This document shows positions 1 to 64,000 of a stretch of 64,000 nucleotides of DNA, piece by piece; the stretch's first letter is position 1, and the number at the start of each line of letters is the position of its first letter. The stretch comes from Squalus acanthias (taxonomy: Eukaryota). Made by a program: the position numbers and the translations under genes. The stretch spans positions 145,702,001 to 145,766,000 of the forward strand of contig CM059431.1 in assembly GCA_030390025.1 (NCBI GenBank). Direction: 5' to 3'. A model generated the notes under the pieces. The model had not been told where the DNA came from, made no database searches, and saw only the letters and a program-made list of their open reading frames with translations.

Positions 1-785
1 TTGAGTACTCGATAGTCTACTGTGGCCCTCCAGGATTTATCTGGTTTTCTAACCGGCCACAGTGGGGAGTTCACATGGGTAACTATAGATCTCAATATCC
101 CCTGCTTGACTAAAGAAGTCAAAGCCGTTTCCAAGTCTGTCTAAGCTTCCCTGGGGAAGTTATACTGCTTTTGTGGGCGGTTCATGGGGTCCCCACTGAC
201 ACTAACCTCGACCCCGGTTACACTCCCACAGTCGTGCTTGTGAGTGGCAAATGCTGCGAGGTTTTCCGGCACAAATGCCTGGTACTCCCTTGGAGTGTGA
301 CTGACCATGAGTTCTAGGTCGTAACCATCCTTTGGTTTTACTGTGCACAAGGTCCCCTTGCCTTGTGCCTCCGGGATGACTGCTACCTCACTACTATTTT
401 GGGTACATGCTCCCCATAGACAGTGGTTCCTTAAATCCACTAAAATCCTGTGGCCTGTGATAAAGTCGGCCCCCAGGATCCCCTTCCCTTCTTGCTCCCA
501 CTTCATTAGGACACAGGTCCACTTGGTGTGGAGCGTTCACAAATGAATGGACAGCGGGATGGAGAATGAGCCAGCCTGCTCGTTACCTGTGAATCCCACT
601 AGGCTGCACGGGACCCCGTTATACAGAGGTGAATTGGCTGGGTTATCTGAATAAATGAGGGTGCTCGAAGCTCCTGTGTCTAACAGATAGTTCCCTTCTA
701 CCTTTTCTACCTCCATCTTAACATGCGGTATCTTCCAGGCATCATACTCGAGGGGACACAGGTAGACCGGCTGTGCTAGCTCCAG
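1..785 (-). pseudogene. pol: pro / N-terminal pol of copy A (aspartic protease and RT start), disrupted
   Basis: Minus frame LELAQPVYLCPLEYDAWKIPHVKMEVEKVEGNYLLDTGASST...HL*TLHTKWTCVLMKWEQEGKGILGADF; internal stops. Confidence 0.88.
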
Positions 786-2606
786 TCATGCCTCTGGGTT
801 GAATGGGGCAGATGGGATCAGAGCGCCAGTGGCTGTAGCCACCTTCCCTGGGCCACAAACAGGACTCTGATGGCCACTACTATTATGTCCAGTGTGAGGG
901 AAGACGTCGGAGCCTCTACTTTTGGGGCAGGAGTTGGGGACTTCTTTGCTAGGCTCTCCTTCCAGGGATTCCTACAGTCCTTTCTCCAGTGCCCAGTCTT
1001 CCCGCACCCGAAGCAGCTACGCTTCGTGTCGGAAGGTTTACCACCTTCCTGGTGCCACTCCTTCTTATCCTGACTGGGCTTTATCTCATGCACCTTCCCT
1101 TTCGGTGGGGTGTCTTCATCTCCCCTAACGTTCCAGTAGGCTAGTGTCAGTTGCCTGACCACTGCCTCCTCGGTGACCCGGGGCTATCTTGGGTCAAACC
1201 AAAGCTCAGCCTTGGCTTTGACTCGTGGCAAGCTGTTTGCCACTACTCTACGGAGCCAGTGGGCCAGCTCGTCCCGGTTCAGGTAAGCCCTGTCGAGAGC
1301 CCCATTACAAGCACCCCTGTACACCGGCCACAGCCTGTCTGCGAAAACCTGTTGGGTCTCCCCTGCGAGCTGCACTGTTTTCTCCACCCGGGAGAAAGGA
1401 CATCCCTCAGTCATTCCCATGGCCTCTAATACTTCCTCCCTGAAGGCAGCATACCCGGTCTGTCCTCCCTTGCTCTCAGTAGAGAGTGACTGGTACAATT
1501 TGCCATCTAATGAGAACAAGAGCAATTTTGCCATATCGGCATCGTCAATCGTTAATGGCTCCTGATTGTTCCACCTCCATGAAGTGGACTGAGGGGTCTT
1601 CCTTTTGGGTAAGTTTACTCAGGTGGCTTACCATAGCCCTAAGCTGTTGTGTACCGTGGGGAGCCAAGAATTGACTTTCAAGGGGTCCCTGACCTCCACC
1701 ACCGGCGTGCGGGCCGAATTTTTGCTGTCGTGCTGGGCACATTGGCCCTGGCTCCGACTTCTCGTGCATCGATTCGCCCCCCTCTCCCTGCTGCCAGAAC
1801 GAGTCAAAACTCGGCGCCACAGGTGCTGGTGTGCACTCCCTGTCAGCCTCACAGATTGACTGCACCTCCTGCTGCCTAACCAAGCTTCTCCTTGGCGCCA
1901 CAGGTGGTGGTCGAACAGTCTCCCCCTGCTCTTCCAGGTCTGACCTGGCCGCACCCGGACTTATCAGGCACAGCATGCCTTTCGTCTTGGACAGAGCAAG
2001 GTTCAGACTCTCAATCTGCTTCTGACAGGGGCCGTGGTCCCCTACCTCAAACTCCCTTGTACTGGCTACTCTATAGGCTGCCTGAACATCGTTTAACTTC
2101 TCTGTGAGTTCCCTTAATTGCTTGGCAAGGCGGGTGTTCACTTCGCGCAATGCCAGTTCACTACTTTTGGCCTCGGTGGCCTGACACTGGAGGTATCCCT
2201 TACTGGCACTGTGTTCCTCCAGCATCTGTGACTGTTCCTGATCTTTTATGCCGAGCTCTGCTAACAACCTATCCCCTGCTATAGCTCTGGCACGGGACAG
2301 TTGGCTTTCTTCCTTTAGCTCTTCTGTGAGAGCCTGAATGCGCTTCCCCATAAGCTGCATTTGTTTCTGGGAGCAGACCAACCATATGGCTTTCTCCAAA
2401 GACTTAGAGTATTCTATGCTCTCAGTCCATGCAGCTGCATCGTCCATAAGACGTTCAGCATGCAATAGCCTGAGGACCCATTTCTTGGTGATATTTACTT
2501 TTTTATATACACAGGATGACATCCTCTCTTCCATTTTTGTTCTCTCCTCAAAACCAGCTTTTACTGCTTCACAAGCCTTTCGCCAAAGTACTGCCGCGGT
2601 CGCCAT
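786..2606 (-). pseudogene. gag: gag of copy A (coiled-coil N-terminus, capsid-like middle, CCHC nucleocapsid, C-terminal PSAP)
   Basis: ORF pieces 1545-2606, 1184-1534 and 818-1162; zinc knuckle CX2CX4HX4C; a shifted frame gives ALIPSAPFNPEA* ending at TGA 786-788. Confidence 0.88.
2591..2605 (-). promoter_or_regulatory. Primer binding site, tRNA-Arg(TCG)
   Basis: Minus strand TGGCGACCGCGGCAG starts 3 nt inside the LTR; the plus strand CTGCCGCGGTCGCCA matches the 3' end of vertebrate tRNA-Arg-TCG plus CCA as I recall it. Confidence 0.85.
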
Positions 2607-2608
2607 TA

Positions 2609-3744
2609 TGTAAGGGGTATCTTAAGTGAGCGGTTCGAATCGACCAACACCCCTCCGGTTCCTAGACTTTGTGCTTATTTAGGGATTGTGAACAAAATTG
2701 CAGTAAACAGGTTCTGATGAAAGAAATTTACTTTATTGAAAGAAAAAGGTAACAAACTTGAAACACACTTATTACTTAAAACACAGATTCGGGGAACACA
2801 CGGTACAAGCGAGGGAAATGACAATATATCAAACAAAACCTTATCCCTCCCAAATAACTCACTATCTGGCTAGGATTTTGGTTTCAGGAGATCAGGGATA
2901 ATGCTCACCATCGAGTCCTTGACAGGATATTAGAGTCTTTTTTTTTAAAAGGACTCCGTAAGGCCCTTGGTGCTGCGAGGTGTCTGATGGCCACTGCGGC
3001 AGTTGCTCTGGTTTCTTCTTGCGTGCTGATCTCCTGGCCTCCTTCCTCGTGGCTTGTGGTAAGTTTTGCTGGAGCAGGGAGAGAGAGCTGTGTTTGCGTG
3101 GTCAGTCATCCTGAAAAGAGAGAGATTATGGCCCAGGCTTTCAAATTATACTGTATCCTTTTTCGCGCTCAAAACCCCTTACTAAAACGAATTCCTTTTT
3201 GAATGTAAATGACCCTTTGTCTCGTTTTTGGCGGGCTGGCCAGCTCCGATGGTTTTTGCTTAGTGTTAATCGCTTTCCGATTTAAACACCGCCTTATCTA
3301 CGCGCCAAATCTTCACTCTATTGTCCTTCTGTTGGCGGGCTTTTAAAACTTTTCTCTGGATACCTGGTTGATTGTTTTTTTGGATGGGATAATGGCTATG
3401 AAACTGTGTGATCGGTTTTATATTGTCATTGAATCGTTTTTAGATTTCCAGCATTTTGTTTGCCCCTGGGGATCCATATTTGAATGTGTTTGTGAGTTTT
3501 TTTTGGTCGACAGTTTATTGCACTGCCTGGCCACGCCCCTCTGCAGCCTGTGTGTCTGTGGAGGCGTCTTTCCCCAGTAAGATTCGAAAAGTCAGTTTCC
3601 TCAGGTTTTCTTCTTGTGATCTTTAGGTTTTTACATCAAATCACTTCACTGAGGTCCCATCATCCCTTAGTTTGTATGAAAAGTCCAAAAATCACTCCCT
3701 TTAGGGCTCTGTTCGAGTTTCTGGGGGATTTTGCGAAGCCTACA
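2609..3744 (-). repeat. 5' LTR (~1136 bp)
   Basis: TGTAAGG...GCCTACA ends; direct repeat of 55070-56163; minus-strand AATAAA at 2732-2737; abuts the PBS. Confidence 0.93.
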
Positions 3745-4850
3745 GCCATTAAAGTCAGAGCAGAGTCACCACCAGTAATGTCAGTGTAGGGTCAGCGCCA
3801 TTAATGTCAGAGTAGAATCACCACCAGTAATGATAGAGTAGGGTCACGACCAGTAATGTTCGACCAGGTTCACCAACAGTAATGTTAGAGTAGTTTCAAC
3901 ACCAGTAACGATAGAGTAGGGTCACCACCGGTTATGTTAGGGCAGGATAAACAACAGTAAGGTTAGAGTTGAGTCACCACCAATAATGTACGAATAGTGA
4001 CACCTTCAGTAATGTTAGAGTAGAGTTACCAGCAGAAATGTTAGAGTAAAGTAAGCCACCAGTAATGTTAGAGTGGGGCATCACCAGTAATGTTACAGAA
4101 GGATCACTACCATTTATGTTACTGTAGGATCACCATCAGTCACGTTATCATAGAGTCATCACCAGTAATGTTAAAGTAGGGTCACCACTTGGAATGGTAG
4201 AGGAGGGTCACAGTCAGTTGTGTTAGAGTAGGGTCAGTAATAGTAATGTTAAACCAGGGACACCACAAGTATTGTTAGATAGTTTCGCCACTAGTAACGT
4301 TAGATTGAAGTCATTACCAGTAATGTTAGAGTAGGATCACCGCCAATAATATTAGAGTGGTGTCAACAACAGTAATGTTAGAGTAGGGTCACCACCAGTA
4401 ATGATAGAGTAGTTTCACCATCAGTAACGTTACAGTAGGGTCACCACCAGTAATGTTAGAGTAGGGTCACCACTGGTAATATTAGAGTAGGGTCACCACC
4501 AATAATATTAGAGTAGGATCACCAAAAGTAATATTAGAGCAGGGTCACCACCAGTAATGTTAGAGTAGGTTCACCAAATGTAATGTTAGAGTAGAGCGAA
4601 CACCAGTAATGTTAGAGTAGGAACACCATCAGTAATGTTAGAGTTGGCTCAACACCAAGAATAACAGAGTGGGGTTAACACCATTAATGTTGGAGTAGTT
4701 TCACCACCAATAATGTTGAAGTAGGGTCACCAACAGCAATGACAGAGTAGGGTCACAATAAGTTCAGTTAGAGTAGGGTCACCAACAGTAATGTTAATTC
4801 ACGATCACCACCAGTAATGTTGGAGAATGGTCACCATCAGTAGTGTTAAA
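3745..4850 (+). repeat. 26-bp satellite array (CACCAGTAATGTTAGAGTAGGGTCAC)n, diverged
   Basis: Tandem 26-nt units visible directly. Confidence 0.95.
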
Positions 4851-5261
4851 CGCATCTTCCCCTTTGCTTCCCTTTCAGCATTCCGTAGGGACCGCTCCCT
4901 CTGCAACATGGTGCAGATCGGAACAAAGTGTTAAGCTGCGAGTTTGGTGAGTGAGGGAGTGAATCTTAAAGGTCAATCTCTTGTTTTTATATACAATCTT
5001 GTCTTGTATGCTTGCAATGAGCATTTAACATAAATTGAAATGTACTCTTTCAAGTTTTAAGTTTCTTCCAGGCTTGGGCAGGGCTAAGCAAGCTCTATGC
5101 TGGAGAGCAGGTGAGAGCAATTAATTAATTAACTCGTCTAATCTGGTTCTGTAACTGCCAGAGAGCTCACTTACTTAAATTTCAGCAGTATAAATAAGGG
5201 AAGCTAGAGTGCTTTATGTCACGGAGTGCAGATCGGAACACAGTGGTAAGCTGCTAGTTTG

Positions 5262-5374
5262 GTGAGTGAGTGAGTGAGTGAGTGAGTGAGTGAGTGAGTG
5301 AGTGAGTGAGTGAGTGAGTGAGTGAGTGAGTGAGTGAGTGAGTGAGTGAGTGAGTGAGTGAGTGAGTGAGTGAG
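5262..5374 (+). repeat. (GTGA)n microsatellite in the CR1 5'UTR
   Basis: About 28 perfect tetramer units. Confidence 0.97.
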
Positions 5375-5630
5375 GGGAGTGAGGTGTTCCTTTCTTTCTC
5401 TATCTTTCTCTATCTTTGTCAGCTTCCAGGAGAGCAGGCGCTAAAAAGCTGCACAAGAGGGGACAGAGAACCTGCGGTGAGTATTTCTACAGTATTTCTA
5501 CATTCCAGTAGCTAAAGTAAAAGTAAGGTCTCTAGTTTAGAGTAAGTAGTGTTTCAAGGGAATAAGGTTCCTAGTGTATTTAATATTCTTTAATTTAAAG
5601 GCAGTAAATGGTGTAAATTAAGGGTAGGAC

Positions 5631-6566
5631 ATGGCAGGGCAGCTCGGCAGCCTGGAGTCCTCCTCCTGTGCTATGTTGGAATTCAGCGAAACTTTAGGTG
5701 TCCAGGGCGAACACATGTGCAGGAAGTGTCTCCAGCTGCAGCTACTCGAAATCCGTGTTTCGGAGCTGGAGCTCCGGCTGGAGTCACTGTGGAGCATCCG
5801 GAAGCTGAGATCTTCGTGGATAGCACGTTTAACAAGATGGTTCACATTGCAGGTAAAGAGTGCACAGGCAGACAGGGAATGGGTGACCGCCAGAGAGAGT
5901 AAAAGAACTGGGAAGGTAGTGCAGGAGTCCTCTGCGTACATCTTCCTCTCAAACAGATTTTCCTTTTTGGATACTGCGGGGGGAGATGGTTTCTCAGGGG
6001 AATGCAGCAGGAGCCAAGTCTGTGGCACTACGAGTGGCTCAGCTGCACAAGAGGGGAGGAAAAAGTGTGGGAGAGCAATAGTGACAGGGGATTCTATCGT
6101 AAGGGGAACAGATAGACGTTTCTGTGGCCGCAGACGTGACTCCAGGATGGTATGTTGCCTCCCTGGTGCCAGGGTCAAGGATGTCACTGAACGGCTGCAG
6201 GGCATTCTGAAGGGGGAGGGCGAACCGTCAGAGGTCGTGGTTCACATTGGTACCAACGACATGGGTAGAAAGAGGGATGAGGTCCTGCTACAAGTATTTA
6301 GGGAGCTAGGTGGCAGATTAAAAAGCAATACCTCAAATGTTGTAATCTCTGGATTACTCCCGGTGCCACGTGCGAGTGAGTATAGGAATAGGACGATAGA
6401 GCAGATGAGTGCGTGGCTAAAGAGTTGGTGCAGGAGGGAGGGCTTTAGTTTCCTGGATCACTGGGTCTGCTTCTGTGGAAGGTGGGACCTGTACAAGTCG
6501 GACGGGTTACACCCGAACCGGAACGGGACCAACATCCTTGCGTGGAGGTTTGCTAGTACTGTTTAA
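5631..6566 (+). CDS. CR1 ORF1: Cys/leucine-zipper N-terminus plus SGNH/GDSL esterase domain
   Basis: CRKCLQLQLLEIRVSELE, GDSIVRG, HIGTND, DGLHPN motifs. Confidence 0.88.
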   Translation: MAGQLGSLESSSCAMLEFSETLGVQGEHMCRKCLQLQLLEIRVSELELRLESLWSIRKLRSSWIARLTRWFTLQVKSAQADREWVTARESKRTGKVVQESSAYIFLSNRFSFLDTAGGDGFSGECSRSQVCGTTSGSAAQEGRKKCGRAIVTGDSIVRGTDRRFCGRRRDSRMVCCLPGARVKDVTERLQGILKGEGEPSEVVVHIGTNDMGRKRDEVLLQVFRELGGRLKSNTSNVVISGLLPVPRASEYRNRTIEQMSAWLKSWCRREGFSFLDHWVCFCGRWDLYKSDGLHPNRNGTNILAWRFASTV

Positions 6567-6699
6567 GGGCGGTGGTTTAAACTAACTTGGCAGAGGGATG
6601 GGAAACGGAGTGGAGCTATAGTAGGGGTTGATGCACAGCCAAATATAGAGGGAAAAACAAGTCAGCCTGGAAGGCAGAACAAATATGTAACGGCAAAAG

Positions 6700-9513
6700 G
6701 AGTATGACAAGGCTGGATGGCATTTATTTTGATTCAAGGAGTCTTGCGAGTAAGGCAGATGAAGTGAAGCTGTTGATGAGCACATGGGAGTATGATATTG
6801 TTGCTATCACAGAGACATGGTTGAAGGAGGGGCAGGACAGCTAGCTCAATATTCCGGGGTATAGAATCTTCAGGCGAGACAAAGGGGGGCGTAAAAGAGG
6901 TGGAGGTGTCGCAATATTAATCAAGGAGTCAATTACTGCTGTAAGGAGGGATGATATCTTCGCAGGTTCCTCTAATGAGGCCATATGGGTAGAACTTAAA
7001 AACAAAAAGTGGGCAAGCACTTTGCTGGGAGTGTACTATAGGCCCCCAAATAGTCTGGGGAGATAGAGGAACAGATATGTAAGCAATTCTCAGAGAAGTG
7101 TCGAAATAATAGGTTAATAATATTAGGGGATTTCAACTTCCCCAATATTGAGTGGGATAGTCAGGGTGTGAAATGCTTAGAGGGTGCGGAATTGTTAAAG
7201 TGAATCCAGGAGAGCTTTTTGAGCCAGCATGTAGAAAGTCCTGCAAGAGAGGGGGCGGTACTGGACCTAATTCTAGGGAATGCAGCCGGGCAAGTGGTCG
7301 AAGTGACAGTAGGAGAGCATTTTGGTGAGAGTGAGCGTAATTCGACGAGATTTAAGGTTGTCATGGAAAAGGACAAAGATGGACGGAAATAAAGGTTCTA
7401 AATTGGGGGAAGGCCGATTGTAATATGATAAGGCAGGATCTGGCCAAAGTGGACTGGGATCAGCTACTTGTAGGAAAATCCACATCAGAGCAGTGGGAGT
7501 CTTTCAGAAAGGAAATAGAGTGAGTACAACGCCAACATGCTCCCGCAAAGGTCACGGGTGGGAACAACAAGCCCAGGGAACCCTGGATGTAAAGGGATAT
7601 ACAAGAATGGATTAGGAATAGAACGGAGGCTTTTGCCAGATACAAAGGACTAAAAACAGTGGAAGCCCTAGAGGAGTATAGAAAGTGCAGGGGGGTACTT
7701 AAAATTAAATTAGGAGAGCGAAGAGGGAGCATGAAAAAACACTGGCGGGCAAAAGAAAGGAAAATCCCAAGGTGTTTTACAAGTATATTAAGGACAAGAG
7801 GATAACCAGGGAAAGAGTAGGGCCCATTAGGGACAAAAGTGGCAATCTGTTTGTAGAGTCGGAAGATGTAGGTGAGGTTTTAAATGAATATTTTGCATCT
7901 GTGTTCACTATGGAGAAGGACGATGTAGGCATAGAAATCAGGCAGGCGGATTGTGATATACGTGAACAAATTAGTATTGAGAGGGAGGAGATACTAGCGG
8001 TTTTAGCGGGCTTAAAGGTGGATAAATCCCCAGGCCCAGACGAGATATATCCCAGGCTGCTGTGTGAGGCAAGGGAAGAGATTGCAGGTGCTCTGACCCA
8101 AATTTTCATAACCTCTCTGGCCACAGGGGAGGTGCCAGAGGACTGGAGCACAGATAACGTAGTACAATTATTCAAGAAGTGTAGTAGGGATAAACCAGGG
8201 AATTACAGGCCAGTGTGCCTAACAATAATGGTAGGAAAATTATTGGAAAAAATTCTGAGGGACAGAATTAGTCTCCACTTGGAGAGGCAAGGATCAAACA
8301 AGGATAGTCAGCATGGCTTTGTCAGGGGGAGATCATGTCTGACCAATTTGATTGAATTTTTCGAGGAGGTGACTAGGTGTCTGGATGAGGGTAGTGCAGC
8401 TGATGTGGTCTACATGGACTTCAGTAAGGCTTTCGTCAAAGTCCCGCATGGGAGACTGGTCAAGAAGGAAAGAGCCCATGGGTTCCAGGGCACCTTGGCA
8501 AATTGGATCCAAATTGGCTTATTGGCAGGATGCGGTTGGTGTTGGTCGAAGGTTATTTTTGTGACTGGAAGCCTGTGTCCAGTAGTGTACCGCAGGGATC
8601 GGTGCTGGGTCCTTTGCTGTTTGTAGTGTACATTAATGATTTAGATATGAATATAGGAGGTATGATCAGTAAGTTCGCAGATGACACGAAAATTGGTGAA
8701 GTGATAAATAGCGAGGAGGGAAGCCTCAGGCTACAGGACGATATAGACGGGTTGATTCGATGGGCAGAAGAGTGGCAAATGGAATTTAACCCTGAAAAGT
8801 GTGAGGTGATGCATTTTGGGGGGACTAACAAGGCAAGGGAATACAGAATGAATGGTAGGACCCTAGGAAGGACAGAGGATCAAAGGGACCTTGGTGTGCA
8901 TGTACATAGATCCCTGAAGTCAGCAAGTCAGTTAGATAAGTTGGTTAAAAAGGCATATGGGATACTTGCCTTCATTAGCCGAGGCATAGAATATAAGAGC
9001 AGGGAGGTTATGATGGAGCTGTACAAAACGCTGATTAGGCCACAGCTGGAATATTGTGTGCAGTTCTGGTTGCCACTCGATAGGAAGGATGTGATTGCAT
9101 TGGAGAGGGTGCAGAGGAGATTCACCAGGATGTTACCTGGGCTGGAGCGCTTCAGCTATGAAGAGGGACTGGTCAGGGTGGGGTTGTTCTCCTTAGAGCA
9201 GAGAAAGCTGAGGGGGGACCTGATTGAGGTGTACAAAATTATGAGGGGCATATAGATGGTAGTTATAAAGGAACGTTTCCCCTTAGTAGAGGGGTCAATA
9301 ACCAGGGGGCATGGTTTCAAGGTAAGGGGCAGGAGGTTTAGAGGGGATTTCCGGAAAAACTTTTTCACCCAGAGGGTGGTTGGAATCTGGAACTCACTGC
9401 CTGAAAGGATGGTAGAGGCAGGAATCCTCACAACATTCAAGAAGCATTTAGATGAGCACTTGAAACGCCATAGCATACAAGGCTACGGACCAAGTGCTGG
9501 AAAATGGGATTAG
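6700..9513 (+). pseudogene. CR1 ORF2 (APE endonuclease + RT), frameshifted
   Basis: ORF pieces 7772-8626, 8503-9255 and 9256-9513 with KSPGPD, NYRPV, QHGF, FADD. Confidence 0.9.
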
Positions 9514-9600
9514 AATAGACAGGGCTTCATGGCCGGCACGGACACAATGGGCCGAAGAGCCTCTTTCTGTGCTGTATAACGCAATGACTATGACTCTATG

Positions 9601-10085
9601 ACACCCTAGTCTACTCCTCTAGTCACTTCACAGCCCTCTGGACTCAACATAGAGTTCAACAATTTCAGATAATATCCTCAGCCCCTATCATTTATATATA
9701 TATTTTTTTATCCAGACTCTTTGTCTGTCTTTTTTTTCTTCTCCCCCACATGGCAACTGTCTTTCATTCTGCCAGCGCAATTTACACTTCACCTAGAGTC
9801 ATCCTTTGTTTCTTAACCTGTCCCATTACCATCTCCTTTTGCCTTTAAAATCTCTTAATGTCTCTTAACCTCTTCCATCCTTCTATCCTATCACAGATCT
9901 TCCCTTTTGTTCTTTCATCCGCTCGCCACTTTCCCAGCCTCTACACTTGCTTAAAAATCTGTTCAATTTTCTGCTTTATTCCAGTTGTGACGAAAGGTCA
10001 TCGACCTGAAACGTTAACTCTGTTTATCTCTTCACAGATGCTGCCTGACCTGCTGAGTTCCTCCAGCTTTTTCTGTTTTTATACC
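9601..10085 (+). mobile_element. Penelope-like element remnant (terminal part), continuous with 4851-4907 across the CR1 insertion
   Basis: GGGACCGCTCCCTCTGCAAC|ACCCTAGTC junction; terminal GAAACGTTAACTCTGTT...CCTGACCTGCTGAGT sequence recurs at 43200-43320. Confidence 0.6.
9983..10019 (+). ncRNA. Degenerate minimal hammerhead ribozyme (Penelope-associated)
   Basis: AGTT-GTGACGA-A-AGGTC-atc-GACCT-GAAAC-GTT-AACT: stems I and II and GAAA box present; first C of CUGANGA mutated to G. Confidence 0.55.
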
Positions 10086-10102
10086 AGTAAATTAATCATT
10101 GG

Positions 10103-13062
10103 CTCACCACCAGTAATGTTAGAATAGGGTCACCATCAGTAATGTTACAGTAGGGTCACCATCAGTTATGCTAGACTAGGATCACGAACAGAATTGTTAG
10201 AGTAGTTTCAACACCAGTAACGATAGAGTAGGGTCACCACCAGTTATGTTAGAGCAGGGTAAACACCAGTAATGTTAGAGTAGATTCACCACCAATAATG
10301 TTGGAATAGTGTCACCATCAGTAATGTTAGAGTAGAGTTACCAGCAGTAATGTTGGAGTAAAGTAAGCCACCAGTAATGTAAGAGTGCAGCATCACCAGT
10401 AATGTTACAGAAGGATCACTACCATATATGTTACTGTAGGATCACCAACAGTAAAGTTATCATACAGTCACAACCAGTAATGTTAGAGTAGGGTCACAAC
10501 TAGGAATGTTAGAGTTGGGTCACAGTCAGTTGTTTTAGAGTAGGGTCATAAAGAGTCATGTTAAACCAGGGACACCACAAGTAATGTTAGATAGTTTCGC
10601 CACCAGTAACGTTAAAGTACAGTCATTACCAGTAACGTCAGAGTAGGATCACCGCCAATAATATTAGAGTAGGGTCAACAACAGTAATGTTAGAGTAGGG
10701 TCACCACCAGTAACGTTAGAGTAGGATCACCGCCATTGATGTTAGAGTAGGGTCACCATAAGAAATGTTGGAGTTGAGTCACCACCAGTAATGTTAAAGT
10801 GCAGTCAGCACCAGCAATGTTAGAGCTGGCTTACCACCGTTAATGTTGGAGTAGATTCACCACCAATAATGTTAGAGTAGAGTCGCCAACAGCAATGATA
10901 GAGGAGGGTCACAATCAGTTATGTCAGAGTGGGGTAACCGCAGGTAATTTTAAATCACGGTCACCACCAGTAATGTTGGAGAATGGTCACCATCAGTAGT
11001 GTTAAATTAGTTTCACGAACAGAAACTTTAGAGTAAGGTCACCAATAGTAACGTTATAGTAGGATCAACACCAGTAAGGTTAGAGTTGGGATATCACGAT
11101 TCATTTTAGAGTAGGTTCACCACTTGTAATGTTAGACTAGTTTCATGTCATGTACAATGAGAGTACGATCAACTTCATTAATGTTAGCGTAGGATCATCA
11201 TCTGTAATGTTAGAGTAGGGCCACCACCAGTAATGTAAGAGTGGGGTCATCACCAGTAATGTTAGACTAGGGTCATCATCAGTAATGTTACAGTCGAGAC
11301 AGCACCAGTTATGTTAGAGTAGTATCACCAGCAGTAATGTAATCACCGTGTCAAAGTCAGTAATGCTGGAGTAGAGTCACCACCAGTAATGTTACAGTAG
11401 GATCACCAGCATTAATGTTAGAGTAGAATCACAACGAATAATGTTACGGTAGGATCACCACCAGTAATGTCAGAGTAGTGTCACCAGCAGCAATGTTAGG
11501 GTAGGTTCAGCACCAGTAATGTTAGAGTAGAGTGATCACCAGTAATGTGAGAGTAGAGTCACTACCAGTAATGTTCGACCAGTGTTAACAGCAGTAATGC
11601 TAAAGGAGTTTCACCACCAGTAATGTTAGAGTAGGGTCTCCACCAGTAATGTTCAGTAGGGTCACCACCAGTAACGTTGGAGTTGGATCACCATCAGTAA
11701 TGTTAGAGTAGAGACACGACAACATTTATTTTAGGGTATGGTCAAACCCAATAATGTTAGCGTGAGTTCACCATCAGCAATGTTAGTATAGGGTCAGCAC
11801 CAGTAATGTTAGTGTAGTTTCACCAACAGCAATGCTAGAGTAAGTCAGAATCAATAATGTTAGTTTAAGTTCCCCACCATTGATTTTAGAGTAGGGTCAC
11901 AATCAGCTATGTTAGAGCAGTGTCACCATCAGTTGTGTTAGTGTAGTTTCTCCACTTGTAACGTTAGAGTACTGTTACGACCAGCAATGTTAGAGGACAG
12001 TCACCACCAATAATGTTCGAATATGGTCACAACCATTAATGTTAGAGTAGAGTCACCACCAGTAATGTTAGAGTAGGGAAACCACAAATTTAATGTTAGA
12101 ATAGGATCAGCTAACGTAATGTTATAGTGATTCACCATCAGTAAGGTTAGAGTAGGGTCTCCACCAGTAATGATAGAGCAGTGTCACTAGAGTAATGTTA
12201 GCGTAGAGTCTCCACCAGTAATGTTAGAGTAGCGTCACCACAAATAATGTTAGTGTAGGATTGCCATCATAAATGATAGACTAGAGTTACAACCAGTAAT
12301 GTTAGAGTGAAAAAGCACCAGTAATGTTAGCGTAGGAACAACATCATTATTTTTTGAGTAGAATCACCAACATAAATTTCAGAGTAGGCACGCCTCCAGT
12401 AATGTTATTGCAGGGTCACCAGCAGTAATGTTAGAGAAGAGTCAGGACCAGTAATGTTAGAGTAGGGTCACAACTAGTGATGTTAGAGTTGAGACACCAC
12501 CAGCAATGTGAGAGTAGGGTCACAGCCAGTAATGTTAGAGTGGAGTCACCACCAGTAATGTTAGAGTAGTTTCAACACCAGTAATGTTAGAGTAGGTTCA
12601 CCATCAGTCATGATAGAGAAGGGTCATCACAAGTAATGTTAGAGTAGTGTCACCACCAGTCATGTTAGAGTTCAGACAGCACCAGTAATGTTCGAGCGGG
12701 TTCATCACCAGAAATGTTAGAATAGTGTCACCATCAGTAATGATAGAGTAGGGTGACCACCATTAATGTTAGAGTAGGGTCACCATCAGTAATGATAGAG
12801 TAGGTTGACCACCAGAAATGTTAGAGTAGGGTCACCATCAGTAATGATAGAGTAGGGTGCCAACCAGTAATGTTAGAGTTGGTTCTCCACAATTAATGTT
12901 AGAGTAGGGTCACCAACAGTAATGTTAGAGTAGAGTCACCGCGAGTAATGTTTGTGTTGAGACACCACCAGCAATGTTAGAGTAGGTTCTCCACCATTAA
13001 TGTTAGAGTAGGTTCCGCACCAGTAATGTTAGAGTTGAGACACCACCAGTAATGTTAGAGCA
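10103..13062 (+). repeat. 26-bp satellite array
   Basis: Same unit as 3745-4850, ~3 kb. Confidence 0.95.
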
Positions 13063-16000
13063 ACGATATAGCTAAAAAATGGGTCGAGGTCCTAAACGCT
13101 GAATATAGGGAGTTAGGAGGTAAATTAAAGAATAGAACCTCAAAGGTAGTAATCTCAGGATTGCTACCAGTGCCACGTGCTAGTCCGAGTAGAAACAGAA
13201 GGATATTTCAGATGAATACGTGGCTAGAGGAATGGTACAAGGGGGAGGGATTCAAATTCCTGGGACATTGGAACCGGTTCTGTGGGAGGTGGGACCAGTA
13301 CAAATCGGCCGGTTTGCACCTGGGTAAGACCGGGACCGATGTCCTTGGGGGAGTGTTTGCTAGTGCTCTGGGGGAGGGTTTAAACTAAAATAGCAGGGGG
13401 GTGGGAACTTGAGCCGGGAGACAGAGGAAAGGGAAACAAGGATCGAAGCAAAATTCAGGAAGGAAAAAAACAAAAGTGTCTGTCAGAGAAATCAAGGGAT
13501 TAAATCAAACGTGGCCACAATAAATAATAATTCTACAAGGTCTAAGTGCGTTAAACAAACAAGCCTGAAGGCTTGGTGTCTTAATGCGAGGAGCATTCGC
13601 AATAAGGTGGATGAATTAGCTGCGCAAATAGAGGTAAATGAATATGATATGATTGGGATTACGGAAACATGGCTCCAGGGTGACCAAGGCTGGGAACTCA
13701 ACATACAGTGTTATTCAATATTCAGGAAAGATAGGCAAAAAGGAAAAAGAGGTGGGGTAGCATTGCTGTTTAAAGAAGGGGTTAACACAATTGTAAGGAA
13801 GGATATTAGCTCTGATGATGTGGAATCTGTATGGGTAGAACTGAGAAATACCAAGGGGCAGAAAACGCTAGTGGGAGTGGTGTATAGACCGCCAAACAGT
13901 AATACGGAGGTTGAGGATGTCATTAAGAGGGAAATTAGAGAAGCGTGCAATAAGAGCACAGCAGTTATCATGGGCGACTTTAATCTACATATAGATTGGG
14001 CTAACCAAATTAGTAGCAATACTTTGGAGGAGGAATTCCTGGAGTGTATACGGGATGGTTTCCTGGAACAATATTTCGAGGAACCAACTAGAGATCAGGC
14101 CATCTTAGACTGGGTGTTATGTAATGAGAAAGGATTAATTAGCAATCTTGTTGTGCGAGTCCCCTTGGCTTGGAGCGATCATAATATGATAGAATTCTTC
14201 ATTAAGATGGAGAGTGAAGTAGTTGACTCAGAGACTAGGGTCCTGTATGTAAATAAAGGAAACTACGATGGTATGAGGCGCGAGTTGGGTAGGATTGATT
14301 GGGGAATGTCACTCAAAGGGTTGACGGTGGATAGGCAATGGCAAATATTCAAAGATCGTATGAATGAACTACAGAATTTGTTCATCCCAGTTTGGCATAA
14401 AAATAAAAGAAAAAAGGTGACTCAACCGTGGCTAACAAAGGCAATTAGGGATAGCATAAGATCCAAGGAGAGGTCATATAAGTTGTTCAGAAAAAGCAGA
14501 AAACCTGAGGATTGGGAGCCTATAGGATTCAGCAACCAAGGACAGAGGGATTAATTAAGAGGGGGAAAATAGAGTATGAGAGTGAGCTTGCAGGGAACAT
14601 AAAAACTGACTGTAAAAGCTTTTATAGATATGTGAAGAGAAAAAGATTGGTGAAGTCAAGCGTAGGTCTCTTGCAGTCAGAATCAGGGGAATTTATAATG
14701 GGGAACAAAGAAATGGCTGATCAATTAAATGCATACTTTGGTTCTGTCTTCATAAAGGAGGACACAAATAACCTCCCAGAGATGTCGGGGAAAATATGGG
14801 TCTAATGAGAGGGAGGAACTGAAATAAATCAGCATTTGTAGGGAAATAGTGTTAGGGAAATTGACGGGATTGAAGGCCGATACATCCCCAGGGACTGATA
14901 ATCTACATCCTAGGGTACTTAAGGAAGTGGCCCTAGAAATATTAGATGCATTGCTGCTCATCGTCCAAAATTCTATAGGTTCTGAAACAGTACCCATGGA
15001 TTGGAGGGCAGCTAATGTAGCCCACTATTCAAAAAAGGTGGTAGAGAGAAAAAGGGGAATTATACACCGGTAAGCCTGACATCGGTAGTGGGGAAAATGA
15101 TAGAGTCCATTATAAAAGATGTAATAGCAGAGCACTTGGAAAACAGTGACAGGATCGGACAAAGTCAACATGGATTTACAAAAGGTAAATCGTGCTTGAC
15201 TAATCTACTGGAATTTTTTGAGGATGTAACTGGTAAAATAGATAAGGAAGAATCAGTTTATGTGGTGTATTTGGACATTCAGAAGGCTTTTGATAAGATC
15301 CCGCATAAGAGATTAGCGTGTAAAGTTAAGGCACATGGGATTGGGGGCAAGGTACTGACTTGGAAAGAGAACTGGTTGGCAGACAGAAAGCAAAGGGTTG
15401 GAATAAATGGGTCTTTTTCCGAGTGGCAGGCAGTGACTAGTGGGGTAACGCAGGGATCGGTCCTAGGACTCCTGCTATTCACAATATATATTACTGATCA
15501 AGAGGAGGGAATTGGATGTAATATCTCAAAGTTTGCAGACGACACAAAGCTGGGTGGGAGTGCGTGCTGTGAGGATGATGCCGAGAAACTCCAGTATGAT
15601 TTGGACAGGTTGGGTGATTGGGCAGAAGCATGGCAGATGCAATATAATGTGGATAAATGCCAGGTTATCCACTTTCGTGTCAAAAACAGGAAGGCAGATT
15701 ATTACCGGAATGGCAATAGATTGGGAGAAGGGGAAGCGCAACGAGACCTGGGTGTCCTTGTGCACCGGTCGCTGAAGGTAAGCATGCAGGTGCAGCAGGC
15801 GGTTAAGAAGGCAAATGGTATGTTGCCCTTCGTAGCGAAAGGGTTAGAGTGCAGGAACAAGGATGTCTTGCTGCAGTTGTACAGCGCCTTGGTGAGAACA
15901 GATCTTGAGTATTGTGTGATGTTTTGGTCGCCTTAACTGAGGAAGGATGTTCTTGCCATGGAGGGAGTGCAGCGAAGATTTACCAGGCTGATACCTGGGA

Positions 16001-16470
16001 TCGCAGGAATGACGTATGAGGAGAGATTGGGTCGATTGGGCTTTTATTCGCTGGGTTTAGAAGAATGAGAGGGGATCTCATTGAAACTTATAAAATTCTA
16101 ACATGACTAGACAGACTAGATGCAGAAAGGATGTCCCCGATGGCCGGGGAATCCAGAACCAGGGGTCACAGTCTAATGATAAGGGGTTAGCCATTCAGGA
16201 CTGAGATGAGGAGGAATTTCCTCACCCAGAGAGTGGTGAACCTATGGAATTCTCTCCCACAGAAGGCAGTAGAGGCCAATTCATTAAATATATTCAAGAA
16301 GGAGTTAGATATATTTCTTAAAGCTGAGGGGATCAAGGGATATGGGGAGAAGGCATGGACAGGGTACTGAATTTGAATGATCAGCCATGATCTCATTGAA
16401 TGGCGGAGTAGGCTCTTGGGGCTGAATGGCCTGCTCCTGCTCCTATTTTCTATGTTTCTATGTTTCTATA
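13063..16470 (+). mobile_element. 5'-truncated CR1 LINE (end of ORF1 esterase, APE, RT, tail)
   Basis: ORFs 13161-13388, 13409-14554 (NARSI, ITETW, GDFN, SDH) and 15088-15936 (FADDTK); tail TTCTATGTTTCTATGTTTCTA. Confidence 0.93.
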
Positions 16471-16609
16471 TAATTGCCTTAGTTCGTTATATTACCAATA
16501 ATTTCAATCTTGATCATTTAATTGCAATTCGAACAAGTGAATACTTTAATTATATATCTGTCTTTATTTTTGTACCATCTGTACCAATTTACTCACCAAG
16601 GCTCTTCCC

Positions 16610-16912
16610 AAACACGTGAGATTTTCCACCTAGAAGGACAAGCCCAGCAGGCGCATAGGAACACCACCACCTCCAAGTTCCCCTCCAAGTCTCACACCAT
16701 CCTGACTTGGAAGTATATCGCCTTTCCTTCATCATCGCTTGGTCAAAATCCTGAAACTCCCTCCCTAACAGCACTGCAGGAATACCTTCACCACACGGAC
16801 TGCATCGGTGCAAGAGGGCGGCTCACCAGCGCCTTCTCAAGGGCAATTAGGGACGGGCAATAAAGGCAGGCCTTGCCAGCGACGCCCACATCCCATGAAT
16901 GAATAAAAAAAA
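16610..16912 (+). mobile_element. 3' tail of a second LINE family (CR1/L2-clade-like), poly(A) end; mirrored at 41865-42190
   Basis: Matches the 3' end of the LINE at 36600-36925; ends TGAATGAATAAAAAAAA. Confidence 0.75.
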
Positions 16913-18578
16913 GATGATGGCAGTCCAGATATTTTCTTTTACATTATAAACACATTTCCAACACTGTTATCAAATGATTAATGTTTTCTAAAATGTACGA
17001 ATCAGTTTACAATGACATGTCTTTAATTACATTTCTTCTTACTGCAACCTGAATCTGACCATTGCTGCAGGGTGTGCCCTCGCTCATCAGCTCAGTGCTA
17101 CTTTAAATTGACTGCTTAACAGGCAAAGGCGAAAGGTTAACATTACTACAATATTAAGATAAACCAATACAGTATAACATTATCAAACGTCAGGACCGTC
17201 TTTTTCTCCCTTCCCGTACAGTGGCCTCTGTCATAGCATTAGAGTATTTAATGTCAGCATTAAACTATATCTCATCAGCAACGTATATCTATCACGGTCT
17301 ATTCTTTTGTGCATATCTCTACCCATTGGTTTTGCACATTAAACTCTCCAGAACCACATTAACCTTTTCAATTAGGGTTCTTTTCAGCATGCTTGACCGT
17401 GTCTTGGACCTGTTCGCCATGGAATCTTCATCATGAATATCGCAAGCTAGTTGCTTCTTGCACAACACGTCACTTCTGCACACACAGCGATAATCCAAGA
17501 TCACGCAGCGCAATACATCCGACACAAACCATTCCTGCCCTTTCTGTCAATCCGGGGGTGGGGGTGGGGGAGGGGGGATTCTGTAGGTGTTTGATTTTAA
17601 GATAACAACTACATTCTTCTCATTATTCAGTTGAAGCAAGAACACAACCATCTCCAACGGAAAGCTATCAATTAACCATCTTAACTAAAATGTATTGACT
17701 TTCACGAGATTCTGCATTGATTCCAGACTTATAACTTTTGGCGAGTCGTGTCAAGGTGACTTAAGTTAAGAAGGGGATTGACAGCATAGATAGAAGGAGA
17801 CAACTTGTATTAGTTGAGGATCAAGAACTAACTGCCAGAGGTAAAAGAATAAATGGAAGAGATTTAGAACTGAGTGCAGGATAACCATCTTTACATGGAG
17901 AGTTGTGAGGCTGTGGATTGGATATAACAATTAATAAAAATTGGTTGATGGGATGCTGAGATAAGGCGGGTAAAGTGAATGGAACTATTTTCTCGGGTGC
18001 AGTGTAAACGCGGTCACGGACTGGTTGGGTAAAATTATCTGTCCCCTGTTATCAATTCTACAACATTTTGATGGCCAGTTTGGGGGTTAAGTAAACATCT
18101 GTGAACAAAGATGTCTAATGTCACATTGACGAGTCAAGCTACTACTGTCTCCATCATTCGACACTGATCAGGAGACAGGGCCCCGTTCTATTGGTACAGG
18201 AGACAATGGGTTACGGAGTCAGATGGGGAAACCAGCGCCTGCAACATTCACACCAAGATTACACAATTAGAGATAACCACCATTATAACACATTGTTTCG
18301 ACACTAAAGGAAACTGTAACTATTAATTAAACTGGGGCGTCTCATTCCAGTACCTGCGGTGTGAGGCAGTTAACGCTGACGCCCATATGTTCTACTCCAT
18401 TGCTGAAGCTCAATCATGACTGTTCTCTTTGAATCTTGAGCGGGAAATGCGCTGTTTTAGGAGAAATCGATTATGTTCACCCGCGGAAAGCAGCAGACAT
18501 CAGACACACGGCACAAAGTGGGAGAAATGTTTTCTGGTCCTTTTTATTTTCACAACAGCAAAGCATAGTATTTGAACT

Positions 18579-20326
18579 CTAGTTTGGACCGGAATCTTTG
18601 TTATATTTTTTCATGTATTTGCAAATAAATGTCCAAGGAGTTTTCATCGCCTGCTTTAGCTCTTCCCTGAATTTAGTTTGAGTAGCTGCATAAATACATG
18701 TGTTTGAACAAGAACTCAAATACATGAGCATATAACCGGTTTCAGCGGCAATATAGGCAGGGGCGGCATAATCGCCTCGGTAATGCACGGTGCTTGTCAC
18801 TCTGGTAGTTAAATTAGTAACGCTAGTTGTCAGCCACAACAGTATAAAACTGGCCGATACAGTGAACATTAAAATGATGGATTTCCTTCGGTTTACCATC
18901 TCTGGATCGCTCTGATTCTCACTGCTGTGACCCCGGAGTCCCCTGCGGGCTCTGCTGGCCACTAAAATACGTCTGGCTGTCAAACAATTAAACAGTAACA
19001 TCAAAACATAACTAAGCCAAGTAAAACAAATGCGACGTAACAAGGAAAACGCAACTCCTACAGGCGATGAAACAAACTCCACTCTGGAGCGGCAACCCCA
19101 GTGAACATTGTTAATTATTCGCTCAGGTTCAAATGCAAACCAAAACACGAGGCTCTGTAAACAGACCAGGACAGAGATCGTTATTATAACCGCGGCCGCA
19201 GTTCTCACTGTGCAATACATTGTTTTAAACCTCTCACAACATATAGCTACAAATCGGTCAAATGTGAACGAGACTGTGAACCACACCGACAAATACAGGG
19301 CGACACATTGCACGTATATAATGATTTTACAAACCACAGATAACGACAGGAATGAATGTGGAAAGTGATAACGTAAAATGCGGTTCAGTAATATATTGAA
19401 GATCATGACCAGTAGATCTGCTGTTGCCATGGCCACCATGTAGACTGAGATACACATGGAAAGGCCGCAGTTTCCTCTGGAGAGAATCACGATTGTCAGT
19501 AGGTTCGCTGTGAGAAAGAGAGACAAGAGCTCAGTAACGGAGACACTCGGATAAGTCTCACAGCTTATTCTGGGGAAATATTCGGATGTGTCCGTATTCA
19601 GCGTTATGCGCACCGATTTTTTCATTAATATAGGCGATGTTGAAGACATTTTATTTAAAGTAATAAAATCACTAAACATTCAATATCGAGGGACTGAAAA
19701 TTCGCCGTCCGTCCAGCAAACTTCAGTCAAGTATCAAATATAATTACACGGCAATTAATGGAAAGATATAATTCAAATAAAACATTCAACTCCGATTTAA
19801 AAAAACGTTCAAATTATACTCAAACGCTGTTGAGAGGAGGGCAGCACCTTCCTGAGTGGAAATTATATCGTAAAATACCTTTCAAAATCCCCTCTTGGTG
19901 GAAGTTTCTGCAGTTCGAGGTATTATCAACTTAATGTAGACAAGGAATAACAACACAAATTACGTGATTACAATGAGCACTGAGCAATACATTCTTAATG
20001 AGCTATGGATTGTTGGAGGAGCCGGGGAATCAGCCTCGCCCTCGCTCAGTATAGGAAGGAACATTGAGCGCCCGGTGCCCGCGATCTAGCGACCAGAACA
20101 GCGCCTCAGCGATCGCGCGTACGTTAAAGATTGCCGCTGATTTTCACCGACTGATCCCGGTGAATAAATGACTCTGCAATGTGGACATTCTCGGAATCTG
20201 TTACATTAACACTGAGATAGTCAACAGGTATTAGGCAACAGGATACTTTGACTTACCGGGAATGCCAAATGCTGCGAGGACATGGTAGTAAATGTCCCGT
20301 ATCTGTACAATTATTGGCCGCACCAT
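18579..20326 (-). CDS. Intact two-exon class A orphan GPCR, GPR139/GPR142-like (exon 1 20257-20326, exon 2 18579-19507; 332 aa)
   Basis: Exon 1 MVRPIIVQIRDIYYHVLAAFGIP + G|GTAAGT; acceptor TTTCTCACAG|CG; ANLLTIVIL, MATADLL, FTFDRFVAIC, SCSNTCIY; joined CDS is 999 nt, in frame. Confidence 0.9.
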
Positions 20327-20405
20327 TGTTTTGAAGATTTGTGTGAATTCTGCGCTGCATTACGATTCCGACTGGAGTGTTTCTGAGATCGGTAAATGCT
20401 CCCCC

Positions 20406-20525
20406 TTTATAGAACAATTTGTGGCCCGGTGAGATAGTCAGGTTGCACAATAATTGGCGTTAATTACAGTCACTTAACAAACAAGGTGCGATTTCAAACT
20501 TCAGTGCGCCCGAGCCGCCGATTGG
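20406..20525 (-). promoter_or_regulatory. Putative GPCR core promoter: TATAAA and two CCAAT boxes
   Basis: Minus-strand TATAAA at 20406-20411, ~80 nt upstream of the ATG; CCAAT at 20453-20457 and 20521-20525; TATA conserved in the mirror copy at 38384-38389. Confidence 0.55.
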
Positions 20526-20751
20526 GAAATTGAACAGCTCAGTCCATGAAACTCCGTCCATTAAAATCAATGAACGGAAAGTAATCCCCGAGTAGATGGA
20601 CTCAGCGCATGTCCAGTAAACCCTGAAGGAAAAAGAAAACGTCCCCCCGGACACTGCAGTGATTTCTTGGAGCCTCATCTTAATTTGGTGAAATCGTCAT
20701 TGCACAATTAAAATTCGTTTTGTACTGTGATGATGAATGATGTTGAATCGG

Positions 20752-22585
20752 TTCTAACATTACTGGAGTTGACCCTAATCTAACATTACTGGTGGTGACC
20801 CTACTCTAACATTACTGCTGGTGACTCTACTCTAACATTACTGGTGGTTACCCTACTCTAACATTACTGGTGGTGACCCTACTCTAACATTACTGGTGGT
20901 GACCCTACTCTAACATTACTGGTGGTGACCCTACTCTAACATTACTGCTGGTGACTCTACTCTAACATTACTGGTGGTGACCCTACTCTAACATTACTGG
21001 TGGTGACCCTATTCTAACATGACTGGTGGTGACCCTACTGTAACATTACTGGTGGGGACGCTACTCTAACATTACAGGCGTTGTCTCTACTCTAACATTT
21101 TGGTGGTTTCTCTACTCTAACATTACTGGTGGTGATCCTACTCTAACGTTATTGGTGGTGAACCTACTCTAACATTACTGGTGGTGACCCTACTCTAACA
21201 TTACTGGTGATGACCCTACTCTAACATTACTGGTGGTGACCCTACTCTAACATTACTGGTGGTGACCCTACTCTAACATTATTGATGGTGACCCTACACT
21301 AACATTACTGGTGGTGACCCTACTCCAACATTACTGGTGGTGACCCTACTCTAACATTACTGGTGGTGACCCTACTCTAACATTACTGGTGGTGACCCTA
21401 CTCTAACATTACTGCTGGTGACTCTACTCTAACATTACTGGTGGTGACTCTACTCTAACATTACTGGTGGTGACCCTGCTCTAAAATTACTATTGGTGAC
21501 CCTGCTTCAACATTACTGGTGGTGACCCTACTCTTGCATTACTGTTGGTGACTCTACCCTAACATTACTGGTGGTGACCCTACTCTAACATTACTGGTGG
21601 TGACCCTACTCTAACATTACTGCTGGTGACCCTACTCTAACATTACTGGTGGTGACCCTACTCTACCATTACTGGTGATGACCCTACTCTAACATTACTA
21701 TTGGTGACCCTGCTCTAACATTACTGGTGGTGACCCTACTCTTGCATTACTGTTGGTGACTCTACCCTAACATTACTGGTGGTGACCCTATTCTAACATT
21801 ACTGGTGGTGACAATACTCAAACATTACTGGTGGGGTCCCTATACTAACTTGACTGGTGGTGACCCTACTGTAACATTACTGGTGGTGACGCTACTCTAA
21901 CATTACAGGCGGTGTCTCTAGTCTAACATTTTGGTGGTTTTCTACTCTAACATTAATGGTGGTGATCCTACTCTAACATTATTGGTGGTGAACCTGCTCT
22001 AACATTACTGGTGGTGATCCTGCTCTAACATTACTGGTGTTGACCCTACTCTAACATTACTGGTGGTGGCCCTACTCTAACATTACAGGTAGTGATCCTG
22101 CTCTAACATTACTGGTGGTGACACTGCTCTAACATTACTGGTGGTGACCCTACTCTAACATTACTGGTGGTGAGCCTACACTGACATTACTGGTGTTGAC
22201 CCTCCTCTAACATTACTCGTGGTGACTCTACTGTATCAGTACTGTGTTAACCCTACTCTAACATTAATGGTGGTTCCTGTACACTAACATGACTAGGGTT
22301 GACCCTACTCAAACATTACTGGTGTTGACACTACTTTAACTTGACTGTGGGTGGCCCTAGTCTAGCATCAATGGCTATGCCTCTACTGTTACATTACTGC
22401 TTGTGACTCTACGATCATATTACTGGTGCTTACTTGGCTCTAATATTACTGTACGTGACCCTAATTTAACATTGTTCTTGGTGATCCGATTCTAATAATG
22501 CTGCTGTTCTTCCCAAATGTTACTGCTGCTAACAATACTCTAAGCTATTGGGTGGTGATTCCTCTCTACCATTACTGCTGTTGAC
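20752..22585 (-). repeat. 26-bp satellite array, inverted orientation
   Basis: (CTCTAACATTACTGGTGGTGACCCTA)n. Confidence 0.96.
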
Positions 22586-22586
22586 C

Positions 22587-24447
22587 TTTTTTTTTATTTG
22601 TTCACGGGAAGTTGGTGTCGCTGTAAAGGACAGTCTTTATTCCATATTTGGACAATGCTGTAATGAGATCTGGAGCCACGTGATCTTGGCGGATCCCAAA
22701 CTGGGCATCGGTTAGCAGGTTTTTGATCAGCAAGGGACTCTTGATAGCAATGGCGACGACACCTTCCATCACTTTGCTGATAATTGAGTGCAAGGTGATG
22801 AGGCGGTAATTGGGCCGAATTTGATTTCTCCTGCTTTTTGTGGACAGGACATTCCGGGGTAATTTTTCACTATGTCGGTAGATGCCAGTGTTGTAGTTGT
22901 ACTAAAACAACTTGGCTAGAAGTGCAGCTAGATCTGGATCACAAGTCTGCAGCACCACAGCCTGGAGGCTGTCGGGCCACAGACTTTGCTGTAACCAGAG
23001 CGCTCAGTCGTTTTTTGATGTCACGTGGAGGGAATCGAATTGGCTGAAACTGACATTGTGATGGTGGCGACCTCAGGAGCAGTCCGAGATGGATCATCCA
23101 CTCGGCAATACTGGCTGGAGATGGCTGCGAATGCTTCAGCTTTTTCTTTTGCACTCCCTTGCTTGGCTCCGTCGTCATTAAGGATGGGGATATTAATGGA
23201 GCATCCTTTCCTAGTATTTGTTTAATTATTCATCGCCATTAAAGATTGGATGTGGCAGGACTGCAGAACTTTATCTGATGCGTTATGTGTGGGATCGCTG
23301 AGCTCTGTCTAAAGCAATGTGCTTCCGTTGTTTAGCATGCATGTTGTCCTGTGTTTCAGCTTCCCCAGGTTGGAAGCTTATTTTTAAGAAACGCCTGGTG
23401 CTGCTCCTGGTATGTTCTTCTACACTCTTCATTGAACCAGGGTTGGTCCCCTGGCTTGATGGTAACAGCAGAGTGAGTGATATGCCGCACCATGAGTTTA
23501 CAGATTCAGGTGGAATACAAATATGCTGCTGCTGATGGCCCATGCGCCTCATGGACCCCAGCTTTGAGCTGCTAGATCTTTTCGGAATCTATCCCATTTA
23601 GTACGGGATTCCATCTCCACAAGGACTGTGCGCTGGTAACTGCTACCATTGCTGTCATGGTTAGATTCATCTGCAACAAGTACTTGGTAAGAATGAGGTC
23701 AATTAGTTTTTTCCCTCGTGATTGTTCTCTCACCACCTGACAAAAGCTCAGTCCGGCAGCCAACGTCCAAGGCTCCTCCATCACTATCTCTGGGTATGTG
23801 CTGTCCCACCAGCAGGACAAACCTCCAAGAGGTGCCAGCACAGTGGTATACAGTCGTGAAGGTGTTGTACTGGGAGTATTCTACATTGACATCGGACCTC
23901 ATGCAGTCTCTTGCCATCAGGACAAACATGGGCAAGGAATCCACATGCTGATTGCCCCCTACTGGCCTCCGTCAGTGATGAATCAGTACTCTTTCATGTT
24001 GAACTCCACTTGAAGAAGCACTGAGGGTAGCAATGACACAGAGTGTTCTCTGGAAGGCTGACCTAAATGTCCAAAACCAAAACTGGCTCAGTAGCACCAC
24101 TACTGACCGAGTTGGCCGACTCCAGAAGTACATAGCTGCCAGACGTAGCTTGGGGCCGGTGGTGAGAGAAATAACACGAGGGAAAACCTACTTGACCTCG
24201 TCCTCAACAATCTACCTGTCGCAGATGCATCTGTTCATGGCAGTATATTTTGGAGTGACCACAGCACAGTTGTTGTCGAGACGAAGTGCCGTCTATACAC
24301 TGTGAACAACCTCCAATCTGTTGTGTGGCACTACCACCTTGCTAAATGATTCAGAACAGATTTAGCAGCTCAAAACTTAGCTTCTACGAGGCGCTGTGGG
24401 CCATCAACAGCAACAACATTGTATACCACCACAATCTGTAAAGTCAT
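22587..24447. mobile_element. LINE family-2 fragments, head to head (minus 22587-23760, plus 23761-24447)
   Basis: APE motifs QVVREQSRGKKLIDLILT and VVREITRGK; poly(T) at ~22587; mirror of 33945-36925 with ~1.1 kb deleted. Confidence 0.75.
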
Positions 24448-24520
24448 GGTGCAAGATTATCATGCATTAATTGGATTTTAGAATATTGATTTAATATCTT
24501 ATAATAATAAACATCTATAA

Positions 24521-25557
24521 TCATAGAATCATAGAATGGTTACAGCACAGAAGGAGGCCATTCTGCCCGTCGAGCCCGTGCTGGCTCTATGCAAGCGCAC
24601 TTAGCTACTCCCACTCGCCCGCCCTTTCCCCGCAGCCCTGCAATTTTTTCCCGTCAGGTACTTATCCAATTCCATTTTGAAAGCCCCGATTGAATCTGCA
24701 TCCACCAGCCTTCCAGGCAGTGCATTCCATATCCTAACCACTCGCTTCATAAAAAAGTTATTTCTCTTGTCGCTTTTGGTCCTTTTGCCAATCATCTTGA
24801 ATCTATATCTTCTGGTTCATTGACCCTTCCACCAATGGGAGCAGTTTCTCACTATCTGCTCCATCTAGATCCCTCATGATTTTGAATATATCTGTCAAAT
24901 CTCATTTCAACCTTCTCTGCTGTAAGGGGAACAACCCCAGTGTTTCTAGTCTATCCACGTAACTGAAGTCCCTCGTCCCTGGAATCAATCTCGCAATTCT
25001 TTTCTGCAACATCTCTAAGGCCTTCACATCCTTCCTAAAGTGCGGCGCCCAGAATTGGACACAATACTCCAGTTTATGCAGAACCAGTGTTTTATAAAGG
25101 TTCATTATAACTTCCTTGCTTTTGTACTCTATTCCTTCATTTATGAAGCCCAGGATCCCGTATGTTTCTTTAACCGCTTTCTGAACCTGCCCTGCCACCT
25201 TCAACTATTTGTGCACATATACCCTCAGGTCACGCTATTCATGCACCCATTTTACAATTGTACCCTTTAGTTTATATTGCTTCTCCTCGTTCTTCCTACC
25301 AAAATGTATCACTTCGCACTTTTCTGCGGTAAATTTAATCTGCCACATGTCCGCCCATTTCACCAGCCTGTCTATGTCTTCTTCAAGTTTATCACTATCC
25401 TCCTCACTGTTCACTATACTTGCAAGTTTTGTGTGATCTGCAAATTTTGAAATTGTTTCCTGTATACCCAAGTCCAAGTCATTAATATATATCAAGAAAA
25501 GCAGTGGTCATTGTACCGACCTCTGGGGAACAACGCTGTATAACTCCCTCCAGTCCA
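24521..25557 (-). mobile_element. CR1 3' fragment
   Basis: YINDLD, FADHTKL, LEYCVQFW; ATCATAGAATCATAGAA tail. Confidence 0.88.
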
Positions 25558-25564
25558 ATCATCT

Positions 25565-26380
25565 GTAATGAGTTTATAATCATGTGTATGAATTAAATGT
25601 AGAAATCTGTTATCATCATTTTTATGCAATGGTAAGCTGAATTATATATGATATGTAATCATTTTTCTGATAATTAAAAGTATGTACATATGCTGCAACC
25701 AGACAGCCTGTGTGAGAAAGAGGATTGCTATAGCCGAATAGGAAGGCTGTGTTTGAAAGGTGGGTATTAGCCACAGTAAGGATGATACATAGAGAGCAAC
25801 TAGCCTGGGAAGCAAGGTCAGGTGTAGCTGCCACTGTGCTGGGATGTTATGATGTCTGCAGTGAAACTAAAACAGAAGCCTTTCACAGAAACAGCAACGA
25901 CGCCATATCTCTGCACTCTGGAGACATGTTCCGTTGTATTGCCATAACTACCCCAAATATGAGTCTTGTTGTTCAAAAACAGTTGATATAATATTCTCAT
26001 AAGTATAGAACCTGCGTAAGCCAAGTTGGTGCGGACGTGGCATCACTGTGATTGGATTTGGGGTTTTTTGGGTGCCAACCAACGATTGTTTCAGTAAGAC
26101 TCCAAAAGGTTTTGAGTGAGAGTAAGGGTATAACAAAGGTATCTTAACAGACATAAAGTGTAGAAGATTTCAGGAAGATTCAAGGAGAAACCGGGGAGAA
26201 AAAGAGAGAAGAGAGACCAGAGACACAGGGTGCATCAAAATAAGGATTTCGCTTTTAGAAAAGGATAACGGAGTCATGTAAGCCTCCAGTGTCCTCTGTA
26301 AACTGCTCATCGCATACTGTAATGTATTAAGCCTTGATTGTGCTGAATAAAGATAAATTACTGTCCCCAGTACGGTTCAA
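25565..26380 (+). mobile_element. Possible solo or truncated LTR of an unrelated family
   Basis: Starts TGTAATG, non-coding, AATAAA near 26345, lies between LINE fragments; no partner and no clear CA end or TSD. Confidence 0.3.
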
Positions 26381-26384
26381 CCTC

Positions 26385-27640
26385 GATGGCCCGGCATATC
26401 CATCACTCTGCCATTAACATCAAGCCAGGGGAACATCCCTGTTTTAATGAAGTGTGTAGAAGTGCATGCCAGGAGCAGCACCAGACGTAGCTGAAAATGT
26501 GGTGCCAATCTGGTGAAGCTAAAACACAGGACTACATGCATGCTAAATCGCGGTGCCACATGCTAATGACTGAGCTAAACACCCCACAACCAATGGATCA
26601 GATCAAATCTCTGCAGTCCTGCCACATCAAGTCATGAATGGCTGTGGACAATTAAACAACTAACCGGAGGAGATGGCTCCATGAACATCCCCATCCTCAA
26701 TGATGGCAGAGCCCAGCAAGGACTTAGATAATTGCAGTGAGACTTATTTACTCTTATATTCCAATCCTTTTGTAATCAAAGCTAATATACCATTTGCTTA
26801 CCTAATTGCTTGCTGCACCTGCAGGTTAACTTGCAGTGTACAAGGACACCCAGTTTACTATGAATTCCAACATGACCCGATCTCTCACCAGTTAAAAGTA
26901 TTCTGTTTTTCTATTTTTCTGACCAAATTGAATAACTTCACAGTTCTCGATATTATATTCCATCTGCCATGTTCTTTCCCACTCACTTAACCTGTCTATA
27001 TCGCTTTGCATCATCTTTGCATCTGCCTCACACCTTACTTTCACACCCAACTTTGTATCATCAGCAAACTCGGATCCATTTGACATATTTGAGCCTCCAA
27101 TTCATTCAATTTGTTTCTTACACCCCATACGTTAGTATATAAAACACTTACTTGACCTGATGCCCTCTTTCTTACACCGTTCAACTTAACACCTTTCTTA
27201 CGTGACTCGCCTGCTGTAACTACTTTAGTTACTTTAGTATTCTCTTCACTTGTATATCACGTGGTGAACTGAAATCTGCTCGTATCCTTTTATATCGCCC
27301 AATTATACTTTTTACGCTTGTTTATGACTGAGCCCTCGCCCACACCATTTAATTGTTTAATGTCCATTTTTGACACGCTCTTTATCCTTTACACTAGGAC
27401 CTTGGTTTCAGCCCTGAAATGGAACCGCTCCCTCCCACATCACTCAATCAGCCACGTGTTCATCTTTCTCATTTGTTTGCCTCTGTGACAATTAGCACGT
27501 GGCCCGGGTACTGTTCCTGAGATTAGTACCCTTGAAGACCTGGTTTTTAATTTAGCTCCTCACTCCACATACACCCTCAGCAAGAACGCGTCCCTTTTTT
27601 GCCATGTCTTACTGGTCCCGACATGAACCACGATGAACCT
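26385..27640. mobile_element. Cluster of old LINE fragments (family-2 plus 26385-26720; CR1 RT minus 26730-27090; CR1 ORF1 minus ~27420-27640)
   Basis: FADDTKLG...WQMEYN in ORF 26892-27086; similarity to other LINE copies in the window. Confidence 0.65.
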
Positions 27641-29433
27641 CGCTTTCCAAATTCAATTGCAGCTGCATCGAGCTGTCTCTTGTCGTCGCATCAGCTTATG
27701 GGTAAACGGCGGCAATGAGCCCGGGAATTTCCGATAATACTCCCTGTCTGTGTGAGGCCCCGCTCGGGGAGGGAAATTCCGCAACATCCGCAAAAACTGT
27801 CACGCAAGTTACACCAGAAATAGCTGTAGCCCCAGTTTAAGGGGAAATAAAGTGAGAGGCTGTTCTATGCTTTAAATTAGGAGTGCAGGAATATTTAAAA
27901 CTTGTAACGGGACAGAATAGACTCACATTGTTTCATAACATCCAGTGGGACGGATTTTACAGCAGCAGTTAGCATCGGTTCCAACTGCAATTTGCAATTT
28001 AATATTGAATCTGCCCCCAACACCATTTCAGGTGTTGCATACCCGATCACAAAAACTCGTGCAAAAAAATGTTTCCTGATGCCGCCTCTGGTTCTTCTGT
28101 CAATTGCCTTGAAATTCGCAAAAGAGTTTGGAACAGGGCGGGCGAATTCGTTTGGAGCTATTTGCTCCTGTGGACGATAATGAAAGCCATTGACTGGTTG
28201 GGCGGAATTGATTGAATCCGTATTGTAACATCGATGTATTGTTGTGTACATTGAGGTCTCACGGTTTAGCATCAGTATTAGGACTCTGGGAAAATGATTG
28301 TGGATCTCAGTATCTTATAGCACTGAGGCCAGACCTGCGATCAGGCAGAACTAGGAATGTGGCTTAAATGTTTGTTAACACAGAGAACGGCTCTGTATGA
28401 AATATGAAACGTGGCTTTATAGGATCCAGAAATTCAAACAACTCAGAATGTACTTGTGCCTTTGAAAGATTTATTCAACTGTTCAGAGGTTAAAAATATT
28501 CATGTAAACCCAAGTTTTTGAGACTTGCTGAGGCTTTGATGGTTAATCTTCATGGAAGGCCCTAAAACAAATATTTAATACAATGCAATCATTAGATTTA
28601 ATGAAGTTGATGCGAACATGATTTTTTGTTTTTATTTAGAACATTATTTTGAAGATTAGACATTTCAGTTACGGAAAAAATGACAGACATTATTTTCAAC
28701 AAGCTCTTTGATTGGTTGATCAAGAATCTTGTTCCTGTGCTGGCTCTGTGAAAGAGCCTCCTTTAAGTCCCACTCCCATGCTCCTTCCCCATAGCTCTGC
28801 ACATTTTCCCCTTCAATTATTTATGCAATTCATTTTGAAAGTTAACTTTGAAACTGCTTCCACCATCTTTTCAAAGCACTGCATCCCAGATCATAACAAA
28901 TTGTTGTGAGAGACAAAATCACCTCATCTCCCCTCCGACTCAATCGCTAATTCCCTTAAAAATAAACCACTTTACGTTTCCTGAATTTATATTATTATCT
29001 ATTTTCATAAATCGACATAAATGGCAACTTCAAAAGCAGAGATATGGATTTGGCTTTTCCGTGGTATAGTTCGAGGAGCTGGGAGACGTCAAACTGAGGC
29101 TCCACAGCACCACCATAGGAAGGATCCTGTAATTACAGCATGGCCCGTTCATCCAGGAGGTATCCTTAATAAAAGTGAAGAGAATGGAGTAAATGATTGT
29201 AGATGTACAAATTCCAATATAGGTCAGGTAAACCTAACACCTTGTCACATCTCCCAGAAATATGTTAAAGCGCTTGACACAGATTATATTGGAGGTGCAG
29301 TGAGCATTAGGCCTGCACACCACCAGCAACTGTTATGGTATCAGTTATGGGTCTAATGATGCTTCACAATAAAGGAATTGGGGCAAGTGATATTTGGAGG
29401 GGCTCAGGACAAGGCTCTTCATGGTGGCCTCCT

Positions 29434-30387
29434 TCACGTATCTCCAGGGCAGTCCTCAGTTGCCGCATCTGCCAGTGCTTTCCAGTAGATCAGCATCTCG
29501 TAGGGTTTCACCCTGTGAGAAGCCACGAGTTTCCGAAAGGTACAAACAGAAAACGGGACCTTTGAGTCCTGGTTTATTTTGCGCGAGTGGATTTCCACCG
29601 GCTCTATATTTAACTTAGCCAGGCAGAGACCGATGAAAACGTCCTCGAGTTTCAATTTCCGGACGCTCTTCGAAACGTTCCAAACTCGGTAGGCGACATC
29701 GGTCGAGAGCACGTACCCAGTGCCGGAGCAGTATGGCGGATACCTTTCCAAAGGGTATTCCTCTTAACTCACGTACCATTTACTGGATTTGTCCCTGATG
29801 GGTCTTGGGTGTCTCAGTATGTAACCGGTGAAGATATTCCTGCGACTGGTTCGTGACAAGAGCTCTCTCATAAAATCAACGTTGACAAACATGTCTGAAT
29901 CAGTTTTCATCACAAAGGAGGCGGACGGACAAAACTGGCTCACCCATTCCAGGCCCATCAGCACCTTGGTGGTCAGGTTGTAATAAGTTTCGCCGAACTC
30001 TTTCTGTATGATGTCTTTGTGTAGCAAACCTTCCTCTAGCAGATGCTGCTGATGCTCCCGGCTGTACCCGAGCAGGAAGTAGGTCACTACCCTCTTGCCA
30101 TGTGTTGACCGCTCTCTACCCCAGGTCTGCCGAATGGCCGAGCGAGCTTCGAACTGCTCCTGGACACTGGTGATGAGAAGGACCAGGGATGGGGGACCGA
30201 CGCCACACCTGCTGTCGGGTCGCATTAAGAAGGAGGCATCATTTAACTCCGGGTGATGTGAATGTTCAGAAATGTTGCGGCTTAAATATCCGAGTCTAAT
30301 AAGTATCAGCAAAAGGGACACGCAATCAAATGAACGTATCTTTGGACGTAAGTTAAAACAACATGTATAACCAGAAAATATCTTCAT
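29434..30387 (-). pseudogene. Beta-1,3-galactosyltransferase (GT31; B3GALT5/B3GALT1/2-like) with an in-frame TAA at 29764-29766
   Basis: ARSAIRQTWG, YFLLG, DIIQ, YYNLTTKVLMG, FVMKTDSDMFVN, KWYVS*EEYP, YPPYCSGTGYV, LEDVFIGLC; acceptor TTTTACAG at 30400-30407 just upstream of the ATG. Confidence 0.9.
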
Positions 30388-30669
30388 ATTTTGAATCACC
30401 TGTAAAATAAAATAAACACATTGATTATGGTGGAATCCGGGTAATGCAAAGGGAGACACTTTCCATTTTAAGATTATTTGGCTGTATCAAGTGCATAGAA
30501 ATAGGAGGAGACCATTCAGCCCCTCTAACATGTTCTGCCATTCAATTAGATCATGTCTGATCTGTATCTGAACCCCATTTACCGACCGTGAAAAACTAAT
30601 CCTTAATGCCCTTACCCAACATAAAGTATATCAACTCAGATTTGTAGCCTTCATTGACCCCAGCATCAA

Positions 30670-32865
30670 CAACTGTTAGATTTAAGGTAGTTATGGAAAA
30701 GGACATATATAGATCAGGAATAAAAATTCCCAATTGGGAAACAGCTGATTTTGCTACGCTCAGAGGGGATTTAGCCATAGTTGAATGGAAAGAGCTACGT
30801 GAAGGTAAATCAGTGTCAGAGCAGTGGGAGGCGTTCAAGGATGAGATCCGGAGGGTTCAGACCAAATCTGTGGCCTTAAAGGAAAAAGGTGTGGCTAACA
30901 AATCTAGAGCCTCCTGGATGTCTAGGGACATACAGGGTAGGATAAAGAAAATAAGGGAGGCTATGACAGATAACGAGTGCTAAATACTCCATAATCTTTA
31001 GAGGAGAACAGAAAGTGCAGGTTGCAATTACAAACGACATTAGGAAAGCAAAGAGACAGCATGAAAAATTATTGGCCATTAAAATCAAGGAAAACGAAAA
31101 GATGTTTTATAAATATACTAAGAGTGAGAGCATGACTAAATAAAGGGTAGGGACTATTAGAGATAATGAGGGTAATCTGTGTGTAGAGGCGGGGGACGTC
31201 AGTGGCGTTCTGAATGAATAATTTGCGCCTGTTTTCACAAAGGAGAGGGGCAAAGCAGACATTGCTATCAGGGGGGAGGAGTGCAGAATAATAGATGAAA
31301 TATACATTGTGAGAGAGGAAGTATTAAGGGGTTTAGCAGGTTTTAAAATGGATAAATCCCCAGTCCCGCATGAAATGTATCCCAGGCTGTTAAGCGAAGC
31401 AAAAGAGGAAGTAGCAGAGGCCCTGACCATCATTTTCCAACCCTCTCTGGCTTCAGGTGTGATGCCGGAGGACTGCTAATGTGGTACCTTTGCTTAAAAA
31501 GGGAGAAAAGGATATACCGAGTAATTACAGGCCAGTCAGCCTAACCTCGGTGGTGGGAAAATTATTGGAAGGAATTCTGAAGGGCAGGATAAATCTTCGT
31601 TTAGAAAGACACGGATTAATCAAGGATAGTCAGCACGGATTTGCTAAGGGAAGGTCGTGTCTGACAAACTTGATTGCATTTTTTGAGGAAGTAACAAGGT
31701 GGGAAGATGCGAGTAGTGCGTTGGATGTATTGTATATGGATTTTAGCAATGCTTTTGATAAGGTTCCACATGGCAGACTGGTCACAACGTTAAAAGCCTA
31801 TGGGATCCAGGGCGAAATGTCAAATTGGATTCAAAACTGGCACGGAGTTAGGAAGCAGAGGGTAACGGTTGATGGAAGTTTTTGTGACTAGAAGGCAGTT
31901 TCCAGTGGGGTTCCACAGGGCTCAGTCCGAGGTCCCTTTGCTTTTTGTGGTAAATGTCAATGTTCTAGACTATCGGGGGTATGATTAAGAAGTTTGCAGA
32001 AGGAACTAAAATCGGCTGTGTGGTTGATACTGAAGAAGGAAGCTGTAGACTGCAGGAAGATACAAATCAATTGGTCAGGTGGGCAGAACAGTGGCAAATG
32101 GAATTCAATCCGGAGAAATGTGAGGTTATGCATTTGGGGAGGGCGAACAAGGAAAGGGAATGCACATTAAATGGAAGGACACTAAGTCGTGTAGTGGAAC
32201 AAAGGGACCTTGGAGTGCATGTCCACAGATCCCTGAAGGTAGCAGGCCAGGTAGAAAAGGTGGTTAAGAATGCATACGGTATGATTGCCTTTATTCGCCG
32301 TGGCATAGAATACAAGAGCAGGGGGGTTATGCTTCATCTGTATAAAACACTAGTTAGGCCTCAGCTAGAGTTATGCGTGTAGTTCTGGTCACCACATTAC
32401 AGGAAAGATGTGATTGCACTGGAGAGGGTACAGAGGAGATTTACAAGGTTGTTGCCGAGAGTAGAGAATCTTAGCTATGAGAAAAGATTGGATAGGCTGG
32501 GTTTGTTTTCCTTGGAACAGAGGGGGCTGAGGGGAGACCTTATTAAAATGTATAAAATTAAGAGCGGCTTTGATAAAGTGGATAGAAAGGTAATTGGTGG
32601 AAGGTTTACAGAGGATTTGAGGGGGAATTTCTTCACACAGTGGTTTATGGGGGGCTGGAACTCACTGCCTGAAAAGGTGGTAGAGGCAAAAACCATAACC
32701 ACATTTATAAAGTACTTGAATGTGCACTTGGGATGCTATAAACTGCAGGACTACGGACCAAGAGCTAGGAAGTGGGATTAATCTGGTGAGCTCTTTGTTG
32801 GCCGGCGTCGACACGATGGGCAGAAATGTCCTCCTTCCATGCTGTAACTTTCTATTATTCTATGT
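30670..32865 (+). mobile_element. 5'-truncated CR1 LINE with internal deletions
   Basis: NYRPVSLTSVVGK, QHGF, FDKVPH; tail TTCTATTATTCTATG. Confidence 0.9.
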
Positions 32866-32866
32866 A

Positions 32867-33870
32867 TTCCCCAGAGGTCGTTACTAGGACCACAGCTTTT
32901 CTTGATATATATTAATGACTTGGACTTGGCTATACAGGGAACAATTTCAAAATTTGCAGATGACACAAAACCTGCAAGTTTAGTGAACAGTGAGGAGGAT
33001 AGTGTTGGACTTCAAACAGACATAGACAGGCTGGTGAAATGGGCGGACACGTGGCAGATGAAATTTAACGCAGAAAAGTGCGAAGTGATACATTTTGGTA
33101 AGAAGAACGAGCAGATGCAATATAAACTAAAGCGTACAATTCGAAAGTGAGTGCATGAATAGAGAGACTTGAGGGTATATGTGCACAAATCGTTGAAGGT
33201 GGCAGGGCAGGTTGAGAAAGCGGTTAAAATAACATACGGGATACTGGGCTTCGTAAATAGAGGCATAGAGTACAAAAGCAAGGAAGTTATAATGAACCTT
33301 TAACAAACACTGGTTCGGCATGAACTGGAGTATTGTGTCCAATTCTGGGCGCCGCACTTTAGCAAGGATGTGAAGTCCTTAGAGATGATGCAGAACAGAT
33401 TTCCAAGCATGATTCCAGTGACGAGGAACTTCATTTACGTGGATAGACTAGAAAAGCTGAGGTTGTTCTCCTTAGAGCAGAGAAGGTTGCAAGGAGATTT
33501 GATAGATATATTCAAAATCAAGAGGGGTCTAGACAGAGTAGATAGAGAGAAACTGTTCCCATTGGCGGAAGAGTCGAGAACCAGAAGACACGGATTTAAG
33601 GTGATTGGCAAAACAACGAAAAGCGATATGAGAAATATCTTTTTTATGCCGCGAGTGGTTAGGATATGGAATGCACTACCTGAAAGGCTGGTGGAGGCAG
33701 ATTCAATCGGGGCTTTCAAAATGGAATTGGAAAAGTACCTGAAGGAAAAAATTGCTGGGCTACGGGGAAAGGGCGGGCGAGTGGAAGTTAGCTGAAGTGC
33801 GATTGCGGAGAGCCAGCACAGGCTCGGCGGGCCGAATGGCCTCCTTCTGTTCTGTAACCTAACTATGATT
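32867..33870 (+). mobile_element. CR1 3' fragment (mirror of 24521-25530)
   Basis: YINDLD, FADDTK; ORFs 32902-33150 and 33370-33795. Confidence 0.88.
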
Positions 33871-33944
33871 ATAAGATATTTATTATTATAAGATACTAAA
33901 TCAATATTCTAAAATGCAATTAATGCATGATAATCTTGCACCAC

Positions 33945-36925
33945 GACTTTACAGAATGTGATGGTATACAATTTTGTTGCTGCTGATAGCCCAGAGCGAC
34001 TCGTAGAAGCTAAGTTTTGAGCTGCTAAATCTGTTCTGAATCATTTAGCAAGGGGATAGTGCCACACAACACGTTGGAGGTTCTCCGCAGTGTATAGACG
34101 TCACTTCGTCTCAACAAGAACTGTGCGGTGGTCACTCCTAAATATACTGCCATGGACAGATGCCTGTGCGACAGGTAGATTGTTGAGGACGCGGTCAAGT
34201 AGGTTTTCCCCCGTTGTTGCTTCTCTCACCTCCTGCCCCAAGCCCAGTCTGGCAGCTATGTCCTTCTGGAGTCGGCCAACTCGGTCAGTAGTGGGGCTAT
34301 TGAGACAGTTTTGGGCATTTGAGTCCGCCTCCCAGAGAACATTCTGTGTCATTGCTAACATCAGTGCTTCTTCCAAGTGGTGTTCAACATAAAAGAGTAC
34401 TTCTTCCTCACTGACGGATGTCGGTAGGTGATAATCAGCATGAGGTTCCCTTGCCCATGCATGACCTGATGGCATGAGACTTCATGAGGTCCGAAGTAAA
34501 TGTAGAATACTCCCAGTACCACACCTTCACGACTGTATACCACTGTGTTGGCACCTCTTGGAGGTCTGTCCTGGTGGTGGGACAGCACATACCCAGAGAT
34601 AGTGATGGAGGAACCTTGGACGTTGGCTGCCGGACTGGGCTTTTGACAGGTGGTGAGAGAACAATCACGAGGGTAAAAACTACTTGACCTCGTCCTCACC
34701 ATCTACCTGTTGCAGATGCATCTGACCATGACTGCATTGCTAGCAGTGAAAGGGCACAGTCCTTGTGGAAATGGAATCCCCTGCTAAATGGGATAGATTC
34801 AGAAAAGATCTAGCAGCTCAAAGCCGGGCTCCGTGAGGCACGTGGGCCATCAGCAGCAGCAGCATTGTATTCCACCTGAATCTGTAAACTCATGGTGCGG
34901 CATATCCCTCACTCTACTGTTACCATCAAGCCAGGGGACTAACCCTGGTTCAATGAAGAGTGTAGAAGAGCATGCCAGGAGCAGCACCAGGCGTATCTTA
35001 AAAATAAGCTTCCAACCTGGGGAAGCTGAAACACAGGACAACATGCATATTAAACAACGGAGGCACATTGCTATAGAAAGAGCTCCGCGATCCCACACCT
35101 AACGCATCAGATAAAGTTCTGCAGTCCTGCCACATCCAGTCATTAATGGTGGTGAATAATTAAACAAATAATAGGAGGAGGAAGGTCAATTAATTTCCCC
35201 ATTCTTAATGATGACGACGGAGCCAAGCATGGGAGTGCAAAAGACAATGCAGAAGCGTTCGCAACCATCTTCAGCCGGTATTGCCGAGTTGATGATCCAT
35301 CTCGGCCTGCTCCTGAGGTCGCCACCATCATAATGTCATTTTCAGTTTATTCGATTCACACTCACGTAACATCAAAAAACGACTGAGCGCGCTGGATACG
35401 GCAAAGGCTGTGGCCCGACACCACCACGGCTGTGGTACTGCAGATTTGTGCTCCAGATCCAGCTGCACTTCAAGCCAAACTGTTTCAGTGCAACTACAAC
35501 ACTGGCATGTACCGACATAGTGAACAATTACCCCGGAATGTCCTGTCCACAAAAAGCAGGACAAATCAAATTCGCCCAATTACCTTCTCATCACCTTACT
35601 CTCAATTATCAACAAAGTGATGGAAGGTGTCGTCGTCATTTCTATCAAGCATCCCTTGCTGATCAATAACCTGCTAACCGATGTTCAGTTTTGTTCAGCC
35701 AGGATCACATGGCTCCAGATCTCATTACAGCTTTGTCCAAAAATGGAGAAAGGATCAGAATTCCAGAGGTGAGGGAACAGTGATTGCCCCGGACATCAAA
35801 ATGTATTTGACCGAGTGTGACATCCAGCAACCCTGGTAAAATTGATGTAAATGGGGTTCAGGTGGAAAGGACTTCACTGGCTGGAGTCATACCGAGCATA
35901 AAGGAAGATTGTTGCAGGTCAGTCATATCAGCGCCAGAACATCGGTGAAGGATTTCCTCAGGGCAGTGTCCGAGACCCAACCATCTTCAGCAGCTTCATC
36001 ATTGAAGTACCGGCCATCATAAGAACAGAAGAGTCAGGAAGTTCGCGGCTGTTTGCAGAGTGTTCCGTTCTATTCGCAGTTCCTGGGACAATGAAGCCCA
36101 CATGCAGCAAAACCAGGACAACTTGCAGGCTTGGGCTGAAACCATTGCTGACAGACATGTGCCGGGACATGACAAACTCCATAATGAGAGAGTGCAAACA
36201 CCTTCTATTGACATTCAACGACATTACCATCATCGAAACTCCCACCACAAACATCGTAGGGGACACCAATGACCAGAATCCTAACAGTATGAGCCAGATA
36301 AATAATGTGGCTGCAAGACCAGATCAGAGATCGGGTATTCTGCGGCCAGTATCCCAAAAGCTGACTCCCCAGATCCTTTCTCCCATTCACAAGGCACAAT
36401 TCAGGAGTGTGATGGAATACACGCTATTTGCCTGGATGAGTGCAGCTCCAACAACACATAAGAAGCTAAACACCATCCAGGACAAAGCAGCCCCCTTGAT
36501 TGGCACCGATCCACCACTTTAACCATTCACTCCGTCCACCACCGGTGCATTGTGACTGCAGTATGTACCATCTACAAAATGTAATGCAGCAACTCGCCAA
36601 GTTTCTTCGAAAGCACCTTCCAAACATGCAACCTCTGACGCCTGGAAGAACAAGAGCAGCAGGCTTATTGGGAACACCACCACCTGCAAGTTCCCCTCCA
36701 AGTTACACACCATCCAGACTTCGAAATATATCACCGTTCCTTCGTCGTCGTTCAGACAAAATCCTGGAAATCCCTCCCCAACAGAACTGTGGGAGGAACT
36801 TCAACAAATGGACTGCAGTGGTTTAAGAAGGCGGCTCACCACCAAATTCTCAAGGGCAAAAAGGGATGGGCAATAAATGCTGGCCTTGACAGCGACAACA
36901 ACATGCCATGAACAAATAAAAAAAC
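33945..36925. mobile_element. LINE family-2 (minus fragment 33945-34620, plus copy 34620-36925 to the poly(A) end)
   Basis: APE NLLDRVL/SDH motifs, degenerate RT (PQGSV.P), RSVMEY...LNTIQDKA, tail AACAAATAAAAAAA. Confidence 0.78.
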
Positions 36926-38037
36926 ATGTCAACAGCAGTAATGTTGGAGAGGAGTTACCACCCATTAACTTAGAGTATTACCAGCAGTAACTTTTGGGAA
37001 CAGTCACTACCAGCAATATTAGAGACGGATCACCACGAATAATGTTAGATTAGGGTCACCTACAGTAATATTAGAGCTATGTGAGCACCAGTAATATGGT
37101 CGTAGAGCCACCAGAAGTAATGTAACAGTAGGACCAAAGCCATTAATGTTAGAGTAGGGTCACCCCCAGTCATGTAAAAGTAGGGTCACCACCAGTAATG
37201 TTTGAGTAGTGTCACCCCCAGTCATGTTAGTGTCCAGGCAAGAGCAGTAATGTTAGAGCAGGGTCATCACCAGTTTGTTAGAATAGGTGCAACACCAGTA
37301 ATGTTAGAGCAGGTTCACCACCAGTAATGTAAGAGTAGAGTGAACACCAATAAGGTTAGAGTAGAATCACCACCAGTAAAGCTAGCGTGGAGCCACCACC
37401 AGTAATGTTAGAGTAGAGTTACAACCAGTAATGTTAGAGTAGGGTCACCACCAGTAATGTTAGAATAGGGTCACCACCAGTAACGCTAGAGTAGGGTCAC
37501 CACCAGTTATGTTAGAGTAGGGTCACCACCAATAATGTTAGATTAGGGTTACCACCAGTAAGGTTAGAGTAGTGTCACCATCAGTGTTGTCAGAGTAGAG
37601 TAACCACCAGTAATGTTAGAGTAGAGTCACCACCAGTAATGGTAGAGTAGAATCACCACCAGTAATGTTAGTGTAGGGTCACCATCAATAATGTTAGAGT
37701 AGGGTTACCACCAGTAATGTTAGAGTAGGGTCAGCACCAGTGTAGTTAGAGTAGAGTCACCACCAGTAATGTTAGTGTAGGGTCACCACCAATAATATTA
37801 GAATAGGATCAGCACCAGTAATGTTAGAGCAGAATCACCAGCAGTATAGTTGGAGTAGCGTCACCACCAGTAATGTTTGAGTAGAGTCACCACCAGTGAT
37901 GTTAGAGTAGGGTCACCGCCAGTAATGTTAGAGTAGGGTCACCACCAGTAATGTTAGAGTAGGGTCACCACCAGTAATGTTAGTGTAGCGTCACCACCAG
38001 TAATGTTAGAGTAGGGTCACCACCAGTAATGTTAGAG
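36926..38037 (+). repeat. 26-bp satellite array (mirror of 20752-22585, shorter)
   Basis: Tandem 26-nt units. Confidence 0.95.
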
Positions 38038-38468
38038 CCGATTCAATTATTCATCATCACAGTACAAAACAAATTTTAATTATGCAATGGATGAGTAACG
38101 ATTTCACCAAATTAAGATGAGGCTCACAGAAATCAACGCAGTGTCCGGAGGGACGTTTGCTTTATCCTTCAAGGTTTACTGGACACGCGCAGTGTCCATT
38201 TCCTCTGCGATTACTTTCCGTTCATTGAATGTAAACGACGATGTTTCATGGACTAAGCTGTTCAATTTCCCCATTGGCGACCCAGGCGCACTGAAGTTGA
38301 CATTCGCCCCTTGTTTGTTAACTAACTGTAACTAACGCCAATTATTGTGCAACCTGATTATCTCACCGGGCCACCGATTGTTCTATAAAGGGGGCGCATT
38401 TACGGATCTCAGAAACACTCTACTCGGAATCGTAAAGCAGCGCAGAATTCACACAAATCTTCAAAACA

Positions 38469-40210
38469 ATTGTACGGCCAATAATTTTACAGATACGGGA
38501 CATTTACTACCATATCCTCGCAGCATTTGGCATTCCCGGTAAGTCAATGTATCCTGTTGCCTAATACCTGCTGACTATCTCAGTGTTAATGTAAGAGATT
38601 CCGAGAATGTCCATATTGCAGAGTCATTTATTCACCGGGATCTGTCGGTGAATATTAGCGGCAATCCTAGTCGTCCGCGCGACCGCTGAGGCACTGTTCT
38701 GGTCGCTACATCCCGGGCACCGGACGCTCAAAGTTCCTCCCTATACTGAGGGAGGGCGAGGCTGATTCCCCGGCCCCTCCAACAACACATAGCTCACTGA
38801 AGAATGTGCTGCTCAGTGCCCATAGCAATCACCTCATTTGTGCCGTAGTTCCCTTTCTACATTAAGTGACTCGGACTGCAGAAATCTCCACCCAACAGGG
38901 GATTGTGAAAGGTATTTTACGAAATAATTTTCACTCAGGAAGGTGCTCCCCTCCTCTCGGCAGCTTTTGAGTATAATTTGAAAGTTTTTTTTTGTCGGAG
39001 TTGAATGTTTTATTTGAATTATATCTTTCCTTTAATTGCTGTGGAATTATATTTAATACTTGATTGAAGTTTGCTGGACGGACGGCGGATTTTCAGTTCC
39101 TCGATATTGAATGTTCAGTGATTTCATTCCTTTAAATAAAGTGTCTTCACCATCGCCTAAATTAATGAAAAAACCCGTCCGCATAACGCTGACTAGGACC
39201 ACATCTGATCATTTCCCCACAATAATCTGTGAGATTTATCTCAATGAACCAATTACTGACCTCTTCTCCCTCATTCTCACAGCGAACCTACTGACAATCG
39301 TGATTCTCTCCAGAGGAAACTGCGGCCTTTCCATGTGTATCTCAGTCTACATGGTGGCCATGGCAACAGCAGATCTACTGGTCATGACCATCAATATATT
39401 AGTGAACCGCATTTTACGTTATCACTTTCCACATTCATTTCTGTCGTTAACTGCCGTTTGTAAGATCATTATATACCTGCAATGTGTCGCCCTGTATTTG
39501 TCGGTGTGGTTTACAGTCTCGTTCATATTAGACCGATTTGTAGCTATATGTTGTCAGAAGTTTAAAACAAAGTATTGCACAGTGAGACCTGCGGCCGCGG
39601 TTATAACAACGGTCTCTGTCCTGATCTGTTTACAGAGCCTCGTGTTTTGGTTTGCATTTGAACCTGAGCAAATCATTAACAATGTTCACTGGGGTTGCCG
39701 CTCCAGAGTGGAGTTTTCTTCATCGCCTGTAGGAGTGGCGTTTCCCTGTTACGTAGCATTTGTTTTTCTTGGCTTAGTTTCGCTTTGATATTACTGTTTA
39801 ATTGTTTGACAGCCAGACGTATTTTAGTGGCCAGTCGAACCCGCAGGGGACTCCGGGGTCACAGCAGTGAGAATCAGAGCGATCCAGAGATGGAGAGCCG
39901 AAGAAAATCCATCATTTTACTGTTCACTCTATCGGCCAGTATCATACTATTGTGGCTGACAACTATGGTTACTAATTTAACTACCAGACTGACAAGCACC
40001 GTGCATTACCGAGGCGATTATGCGGCCCCTGCCTATATTGCCACTGAAACCGGATATATGCTCATGTATTTGAGTTCCTGTACAAACACGTGTATTTATG
40101 CAGCTACTCAAACTAAATTCAGGGAAGAGCTGAAGCAGGCGATGAAAACACCTTGGACATTTATTTGCAAATAAAAGAAAATATAAAACAAGGATTTCGG
40201 TCCAAACTAG
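38469..40210 (+). pseudogene. GPR139-like GPCR paralog, pseudogenised (exon 1 38469-38538, exon 2 from 39283)
   Basis: ATG>ATT at 38469, 1-nt deletion near 39741-39748, TAC>TAA at 40172-40174; splice sites retained. Confidence 0.85.
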
Positions 40211-43169
40211 AGTCCAATAACTATGGGTTGCTGTTGTGAATATAAAAAAGTATCAGAAAACCTACCTCCCACTTTGTGTCGTGTGTTTGATGTCTGCCGC
40301 TTTCCCCGGGTGAACATAATCGATTTCCGTAAAACAGCGCCCTTCCCGCTCAAGTTCCAAAGAGAATAGTCATGATTGAGCTTCAGCAGTGGAGTAGAAC
40401 ATGTATGCGTCAGCGTTAACTGCCTCACACCGCAGGGACTGGAATGAGACGCCCCAGTTTAATTAATAGTTAAAGTTTCCTTTAGTGCGGATACAATGAG
40501 TTGCAATGGTGGTTATCTGTAATTCTGTAATCTCGGTGTGAATGTTGCAGGTGCTGGTCTCCCCATCAGACTCCGGCCCCCATTGTCTCCTGGACCAACA
40601 GAACGGGGCCTGTCTCCTGATTAGTGTCTGATGTTGGAGACAGCAGGAACTTGTCTCGTCAATGTGACATTAGACATCTTTGGTCACAGATGTTTACTTA
40701 AATCCCAAACTGGTCATCAAATTTTGTAGAATTGATGACAGGAGAACAGATATTTTTACCCAACCAGTCCGTGTCCGCGTTTACACTGCACCCTAGAAAA
40801 TAGTTCCATTCACTTTACCCACCTTATCTCAACATCCCATCAACCTTTTTTTATTCATTGTTATATCCAATCCACAGCCTCACAACTCTCCATGAGGTTT
40901 ATGCTACACTCAGTTCTAAATTTCTTCCATTTATCATATTATCTATGGCAGTTAATTTTTGATCCTCAACTAATGGAAGTTGTTTCCTTCTATCTATGCT
41001 GTCAAGCCCCTTCTTAACGTAAGTCACCTTGGCACGACTCGCAAAAAGGTATAAATCTGGAATCAATGCACAATCTCGTGAAAGTCAATACATTTTAGTT
41101 AAGATTGTTAATTGATAGCTTTCCGTTGGAGACGTTTGTGTCCTTGCTTAAACTGAATAATGAGAAGAATGTAGTTGATAGCTTGAAATCTAGCACCTAC
41201 AGAATCCGCACCACCCCCCGTTACCCGGATTGACAGAAAAGGCAGGAATGGTTTGTGTCGGATGTATTGCGCTGCATGATCTTGGATTATCGCTGTGTGT
41301 GCAGAAGTGACGTGTTGTGCAAGAAGCAACTAGCCTGCGATATTCATGATGAAGATTCCATGGCGAACAGGTCCAAGACACGGTCAATCATGCTGAAAAC
41401 AACCCTACTTGAAAAGGTTAATGTGGCTCTGGAGAGTTTAATGTGTAAAACCCATCGGTAGAGATCTGCACAAAAGAATAGACCGCAATAGATATACGTT
41501 GCTGATGAGATATAGTTTAATGCTGACCTTAAATACTCTAATGCTACGACAGAGGGCACTGTACGGGAAGGGAGAATCAGACGGTCCTGAAGTTTGATAA
41601 TATTATACTGTATTGGTTGATCTTAATATTGTTGTAATGTTAACCTTTAGCCTTTGCCTGTTAAGCAGTAAATTTAAAGAAGAACTGAGCTGATGACCGA
41701 GGGCTCGCCCCGCAGCAATGGTCAGATTCAGGATTCAGTAGAAGAAATGTAATTAAAGACATGTCATTGTAAACTGATTCATACATTTCAGAGAACTTTA
41801 ATCATTTGATAACAGTGTTGGAAATCTGTTAATTATTTAAAGATAAACATCTGGACTGTCATCATTTTTTTATTCGTTCATGGGATGTGTGCGGCGCTGG
41901 CAGGACCAGCATTTATTGCCCGTCCCGAATTGGCCTTGAGAAGGTGCTGGTGATCCACCCACTTAAACCGCTGCAGTCCCTGTGCTGAAGGTATTCCTAC
42001 AGTGCTGTTAGGGAGGGAGTTCCAGGATTTTGACCCAGTGCTGATGAAAAAAACGGCGATAAACTTCCAAGTCAGGATGGTGTGAGACTTGGAGGGAACT
42101 TGAGTGGTGGTGTTCCCCTGGGCCTGCTGCCCTTGTCCTTCTAGGTGGAAAAGTTTGCGGGTTTGGGAGGTGCTGCCTAAGGAACCTGGGCGAGTTAATT
42201 GGTACAAATGGTGCAGAAATAAAGACAGAGTTATAATTAAAGTATTCATTTGGTCGAATTGCAATTAAAGGATCAAGAGTGAAATTATTGGTAATATAAT
42301 GAATTAAGGTAAATTGCGTGTCAGCCCAAAGGAAAACGTGCTCTTTAAATAAATGAAACTATCATTTATGATAAAAAGATGAGTCCATTAAATTTTCCTT
42401 ATATGGAGTTGTATTTTCACTTCTATATGATTAGATAATGCAAAATTGTGAGGATTGATATGAAGAGGCAGTGGAAATGTGTTCGTTTGGAATGAACATT
42501 CGCAATGGTCCAAGATACTGAGTTCAGAACTACAACACGTTTGAATCCCCAACCAACAATCAGCAGCTGTGATTGTAGTTAGTAGCTTTAATTGTATGTT
42601 TAAGTACTATTGCATATACTGTGTGCTAAAAATACCTATGCTACCTCACTTCATTGTTCAAGAACCTGATTGAAAACCTTTCGCTAACAATAGCTTCAGT
42701 ACTTTGTGAATGAGCTTCATTTATTAATTGTGATCAAGTGCCCCCTTTACCCGTCGCTCTTCAAAGTTCCGCTTGATCCTGAGTTTCTGTAAAAGCCAAT
42801 CTCCACTTGGTTTCAAGTCTCTGTGGAGACCAGGCTTTGCCAATCCGGCTGCCATCCAGCTTCTGGGGCAGTGATTATGAGTTTGGAGTAATTCTGTGTA
42901 ACAGGCACATTCTCATTTAACTGGAGTCAGACGACCAACAGTACTTAAGGCACCAGTCAGGCTTCATGCAGAGGTTTTCACTCCATCAGACTCAGATGCG
43001 ATGTATCTGCACCCAGCTACAATCGTGTGAAGTCGATATGTAATCATCCACATCATCCAAAATCAAAAAGTAAAATAGAAAGCAAAGTTAACCATTACAT
43101 TAGAGTGTCAAATTCCACCCCATATGGTTGTGATTCTCGCCCACGTTTCGAGTTAAACAGCCACTACTT

Positions 43170-43335
43170 AAAAATCTCTCTTCCCTATACTTTTCCAATT
43201 CTGACGGAGGGTTCGATCCGAAACGTTGACTCTGTTGCTCTCTCCTCGATGCGGCCTGACCTACTGAGTGTTTCCAGCAGTTTCTGTTGTTATTTCAGAT
43301 TTCCAGCATCCGCTCTATTTTGCTATTCTTATTGA
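43170..43335 (+). mobile_element. Penelope-like terminal fragment with a degenerate hammerhead core
   Basis: CTGACGG-AGGGTTCGATCC-GAAAC-GTT at 43201-43227; similar to 9980-10080. Confidence 0.55.
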
Positions 43336-43419
43336 ACATTTGTTGTGTTCTCCTGGCATTCCTGTGCCCTCTATTTGTTATTAAACGGTTAATATCTTTC
43401 CATGACCCTACTTCTAAAT

Positions 43420-45300
43420 AAATGGTTTATGTTCCCCCTGGTCCCAATTTATAATTAAACAGTTACAGCATTCCCCATAATTCCCCTGTCCTCTCTTTCG
43501 AATTAAAAAGTTAACATCTTCCCATTACTTCCCCTGTCCTCTATTTCTAATTAAACAGTTACTGTGTACCCCTAAATTACCCTCTCCTCTATTTCTAATT
43601 AAACGGTTACTGTGTTCCCCTAAATTACCGTGTCCTCTATCTCTAATTTCACAGTTACTTTGTACCCCTAAATTACCCTGTCCACTATTTCTAATTAAAC
43701 AGTTACTGTGTTCCCCTAAATTACAATGACCACTATTTCTAATTAAAAAGTTACTGTGTTCACCTAACTTACCCTGTCCTCTATCTCTAATTACACAGTT
43801 ACTCTGTTCCCCTAAATGAACCTGAACTCTATCACTAATTACACAGTTACTGTGTTCCCCTAAATTACCCTGTCCTCTATCTCTAATTACACAGGTACTG
43901 TGTTCCCCTAAATTACCCTGTCCTCTATCTCTAATTACACAGTTATTGTGTTCCCCTAAATTACCCTGCCCACTATTTCCAATTAAACAGTTACTGTGTT
44001 CAGCTAAATTACCCTGTCCTTTATCTCTAATTACAGTTACTGTGTTCACCTAAATGACCCGGTACTCTATCTCTAATTACACAGTTACTGTGTTCCCCTG
44101 AATTATCCTGTCCTCTGTCTCTAATTAAACTGTTACTGTGTTCCCCTAAATTATCCTGCCCTCTATCTCTAATTACACAGATACTGTGATCCCCTAAATT
44201 ACCCTGTCCTCTATCTCTAATTACAGAGCTACTGTGTTCATCTAAATTACCCTGTCCTCTATCTCTAATTACACAGTTACTGTGTTCCCCTAAATTAGCC
44301 TGCCCTCTATCTCTAATTACACATTTACTGTGATCCCCTAAATTACCCTGTCCTCTCTCTCTAATTACAGAGTTACTGTGTTTCCCTAAATTACCCTGTC
44401 CTCTATCTCTAATTACACAGTTTCTGCGTTCCCCTAAATTACCCTGTCCTCTATCTCTAATTACACAGTTATTGTGTTCCTCTAAATTACCCTGTCCTCT
44501 ATCTCTAATTAAACTGTTACTGTGTTCCCCTAAATTACCTTGTCCTCTATCTCTAATTAAACAGTTATTGTGTTCCCCTAATTTACCCTGTCCATTATAT
44601 CTAATTAAACTGTTACTGTGTTCCCCTAAATTACCCTGTCCACTATTTCTAAGTAAACAGTTACTGTGTTCCCCTAATTTACCCTGTCCATTATCTCTAA
44701 TTAAACTGTTACTGTGTTCCCCTAAATTACCCTGTCCTCTATCTCTAATTACACAGTTACTGTGTTGACCTAAATTTCCCTCGCCTTCATCTCTAATTAC
44801 ACAGTTACTTTGTTTACCTAAATTACCCTGCCCTCTACCTCTAATTAAACTGTTACTGTGTTCCCCTAAATTACCCTGTCCTATATCTCTAATTACACAG
44901 TTGCTGTGTTCCACTAAATTACCCTGTCCTCTATACCTAATTACACAGTTACTGTGTTCCCCTAAATTACCCTCTCTTCTATCTCTAATTGCACAGTTAC
45001 TGTGTTCCCCTAAATTACCCTGCCCTCTATCTCTAATTACACAGTTTCTGTGTTCCCCTAAATTACCCTGTCCTCTATCTCTAATTACACAGTTACTGTG
45101 TTCACCTAAATGTTTCCTGTCCTCTATCTCTAATTACACTGTAACTTTGTTCGTATAGTTCCCGTTATTCTCCTGATAAGTAAGCAACTGTTATATTCAC
45201 CTAAGGTCTCCTTTATTCTATTTTTAAATAAAGAGTTGCTGCCTTCCCCTCAATTTACCTGTCCTGTAATTTAATTAAACACTTACTGTATTCCCGTGAA
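43420..45300. repeat. 48-bp minisatellite (CTCTATCTCTAATTACACAGTTACTGTGTTCCCCTAAATTACCCTGTC)n
   Basis: About 35-39 tandem units; produces 16-aa repeat ORFs on both strands. Confidence 0.96.
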
Positions 45301-45319
45301 TTCCCCTATAACCCGTCGT

Positions 45320-46390
45320 GGACGGTCCAAGCTCATGTTGTCCCCTAAAACCATTTCCTGCTTCCTGAACCCCATTGCCTCTAAACTGCTGACCTTCCAG
45401 TTCCTGTTCCTAGCCCCATGCTATCTGATATTGTGAAGGGTTCCATCTGCTCTGGTACTGTCCCCCTCCCTTTCAGAACTGCCGCCATCACTCCCTCCTG
45501 ACAAATCCACCCTTGACCTCTCTGACTTTTGCAATCTACCGCCCCATCTCCAACATCATATTCCTGTCAAAAGTATTTGAACTTATTGTCGCCTCCCAAA
45601 TTCGTGTCCATCTTTCCCGTAATTCCCTGTTTGAATCTCTCCAATCATTTTTCTGCCTTTGCACAGCACTTGAAACGGCCCTATTGAAGTCACAAATTAT
45701 ATCCTCTGTGACTGAGACCATGGTGCACTGTCCCCTTTCATTCTTCCCGTCTTTGACACGGATGACAACTCCATCCTTCTCCACGCCTCTCCTACATTTT
45801 TCATCTGTGTGGAACAGCCCACGCCTCGTTCCACTCTAACCTATGCAGCCTGAGCCAGAGAATATCCTGAAATGGCTTATCTTCGCGCTCTCGCACCGTT
45901 ACCTCTAACCCCAAAGGTTATCCTCTTTGATCCTTCTATTTCGCATCTACATGCTGCTCCTTGGCGACATCAGCCGAAAACACAACATCAGATTCCACGT
46001 GTGTGCTGTAGACACACAACTCTTTCTCACTACCAACTCTCTCAACTCATCCACTGTCTCTGTGTTGTCAAATAGCTTGTCTGCCCTCCATACATGGATG
46101 AGCCAAAATGTCCTCCTGTGCATCGTCCACTGTCTTCGCCCTACAATGCCAGCCGTGCCTTTAGATGCATCGGCTCTAAAAACGGAAATTCCCTCCCTGA
46201 AACTCGGCATTTCTGCTCTCCTTTAAGACTCTCCTTAAGACCAACCTCTGATCACGATTTTGGTCACCTGTCCGCATATCTCCTTCTTTGGCTCCGTGTC
46301 CTTTTGTGTCTGATTACGCTCATTGGAAGCGCCTTGGGGCGTTTTATTAATTTAATTGCACTACATAAATGAACGTTGTTGTAATAAAAA
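45320..46390 (+). mobile_element. L2-like LINE 3' fragment
   Basis: YRPISNIIFLSKVFELIV, ETALLK, degenerate YADDTQL; 3' end CTACATAAATGAACGTTGTTGT. Confidence 0.8.
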
Positions 46391-46489
46391 GTCCATGCTG
46401 GCCAGTCCTCTCAGCCAGATGCATCTAGGTAGTTATGTCCATTTTGGGTTGCGGGGGTGGGGGGAGGTGGGTGGGGGAGGACGTTGGGC

Positions 46490-48020
46490 TGCAGCGATCA
46501 ATCTATTATAATGAGCAGAGCATCATAGTCAAGTTTCTGGTCAATGGTGAACCCTAGGATATTGATGGAGGGATATTCAGTGATGGTAATGCCGTTGAAT
46601 GTCAAGGGCCAGTGGTTAAACTTTATTTTGTTGGAGATAGTCATTGCCTGTCACTTGTGTGGCGCGAAAGTTACTTGCCTCTTATCAGGCCAAGCCTGAA
46701 TGCCGTCTAGGTCTTGCTGCATGCGGGCAGGGACTGCTTCATTATCTGAGGAGATGCGAATGGAACTGAACACTGTGTAATCATCAAGGAACATCCCCAA
46801 TACTGACCTTATGATGGAGGGAAGGTCATTGATGAAGTAGCTAAAGATTGTTGGGCCTAGGAAACTTTTCTGAAGATATCCTGCAGCGTTGTCCTGGGGC
46901 TTTGATGATTGACCTCCAATCACCACAACCATCTTCATTTGTGCTAGATATGACACCAGCCAGTGGAGAGTTTTCCCCCTGATTCCCATTGACTTCAGTT
47001 TTACTCGGGCTCCTGGATGCCAAACTCGGTCGAATGCTGCCTTGATGTCAAGGGCAGCCACTCTAACATCACCGCTGATTTCAGCTATTTTGTCCATGTT
47101 TGGACCAAGGATGTAATGAGCTATGGAGCCCAGTGGACCTGGCGTAACCCGAACTGAGCATTGGTGAGCAGGTTAGTCTTGAGTGAGTGCTTGATAGCAA
47201 TGTCGATGACACCTTCCATCACTTTGCTGATGATTGCGCGAAGACTGATGGGGCAGTAAATGGCCGGGTTGGATTTGTCCTGCTTCTTGTGGACAGGGCA
47301 TACCTGGGCAGATTTCCACAATGTCGAATAGATGCCAGTGTTGCAGCTGTAAAGTTTTAAAAGGCCTAACCCTTATCCTGAGACTATGCTCCTTAGCTCT
47401 AGACACTCCAGCCGGGGGAAACAACCTCTCAGCATCTATCCTGTAAAACCCCTTCAGAATCTTGTATGTTTCAACGAGGTCACCTCTCATTATTCTAGAC
47501 CCCAGAGAGTATAGGCCCATTCTACACAATCTCTCATCATAGGACAGTCCTCTCTTCCCAGGAATCAATCTAGTGAACCTTCGTTGCACCAGCTTCAAGG
47601 CAAGTATATTAGATAAGGAGACCAAAACTGTGCACAGTACTCCAGGTGTGGTCTCACCAAGGCCCTGTACAATTGTAGCAAGATTTCCTTACTCTTATAT
47701 TCCAACCCCATTGCAAAAAAGGCCAACTTGCCATTTATCTTCCTTATTGCTTGCTGTACCTGTATGCTAGCTTTCTGTGTTTCTTGCACGAGGACACCCA
47801 AATCTCTGAACACCAACATTTGAAAGATGCTCACCATTAAATAAAAATCTGTTTTCCTATTCTTACTACCAAAGTGAATAACCTCACATTTCGCTACATT
47901 ATACTCCATCTGCCACAATACTGCCAACTCACTTAGTCTATCGATATCCCTTTGCAGACTCGTAGTGTTCTCCTTACAGCTTACTCTCCCACCTAGCTTT
48001 GTATCATCAGCAAACTTGTA
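46490..48020 (-). mobile_element. LINE family-2 RT fragment (46490-47350) joined to a CR1 RT fragment (47355-48020)
   Basis: ALDIKAAFDRVWH, FINDLP; FADDTKLGG, LEYCAQFWSP. Confidence 0.85.
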
Positions 48021-48021
48021 A

Positions 48022-48737
48022 CGAAGGAGAAACAGCTTTATTAGTAATGTTGTTAGATTTATAATCACGTCCATGGATGGTTCCAATTTTTCAACATTTT
48101 TTTTGCATAAGATACTCTCTAATGTGAAAATCTGGTTTCATGTTTGTTTGGATTAAGTGCGATTGACTCTGTCTAACAGGATCATCTCTTAGATTGAATA
48201 GTTGCAAATCTCCATGGCCTGCTGCACGCCCACAGAGGAGAGTTGCAAATATACAAAATAATCCTGTCTTTTGCGATCTGCAAGTATCTCTGGTGGAGTC
48301 TAAGGTGCTTTATTTCCGGGGTTTGGATTCCACAGATTTGCAGACAGTTTCAGCAAATATAGCAAGGGAGACTTTTTTAGCTCGGTTTTCGATAATTTGC
48401 GGCCCTTTGATGTGTGTCTGAATCAGGGCGGGCCAGGCTCGATGGACACTGGGCAGGATTGGACGGAAGTAAGCTTTCTACAGCCTGAGGGGTGTTCAAG
48501 GTTTGACTGTTCTTTTCGCAGAGCACGCACACGTATTCCCGTCTTGCTGGTGAATTGATCGTGATGTAATAGATGGGTCCAGACCACATCTCGCTGAGAA
48601 TTTATACCCGGAACTTCTGCTCTTTGCTTGATTTGTTTTGACAGTAACTCTATCCTCGCCTGCTGTGTGATTTCTTTTTTTGGACTATCTCTAGTTTCGA
48701 CTCTAAATCGCTGTGTTAAGACACAAACTTTAATAAC
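48022..48737. repeat. ~720-bp unassigned sequence, directly repeated at 54330-55069
   Basis: Colinear similarity from GAAGGAGA.ACAGCTTTATTAGTAAT to TTTAATAAC; paired ORFs 48377-48589 and 54698-54910. Confidence 0.85.
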
Positions 48738-51239
48738 GTCAAAAAACCTTTTGGCTGTTGTGGCCTCTACGCCGGATGATTCACAAAGAATGTCAGGAAA
48801 CTAAAATCGTCCATAATACAGACATTTCCCAATCCAATGCCCATCCAAGGACTCTTGGCCATAGCAGGCCATTGATTGCTTTAGAGATAATAAAAAAACC
48901 GGATTATGATTTAATTCTACTTTGTACACATCTCTATTTGAGCGGATGATCTCTATAGTCGTATAGGAGTTGTGCTCTCATAAGGGAGGAAACAGTTGAA
49001 GAGATTATTTCGTGCTGATCTCATTGGACGAGTCCGGAGTCATTCCCCTCATCCACTTCAAATTGACCTCAGTTTACTTACGGTGGCCAAGTGGTGAAGC
49101 TGCTGCGCTCCAGATCCATTAGGCGGTGCAGGTACGGATTCCTGTCCCGGATTCGCCTCTGAGTCAGTGACGGTTGTGAAGCTTGCTGCATTGTATCACA
49201 TTGGGCAAAGCTCGCCTTGGACTAGCCCAGTGCCAGTCTACTGGTCCAACTGCACCTAGTCCCATCCAGTATATTTATTCATTTGTGTTCAGAGTGCCTC
49301 GTCAGAAAGTACTCCTTGACCTGGGGACTGTAACAGGTGTGAGGGATTAATTTGGGATTGTTACCTTGAACTGACTGGATCCAAATAGTTCAGTCTTTAA
49401 CTGATTTTCTGACGTCGGCGTTTTCTAGAGCGATTAATTTCCTTTACTAATATAGCGACATCTTTCCCATTCTTTCCACCGCTCTCCATCCGGAAACAAA
49501 TATAACCTTTATGGAGGGGAGATTGGCTTCAATCCTACAACACTGGCACTGAAGAACCTAAGTTATTGATAAACAGTAACAGGTGTTCACTTATATACCT
49601 GAGTACTCTACCACAGACTGTTTAGCTGGAAGGACAGTTTATTTTTATATAGCAAGTCAGCCTTACAAACAACGGCCCCCTCCCACTGCTCGACGGTATC
49701 GACTGCATCTGCCTGTACCACGTTGTTCAAGTTGGACTATATCAGCCTCGAGGTGCTTCAAAAGGTTTTTCCCTCGTTAGTTCTCACACTGACAACTGTG
49801 AGATAGAATCTATTCCGTACTTATTACATTTTTGTTTCATTATTTTGATTCTAACATGTTCAAATTGATTGATAATATTACTTTTATTGTGTTGTGTTCC
49901 TCAGGGTGTTATATAGCGCTTATTATATCATTTCCCCACAACTTCAATGCAGTTAATCCCAGGTCAGCTGCGGCAGCTTCTGTATTCTCTGAACTCTGTG
50001 AATTGCGCTTCTGCATTGATCAGGTAGAAAGACAAATAGGATGTAATCAAACATGTTTGCAAAAATTAAAGGCATCTAACACTGAGCTAAACAGAGTTGA
50101 GTGCAAGAAACAGCTAAAGAAAACGAAGGCTGCCATTAGATCAGCTAAAAGGCTTATGGAAAAGATGATGGTTGATAATTGTGGAAGTTATGGTGAAGTT
50201 TTTTCAGTGATGTGAAGAGTCTGTGAACTTTGAAAATCTGTATTGGGCCATTGAACATTGGTCAAGTTCACCTTACAACGGACTCACTGGGTCTGGATAA
50301 ATAATAAATTATCACTTTTCATCGGTCCTGACTCTTGAAGACTATATTCGACTGTAAGAATTGAATGATTTGAATAATAAAACTAGTAATACAATAAATG
50401 AACATTTAGCTTTATAAAGATTTAATAAGGATAAATTTGACAGAGCAGCCTAAACTCAGGAGTGATCTGATTGCGGATCACAAGAAAATGGTTTGTAACA
50501 TTACCAGTTAACTTTTATTAGTGGTGTTGTAAATTTACCTTTACATTTCATTGTATAAGTATCTGTCAGCGGATTCAATTCATTATGAGACTGAGACACG
50601 CTGCAAAATTAATGAATTTCAGAATAAGAATTTGCATTTAACATAAATATAAAACGTTCTAATATATCTGCCGACTCCTCTGTGTCTGATTCCCCCTCCT
50701 CCTTCTCCGTGCCGCTCCTTCCAGTGCTTCATGTCTGGTTCCCCACCTGTTCTGTTCCTGATGTTTCCTTCCCTCCCCCACCTGCTACAATCCTAATTCT
50801 CCCCTTTACCTTCCTTTTCTCCTGCACGGTTCCTGATTCAGTCCCTGCTTCCGTTCACCCTCCGGCTCTGTATCTGATGTTCCCTATCCTTCCCTTTCCA
50901 TCTCTTCTGCAACTGATTATCTTCCCTGCTTCCCTTTCCATCCTGCTACATGTCTGGTTCTCACTTCCCACAAAGGACACATCAAAGCTATTCAAAGTAC
51001 TCCATGTCACACTAAGTGTCCACATAATCCCCCATAACCTACAGAGTCCCTCTCCTATTAACTTCAGCGAATGCAGTTACCGATTGGGAAAACAGTTCCT
51101 ACAATACCAGGCTAGCAGCCGCCTCCTGTTTCTCTTCAATATTCCTTTATTTTTGCTCACACATCTCCATATTAAAAACTTCCATTGTTTCTCATTCTAC
51201 CCGATGGTTTTATCTTTTGTCTGTCGCTGCCTCAAATAG

Positions 51240-54120
51240 GTCCTGGTTGGTCTTTTTGAACCGCTGCAATCCTGTGGTGACGTTGAAAAATCCACTTGCA
51301 GGATTTTAAGTCAGCAATGATGAAGGAACCATGATATGTGTTCAGGTCAGGTTAGCCTGTGATTTACAGGGAAGATTGGAGCAGCGGGTATCTCAGGACT
51401 TTGCTGCTCTTATCCTTATCAATGATGGAGAGAGCTGGTATGAGCGGTGATGTTAATTTAAGCTTGGTGATTTGCAGTGGATAATACAGACTGCAGCAAT
51501 AGTGCACTGATGGTGACCGGTGTGGATATTGTGGATTTGAATCAAGCAGAATGTTTTGCCCTGAATGACGCCGAGCTTTATGGCTGGTGTTGTGCGTGTA
51601 ACCATTTAAGACGAGTGGTGATTATTCCATCACATGCCTAACTTGAGGCCTAGTGAAGAGGCTTTCAGAGATCAGGACGAGAGACACATATCGTGGAGAA
51701 CACAGCCTCTGCCGTTCATCCGCAGTGTTGACACAGCAGGTGCCGTTAATCTTCTGGTCAATGGGCATATCCAGGATGTTGATGGTGCGGCAGTAGGTGA
51801 TTTTGTTGCCGCAAAAAGTTGGGGGTATTGTTGTGACTTTTCCTGTTGGATCTGGTAATTGCCCAGCACTGACATGGCACAAAAAAATACCTGCCTCTTG
51901 TTAGCACACGCCTGGGAAATGTTCTTGTCCTGAAATAGGCTCTCATGGGCTGCTTCATTATTTTGGAAATGGAGCAGGGCACTGTTGAATTAACAGAGAA
52001 CGGATCGATTCCTGAACTTATGACAGAGCGATTGTTATTTATGATTGTACCTAACCAAGGGTGTAGCCCTGAGAAAGTCCAATTGTGATGCTTGCCCTCT
52101 AACAGCCATGCCCATTTTACTGATAATGATTCCCTTATACCCCCGATAACTATTACCTACGGTTTAACAGGGCTTCTTGATGTTGTCCTCGATCGGATCT
52201 GCACTCATGTCTACGGAAGTTAATCTCACATCTCGTGTCGCATTTTCTCTTATATCCAGGTCTCTATCAAGGCTGTGATGAAGTTTGGAGCTGAGCGGTC
52301 CAGGCTGAGCAGGAACTGATTGTTGGCGAGTCGAATATTGTTTTGTAGATGACCCTCGATAGTTCTACAATTGACTAATTCTATCACTGTATTGATGATT
52401 ATTAAGATATTAATAGGGCAAAAATTGGCTTTGTAAATTGTGTCATTTTCCAATGAACTGAGCAGAAGTCGGAAATTTCTTATTTTATCAGGTATACTAG
52501 TAACACAACTGTACTGGAATAGACTGGCTGTGGGGGTGGTGGTGGTGGTTAATTGTTTTAGGCAGGTCTTAGTAACTACAGACAGATACATCAAGCAATT
52601 AGGAAAGCAAATGTTATGTTTGCCTTTATTACAAATGGATTGGAGTGTAGGATAAAGAAACATTATTGTAAATATATAGGGCCTTGGTGAGACTACACCC
52701 GGAGTACTGTGTACAGTTTTTGTCTCCTTACCTGAGGAAGCATATACTTGCCTTAGAGGGAGTGGAACGATGGCCTGCCAGACTTATTCCTGGGATGGGA
52801 AGGGGGTGGGATTGTCCTATGAGGAGATATTGAGGAGACTATCCAAATATTCCCTAGAGGTAATCTCATTGTAACGTATACAATTCTTAAGAGGCTTGAC
52901 AGGATAAATGTTTAGAGGATGTTTCCCCTGGCTTGGGAGTCTAGAAGTAGGTGTCACTCTCTCAGAATAAGGGGTCAGTCATTTAGGTTCGAGATGAGGA
53001 GAAATGTCTTCACTCAGAGGGTTGTGAATCCTTGCAATTATCTACCCCAGAGGGCTGTGGATGCTCATTCGTTGAGTATATTTTCAGAACAGAGATGGAT
53101 TTTTGGATACTAAGGGAACCAAATAATATGGGACTATTGTGAAAGGTGGACTTGAGGTAGAAGATGAGCCATTATGCTTTTGAAGGGCCAAATGGCAGAC
53201 TCCAGCTCCTATTTCTAATGTTCTTATGTTCTTAACTAGGGTTCTGTTAGGATCAGTTATCTCTGCGGTCAGTTTGTTCCAGTGCTTCCTATTGTCACGT
53301 GCGGAGATCTCCATTGGCTTGACGCTGGGCTGAATGCTTATGGGAGCCACGTTTGCTCGTTAAAATTTCACTTTTGGCTGAATCTACTTCGAACACTGAA
53401 GCCTTGTTTCCATCAGCGGGGTGTCTTGGACTCGCCCCTGCCTGATAATCTCCTGTTGACACTCCCATTAATAAATGGATGTGGCAGGCAGTGTACGCTT
53501 AGTTCTTATTGTTTGGCCGTGGAACACATTAACTTGATCTGCAACACTCTGCTTTTGCCGTTTTGGGTTTAATTGTAGTTTAACTAAGTTAGTGCCTCAT
53601 TCTCAGTTTCAATGCTCTTGTTCCTGTCACGTTATTTAATTGTCCCCAATTAAACCCATAGTTGGAATTTTTACATTATAGTGCCGTTAGATTGTAGAAT
53701 TGTATAGGTCAGGCATCAGACATTGTCGAGGGATATAATTCTGCGAATTTGAAGGGCCCACAACACCTTATGTACGCCCAGTATCTGGCTACTAGCTATT
53801 GCCTCACTGGTAGAACTGCACAATAGAGAGTGTTCTCATTGTGGAGTCCAGACCTTGTCAATAGAAGGATTGTGTGGTGGTTACATCGATGAAAGCAATC
53901 ATCTACAGACGTGTCTCTGACTGGTGCATTATTGAAGATGTGATCAAGTAGGTCACTCCACACTGCCAGTACTCTCAAAGCACATGCAGTAGTCTGGGAG
54001 ACTGCCTTTGTAAATATAATCTGTATCAAGCTGTTGCTTGAGCAATCTGTGGGGGAGCTCTTCCAAATTAGCACCAGTCCCCAGATGGCAGTCAGGAAGA
54101 ATTTTCTGGTTGGGCTGGTC
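51240..54120. mobile_element. Highly decayed minus-strand LINE interrupted by a plus-strand CR1 3' fragment (~52590-53230)
   Basis: YKANFCPINIL and RSAPNFITALI remnants; CR1 FTQRVVN and tail TTCTAATGTTCTTATGTTCTTA. Confidence 0.6.
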
Positions 54121-55069
54121 TGGAATTGCCTGAGTCTTGTCCTGAATTGATGCTGTAGTGTTGTCGATTGGTCGATATTATAGTTCCCTTATTTATTGTT
54201 TCAATCACGTGCTCTGAATACCCCTTTGTTTGTCAGCACAACTGCAGGTCCTTTTTCAGTGAATATACTTTCCCAAGGCCCGTGTTGTCTTTGGCAGGGA
54301 TGATGCCTGCTGGCAATGGAAAGTGAGAACGAAGGAGAGACAGCTTTATTAGTAATTTTGGGAGATTTACAGTCACGACCATTGTTTGTTCCCATTTTTA
54401 AACAACATGTTTTTATATCAGATACACTGGAATGTGTCAATCTGGTTTCATGGTTGTTTGGATTAAGTGCGATTGATTCTGTCTAGCAGGATCATCTCTT
54501 TGACTGAATATTGGCAAATCGCCCCGGCCTGCTGCACGCCCACAGTGCAGAGTTGCAAATATACAAAATAATCCTGTCTTTTTTCTCTCTGCAAGTATTT
54601 CTGGTGGAGTTTAATGAACTTTATTTCCAGGGTTTGGATTCCATAGATGTGCAGACTGTTTGAGTAAATATAGCATGGGACACAACACATTGTCTTTTTA
54701 GCTCAGTTTTCGATAATTTGCGGCCCTTTGATGTGTGTCTGACTCAGGGCGCACCAGGCTTTGCGAAGTCTGGGCAGGATTGGACGGAAGTAGGCTTTCT
54801 GCAATCTGAGGAGTGTTCAAAGGTTGACTGTTCTTTTTGCAGAAGACTAATAATTGTTGCCGGCTTGCTGATGACTTGATCGTGATGTAATGGCTGGGTC
54901 CAGGCCACATCTCGCTGAGAATTTATACCCAGGAACTTCTGCTCTTTGCTGGCCTTGATTTGTTGTGACCGCCACCATGTGCTCACCTGCTGTGCTGTGC
55001 GACTGTTCCGTTTGGACTATCTCTAGTTTCCTCACTAAATCGCTGTGTTGGGACACAATCTTTAATAAC

Positions 55070-56163
55070 TGTAAGGGGTATCTTAAGTGAGCGGTTCGAA
55101 TCGAACAACACCCCTCCGGTTCCTAGACTTTGGGCTTATTTAGGGGTTGTGAACAAAATTGCAGTAAACAGGTTCTGAACAAAGAAATTTACTTTCTTAA
55201 AAGAAAAAGGTAACAAACTTGAAAACACACGTATTACTTAAACACAGATTCGGGGAACACACGGTACAAGCGAGGGAAACGACAATAAATCAAACAAAAC
55301 CCTATCCCTCCCAAATATCCCACTATCTGGCTAGGTTTTTGGTTTCAGGAGATCAGGGATAATGCTCACCAACGAGTCCTTGACAGGATATTAGAGTCTT
55401 TTTGTTTAAAAGGACTCCGGAAGGCCCTTATGGTTTCTTCTTGCGTGCTGGTTTTCTTCCTCGTGGGTTGTGGTAAGTTTTGCTGGAGCAGGGAGAGAGC
55501 TGTGTTCGCGTCGCCAGTCAGTCCAAAGAGAGAGAGATTATGGCACAGGCTTTCAAATTATACTGTATCTTTTTTCGCGCTCAAAACCCCTTAATAAAAC
55601 GAATTCCTTTTAGAATGTAAATGACCCTCTGTCTCGTTTTTGGCGGGCTGGCCAGCTCCGATGGTTCTTGCTTAGTGTTAATCGCTTTCCGATTTAAACA
55701 CCGCCTTATCTACACGCCAAATCTTCACTCTATTGTCCTTCTGTTTGGCAGGCTTTTAAATCGGTTCTCTGATTACCTGATTGATTGTTTTTTTTGGATG
55801 GGATAATGGCTATGAAACTGTGTGATCGAAATTAAATTGTCATTGAATCGTTTTTAGATTTCCAGCATCTTTAAGCCCCTGGGGATCCATATTTGAATGT
55901 GTTTGTGAGTTTTTTTTTTGGTTTTGTCGAGAGATTACTGCACTGCCTGGCCACGCTCCTCTGCAGCCTGTGTGTTTGTGAAGGCGTCTTTCCCCAGTAA
56001 GATTCGAAAAGTCAGTTTTCTCAAGGTTTTCTTCTTGTGGTCTTAGGTTTTTACATCAAATCACTTCACTGAGGTCCCATCATCCCAAGTTTGTATGAAA
56101 AGTCCAAAAATCACTCCCTTTAGGGCTCTGTTCGAGTTTCTGGGGGATTTTGCGAAGCCTACA
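55070..56163 (-). repeat. 3' LTR (~1094 bp)
   Basis: TGTAAGG...GCCTACA; direct repeat of 2609-3744 with substitutions and a ~40 bp indel. Confidence 0.93.
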
Positions 56164-56175
56164 TACCCCACTTTG
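56164..56175 (-). promoter_or_regulatory. Polypurine tract
   Basis: Minus strand CAAAGTGGGGTA immediately precedes the LTR TG. Confidence 0.7.
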
Positions 56176-56448
56176 AAACTAACACTGACTTAGTATCATT
56201 AACAGGTGAGCAAAATTTCCGATCCCCGAAAACCAACCTTCCCCTGTATTACCTAAACTAAAAACCCAAACATTAATTCCCCTTTTGAAAGTGGTGTTTC
56301 AGGTACATACAGGTAAAAATCAATCTTTATTTCACATCCAAGCACAGAGAGAGTACAACTCCCTGCACAGCTTGGAAAAAAACACATCATACACATCGTA
56401 AAAATGACACAACACACATACAATTTTTTTTTAATTAAAAGACGAAAT

Positions 56449-58723
56449 TCAAGTTTCGTTCCATCCCTGGCCACAGCCTTTCTTTTGATGCACTTCCCAA
56501 GTCCCTTCGTGTCTGGAGCGGAGCTCCCCGTCCCTTCCCCTGCACTTTGTACACAGCAGGTAGAGAACTATCCCGAGCTGGCAGACCACCAAAAGATGGG
56601 AAGCCATCCTGATCCAGGACGGCACCTCTATATTCTCGAAAATATCTAACCAGGGTGGAACTACTATATTCAAAATCTCTGCCCCTATTTCAACTGTTTT
56701 CTGTTCTAGGGTGTAGAAATATTTTTGTGAAATCTCTACAGCTTTAAGTAGGATGGTAAGATGTTCGGGTAGAGTGGGAATTTTATATCCAAAGTAAGTC
56801 ACATACTTTTGCAGGTTGGTGATGTTTTCTGTTACAGTGACGTGAACAGTGGGGGGTTCAGGATGGGGGACAATCCGTTCCTGGGCCACTTGAACTTCTG
56901 CCTCGGGTTTAAAGCATAAACTGCTGTCGCTTACCGGACACCAGAAGTGTCCATGCTGGTAGTGAGTCGCACCTGTGGTGACACAATATGTCCCACCGCC
57001 TATATATGCTACCTTTGGGGAAACATGGCCGTGTGCCATCACCTCCATGGTACAATTGATAGGTCGTGCTCCAGCAACTTTAAACCCGCACTGTGGTTTG
57101 GAATAGGCGTTCAAGTGCTGGGGACACAGTATTATGTGTGAACCCCGGCTCCGGCACCCGGAGAGGTCAGTACCTGTCATGGCGTGCTCCCACTTTATGA
57201 CATAAGGTGGGACCGCTGTAAAACGGATGTGTGCACCCACTTGAATGACTCCAATGTTCTCCACCCTGTATACCGTTACGGGTCGGGCTGTCTCACTCAT
57301 GACCGGCATTCTCACTACTATTCCCATGATAGTGTGATTTGAACGCCCACAATATATTGGGACAGGGTAGGCTTCAGAGGCTAGTCGAAATTGGCATGGG
57401 CTCAGAGAATTACTAAACGGGTGGAGGGCTGCAAGGTGCTTGTTGCTGATACAGGAGGGGACTAAACCTTGCTTTAAATCCTCCAGGTTGCTACGGCCCT
57501 CGACAGCAACCATGCCCCGTACAGCACACACACCTCATTCTGTGCAGCCTGATCCGATGCATTCCTATCCTCCCGTATGAGTGCATTTACTGTTTTGACA
57601 TGCCTTTACTATTCTGCAATAATTTCCTTTAAATGAACCGTCATAGCTTGCTCCTCATGTAGCTCTGAGCCTACCACTGTGTTCCCATCCTTCAGGATCT
57701 TTCCTAACTGGGTTTTAACCATTTATCTGTGTCTGTAATTCCATGTCATCCCGTGCCCATAGGGTTATCAGGGTGTATTCTGTATAGCTCTACTTTGCCT
57801 ATATTGGCAAAATCAAATTCGTAAAATTTCCGAAACAGTTCCTTTAGCAGGGCCTGGTACAGCTGCTCCGTCTCCTTAGGACACCACTCAGGTAAGTATA
57901 CCTCGGTAAGGTTTAATATTACTGAAGCTACTGCATAGTGTACCCCCTGGTATAGTACCTTTTCGTTTGGTACTAGGACTAACCCATTCCCTGGTCCCTT
58001 GGTGGTGGTAGGGCACTTTTCTTCCAGGGTTTTCGGTACCTGGGTCGTGGGTAGGGGCTTCGGGTGTGTGCCACGAGTTCAGTGGCATTAACTGGGACCG
58101 GAATGTATGGGACCACGCACCCATGCAGGCTAGAATCCCACCCTATCCCCTCCCCGGCATCTTTCCATTTGCTGGAGATGATGACGGATACCCCTGTGGG
58201 GCAGGCTTCCTCTGATCCCCACATACAAACATAGACTCCCTGTTCTGAAACCCACCACTTATCCCAACAAACACTAACTCCTCCTTGTGTCCCTGTGATT
58301 GTCCGGTGGGTGTCGTTCCCTAATCGTTCCCAGTGGGCTGAATGGTCCCCTGCGTCCCTGCTCAGCTTCCTGAGCCACCACCACCTATTCAAGGGAATTC
58401 GTCCCTTACAGGTAAGGCACACACGCTTCCCCTCGGTGACACTGACCCTTGTGGCAACGACCTGTATTCTGGGGCATGGCGGGGAGGCCTCCCCGTACGC
58501 GAACCCGGGCTGGTTGGAGTATTTAGTAGAGTTAGACACCAGCCACCCTGGCCACCTTCCCTCGTGGAAGTAGATGGCGAGCTCCTCCACTCCCCGCTCG
58601 CCACCCCCTGTGGTGACGACTGGTGCTCTCACTCCTGAGCACCCATAGATGTCGGAGTCCTCCACGTCACCTCGGTCACCGATGCTCACCCTACCAGGGC
58701 GAGCAGGACCAGAACCTTGTCAT
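56449..58723 (-). pseudogene. env: env: signal peptide, Ig-like domain, F-protein-like ectodomain and TM anchor; frameshifted
   Basis: KVLVLLALVG-VSIG leader; VTEGKRVCLTC..WWW..QGVYVC; GLVLVPNEKVLY..WC..LYQALL; heptad region; IVVRMP..VYRVENIG..VPPY..DLSGC..ILCP..C..C..GGTYC; TM ASHLLVVCQLGIVLYLLC. Confidence 0.8.
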
Positions 58724-59213
58724 CCCGAAGTCCTTTCTGTAGGGGCACACACAAAACATATATCCATGTCCCAAAAAGGTTCTCTGGCTGGATAATTAAT
58801 CAAACCCTTAAACTTAAAAAAAACTCTACAAACAACTAAACTAGCGATAACCATAACTACCAAAACTGCAATTACTTAAAACCGAAAAATTCTGTACATT
58901 TGCCGCCCGTCTCCTGTTTAGTCTCTGCCTTATGTGGCCTCTGGATGGCTTGTACACCTGGGTATAGTGCGGCCTGTTCCGCCGGACCCAGAAGGCCTTC
59001 CTCAAAACCGCTGGGGGTAACTTAACATCCCAGCTGCGTCCTGTACTGCAGCACACTACCCCCTTTTGTGTGACTGCAGCGCCCTCGTTCATATCTGTGG
59101 GCTCCTCCCAGCCTGAGGCTGCGGGCGGGGGACCCTTCTCTCTCTCTTCTTCCAGTACTACCTCTCCTGTGAAACCCTCACTCTTGGAGGCTGCAGGCTG
59201 GGAATCCCCAACT

Positions 59214-62200
59214 TTAGAACGCTCCCTGCTCTTGGTGCTCTTTTTCGGGTTGCAACCCTCTTGGGGTGGGACCTTTAAACAGATACACCTGTGGAGACTG
59301 AAGCCTTTGCTGTGGTGTGCGGGGAGACCTTCTTAGGGCTCTGGCCACTGGGGGTGTGCTTGAGTCCCACATAATCGGTGGAGTGACCTCTCCTGTGAGA
59401 CAACACACTGTCCCTCCCGCTGCAGCTTGTGCGTCTGCCACAGCTGCGGCTGGCTGAGGGTTTCTAACTTGGGGGCCATCCAGCTTTGCCGGCTGTTCCC
59501 TTTTAGGTTTAAACAGTTTGCATTGTTTGATGTGAAACCACGTTGTACGGCGGGGCATCTTTATGGCATAGACCATGGGGCTTGCCTTGTCTACAATGTT
59601 GTAGGGCCCCATGTACAATGGTTCGAAACTCCCTACCCGAGCAAAATTTCTAACCATGACCTGATCTCCAACCTCCCACTCGTGGTGCTTGCGGGGTTCC
59701 AGCAGCAATCGGTTACCCCAATGCTGTTTTCCCATGTTACTCGCAGCCTGCCAGTGGACCTTTTTAAGGTGGTCCAACAGATTCCTGACGAATATGTCCC
59801 GGTTCACCTCCCTGAGCTGCCCTTCCCTGAGCACCGGGGCTAGCACATAGGTGGGGGTCCGCATAATCCTGCCAGTCATGAGCTGGTGTGGGGAATACCC
59901 CGTGCTTTTTGACTGGCTGGCCCGGATCCCCATTAGGACCAACAGTGAGGCGTCTACCCACTTTTTGGGTGAGTCTCCCATCTCCTTTCGCAGCCTTTCT
60001 TTGATGGTACGGTTTAAACGCTCCACAATCACTGATGACTGTGGGTTGTGGGCGATGTGCCATTTCCCTTCTATGCCGAGTACCCTGAGGATCTCTTGCA
60101 TGACCTGCACAGTAAAGTGACTCCCCTGGTCTGACTCCACATACTGTAGGAGCCCCCATCGTGACAACACTTCCCTGACCAGGATCCTGGCTGTACCCAA
60201 AGCGGTAGCTGTTCGACATGGAAAAGCTTCCACCCACTTTGAGAACACATCCACCAGGACTAGGCAGTATTTGTAGCCACCCTGAGCGGTGGGTAGGTGC
60301 CCGATGTAGTCGACCTGGATCGACTGCCATGGTCCCTTTACCCTCCTGATGTGTCCCATAGATACCTTCCTTTTCTGTGGGTCAGTGTTGTTAGCAGCAC
60401 ACACCAGACAGCCTGCACAGAACTCGCGGACATCCTCCCTCAGTCCTGGCCAACATCCTGCCTGTTCCACCCGCTGCCAGGTGGTCTCAAGCCCGGGATG
60501 CCCCGCTCCTGGACCCTCACGGGTCAGTTGGAGGATTTCCCTTCGGTGCTGCTGCGGCACTACCCATTGTTCCCCACTGAACAGCATCCCTTCTTTGCGG
60601 GTGATGGCTGCTGCGCCGTAAGGGCCCTCTACCTTCTCCCCTCTAGCCAGCGTTTCCAGGACAGTTTTTAGGATGGGATCCCGTGCCGGGACCGTCTTTA
60701 GGTCCGGGGTCAATGCTACCCCTGCACTCCCTTGGGTCCCTCCTCTGCCTCTGATTGATGCTACCGGGTTTGATCCATATGGATCCAACAACGTGCCTGT
60801 ACTGGCACCCTCTTTGGCCAGCATGTCGGCTTGGTGATTGCCCTCTGCGCGGGGCTTTACCTTGGAATGGGCCTTCACCTTTTGCATGTATACCCTACCT
60901 TCCTCCCCTACTGCCCTCATGATTTTCTCCAACAGAGCCTTGATGGCCAGGGATCTCACATCAGCGGAGGCGTATCCACAACGGGACCAGATGGCCAGGT
61001 ACTCTGTACACGAATTGCATGTGAACATGCTGTCCGAGCAAATCGTGTATGGCGTAGGGAATTCCTTGGGGTGTGTGACTACATACACCACCGCAGACAG
61101 TTCAGCCTGCTGGGCACTCATGGTGCTGGGGAGCTTGATTGCCAGAGCAATGCCTGCCTCTGGGTCATAAATCCCACACCCTGTGGGTCGTTTGCCAGCT
61201 GATACTGTGCTTGAACCGTCCACGTAGATTTCGCGGCCTGTGGGGTGTATCCCAGCTCGCAAACCTATGTTGACTTCCCATACCCCTTCAACGGAACTCC
61301 GGTGGGCTGTCCCTGAGTAAATCATGTTTGCTACGAGCTTTGGCTCGCAGAGACCTTTTACCCTCAGATCCATTTGTGAGAGAAGCAGGGTCCAGCGAGC
61401 AATGCGAGCACTGCTCACTGTCCCATCTTTAATTCTCCCATCCAAGAGCATCTGGGTGGGCGTGTGGTGAGTGAGGAGTGTGATGGGAGAGGTGCCTGTG
61501 AAGATCAATGATCTTTTCACAGCCCAGTGAGTGGCTAGGAGGTGCCTCTCACAGTTGGAGTAGCTCCTCTCCACATCAGTGAGCATTCTGGTGAAGTAAA
61601 CCACTGGTCTCAGCTTGCCATGCCTGTCTTGGAGCAGCACTGTACTCAGACTGTCCCCACTGGCTGCTACCTCCAGGAAAAACTCTACCCCTCCATCAAT
61701 GGCCCCTAGAGCCATGGCGGTTTGCAGATCTCTCCTGAGTTTCAGAATGGTAGCCTCGCAACCCTCATCCCAAACCTGCTCCACTCCCTTGTGTAGGAGT
61801 CGGAGCAGAGGGGCTGCTGTGGCTGCGTAATCCTCAATGAAATCTCTGCAGTACCCAGTTAGCCCTAGAAAAGACCTTACCCCTGTAACTGTGTTGGGGG
61901 CTGGTAACTCCTGAACTGCTTCCCTTCTAGCTTTGTCAATGGCCCTCTCCCCTGCTCGCACAGCCAGGCCCAGGAATTTGACTTCCCGCTGGCCAATCTG
62001 TGCCTTCTTTAGGTTTACCGTAAAGCCCTCTTGCCTGAGCAGTTCCAGCAGTTCTGCAGAAGGAGACCATGTTCCTCTCACTCATCGGTAAAGAGGATTA
62101 GGCCGTCCACATACTGGACCAGCTGATGGGCCTGCTGAAGCCCTTCAAGCAATTCACCATACATTGGGGAAACATGCTGGGCTGTTGTGGGAGCCCTAGG

Positions 62201-63168
62201 GCAGACAGTTCCATGTGGACGGTTGGCCTTTAAATGTAAAGGCGAACTTGTACTGATCCTTAGAGGGATGGACCAGAAACCGTTGGAAATATCCAGCACT
62301 GTAAAGGTGGTCGCAGATGCCGGGAAACTTCCAATGAGGTCGGCTACGGCTGCAACCGTGCGGGCACAGGCGGGGATGTTTCGGTTGAGTACTCGATAGT
62401 CTACTGTGGCCCTCCAGGATTTATCTGGTTTTCTAACCGGCCACAGTGGGGAGTTCACATGGGTAACTATAGATCTCAATATCCCCTGCTTGACTAAAGA
62501 AGTCAAAGCCGTTTCAAGTCTGTCTAAGCTTCCCTGGGGAAGTTATACTGCTTTTGTGGGCGGTTCATGGGGTCCCCACTGACACTAACCTCGACCCCGG
62601 TTACACTCCCACAGTCGTGCTTGTGAGTGGCAAATGCTGCGAGGTTTTCCGGCACAAATGCCTGGTACTCCCTTGGAGTGTGACTGACCATGAGTTCTAG
62701 GTCGTAACCATCCTTTGGTTTTACTGTGCACAAGGTCCCCTTGCCTTGTGCCTCCGGGATGACTGCTACCTCACTACTATTTTGGGTACATGCTCCCCAT
62801 AGACAGTGGTTCCTTAAATCCACTAAAATCCTGTGGCCTGTGATAAAGTCGGCCCCCAGGATCCCCTTCCCTTCTTGCTCCCACTTCATTAGGACACAGG
62901 TCCACTTGGTGTGGAGCGTTCACAAATGAATGGACAGCGGGATGGAGAATGAGCCAGCCTGCTCGTTACCTGTGAATCCCACTAGGCTGCACGGGACCCC
63001 GTTATACAGAGGTGAATTGGCTGGGTTATCTGAATAAATGAGGGTGCTCGAAGCTCCTGTGTCTAACAGATAGTTCCCTTCTACCTTTTCTACCTCCATC
63101 TTAACATGCGGTATCTTCCAGGCATCATACTCGAGGGGACACAGGTAGACCGGCTGTGCTAGCTCCAG
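59214..63168 (-). pseudogene. pol: pro-pol: protease, RT (YVDD>YVDG), tether RNase H, second RNase H, integrase with GPY/F; frameshifted
   Basis: 955-aa ORF 59214-62081 plus ORFs 62078-62506 and 62524-62889; LDISNGFWSIPL, VRSFLGLTGYCR, IYVDGSS, AQQAEL, SDS, VKAH, GNHQAD, GH..C..C, VDYIG, SDQG, VERLN, GPY. Confidence 0.93.
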
Positions 63169-64000
63169 TCATGCCTCTGGGTTGAATGGGGCAGATGGGA
63201 TCAGAGCGCCAGTGGCTGTAGCCACCTTCCCTGGGCCACAAACAGGACTCTGATGGCCACTACTATTATGTCCAGTGTGAGGGAAGACGTCGGAGCCTCT
63301 ACTTTTGGGGCAGGAGTTGGGGACTTCTTTGCTAGGCTCTCCTTCCAGGGATTCCTACAGTCCTTTCTCCAGTGCCCAGTCTTCCCGCACCCGAAGCAGC
63401 TACGCTTCGTGTCGGAAGGTTTACCACCTTCCTGGTGCCACTCCTTCTTATCCTGACTGGGCTTTATCTCATGCACCTTCCCTTTCGGTGGGGTGTCTTC
63501 ATCTCCCCTAACGTTCCAGTAGGCTATTGTCAGTTGCCCTGACCACTGCCTCCTCGGTGACCCGGGGCTATCTTGGTCAAACCAAAGCTCAGCCTTGGCT
63601 TTGACTCGTGGCAAGCTGTTTGCCACTACTCTACGGAGCCAGTGGGCCAGCTCGTCCCGGTTCAGGTAAGCCCTGTCGAGAGCCCCATTACAAGCACCCC
63701 TGTACACCGGCCACAGCCTGTCTGCGAAAACCTGTTGGGTCTCCCCTGCGAGCTGCACTGTTTTCTCCACCCGGGAGAAAGGACATCCCTCAGTCATTCC
63801 CATGGCCTCTAATACTTCCTCCCTGAAGGCAGCATACCCGGTCTGTCCTCCCTTGCTCTCAGTAGAGAGTGACTGGTACAATTTGCCATCTAATGAGAAC
63901 AAGAGCAATTTTGCCATATCGGCATCGTCAATCGTAATGGCTCCTGATTGTTCCACCTCCATGAAGTGGACTGAGGGGTCTTCCTTTTGGGTAAGTTTAC
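63169..64000 (-). pseudogene. gag: gag 3' half of copy B (runs off the right edge)
   Basis: ORF 63201-63962, near-identical to copy A. Confidence 0.9.

Follow-up and report, generated by a model that had tools for sequence, protein, structure and literature searches.

Introduction

What kind of retrovirus is an endogenous element in a shark whose envelope looks like that of a lokiretrovirus? Lokiretroviruses are separated from retroviruses partly by the resemblance of their Env to the fusion (F) proteins of Mononegavirales. The question is raised by a locus on the minus strand of the Squalus acanthias genome (contig CM059431.1), at positions 55070–64000 of an analyzed stretch of 64,000 nucleotides, hereafter the window. 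The original prediction, made from the letters alone, assigned the element to the lokiretroviruses or to a sister lineage. In the study on lokiretroviruses, none was reported in cartilaginous fishes (Wang and Han, Mol Biol Evol 2021; PMC7947760). The locus is probably a defunct member, copied in tandem, of an elasmobranch endogenous retrovirus (ERV) lineage in which Gag, protease, reverse transcriptase (RT), RNase H and integrase (IN) of the canonical retroviral side are combined with an Env of the F/lokiretrovirus type.

Gene Order and State of the Copy

The 8.9 kb at 55070–64000 form the 3′ portion of a provirus of about 11 kb. All features are on the minus strand and are given here in window positions. 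The C-terminal 265 amino acids of gag (63201–64000) run past the window end; they are 47–48% identical to the gag of a sister family in the same genome and contain a CCHC zinc knuckle at about 63354–63401 (Pfam zf-CCHC, E = 2.5e-4). Protease, with the motif LLDTGAS, and a linker lie in a different frame at 62524–63168, recognized by a weak Pfam RVP match and by tblastn to the relative P0001. This region has an in-frame stop at 62920–62922 and a frame change near 62540. The N-terminal half of RT (62078–62542; RVT_1, E = 5e-6, and tblastn to P0001) is broken by stops and frame changes from about 62265 to 62082, and it reads YVDG where relatives have YVDD.

The RT C-terminus, the tether, the second RNase H and IN share a single frame of 955 amino acids (62081 to 59214), assigned by Pfam and 75–80% identical to the relatives P0001 and P0002. 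The tether (RT_RNaseH, PF17917, E = 1.2e-17) occupies 61376–61685 (amino acids 133–236) and reads FFLEVAAS..SNCERHLLA..LLTHH, the catalytic TDAS of gypsy elements having become VAAS and TDH having become THH. The second RNase H (RNase_H, PF00075, E = 6.7e-20) lies at 60804–61232 (amino acids 284–426) and is complete, with IYVDGS, QAEL, SDS, KAH and GNHQAD all present. IN follows, with its zinc domain (Integrase_H2C2, 60384–60560, 4e-16), its core (rve, 60042–60332, 6e-16) and a weakly matching SH3 domain (59517–59639), all by Pfam.

Env-like frames extend from 58719 to 56449, the final one terminating in a transmembrane segment. The N-terminal surface part is a 246-amino-acid frame (57979–58719; tblastn with P0044) with a frameshift near 58050, and its Ig-like match to Pfam Ig_3 (E = 0.0035) is weak and short of the cut-off. 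Next come an F2-like conserved segment, GLVLVP..LYQGVHYAV.. (57746–58078; tblastn with P0044), and a heptad-repeat-A (HRA) segment (57504–57719; tblastn with P0042), which is read in another frame and interrupted by two stops. The C-terminal frame of 361 amino acids (56449–57534) holds the end of HRA, Cys-rich globular domains, heptad repeat B (HRB), the transmembrane anchor and a tail. Compared with other copies, there is a 72-nucleotide gap at 57750/57751, where a contig of run X14 has 72 more letters; neither RxxR cleavage site nor fusion peptide is left in the window env, both having gone with this gap. Because protease, RT and env are each broken, the window copy cannot function.

From the env stop to the long terminal repeat (LTR) there is an untranslated stretch (56164–56448, read directly), and a short purine run just before the LTR, AAAGTGGGG, may be a weak candidate for the polypurine tract. 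The 3′ LTR, TGTAGG...CTTACA, is 1094 bp long (56163 to 55070), which makes the predicted left border of 55070 exact. A degenerate gypsy-type RNase H succeeded by a complete one, then IN, then env before the LTR on the minus strand, had all been read correctly in the original prediction, with the right positions for the two RNase H domains; the many breaks of the copy, its tandem twin and the 5′ part kept in that twin had been missed.

The Tandem Twin and the Sister Family

The element is one of two copies, 99.7% identical and 62.39 kb apart, and lies in a 62.4-kb tandem duplication in this assembly. The twin extends leftward beyond the window. Its protease and partial gag, at 1–1618 on the minus strand, are 99.69% identical to 62385–64000 by self-BLAST, and the 5′ part of the element, with the gag N-terminus, a site resembling a primer-binding site (PBS) and the 5′ LTR, is visible there, within window positions 1–3744. 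From the list of open reading frames, the gag N-terminal frame spans 1545–2621, with its first ATG at 2606–2604; it is helix-rich, is 39% identical to sister-family gag and matches nothing in Pfam. The PBS-like 18-mer, TGG... (2588–2605, read directly), starts 4 nucleotides after the 5′ LTR and overlaps the gag ATG.

The 5′ LTR of the twin is 1136 bp long (2609–3744) and 88–89% identical to the 3′ LTR (89% by self-BLAST). It has nearer relatives elsewhere in the genome, at 96–98% identity. Since the two LTRs come from different subfamilies, dating of the provirus from LTR divergence was rejected. A genome search with the 3′ LTR gave one 100% identical twin and 44 scored matches, from 2625 candidates.

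The same Pol type joined to the same env is found in the sister family, for which there were 27,179 first-look candidates; 36 of the 40 scored pol matches were without a stop. The pairing was seen in the 3.4 kb downstream of one copy, in which the pol of L035 is followed by a 676-amino-acid env frame (L061). In L035, the one sister-family copy examined in this respect, gag and pol lie in one frame across a single stop. Because the same pairing recurs in a second family, the explanation that env and pol lie together by chance was rejected. The ERV of which the window element is a defective copy is very abundant. Two sequencing runs presumed to be RNA contain contigs of the family, one of them with none over most of pol, and they are uninformative on expression.

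Placement of Pol and Gag

Lokiretroviruses resemble the element in having gag-pro-pol-env between LTRs, with a gypsy-type tether and a second RNase H (PMC7947760). Canonical retroviruses have both of these domains as well, and for this reason the dual RNase H does not discriminate. The N-terminal part of Gag is helix-rich in lokiretroviruses too, and the lokiretrovirus locus L060 has the same one-frame gag-pol across one stop as L035. In contrast, the RT, the RT+IN combination and the Gag of the element do not group with lokiretroviruses.

In the RT trees, the element family was represented by the relatives P0001, L035, L043 and L056 and by the window row (63% covered, X-masked), and the lokiretroviruses by two teleost-type references (L059 and L060). 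Reference retroviruses were labelled by their Pfam Gag and Env types. Epsilon, SnRV, ERV-L, alpha, beta, lentivirus, non-teleost lokiretrovirus and Odin references were not among the rows.

The RT tree (37 rows) puts the family within a canonical-retrovirus clade of 22 rows (99/97), where it is joined by shark ERVs and the gamma, delta and spuma references; lokiretroviruses lie outside, and an earlier RT tree gave the same division at 100/97. The family is a clade of its own (100/99), nested in none of the gamma, delta, spuma, shark gamma-Env or shark foamy groups, and its place inside the canonical clade is a polytomy. Spuma references group with shark foamy-type ERVs at 100/100, without it. 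Gypsy rows split off at 98/97, and the RT is no member of a gypsy clade.

In the IN trees the window row falls inside the element family (100/100), the family pairs with shark ERVs bearing a gamma-type Env, and the pair adjoins lokiretroviruses (81/81) rather than exogenous gamma and delta viruses; foamy IN groups apart. The RT+IN tree, computed in its final form without a foamy row, reads (loki,(shark gamma-Env ERVs, family including the window)), at 100/99. A grouping of the family with lokiretroviruses is rejected by the AU test, with p = 0.02 for RT and p = 0.0074 for RT+IN, although on the first, smaller RT set (32 rows) it was not rejected (p = 0.066). For Pol, then, the assignment originally made is not borne out: RT keeps lokiretroviruses outside the canonical clade, and the IN and RT+IN trees pair the element with shark gamma-Env ERVs.

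The RT of P0001 is 43–44% identical to that of shark gamma-Env ERVs, 35–38% to that of gammaretroviruses, 33% to that of lokiretroviruses and 23–34% to that of gypsy elements. Among the relatives sampled, these shark ERVs of the same genome (L052, L055, L056 and L058) are by sequence the closest for Pol, with IN identities of 48–49%; they come out as sister group in the trees of IN and of RT+IN and are alike in domain order, tether and RNase H included. Anamniote ERVs with a gamma-type Env have been called ERVs-GTE (bioRxiv 10.1101/2021.11.23.469661). The Env of the shark ERVs named above matches PF00429 (TLV_coat) and is unrelated to that of the element. The gag of the element is weakly similar to that of shark gamma-Env ERVs (E = 4e-5) but not to that of lokiretroviruses, and has no match to Gag_spuma in Pfam. 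As far as sequence comparison goes, RT and IN place the element on the canonical-retrovirus side, and Gag weakly agrees. The shark-like nature of its nearest relatives also bears out, indirectly, the predicted cartilaginous-fish host.

Scans of IMG/VR with P0001 and with a Pol alignment were empty or returned gypsy-like contigs. A lokiretrovirus motif had no match there, and none of the four loci found with a looser motif was retroviral. A second scan with an RT profile again returned gamma, delta and spuma genomes.

The Envelope

With the C-terminal env frame of the window as query, 25 protein relatives were found at E ≤ 1e-3, and the Env family is present in both Chiloscyllium punctatum and Scyliorhinus torazame. 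Two further homologue searches for Env, the second of them with an alignment, gave only 1 and 2 matches. Among the relatives are frog proteins (Pelodytes, Xenopus; P0054, P0066) and a divergent shark Env (P0046, P0065). The family alignment shows an RxxR site, a hydrophobic peptide, two heptad regions, a conserved Cys pattern and a transmembrane segment, in the order F2-like part, cleavage site, fusion peptide, HRA, globular domains, HRB and transmembrane segment.

Compared with the Env of the lokiretrovirus locus L060, the family profile gave an hhalign probability of 97.7% (E = 1.4e-12) over 355 columns, the F2-like segment pairing with the N-terminal part of lokiretrovirus Env. In the control comparison with gamma-type Env the probability was 0.1%. 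By profile comparison, the Env family is thus a homologue of the Env of a genuine lokiretrovirus. Both have an RxKR-type cleavage site, a fusion peptide, coiled coils and a transmembrane segment, but Env of the element family is 676–754 amino acids long, against 568–575 in lokiretroviruses, and has an extra N-terminal part, the one with the weak Ig-like match. The half of the original assignment that concerned Env therefore stands, whereas the half that would carry Pol into the lokiretroviruses does not, these lying outside the 99/97 RT clade.

The predicted fold may point in the same direction. In Foldseek, the P0046 Env model had 226 matches at E ≤ 1e-3, the best being hPIV3 F (7.7e-9, probability 1.00), and those listed were F proteins plus one foamy Env; for the window Env model the best of the matches listed was PIV5 F (2.2e-4), the others being F proteins and foamy Env. 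Confidence in both models is low (pLDDT 63 and 52, pTM 0.28–0.29), TM-scores to F proteins are 0.2–0.5, and the likeness of the fold to paramyxo- and pneumovirus F is tentative. The neighbours of Env in a protein language model were the Fusion_gly, Baculo_F and Gypsy clusters, and P0056 had one weak Baculo_F match (E = 0.0011).

The order of elements is that of paramyxo- and pneumovirus F (PF00523), and the predicted fold may be so too, although there is no direct sequence match in Pfam or PDB and the Env in question is encoded by a reverse-transcribing element. A Pfam search of the window Env frames gave no match to PF00523, nor did any of 24 Env relatives at E ≤ 1, and none was found in L061, P0065 or P0066. 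The positive control, the lokiretrovirus Env of L059, itself reached only E = 1.2e-5 against PF00523, short of the cut-off. Against PDB sequences, phmmer returned only IMPDH (E = 1.3) and a profile search only coiled coils; VIA-align (wide) returned long helices alone. Neither PF00429 nor PF03408 matches this Env. Its link to Mononegavirales F, which had been predicted, runs along an indirect path, through lokiretrovirus Env and through Foldseek.

Alternative Explanations

Were the element a true lokiretrovirus or an immediate sister, its lineage would extend to cartilaginous fishes. Beyond the homology of Env and the dual RNase H, several features of Pol speak for this: FIEDYA, QYTWN and the tether pattern F.LE..S..SLSA..CE..LLAT.WAV are, by eye, common to published lokiretrovirus Pol (PMC7947760, supplement); the tether and RNase H score 127 bits to lokiretroviruses compared with 99–109 bits to shark gamma-Env ERVs; IN adjoins lokiretroviruses, and the first AU test allowed the grouping. 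In addition, P0002, a close relative, is named "NYNRIN-like" by NCBI, and lokiretrovirus IN has been linked to CGIN1 (PMC7947760). Yet both RT trees exclude lokiretroviruses, as do RT+IN and the two later AU tests, RT identity is ten points lower than to the shark ERVs, gag is dissimilar, and five chondrichthyan genomes, among them those of Chiloscyllium punctatum and Scyliorhinus torazame, which are carriers of the Env family, were screened for lokiretroviruses with 0 positives (PMC7947760). This origin is unlikely. A more serious competitor is a fish retrovirus group already described, whether epsilon-like, SnRV-like or another class I or III ERV, of which only the F-type Env would be newly recognized. 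The nearest Pol relatives sampled are shark gamma-Env ERVs, for whose RT the MLV type is the top-scoring RT in PDB, many ERV RT loci are reported from cartilaginous-fish genomes (PMC11089739), and epsilon, SnRV and ERV-L are the references missing from the trees. Against it, the family forms its own clade (100/99) outside the named groups sampled, full-text literature searches found no retrovirus with canonical Pol and F-type Env, and the survey of anamniote Env covers the gamma type only. We consider such a group the less likely, but a serious, alternative.

Foamy viruses (Spumaretrovirinae) are canonical retroviruses with an Env built on an F-like core (8rm0, 8rm1 and 8ozh; PMC11468914), and a foamy-like ERV would account for the foamy Env chains among the Foldseek matches, for PFV IN as the best solved IN match of P0001 (1.9e-34), and for an hhalign probability of 75.8% over 140 columns to a shark foamy-type Env fragment. 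Exogenous spumavirus Env, however, reached only 7.3%; the foamy RT clade excludes the family, foamy IN lies elsewhere, and gag has a CCHC knuckle and differs from that of foamy viruses. PF03408 finds 11 foamy-type Env stretches in the genome, this Env not among them. The receptor-binding module of foamy Env is inserted between the subunits, according to the same source, whereas the extra part here is N-terminal. A foamy-like origin is very improbable, and an errantivirus-like Ty3/gypsy element (Metaviridae) with an F-type env, and not a retrovirus, is more improbable still. The tether matches gypsy RNase H models, Ty3 Gag-Pol is the top PDB match of P0001 (7e-68, summed over two stretches), and errantiviruses are LTR retroelements with an F-type envelope as well (PMC13524379). 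The complete second RNase H, however, is retroviral in type, gypsy rows lie across the 98/97 RT branch, and the host is a vertebrate; in that study the invertebrate elements are reported to have no vertebrate homologues. The preferred reading is still that of an elasmobranch ERV with canonical-side Pol and F/lokiretrovirus-type Env.

Probable Mode of Action of Intact Relatives

Intact relatives would be simple retroviruses with a transcript driven by the LTR, and Gag-Pro-Pol may be formed by read-through of one in-frame stop, the arrangement seen in L035. The second RNase H would serve reverse transcription, the old gypsy-type RNase H presumably acting only as a connection domain, and integration would succeed reverse transcription. 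Env is predicted to be a class I fusion protein with an additional N-terminal surface part. Its trimer would be cleaved at RxxR, exposing the fusion peptide with HRA behind it, and the refolding of HRA onto HRB beside the membrane anchor would then bring about membrane fusion.

Origin of Retroviral Envelopes

An F/lokiretrovirus-type env has been found together with RT, IN and Gag of the canonical side, in a host class in which lokiretroviruses were sought and not found. This can be read in two ways. Env may have been exchanged between lokiretroviruses and canonical retroviruses, or F-type env may predate their split, which fits the F-like core described for foamy Env in 2024 (PMC11468914). 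Under either reading, the lineage is an actual case on which ideas about how retroviral envelopes arose can be tested.

In PMC9040795, two independent captures of env are preferred for lokiretroviruses and retroviruses. We suggest, tentatively and as the less probable course, that an F-type (class Ib) env was already present in their common ancestor. If so, it was kept by lokiretroviruses, by the shark (perhaps also a frog) lineage and, much diverged, by foamy viruses, and the gamma-type Env of other retroviruses is a later replacement. The shark lineage would then be a surviving intermediate between lokiretroviruses and canonical retroviruses, and the preference for two captures would be wrong. 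The lineage also matters for shark genome biology, as a large and apparently young genome component with many open pol frames.

Structure and state of the provirus

For the element at 55070–64000 on the minus strand, the best description is that of a canonical-side retrovirus whose envelope is of the lokiretrovirus/F type. Its gene order was read from stop-to-stop frames and Pfam matches, from 64000 down to 55070. The gag C-terminus with a CCHC knuckle (63998–63201) is followed by protease (63168–62524), the N-terminal half of RT (62542–62078), and a 955-aa open pol frame (62081–59214), which holds the RT C-terminus, RT_RNaseH (PF17917, 61685–61376, E 1.2e-17), RNase_H (PF00075, 61232–60804, E 6.7e-20), Integrase_H2C2, rve and a weak SH3 domain. 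The env frames (58719–56449) and a 1094-bp LTR (56163–55070, TGTAGG...CTTACA), the latter read from the sequence and by self-BLAST, complete the element. All motifs quoted in the original prediction lie inside the 955-aa frame, and the left border placed there at 55070 is exactly the LTR end. The first RNase H-like domain, the tether, has VAAS and THH where gypsy elements have TDAS and TDH; the second retains D (YVDGS), E (AEL), D (SDS) and D (QAD).

The window copy is dead. Its breaks were mapped by aligning the PR-RT-tether-RH-IN protein of a relative (P0001, 1145 aa, 75% identity) and two relative Env proteins (P0042 and P0044). Protease has one in-frame stop, the frame changes near 62540, and RT is garbled from ~62265 to 62082, with YVDG replacing YVDD; the gag frame also differs from that of protease. 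In env there is a frameshift near 58050, followed by a gap at 57750/57751 that takes out the RxxR site and fusion peptide, a joint at which a contig from another run has 72 extra letters. Heptad repeat A contains two in-frame stops, and a further frame change lies near 57504–57535.

The envelope protein

A search of all cluster representatives gave 25 Env relatives, and their alignment is laid out like a class I fusion protein. A conserved segment stands ahead of an RxxR/RRKRR site; after the site come a hydrophobic peptide, a long heptad region, a Cys-rich body (CGF..C..AYxGxGxYCV), another heptad region and finally a TM anchor. Extra sequence at the N-terminus, ~180 aa long, gave a weak Ig-like match only. 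With Pfam, PF00523 did not match the window env frames, any of 24 relatives or any of three further relatives, and PDB sequence searches with Env returned nothing relevant.

Reference lokiretroviruses were retrieved as two metagenome contigs (L059, L060) with a short RT motif from the lokiretrovirus supplement (PMC7947760). Both are near-complete teleost-type lokiretroviruses, presumably host DNA within a metagenome, with gag, a 1745-aa pol frame and a 568-aa env; by eye, their gag, pol and env agree with published teleost lokiretrovirus proteins (PMC7947760). Their Env proteins matched PF00523 at E 1.2e-5 and 2.2e-3, below the cut-off, which reproduces the weak F match published for lokiretrovirus Env (PMC7947760). 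A profile of the shark and frog Env proteins aligned with the L060 Env at 97.7% probability (E 1.4e-12); the 355 aligned columns extend from the F2-like segment as far as the Cys-rich body. As controls, the same profile gave 0.1% with a gamma-type Env of the same genome, 75.8% over 140 columns with a shark foamy-type Env fragment, and 7.3% with an exogenous spumavirus Env.

AlphaFold models of Env were of low confidence, with pLDDT 63 for 361 aa of the window copy and 52 for a full-length shark Env (P0046). In Foldseek searches of the PDB with these weak models, nearly all matches were paramyxo- or pneumovirus F proteins, and a few foamy virus Env chains appeared in both lists. At E ≤ 1e-3 the window model had one match, PIV5 F (2.2e-4), and the P0046 model had 226, the best being hPIV3 F (7.7e-9). 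The language-model neighbours of P0046 were Fusion_gly and Baculo_F clusters. Taken together, the profile match to lokiretrovirus Env, the controls and the predicted folds indicate an envelope of the lokiretrovirus/F type.

Placement of Pol and Gag

In PDB searches P0001 scored about equally with Ty3 Gag-Pol, MLV-type RT-RNase H and foamy PR-RT, and the best match of its integrase was PFV integrase. References from the host genome were ERVs lying upstream of env genes of the foamy and gamma types; those from IMG/VR were exogenous retrovirus genomes labelled gamma, delta and spuma by Pfam Gag/Env types. P0001 was closest to the shark gamma-Env ERVs (RT 43–44%, IN 48–49% identity), compared with gammaretroviruses (35–38%, 36–42%), lokiretroviruses (33%, 43%), spumaviruses (32–35%, 30–34%), deltaretroviruses (28–31%, 27–33%) and gypsy elements (23–34%, at most 38%).

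Since the window RT is broken, the family was represented in RT trees mainly by relatives. A 37-row RT tree (IQ-TREE, C20 mixture) recovered the published topology among the references included. The lokiretroviruses were two teleost-type ones, and epsilon-, alpha-, beta- and lentiviruses, SnRV and ERV-L were absent from all of the trees. The gypsy rows split off at 98/97, and the lokiretroviruses were sister to a canonical clade (99/97). Within that clade was a four-group polytomy: the F-env family (100/99), the shark gamma-Env ERVs, Spuma with shark foamy-type ERVs (100/100), and Gamma with Delta (98/95). Constraining the family to group with the lokiretroviruses lowered the log-likelihood by 17.4 units (AU p 0.02). 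With an earlier set of 32 rows the topology was unchanged (100/97), but the AU test was not significant (p 0.066).

The window's own integrase is unbroken and could be used directly. In two IN trees the family paired with the shark gamma-Env ERVs (96/93 and 85/88), with the lokiretroviruses next (100/98 and 81/81); foamy IN was placed elsewhere, matching an earlier report (PMC7947760). The combined RT+IN tree (26 rows, 514 columns) joined the shark gamma-Env ERVs and the family, including the window, at 100/99, and this pair with the lokiretroviruses at 100/100; AU rejected family plus lokiretroviruses (p 0.0074). Gag was weakly similar to the gag of shark gamma-Env ERVs (E 4e-5) and had no similarity to lokiretrovirus gag. 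Judged by Pol and Gag, then, the element is not a lokiretrovirus. The original prediction of a lokiretrovirus-like element thus stands for Env, through the profile match, and falls for Pol, through the RT and RT+IN placements and the AU tests.

Distribution

Sharks and a skate supply the closest proteins: Pol of Heptranchias perlo stands at 80%, and others come from Pristiophorus japonicus, Rhinoraja longicauda, Heterodontus francisci, Mustelus asterias, Chiloscyllium and Scyliorhinus. They support a cartilaginous-fish host indirectly. More distant Env relatives occur in frogs (Pelodytes, Xenopus). Searching the 3.71-Gb host assembly with P0001 brought up 27,179 first-look candidates. The 40 matches scored were all 83–85% identical; 36 of the 40 lacked a stop over about 1120 aa, and the frames open around the matches measured 1167–1509 aa (1496 aa in 20 of the 40). 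Pol of a sister family in this genome is ~85% identical to P0001, and the window IN is 82% identical to that family. Downstream of one sister-family pol is a 676-aa open env frame, 74–76% identical to the shark Env relatives; this Pol type and this Env type are therefore found together in two families of the genome, and the pairing is real. Elsewhere in the genome PF03408 matched 11 Env stretches of the foamy type, and PF00429 picked out many gamma-type Env genes (78 scored of 947 candidates), a large number of them open for ~490 aa, so that at least three Env types coexist in one host.

Five chondrichthyan genomes were screened according to the lokiretrovirus supplement, which has zero positives in three order rows (PMC7947760). 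Two of the species screened, Chiloscyllium punctatum and Scyliorhinus torazame, carry this Env family, in keeping with an RT that is not loki-like. The 2024 foamy Env structures revealed a canonical retrovirus with an F-like core, in passages that make no mention of lokiretroviruses (PMC11468914). Nowhere in the full-text literature searched was a retrovirus described that joins canonical Pol to F-type Env; relevant accounts of shark ERVs may exist elsewhere.

Tandem duplication and origin

Self-BLAST matched 62385–64000 to 1–1618 at 99.69% identity, and a second copy of the 3′ LTR, 100% identical, lies 62,391 bp to its left. The match continues on both sides: 53878–62384 equals DNA left of the window (99.7% over 8514 nt, 5 mismatches and 8 gaps), and 1619–5117 equals DNA right of it (98.5% over 3517 nt). 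The ~11.05-kb provirus and its flanks thus form a tandem repeat of two copies, 99.7% identical, whose period is ~62.39 kb. Either a recent segmental duplication or two haplotypes placed side by side in the assembly could account for it.

The twin displays the 5′ part absent from the window copy, also on the minus strand: the gag N-terminus (2621–1545, a frame read in the window) and, read directly, a PBS-like TGG 18-mer (2605–2588) and the 5′ LTR (3744–2609). In the gag frame the earliest ATG (2604–2606) comes 3 nt past the 5′ LTR and overlaps the 18-mer. On this reading LTR and gag are not separated by a leader; the actual start codon may be farther downstream. The 5′ LTR (2609–3744) and 3′ LTR (55070–56163) are only 88–89% identical, and each is closer to other sequences in the genome (96–98% and 93–96%, respectively). 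No target-site duplication was found at the provirus flanks (..aatggc and gttat..). This suggests a recombinant provirus with two members of the family as its parents, so that LTR dating is invalid.

Other features of the window

The window holds two paralogous genes for rhodopsin-family GPCRs on opposite strands, one an intact 366-aa frame (18579–19679, minus strand), the other split by a frameshift (39111–40174, plus strand). Arrays of a 26-nt satellite occur on both strands (~3640–4900, ~10000–13060, ~20750–22500 and ~37000–38045), one adjoining the 5′ LTR of the twin. At 43525–45133 (minus strand) are long open frames of a repeated ~16-residue unit (GEHSNCVIRDRGQGNL); the Fibrinogen_BP match there probably reflects composition, which makes a tandem repeat likelier than a gene. 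Pieces of non-LTR retrotransposons (GDSL/OSK-like ORF1, endonuclease and RT) were found within 5628–9255, 13394–15936 and 29764–30486, and a galactosyltransferase exon (PF01762, 3e-33) is listed with them.

Follow-up and report, generated by a model that had tools for sequence, protein, structure and literature searches.

A predicted F-type (class Ib) envelope protein with a probable Ig-like head in an endogenous retrovirus of the cartilaginous fish Squalus acanthias

The genome of Squalus acanthias carries the decayed env gene of an endogenous retrovirus (ERV) of cartilaginous fish that appears to combine a canonical polymerase, likely of the snakehead retrovirus (SnRV) group (class III), with an envelope protein (Env) predicted to be of the F type (class Ib) and to bear a probable Ig-like head. 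We assign this reading a probability of roughly 0.8. The gene is located in a 64,000-nucleotide stretch of contig CM059431.1 (positions 145,702,001 to 145,766,000, forward strand), which is hereafter called the window. A sequence-only reading of this DNA had proposed that the Env ectodomain, placed at 56560..58010, follows the blueprint of paramyxovirus F proteins rather than that of retroviral SU/TM proteins.

A provirus on the minus strand occupies the window from position 55069 to past position 64000, with its 3′ LTR, env, pol, and gag in that arrangement (Table 1). The 5′ LTR lies ∼1 kb beyond the window end (L013 positions 1990–3123). The two LTRs are ∼6% different (distance 0.063, with 20 gaps), and the flanks of the provirus (window 55069 and L013 3123) form no target-site duplication, unlike those of sister copies. 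This provirus may be a recombinant of two insertions. Given the distance, the gaps, and the flanks without a target duplication, its LTR pair is unusable as a clock.

Table 1. Features of the provirus and of its env gene in the 64,000-nucleotide window
Feature	Position in window	Strand	Remarks
5′ LTR of near-identical duplicate provirus, one repeat unit (62.4 kb) upstream	2609..3744	−	
3′ LTR, TG...CA, ∼1.1 kb	55069..56163	−	88% identity to own 5′ LTR
Polypurine-tract-like run adjoining 3′ LTR	56164..56174	−	Read in sequence
env, broken: five small frameshifts and one 74-nt deletion	56449..58723	−	
TM anchor, then tail of ∼30 amino acids	56551..56616	−	
HR2/HRB-like helix	56671..56772	−	Model helix 663–694
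Cysteine-rich beta domains (equivalent to F domains III/I/II)	56870..57440	−	pLDDT mostly 70–96; aligned to F
HR1/HRA-like helices, two frameshifts in window copy	57490..57750	−	
Site of 74-nt deletion that removed RQRR furin site and fusion peptide	57749..57752	−	
F2-like block: long beta strand and HRC-like helix	57833..57991	−	pLDDT 81–93; aligns to F2
Probable Ig-like domain in Env N-terminal extension	58225..58473	−	Pfam Ig_3 E 0.0035, below cut-off
pol: PR, RT, tether, RNase H, integrase; frameshifted	59214..63170	−	Pfam; 57%–72% to P0008
gag 3′ part, one CCHC zinc knuckle, runs past window	63201..64000	−	PF00098 above cut-off

The window covers roughly a single unit of a tandem duplication (unit length 62.4 kb) that contains the whole provirus. 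The two stretches that were compared are 99.7% (window 53001–62384 versus L014) and 98.3% (window 618–6000 versus L013) identical, and the env gene of the duplicate provirus differs from the window env by one substitution and three gap bases. This arrangement reflects either a segmental duplication that happened recently or an assembly that contains a doubled haplotype. Other repeats in the window include a 26-bp minisatellite in four arrays of both orientations (3746–4848, 10104–13060, 20753–22473, and 37003–38037), a 48-bp repeat array (43452–45152), and decayed minus-strand fragments of a LINE-type reverse transcriptase (46651–48137), the last judged by eye from ORF translations.

All of the Env peptides quoted in the sequence-only reading were located on the minus strand where they had been placed, distributed over three frames. 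The F2-like block, the HR2-like helix, and the TM anchor are present (Table 1); the HR1-like helix contains DDMELQTQING (57718–57750), VKTQLGKILKDG (57684–57719), and VKTVNALIRE (57570–57599), and the cysteine-rich motifs run from IVVRMP (57304–57321) through GGTYC (56983–56997). However, the proposed extent is too short: env starts near position 58723, ∼700 nt further upstream, and this 5′ part encodes a signal peptide and ∼220 extra residues. Relative to one natural open copy, the window env carries five small indels that shift the frame, of which two lie in HR1, two in the signal peptide, and one ahead of F2. It also has a 74-nt deletion near position 57751, so the F2/HR1 junction of the window copy is a deletion scar. 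Extra sequence is found at this site in contigs from other sequencing runs. The window env copy is unable to make the protein and belongs to an ordinary dead provirus. A co-opted host gene was considered and rejected for this copy because its env is broken.

At least 113 env copies with 86%–100% identity were found in the 3.7-Gb genome when a 361-amino-acid C-terminal piece was used for searching; this number is a lower bound, as 113 of 9995 candidates were scored and every one matched. The frame is open in 10 of the 113 copies, being stop-free over 799–808 codons. Seven of these 10 were used for comparisons, and each encodes 784 amino acids from the first Met of the signal peptide. The order of signal peptide, RQRR, HR1, HR2, and C-terminal TM is the same in all seven. 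An N-terminal extension of ∼220 residues is followed by the F2-like block from about residue 240, and this F2 of ∼90 residues directly precedes the RQRR furin site, which is at residue 327 in 7/7 copies. Beyond the site, a G/A/S/T-rich peptide leads into long helices and then a beta region rich in cysteines; these are followed by an HR2-like helix, a single TM near residues 733–754, and a short tail of ∼30 amino acids. The segment following RQRR is amphipathic, with a mean hydropathy of −0.09 compared with 0.0 to 0.8 in relatives that have a clear site, and is unusually polar for a fusion peptide. Residues C550, C560, and C584 are kept in 17 of 17 aligned relatives, and cysteines 425, 485, and 607 in 15 of 16. 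No accessory ORFs were seen in the element. The element is a many-copy, abundant, and fairly young ERV. Given its copy number and the 47 Env homologues in a protein library (see below), the coding features of this env are no product of chance. Related contigs are also found in four runs guessed to be RNA, which shows presence only.

Changes among the seven open copies, whose pairwise pN/pS values are 0.27–0.96, were examined by splitting two-state sites into those common to at least two copies and those found in a single copy. The shared changes comprise 25 synonymous and nine non-synonymous differences (omega 0.11–0.15); without CpG sites, the numbers are 17 and five (omega 0.09–0.11, p ≤ 2e-6). 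In contrast, single-copy changes are near neutral, with an omega of 0.67–0.93 that may be biased by the choice of copies with open frames. The purifying selection on shared changes (omega ∼0.1) suggests that Env worked while the family spread, and the overall pattern fits a family whose working Env would have let it propagate by reinfection, with decay setting in once copies had inserted. Of 10 further copies examined, two combine 4-bp target duplications with LTRs that differ by 1.3%–1.6% (distance 0.013–0.016), which indicates that the spread was recent. Among the remaining copies, seven have no 5′ LTR at the expected place and one gave an alignment longer than an LTR.

A search with the Pfam Fusion_gly HMM (PF00523), which the sequence-only reading had put forward as a check, gave no match in the window ORFs, in six proteins from natural copies, or in 43 relatives. 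Searching the PDB with Env, by sequence or by profile, returned nothing at E < 0.1, and a 42-sequence family profile found no F protein. A Baculo_F match in one relative (P0064, E 0.0011) is below the cut-off. In a language-model atlas, the top clusters are those of PF00523 (score 0.93, 201–203 shared features), and Gypsy and Baculo_F clusters score 0.92.

An AlphaFold2 model of the ectodomain of one natural open copy was used for structural comparison. Its mean pLDDT is 58, with values of 81–93 in F2, mostly 70–96 in the beta domains, and <50 in the N-terminal extension, the fusion peptide, and the start of HR1. Foldseek found 235 matches in the PDB at E ≤ 0.001, of which the best is hPIV3 F (1ztm, E 4.1e-11), and 41 of the 41 matches listed are paramyxo- or pneumovirus F proteins. 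The same is true of all 50 rows listed after re-alignment with VIA. The best of these has a Z of 13.2 (rmsd 17.4, 327 aligned residues) and the next 12.8 (rmsd 7.2, 323 aligned), while post-fusion F of Langya virus gives a Z of 12.7 (rmsd 5.4, 318 aligned). The VIA alignments extend from model residue 228 to residues 633–645, without a break between the F2 strand and the last of the cysteine-rich domains, and the F2 match begins at residue 26–38 of the F chains. Since the alignment starts at residue 228, F2 and F1 align as one unit. Sequence identity between Env and F is 6%–14%. The comparison of an AlphaFold model with F proteins that had been proposed, carried out here on a single-chain ectodomain, yields matches to paramyxo-/pneumovirus F at E 4e-11 and Z 12–13. 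Neither a gamma-type TM nor a foamy Env structure is present among the PDB matches listed by Foldseek or VIA.

When predicted viral structures (BFVD) were searched, Foldseek gave 54 matches at E ≤ 0.001. These are led by a lispivirus-type glycoprotein of Sanxia water strider virus 4 (rank 1), a Culex baculovirus F (rank 2), and a fish filovirus glycoprotein, and the first paramyxovirus F appears at rank 10. Retroviral proteins are represented by the Envs of WEHV-1 (Q9WHI8, rank 7, E 1.3e-11), WDSV (A4GTG3, rank 20, E 9.3e-9), and feline foamy virus (rank 49, E 3.7e-4). The SnRV Env is absent among the 50 named or listed rows, and three rows are without a name. A baculovirus F thus stands above the first paramyxovirus F, which comes close to one of the refuting outcomes named in the sequence-only reading, but lispivirus G and baculovirus F belong to the same F-type superfamily. 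For this reason the F blueprint stands, whereas the paramyxovirus-specific part of the original proposal does not. On the basis of the model, Env is predicted to be a fusogen of the F-type (class Ib) superfamily, with paramyxoviruses not singled out as its nearest kin.

It could be argued that the resemblance to F is an artefact of long helices in a model of low confidence, given the mean pLDDT of 58, the high rmsd of several top matches, and the lack of HMM support. However, the matched beta domains have pLDDT values of 70–96, and ∼320 residues superimpose on post-fusion F at an rmsd of 5–7. Moreover, three methods (atlas, Foldseek, and VIA) concur, and the furin site, cysteines, and TM are placed as in F. 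An artefact is highly improbable in our estimation. A gamma-type Env was also considered and was rejected: as the sequence-only reading had stated, both CX6CC and an immunosuppressive domain are absent from the window env, and they are likewise absent from 7/7 natural open copies; the listed structural matches include no gamma-type TM. Neither CX6CC nor R-x-K/R-R is present in any minus-strand frame of positions 56400–58900. The P0069 relative has one C-x6-CC, only within its membrane anchor.

The N-terminal extension of Env probably carries an Ig-like head. In addition to the Pfam Ig_3 match below cut-off (Table 1), Ig clusters are found in the atlas at scores of 0.84–0.85. Folded alone, the N-terminal domain has a pLDDT of 35. 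V-type domains, from antibodies, TCRs, and other proteins, make up most of its best matches, and no match is significant: Foldseek gave no match at E ≤ 0.001, and the best VIA Z of 6.0 is in the range of common arrangements. Weak Ig-type matches precede the F core in several distant relatives (V-set in P0058, Ig_3 in P0092 and P0095), and one Env relative is labelled Ig-like in UniRef. Receptor binding is a putative role for this head.

If Env acts as its predicted fold suggests, the 784-amino-acid precursor would enter the secretory pathway, and furin would cut at RQRR to yield an N-terminal subunit (Ig-like head, linker, and F2) and a membrane-anchored F1-like subunit, with F2 staying interlaced with the beta core, as it is in the F of paramyxoviruses. 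The head would bind the cell, after which HR1 would extend into a trimeric coiled coil. The peptide following RQRR would insert in the target membrane, and HR2 would fold back as the membranes fuse. Trimer formation, cleavage, fusion, and receptor binding by the head are all putative. The predicted nested F2/F1 fold is common to this Env and to paramyxo-/pneumovirus F (hPIV3 1ztm, Langya 8tvg, NDV 1g5g, RSV 3rki; PF00523), and in both a furin site is followed by a fusion peptide (putative in the element Env), HR1, cysteine-rich beta domains, HR2, and TM. Unlike F, the element Env has a polar fusion-peptide segment and an N-terminus that is ∼220 residues longer and includes a probable Ig-like domain. 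It also differs in its low sequence identity and missing HMM match, and in being retrovirus-encoded without a separate attachment protein.

The reverse transcriptase (RT) used for classification was taken from P0008, a full-length close relative of the window pol. Its best matches in the PDB are foamy RTs, with PFV at the top (156.5 bits), and MLV-type RTs (153.1), which practically tie; Ty3 (113) and HIV (at most 64) RTs follow. In RT trees that hold no SnRV, foamy, or Loki references, the element groups with retroviruses against Ty3/gypsy at 100/100 and falls outside the gamma/epsilon clade; this support also speaks against an errantivirus or Ty3/gypsy element, which was rejected. A 37-row tree (again without SnRV, foamy, or Loki) places it as sister to frog and coelacanth elements at 91/82, whereas this link has <80% support in a 21-row tree from which long and redundant rows were dropped. 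The nearest RTs (45%–53%) are those of frogs and the coelacanth. No relative was found in viral contigs scanned with Pol, and consequently there are no named reference retroviruses in the RT trees. A hand count over ∼257 positions, which covered only four RTs from the alignment in the PMC7947760 supplement, gives identities of ∼42% to SnRV, ∼34% to feline foamy virus, ∼32% to Loki-Oja, and ∼29% to MuERV-L.

The gag-pol region forms one frame across a single UGA in two of four copies, and the other two have the same stop context plus a nearby frameshift. At the primer binding site, 17 of 18 nt agree with a genomic tRNA-Arg(TCG), and the SnRV primer is also tRNA-Arg. In the genome, tRNA-Arg(TCG) is located in large tandem arrays with a 1.6-kb period beside tRNA-Ser(GCT) (L030 and G000 contig C26, 39.0–42.2 Mb), and the 3′ end of the tRNA has 434 genome-wide matches. 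Judged from these sequences, the polymerase is likely that of a canonical retrovirus in an SnRV-related class III group. SnRV and the clade Huo ERVs (PMC12193657, PMC8922424) resemble the element in having the nearest RT by hand count and in stop-codon readthrough. The element differs from SnRV, which reads through a UAG stop (PMC13517186), in its use of UGA, in its tail of ∼30 rather than 136 amino acids, and in that no accessory ORFs were seen.

Another explanation is that the element is a lokiretrovirus (lokiortervirus) that extends this lineage to cartilaginous fish, in which case its Env would simply be the known Loki Env. According to Wang and Han (2020, PMC7947760), Loki elements are vertebrate gag-pol-env LTR elements with an F-like Env, and they have a tether and RNase H, as does our element. 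Some relatives of the element are annotated as NYNRIN-like, and the start of its F2 resembles the Loki Env start by eye. However, the tether plus RNase H and an F-like Env are common to other groups and are thus not diagnostic of Loki. The RT has the motif LPQG, whereas the Loki RTs examined have PFG (C/L/M-P-F-G) and a conserved SRWP/SGWP stretch, and its hand-counted identity to Loki-Oja is lower than that to SnRV. The Loki Envs examined in the same source are ∼530–560 amino acids long, start at the F core, and have no Ig-like head, and the lineage is reported there in 0/6 chondrichthyan genomes. No teleost Loki-type protein occurs among the named Env or RT matches. An smc-like gene, which is found in some Loki members, gave no Pfam match in the nine window ORFs scanned. 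We consider a lokiretrovirus quite unlikely.

Foamy viruses are not known to have a zinc knuckle in gag, and they express pol apart from gag. The element, unlike mammalian foamy viruses, has a zinc knuckle in gag and in-frame gag-pol with orthoretrovirus-style readthrough. These differences weigh against the proposal of a foamy-like ERV that carries foamy Env in trimmed form, in which case the class Ib fold would already be known. This proposal draws on the top rank of PFV RT in the PDB, albeit by 3 bits, and on the weak structural match to feline foamy Env (E 3.7e-4). In addition, foamy Env combines a class Ib core with a putative binding module, and does so in a canonical retrovirus (Fernandez et al. 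2024, PMC11468914). The foamy module is inserted between the subunits in that account, whereas the one in our element is appended N-terminally, as in the coronavirus spike. Furthermore, the element Env has a single TM, no receptor-binding domain between F2 and F1, and no membrane-anchored N-terminal leader, and it matches foamy Env far more weakly than it matches F. A trimmed foamy Env is also very unlikely, and an SnRV-related element remains the preferred reading.

The predicted models of epsilonretrovirus Envs from WEHV-1 and WDSV also match the element Env (see above). These proteins are much longer (1159–1317 amino acids), accompany a class I pol, and have no sequence-level match to the element Env. 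They have been described as lacking gamma-type hallmarks (PMC9967133). The model comparisons suggest that the exogenous fish retroviruses WEHV-1 and WDSV may also use a class Ib fusogen.

A library of 1.8 billion proteins yielded 47 Env homologues at E ≤ 0.001; names were looked up for 29 of these and for four others. The named relatives come from sharks and a skate (Pristiophorus, Heptranchias, Heterodontus, Chiloscyllium, Mustelus, Scyliorhinus, and Rhinoraja) as well as from frogs and the coelacanth (Xenopus, Pelodytes, Mantella, and Latimeria). In two frog gene models, a related pol runs into the start of the Ig-headed Env family (P0092–P0058, E 2e-29; P0095–P0047, E 1e-31). The P0069 cluster of Mantella aurantiaca has at least 12 full-length members of 677 amino acids with a distant F-type Env, which points to another young, expanding frog family. 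Pieces of the Env family are also found in host gene models of F-box, cadherin, zinc-finger, and Niban-like types (P0064, a Heterodontus fbxo15 isoform, P0037, P0033, and P0034), and are annotation fusions or exonised env fragments.

The fold does not by itself specify an evolutionary history, and the following alternative concerns only the latter. The env gene could have been captured independently from an F of the mononegavirus or baculovirus type, so that its likeness to other retroviral F-type Envs would reflect parallel capture. The best predicted-structure matches are indeed a lispivirus-type glycoprotein, a baculovirus F, and a fish filovirus glycoprotein, and class III pol with a foreign gamma-type env is documented. 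On the other hand, the association of this pol clade with the Env family is preserved in sharks and frogs alike, and the coelacanth has both; any capture must therefore be very old. Also, no viral F is detectable by sequence in the protein library or with the PDB profile. We give independent capture somewhat less than an even chance.

The origin of retroviral env is treated as an open question in several studies (PMC7947760, PMC9040795, bioRxiv 2021.11.05.467493). F-like Envs have been published for lokiretroviruses, foamy viruses, and the errantiviruses of invertebrates, and the errantivirus paper leaves vertebrate ERVs for a later publication. An F-like Env in a retrovirus is therefore not new in itself. 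In the literature within reach, which excluded subscription papers and preprint supplements and which also included bioRxiv 2023.10.26.564294, PMC12583693, PMC11521997, PMC13709493, and bioRxiv 2024.03.17.585361, we found neither an F-type or Ig-headed Env described for SnRV-related ERVs nor an F fold described for the Env of epsilonretroviruses. The joining of a predicted class Ib core and a probable Ig-like head in the Env of an SnRV-like retrovirus is apparently undescribed. Surveys of env genes in fish, amphibians, and sharks have used gamma- or beta-type baits or have required an ISD plus CX6-7CC (bioRxiv 2021.11.23.469661; 2026.05.06.723177). With such baits or requirements, F-type env genes, including any that hosts may have co-opted, would be missed.

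Among retroviral Envs, a recent structural scheme (PMC11468914) admits only that of foamy viruses to class Ib and assigns orthoretroviral Env to class Ia. This division would be broken by an element of orthoretrovirus style whose Env is predicted to be class Ib, bears the mark of purifying selection, and is present in three vertebrate classes. The epsilonretrovirus matches point the same way. One tentative interpretation, which we would rate at somewhat below even odds, is that the ancestral envelope of retroviruses was an F-type (class Ib) fusogen. This type would have survived in foamy viruses, in Loki elements, in the SnRV-related clade found in frogs, coelacanth, sharks, and skates, and, judging by the structural matches, in the walleye epsilonretroviruses, with the gamma/beta SU-TM envelope being a later replacement. 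The Ig-like head before the F core would then be the receptor-binding solution of this clade, in parallel to the coronavirus spike. The findings suggest that published schemes underestimate how widely the F-type envelope occurs among retroviruses.
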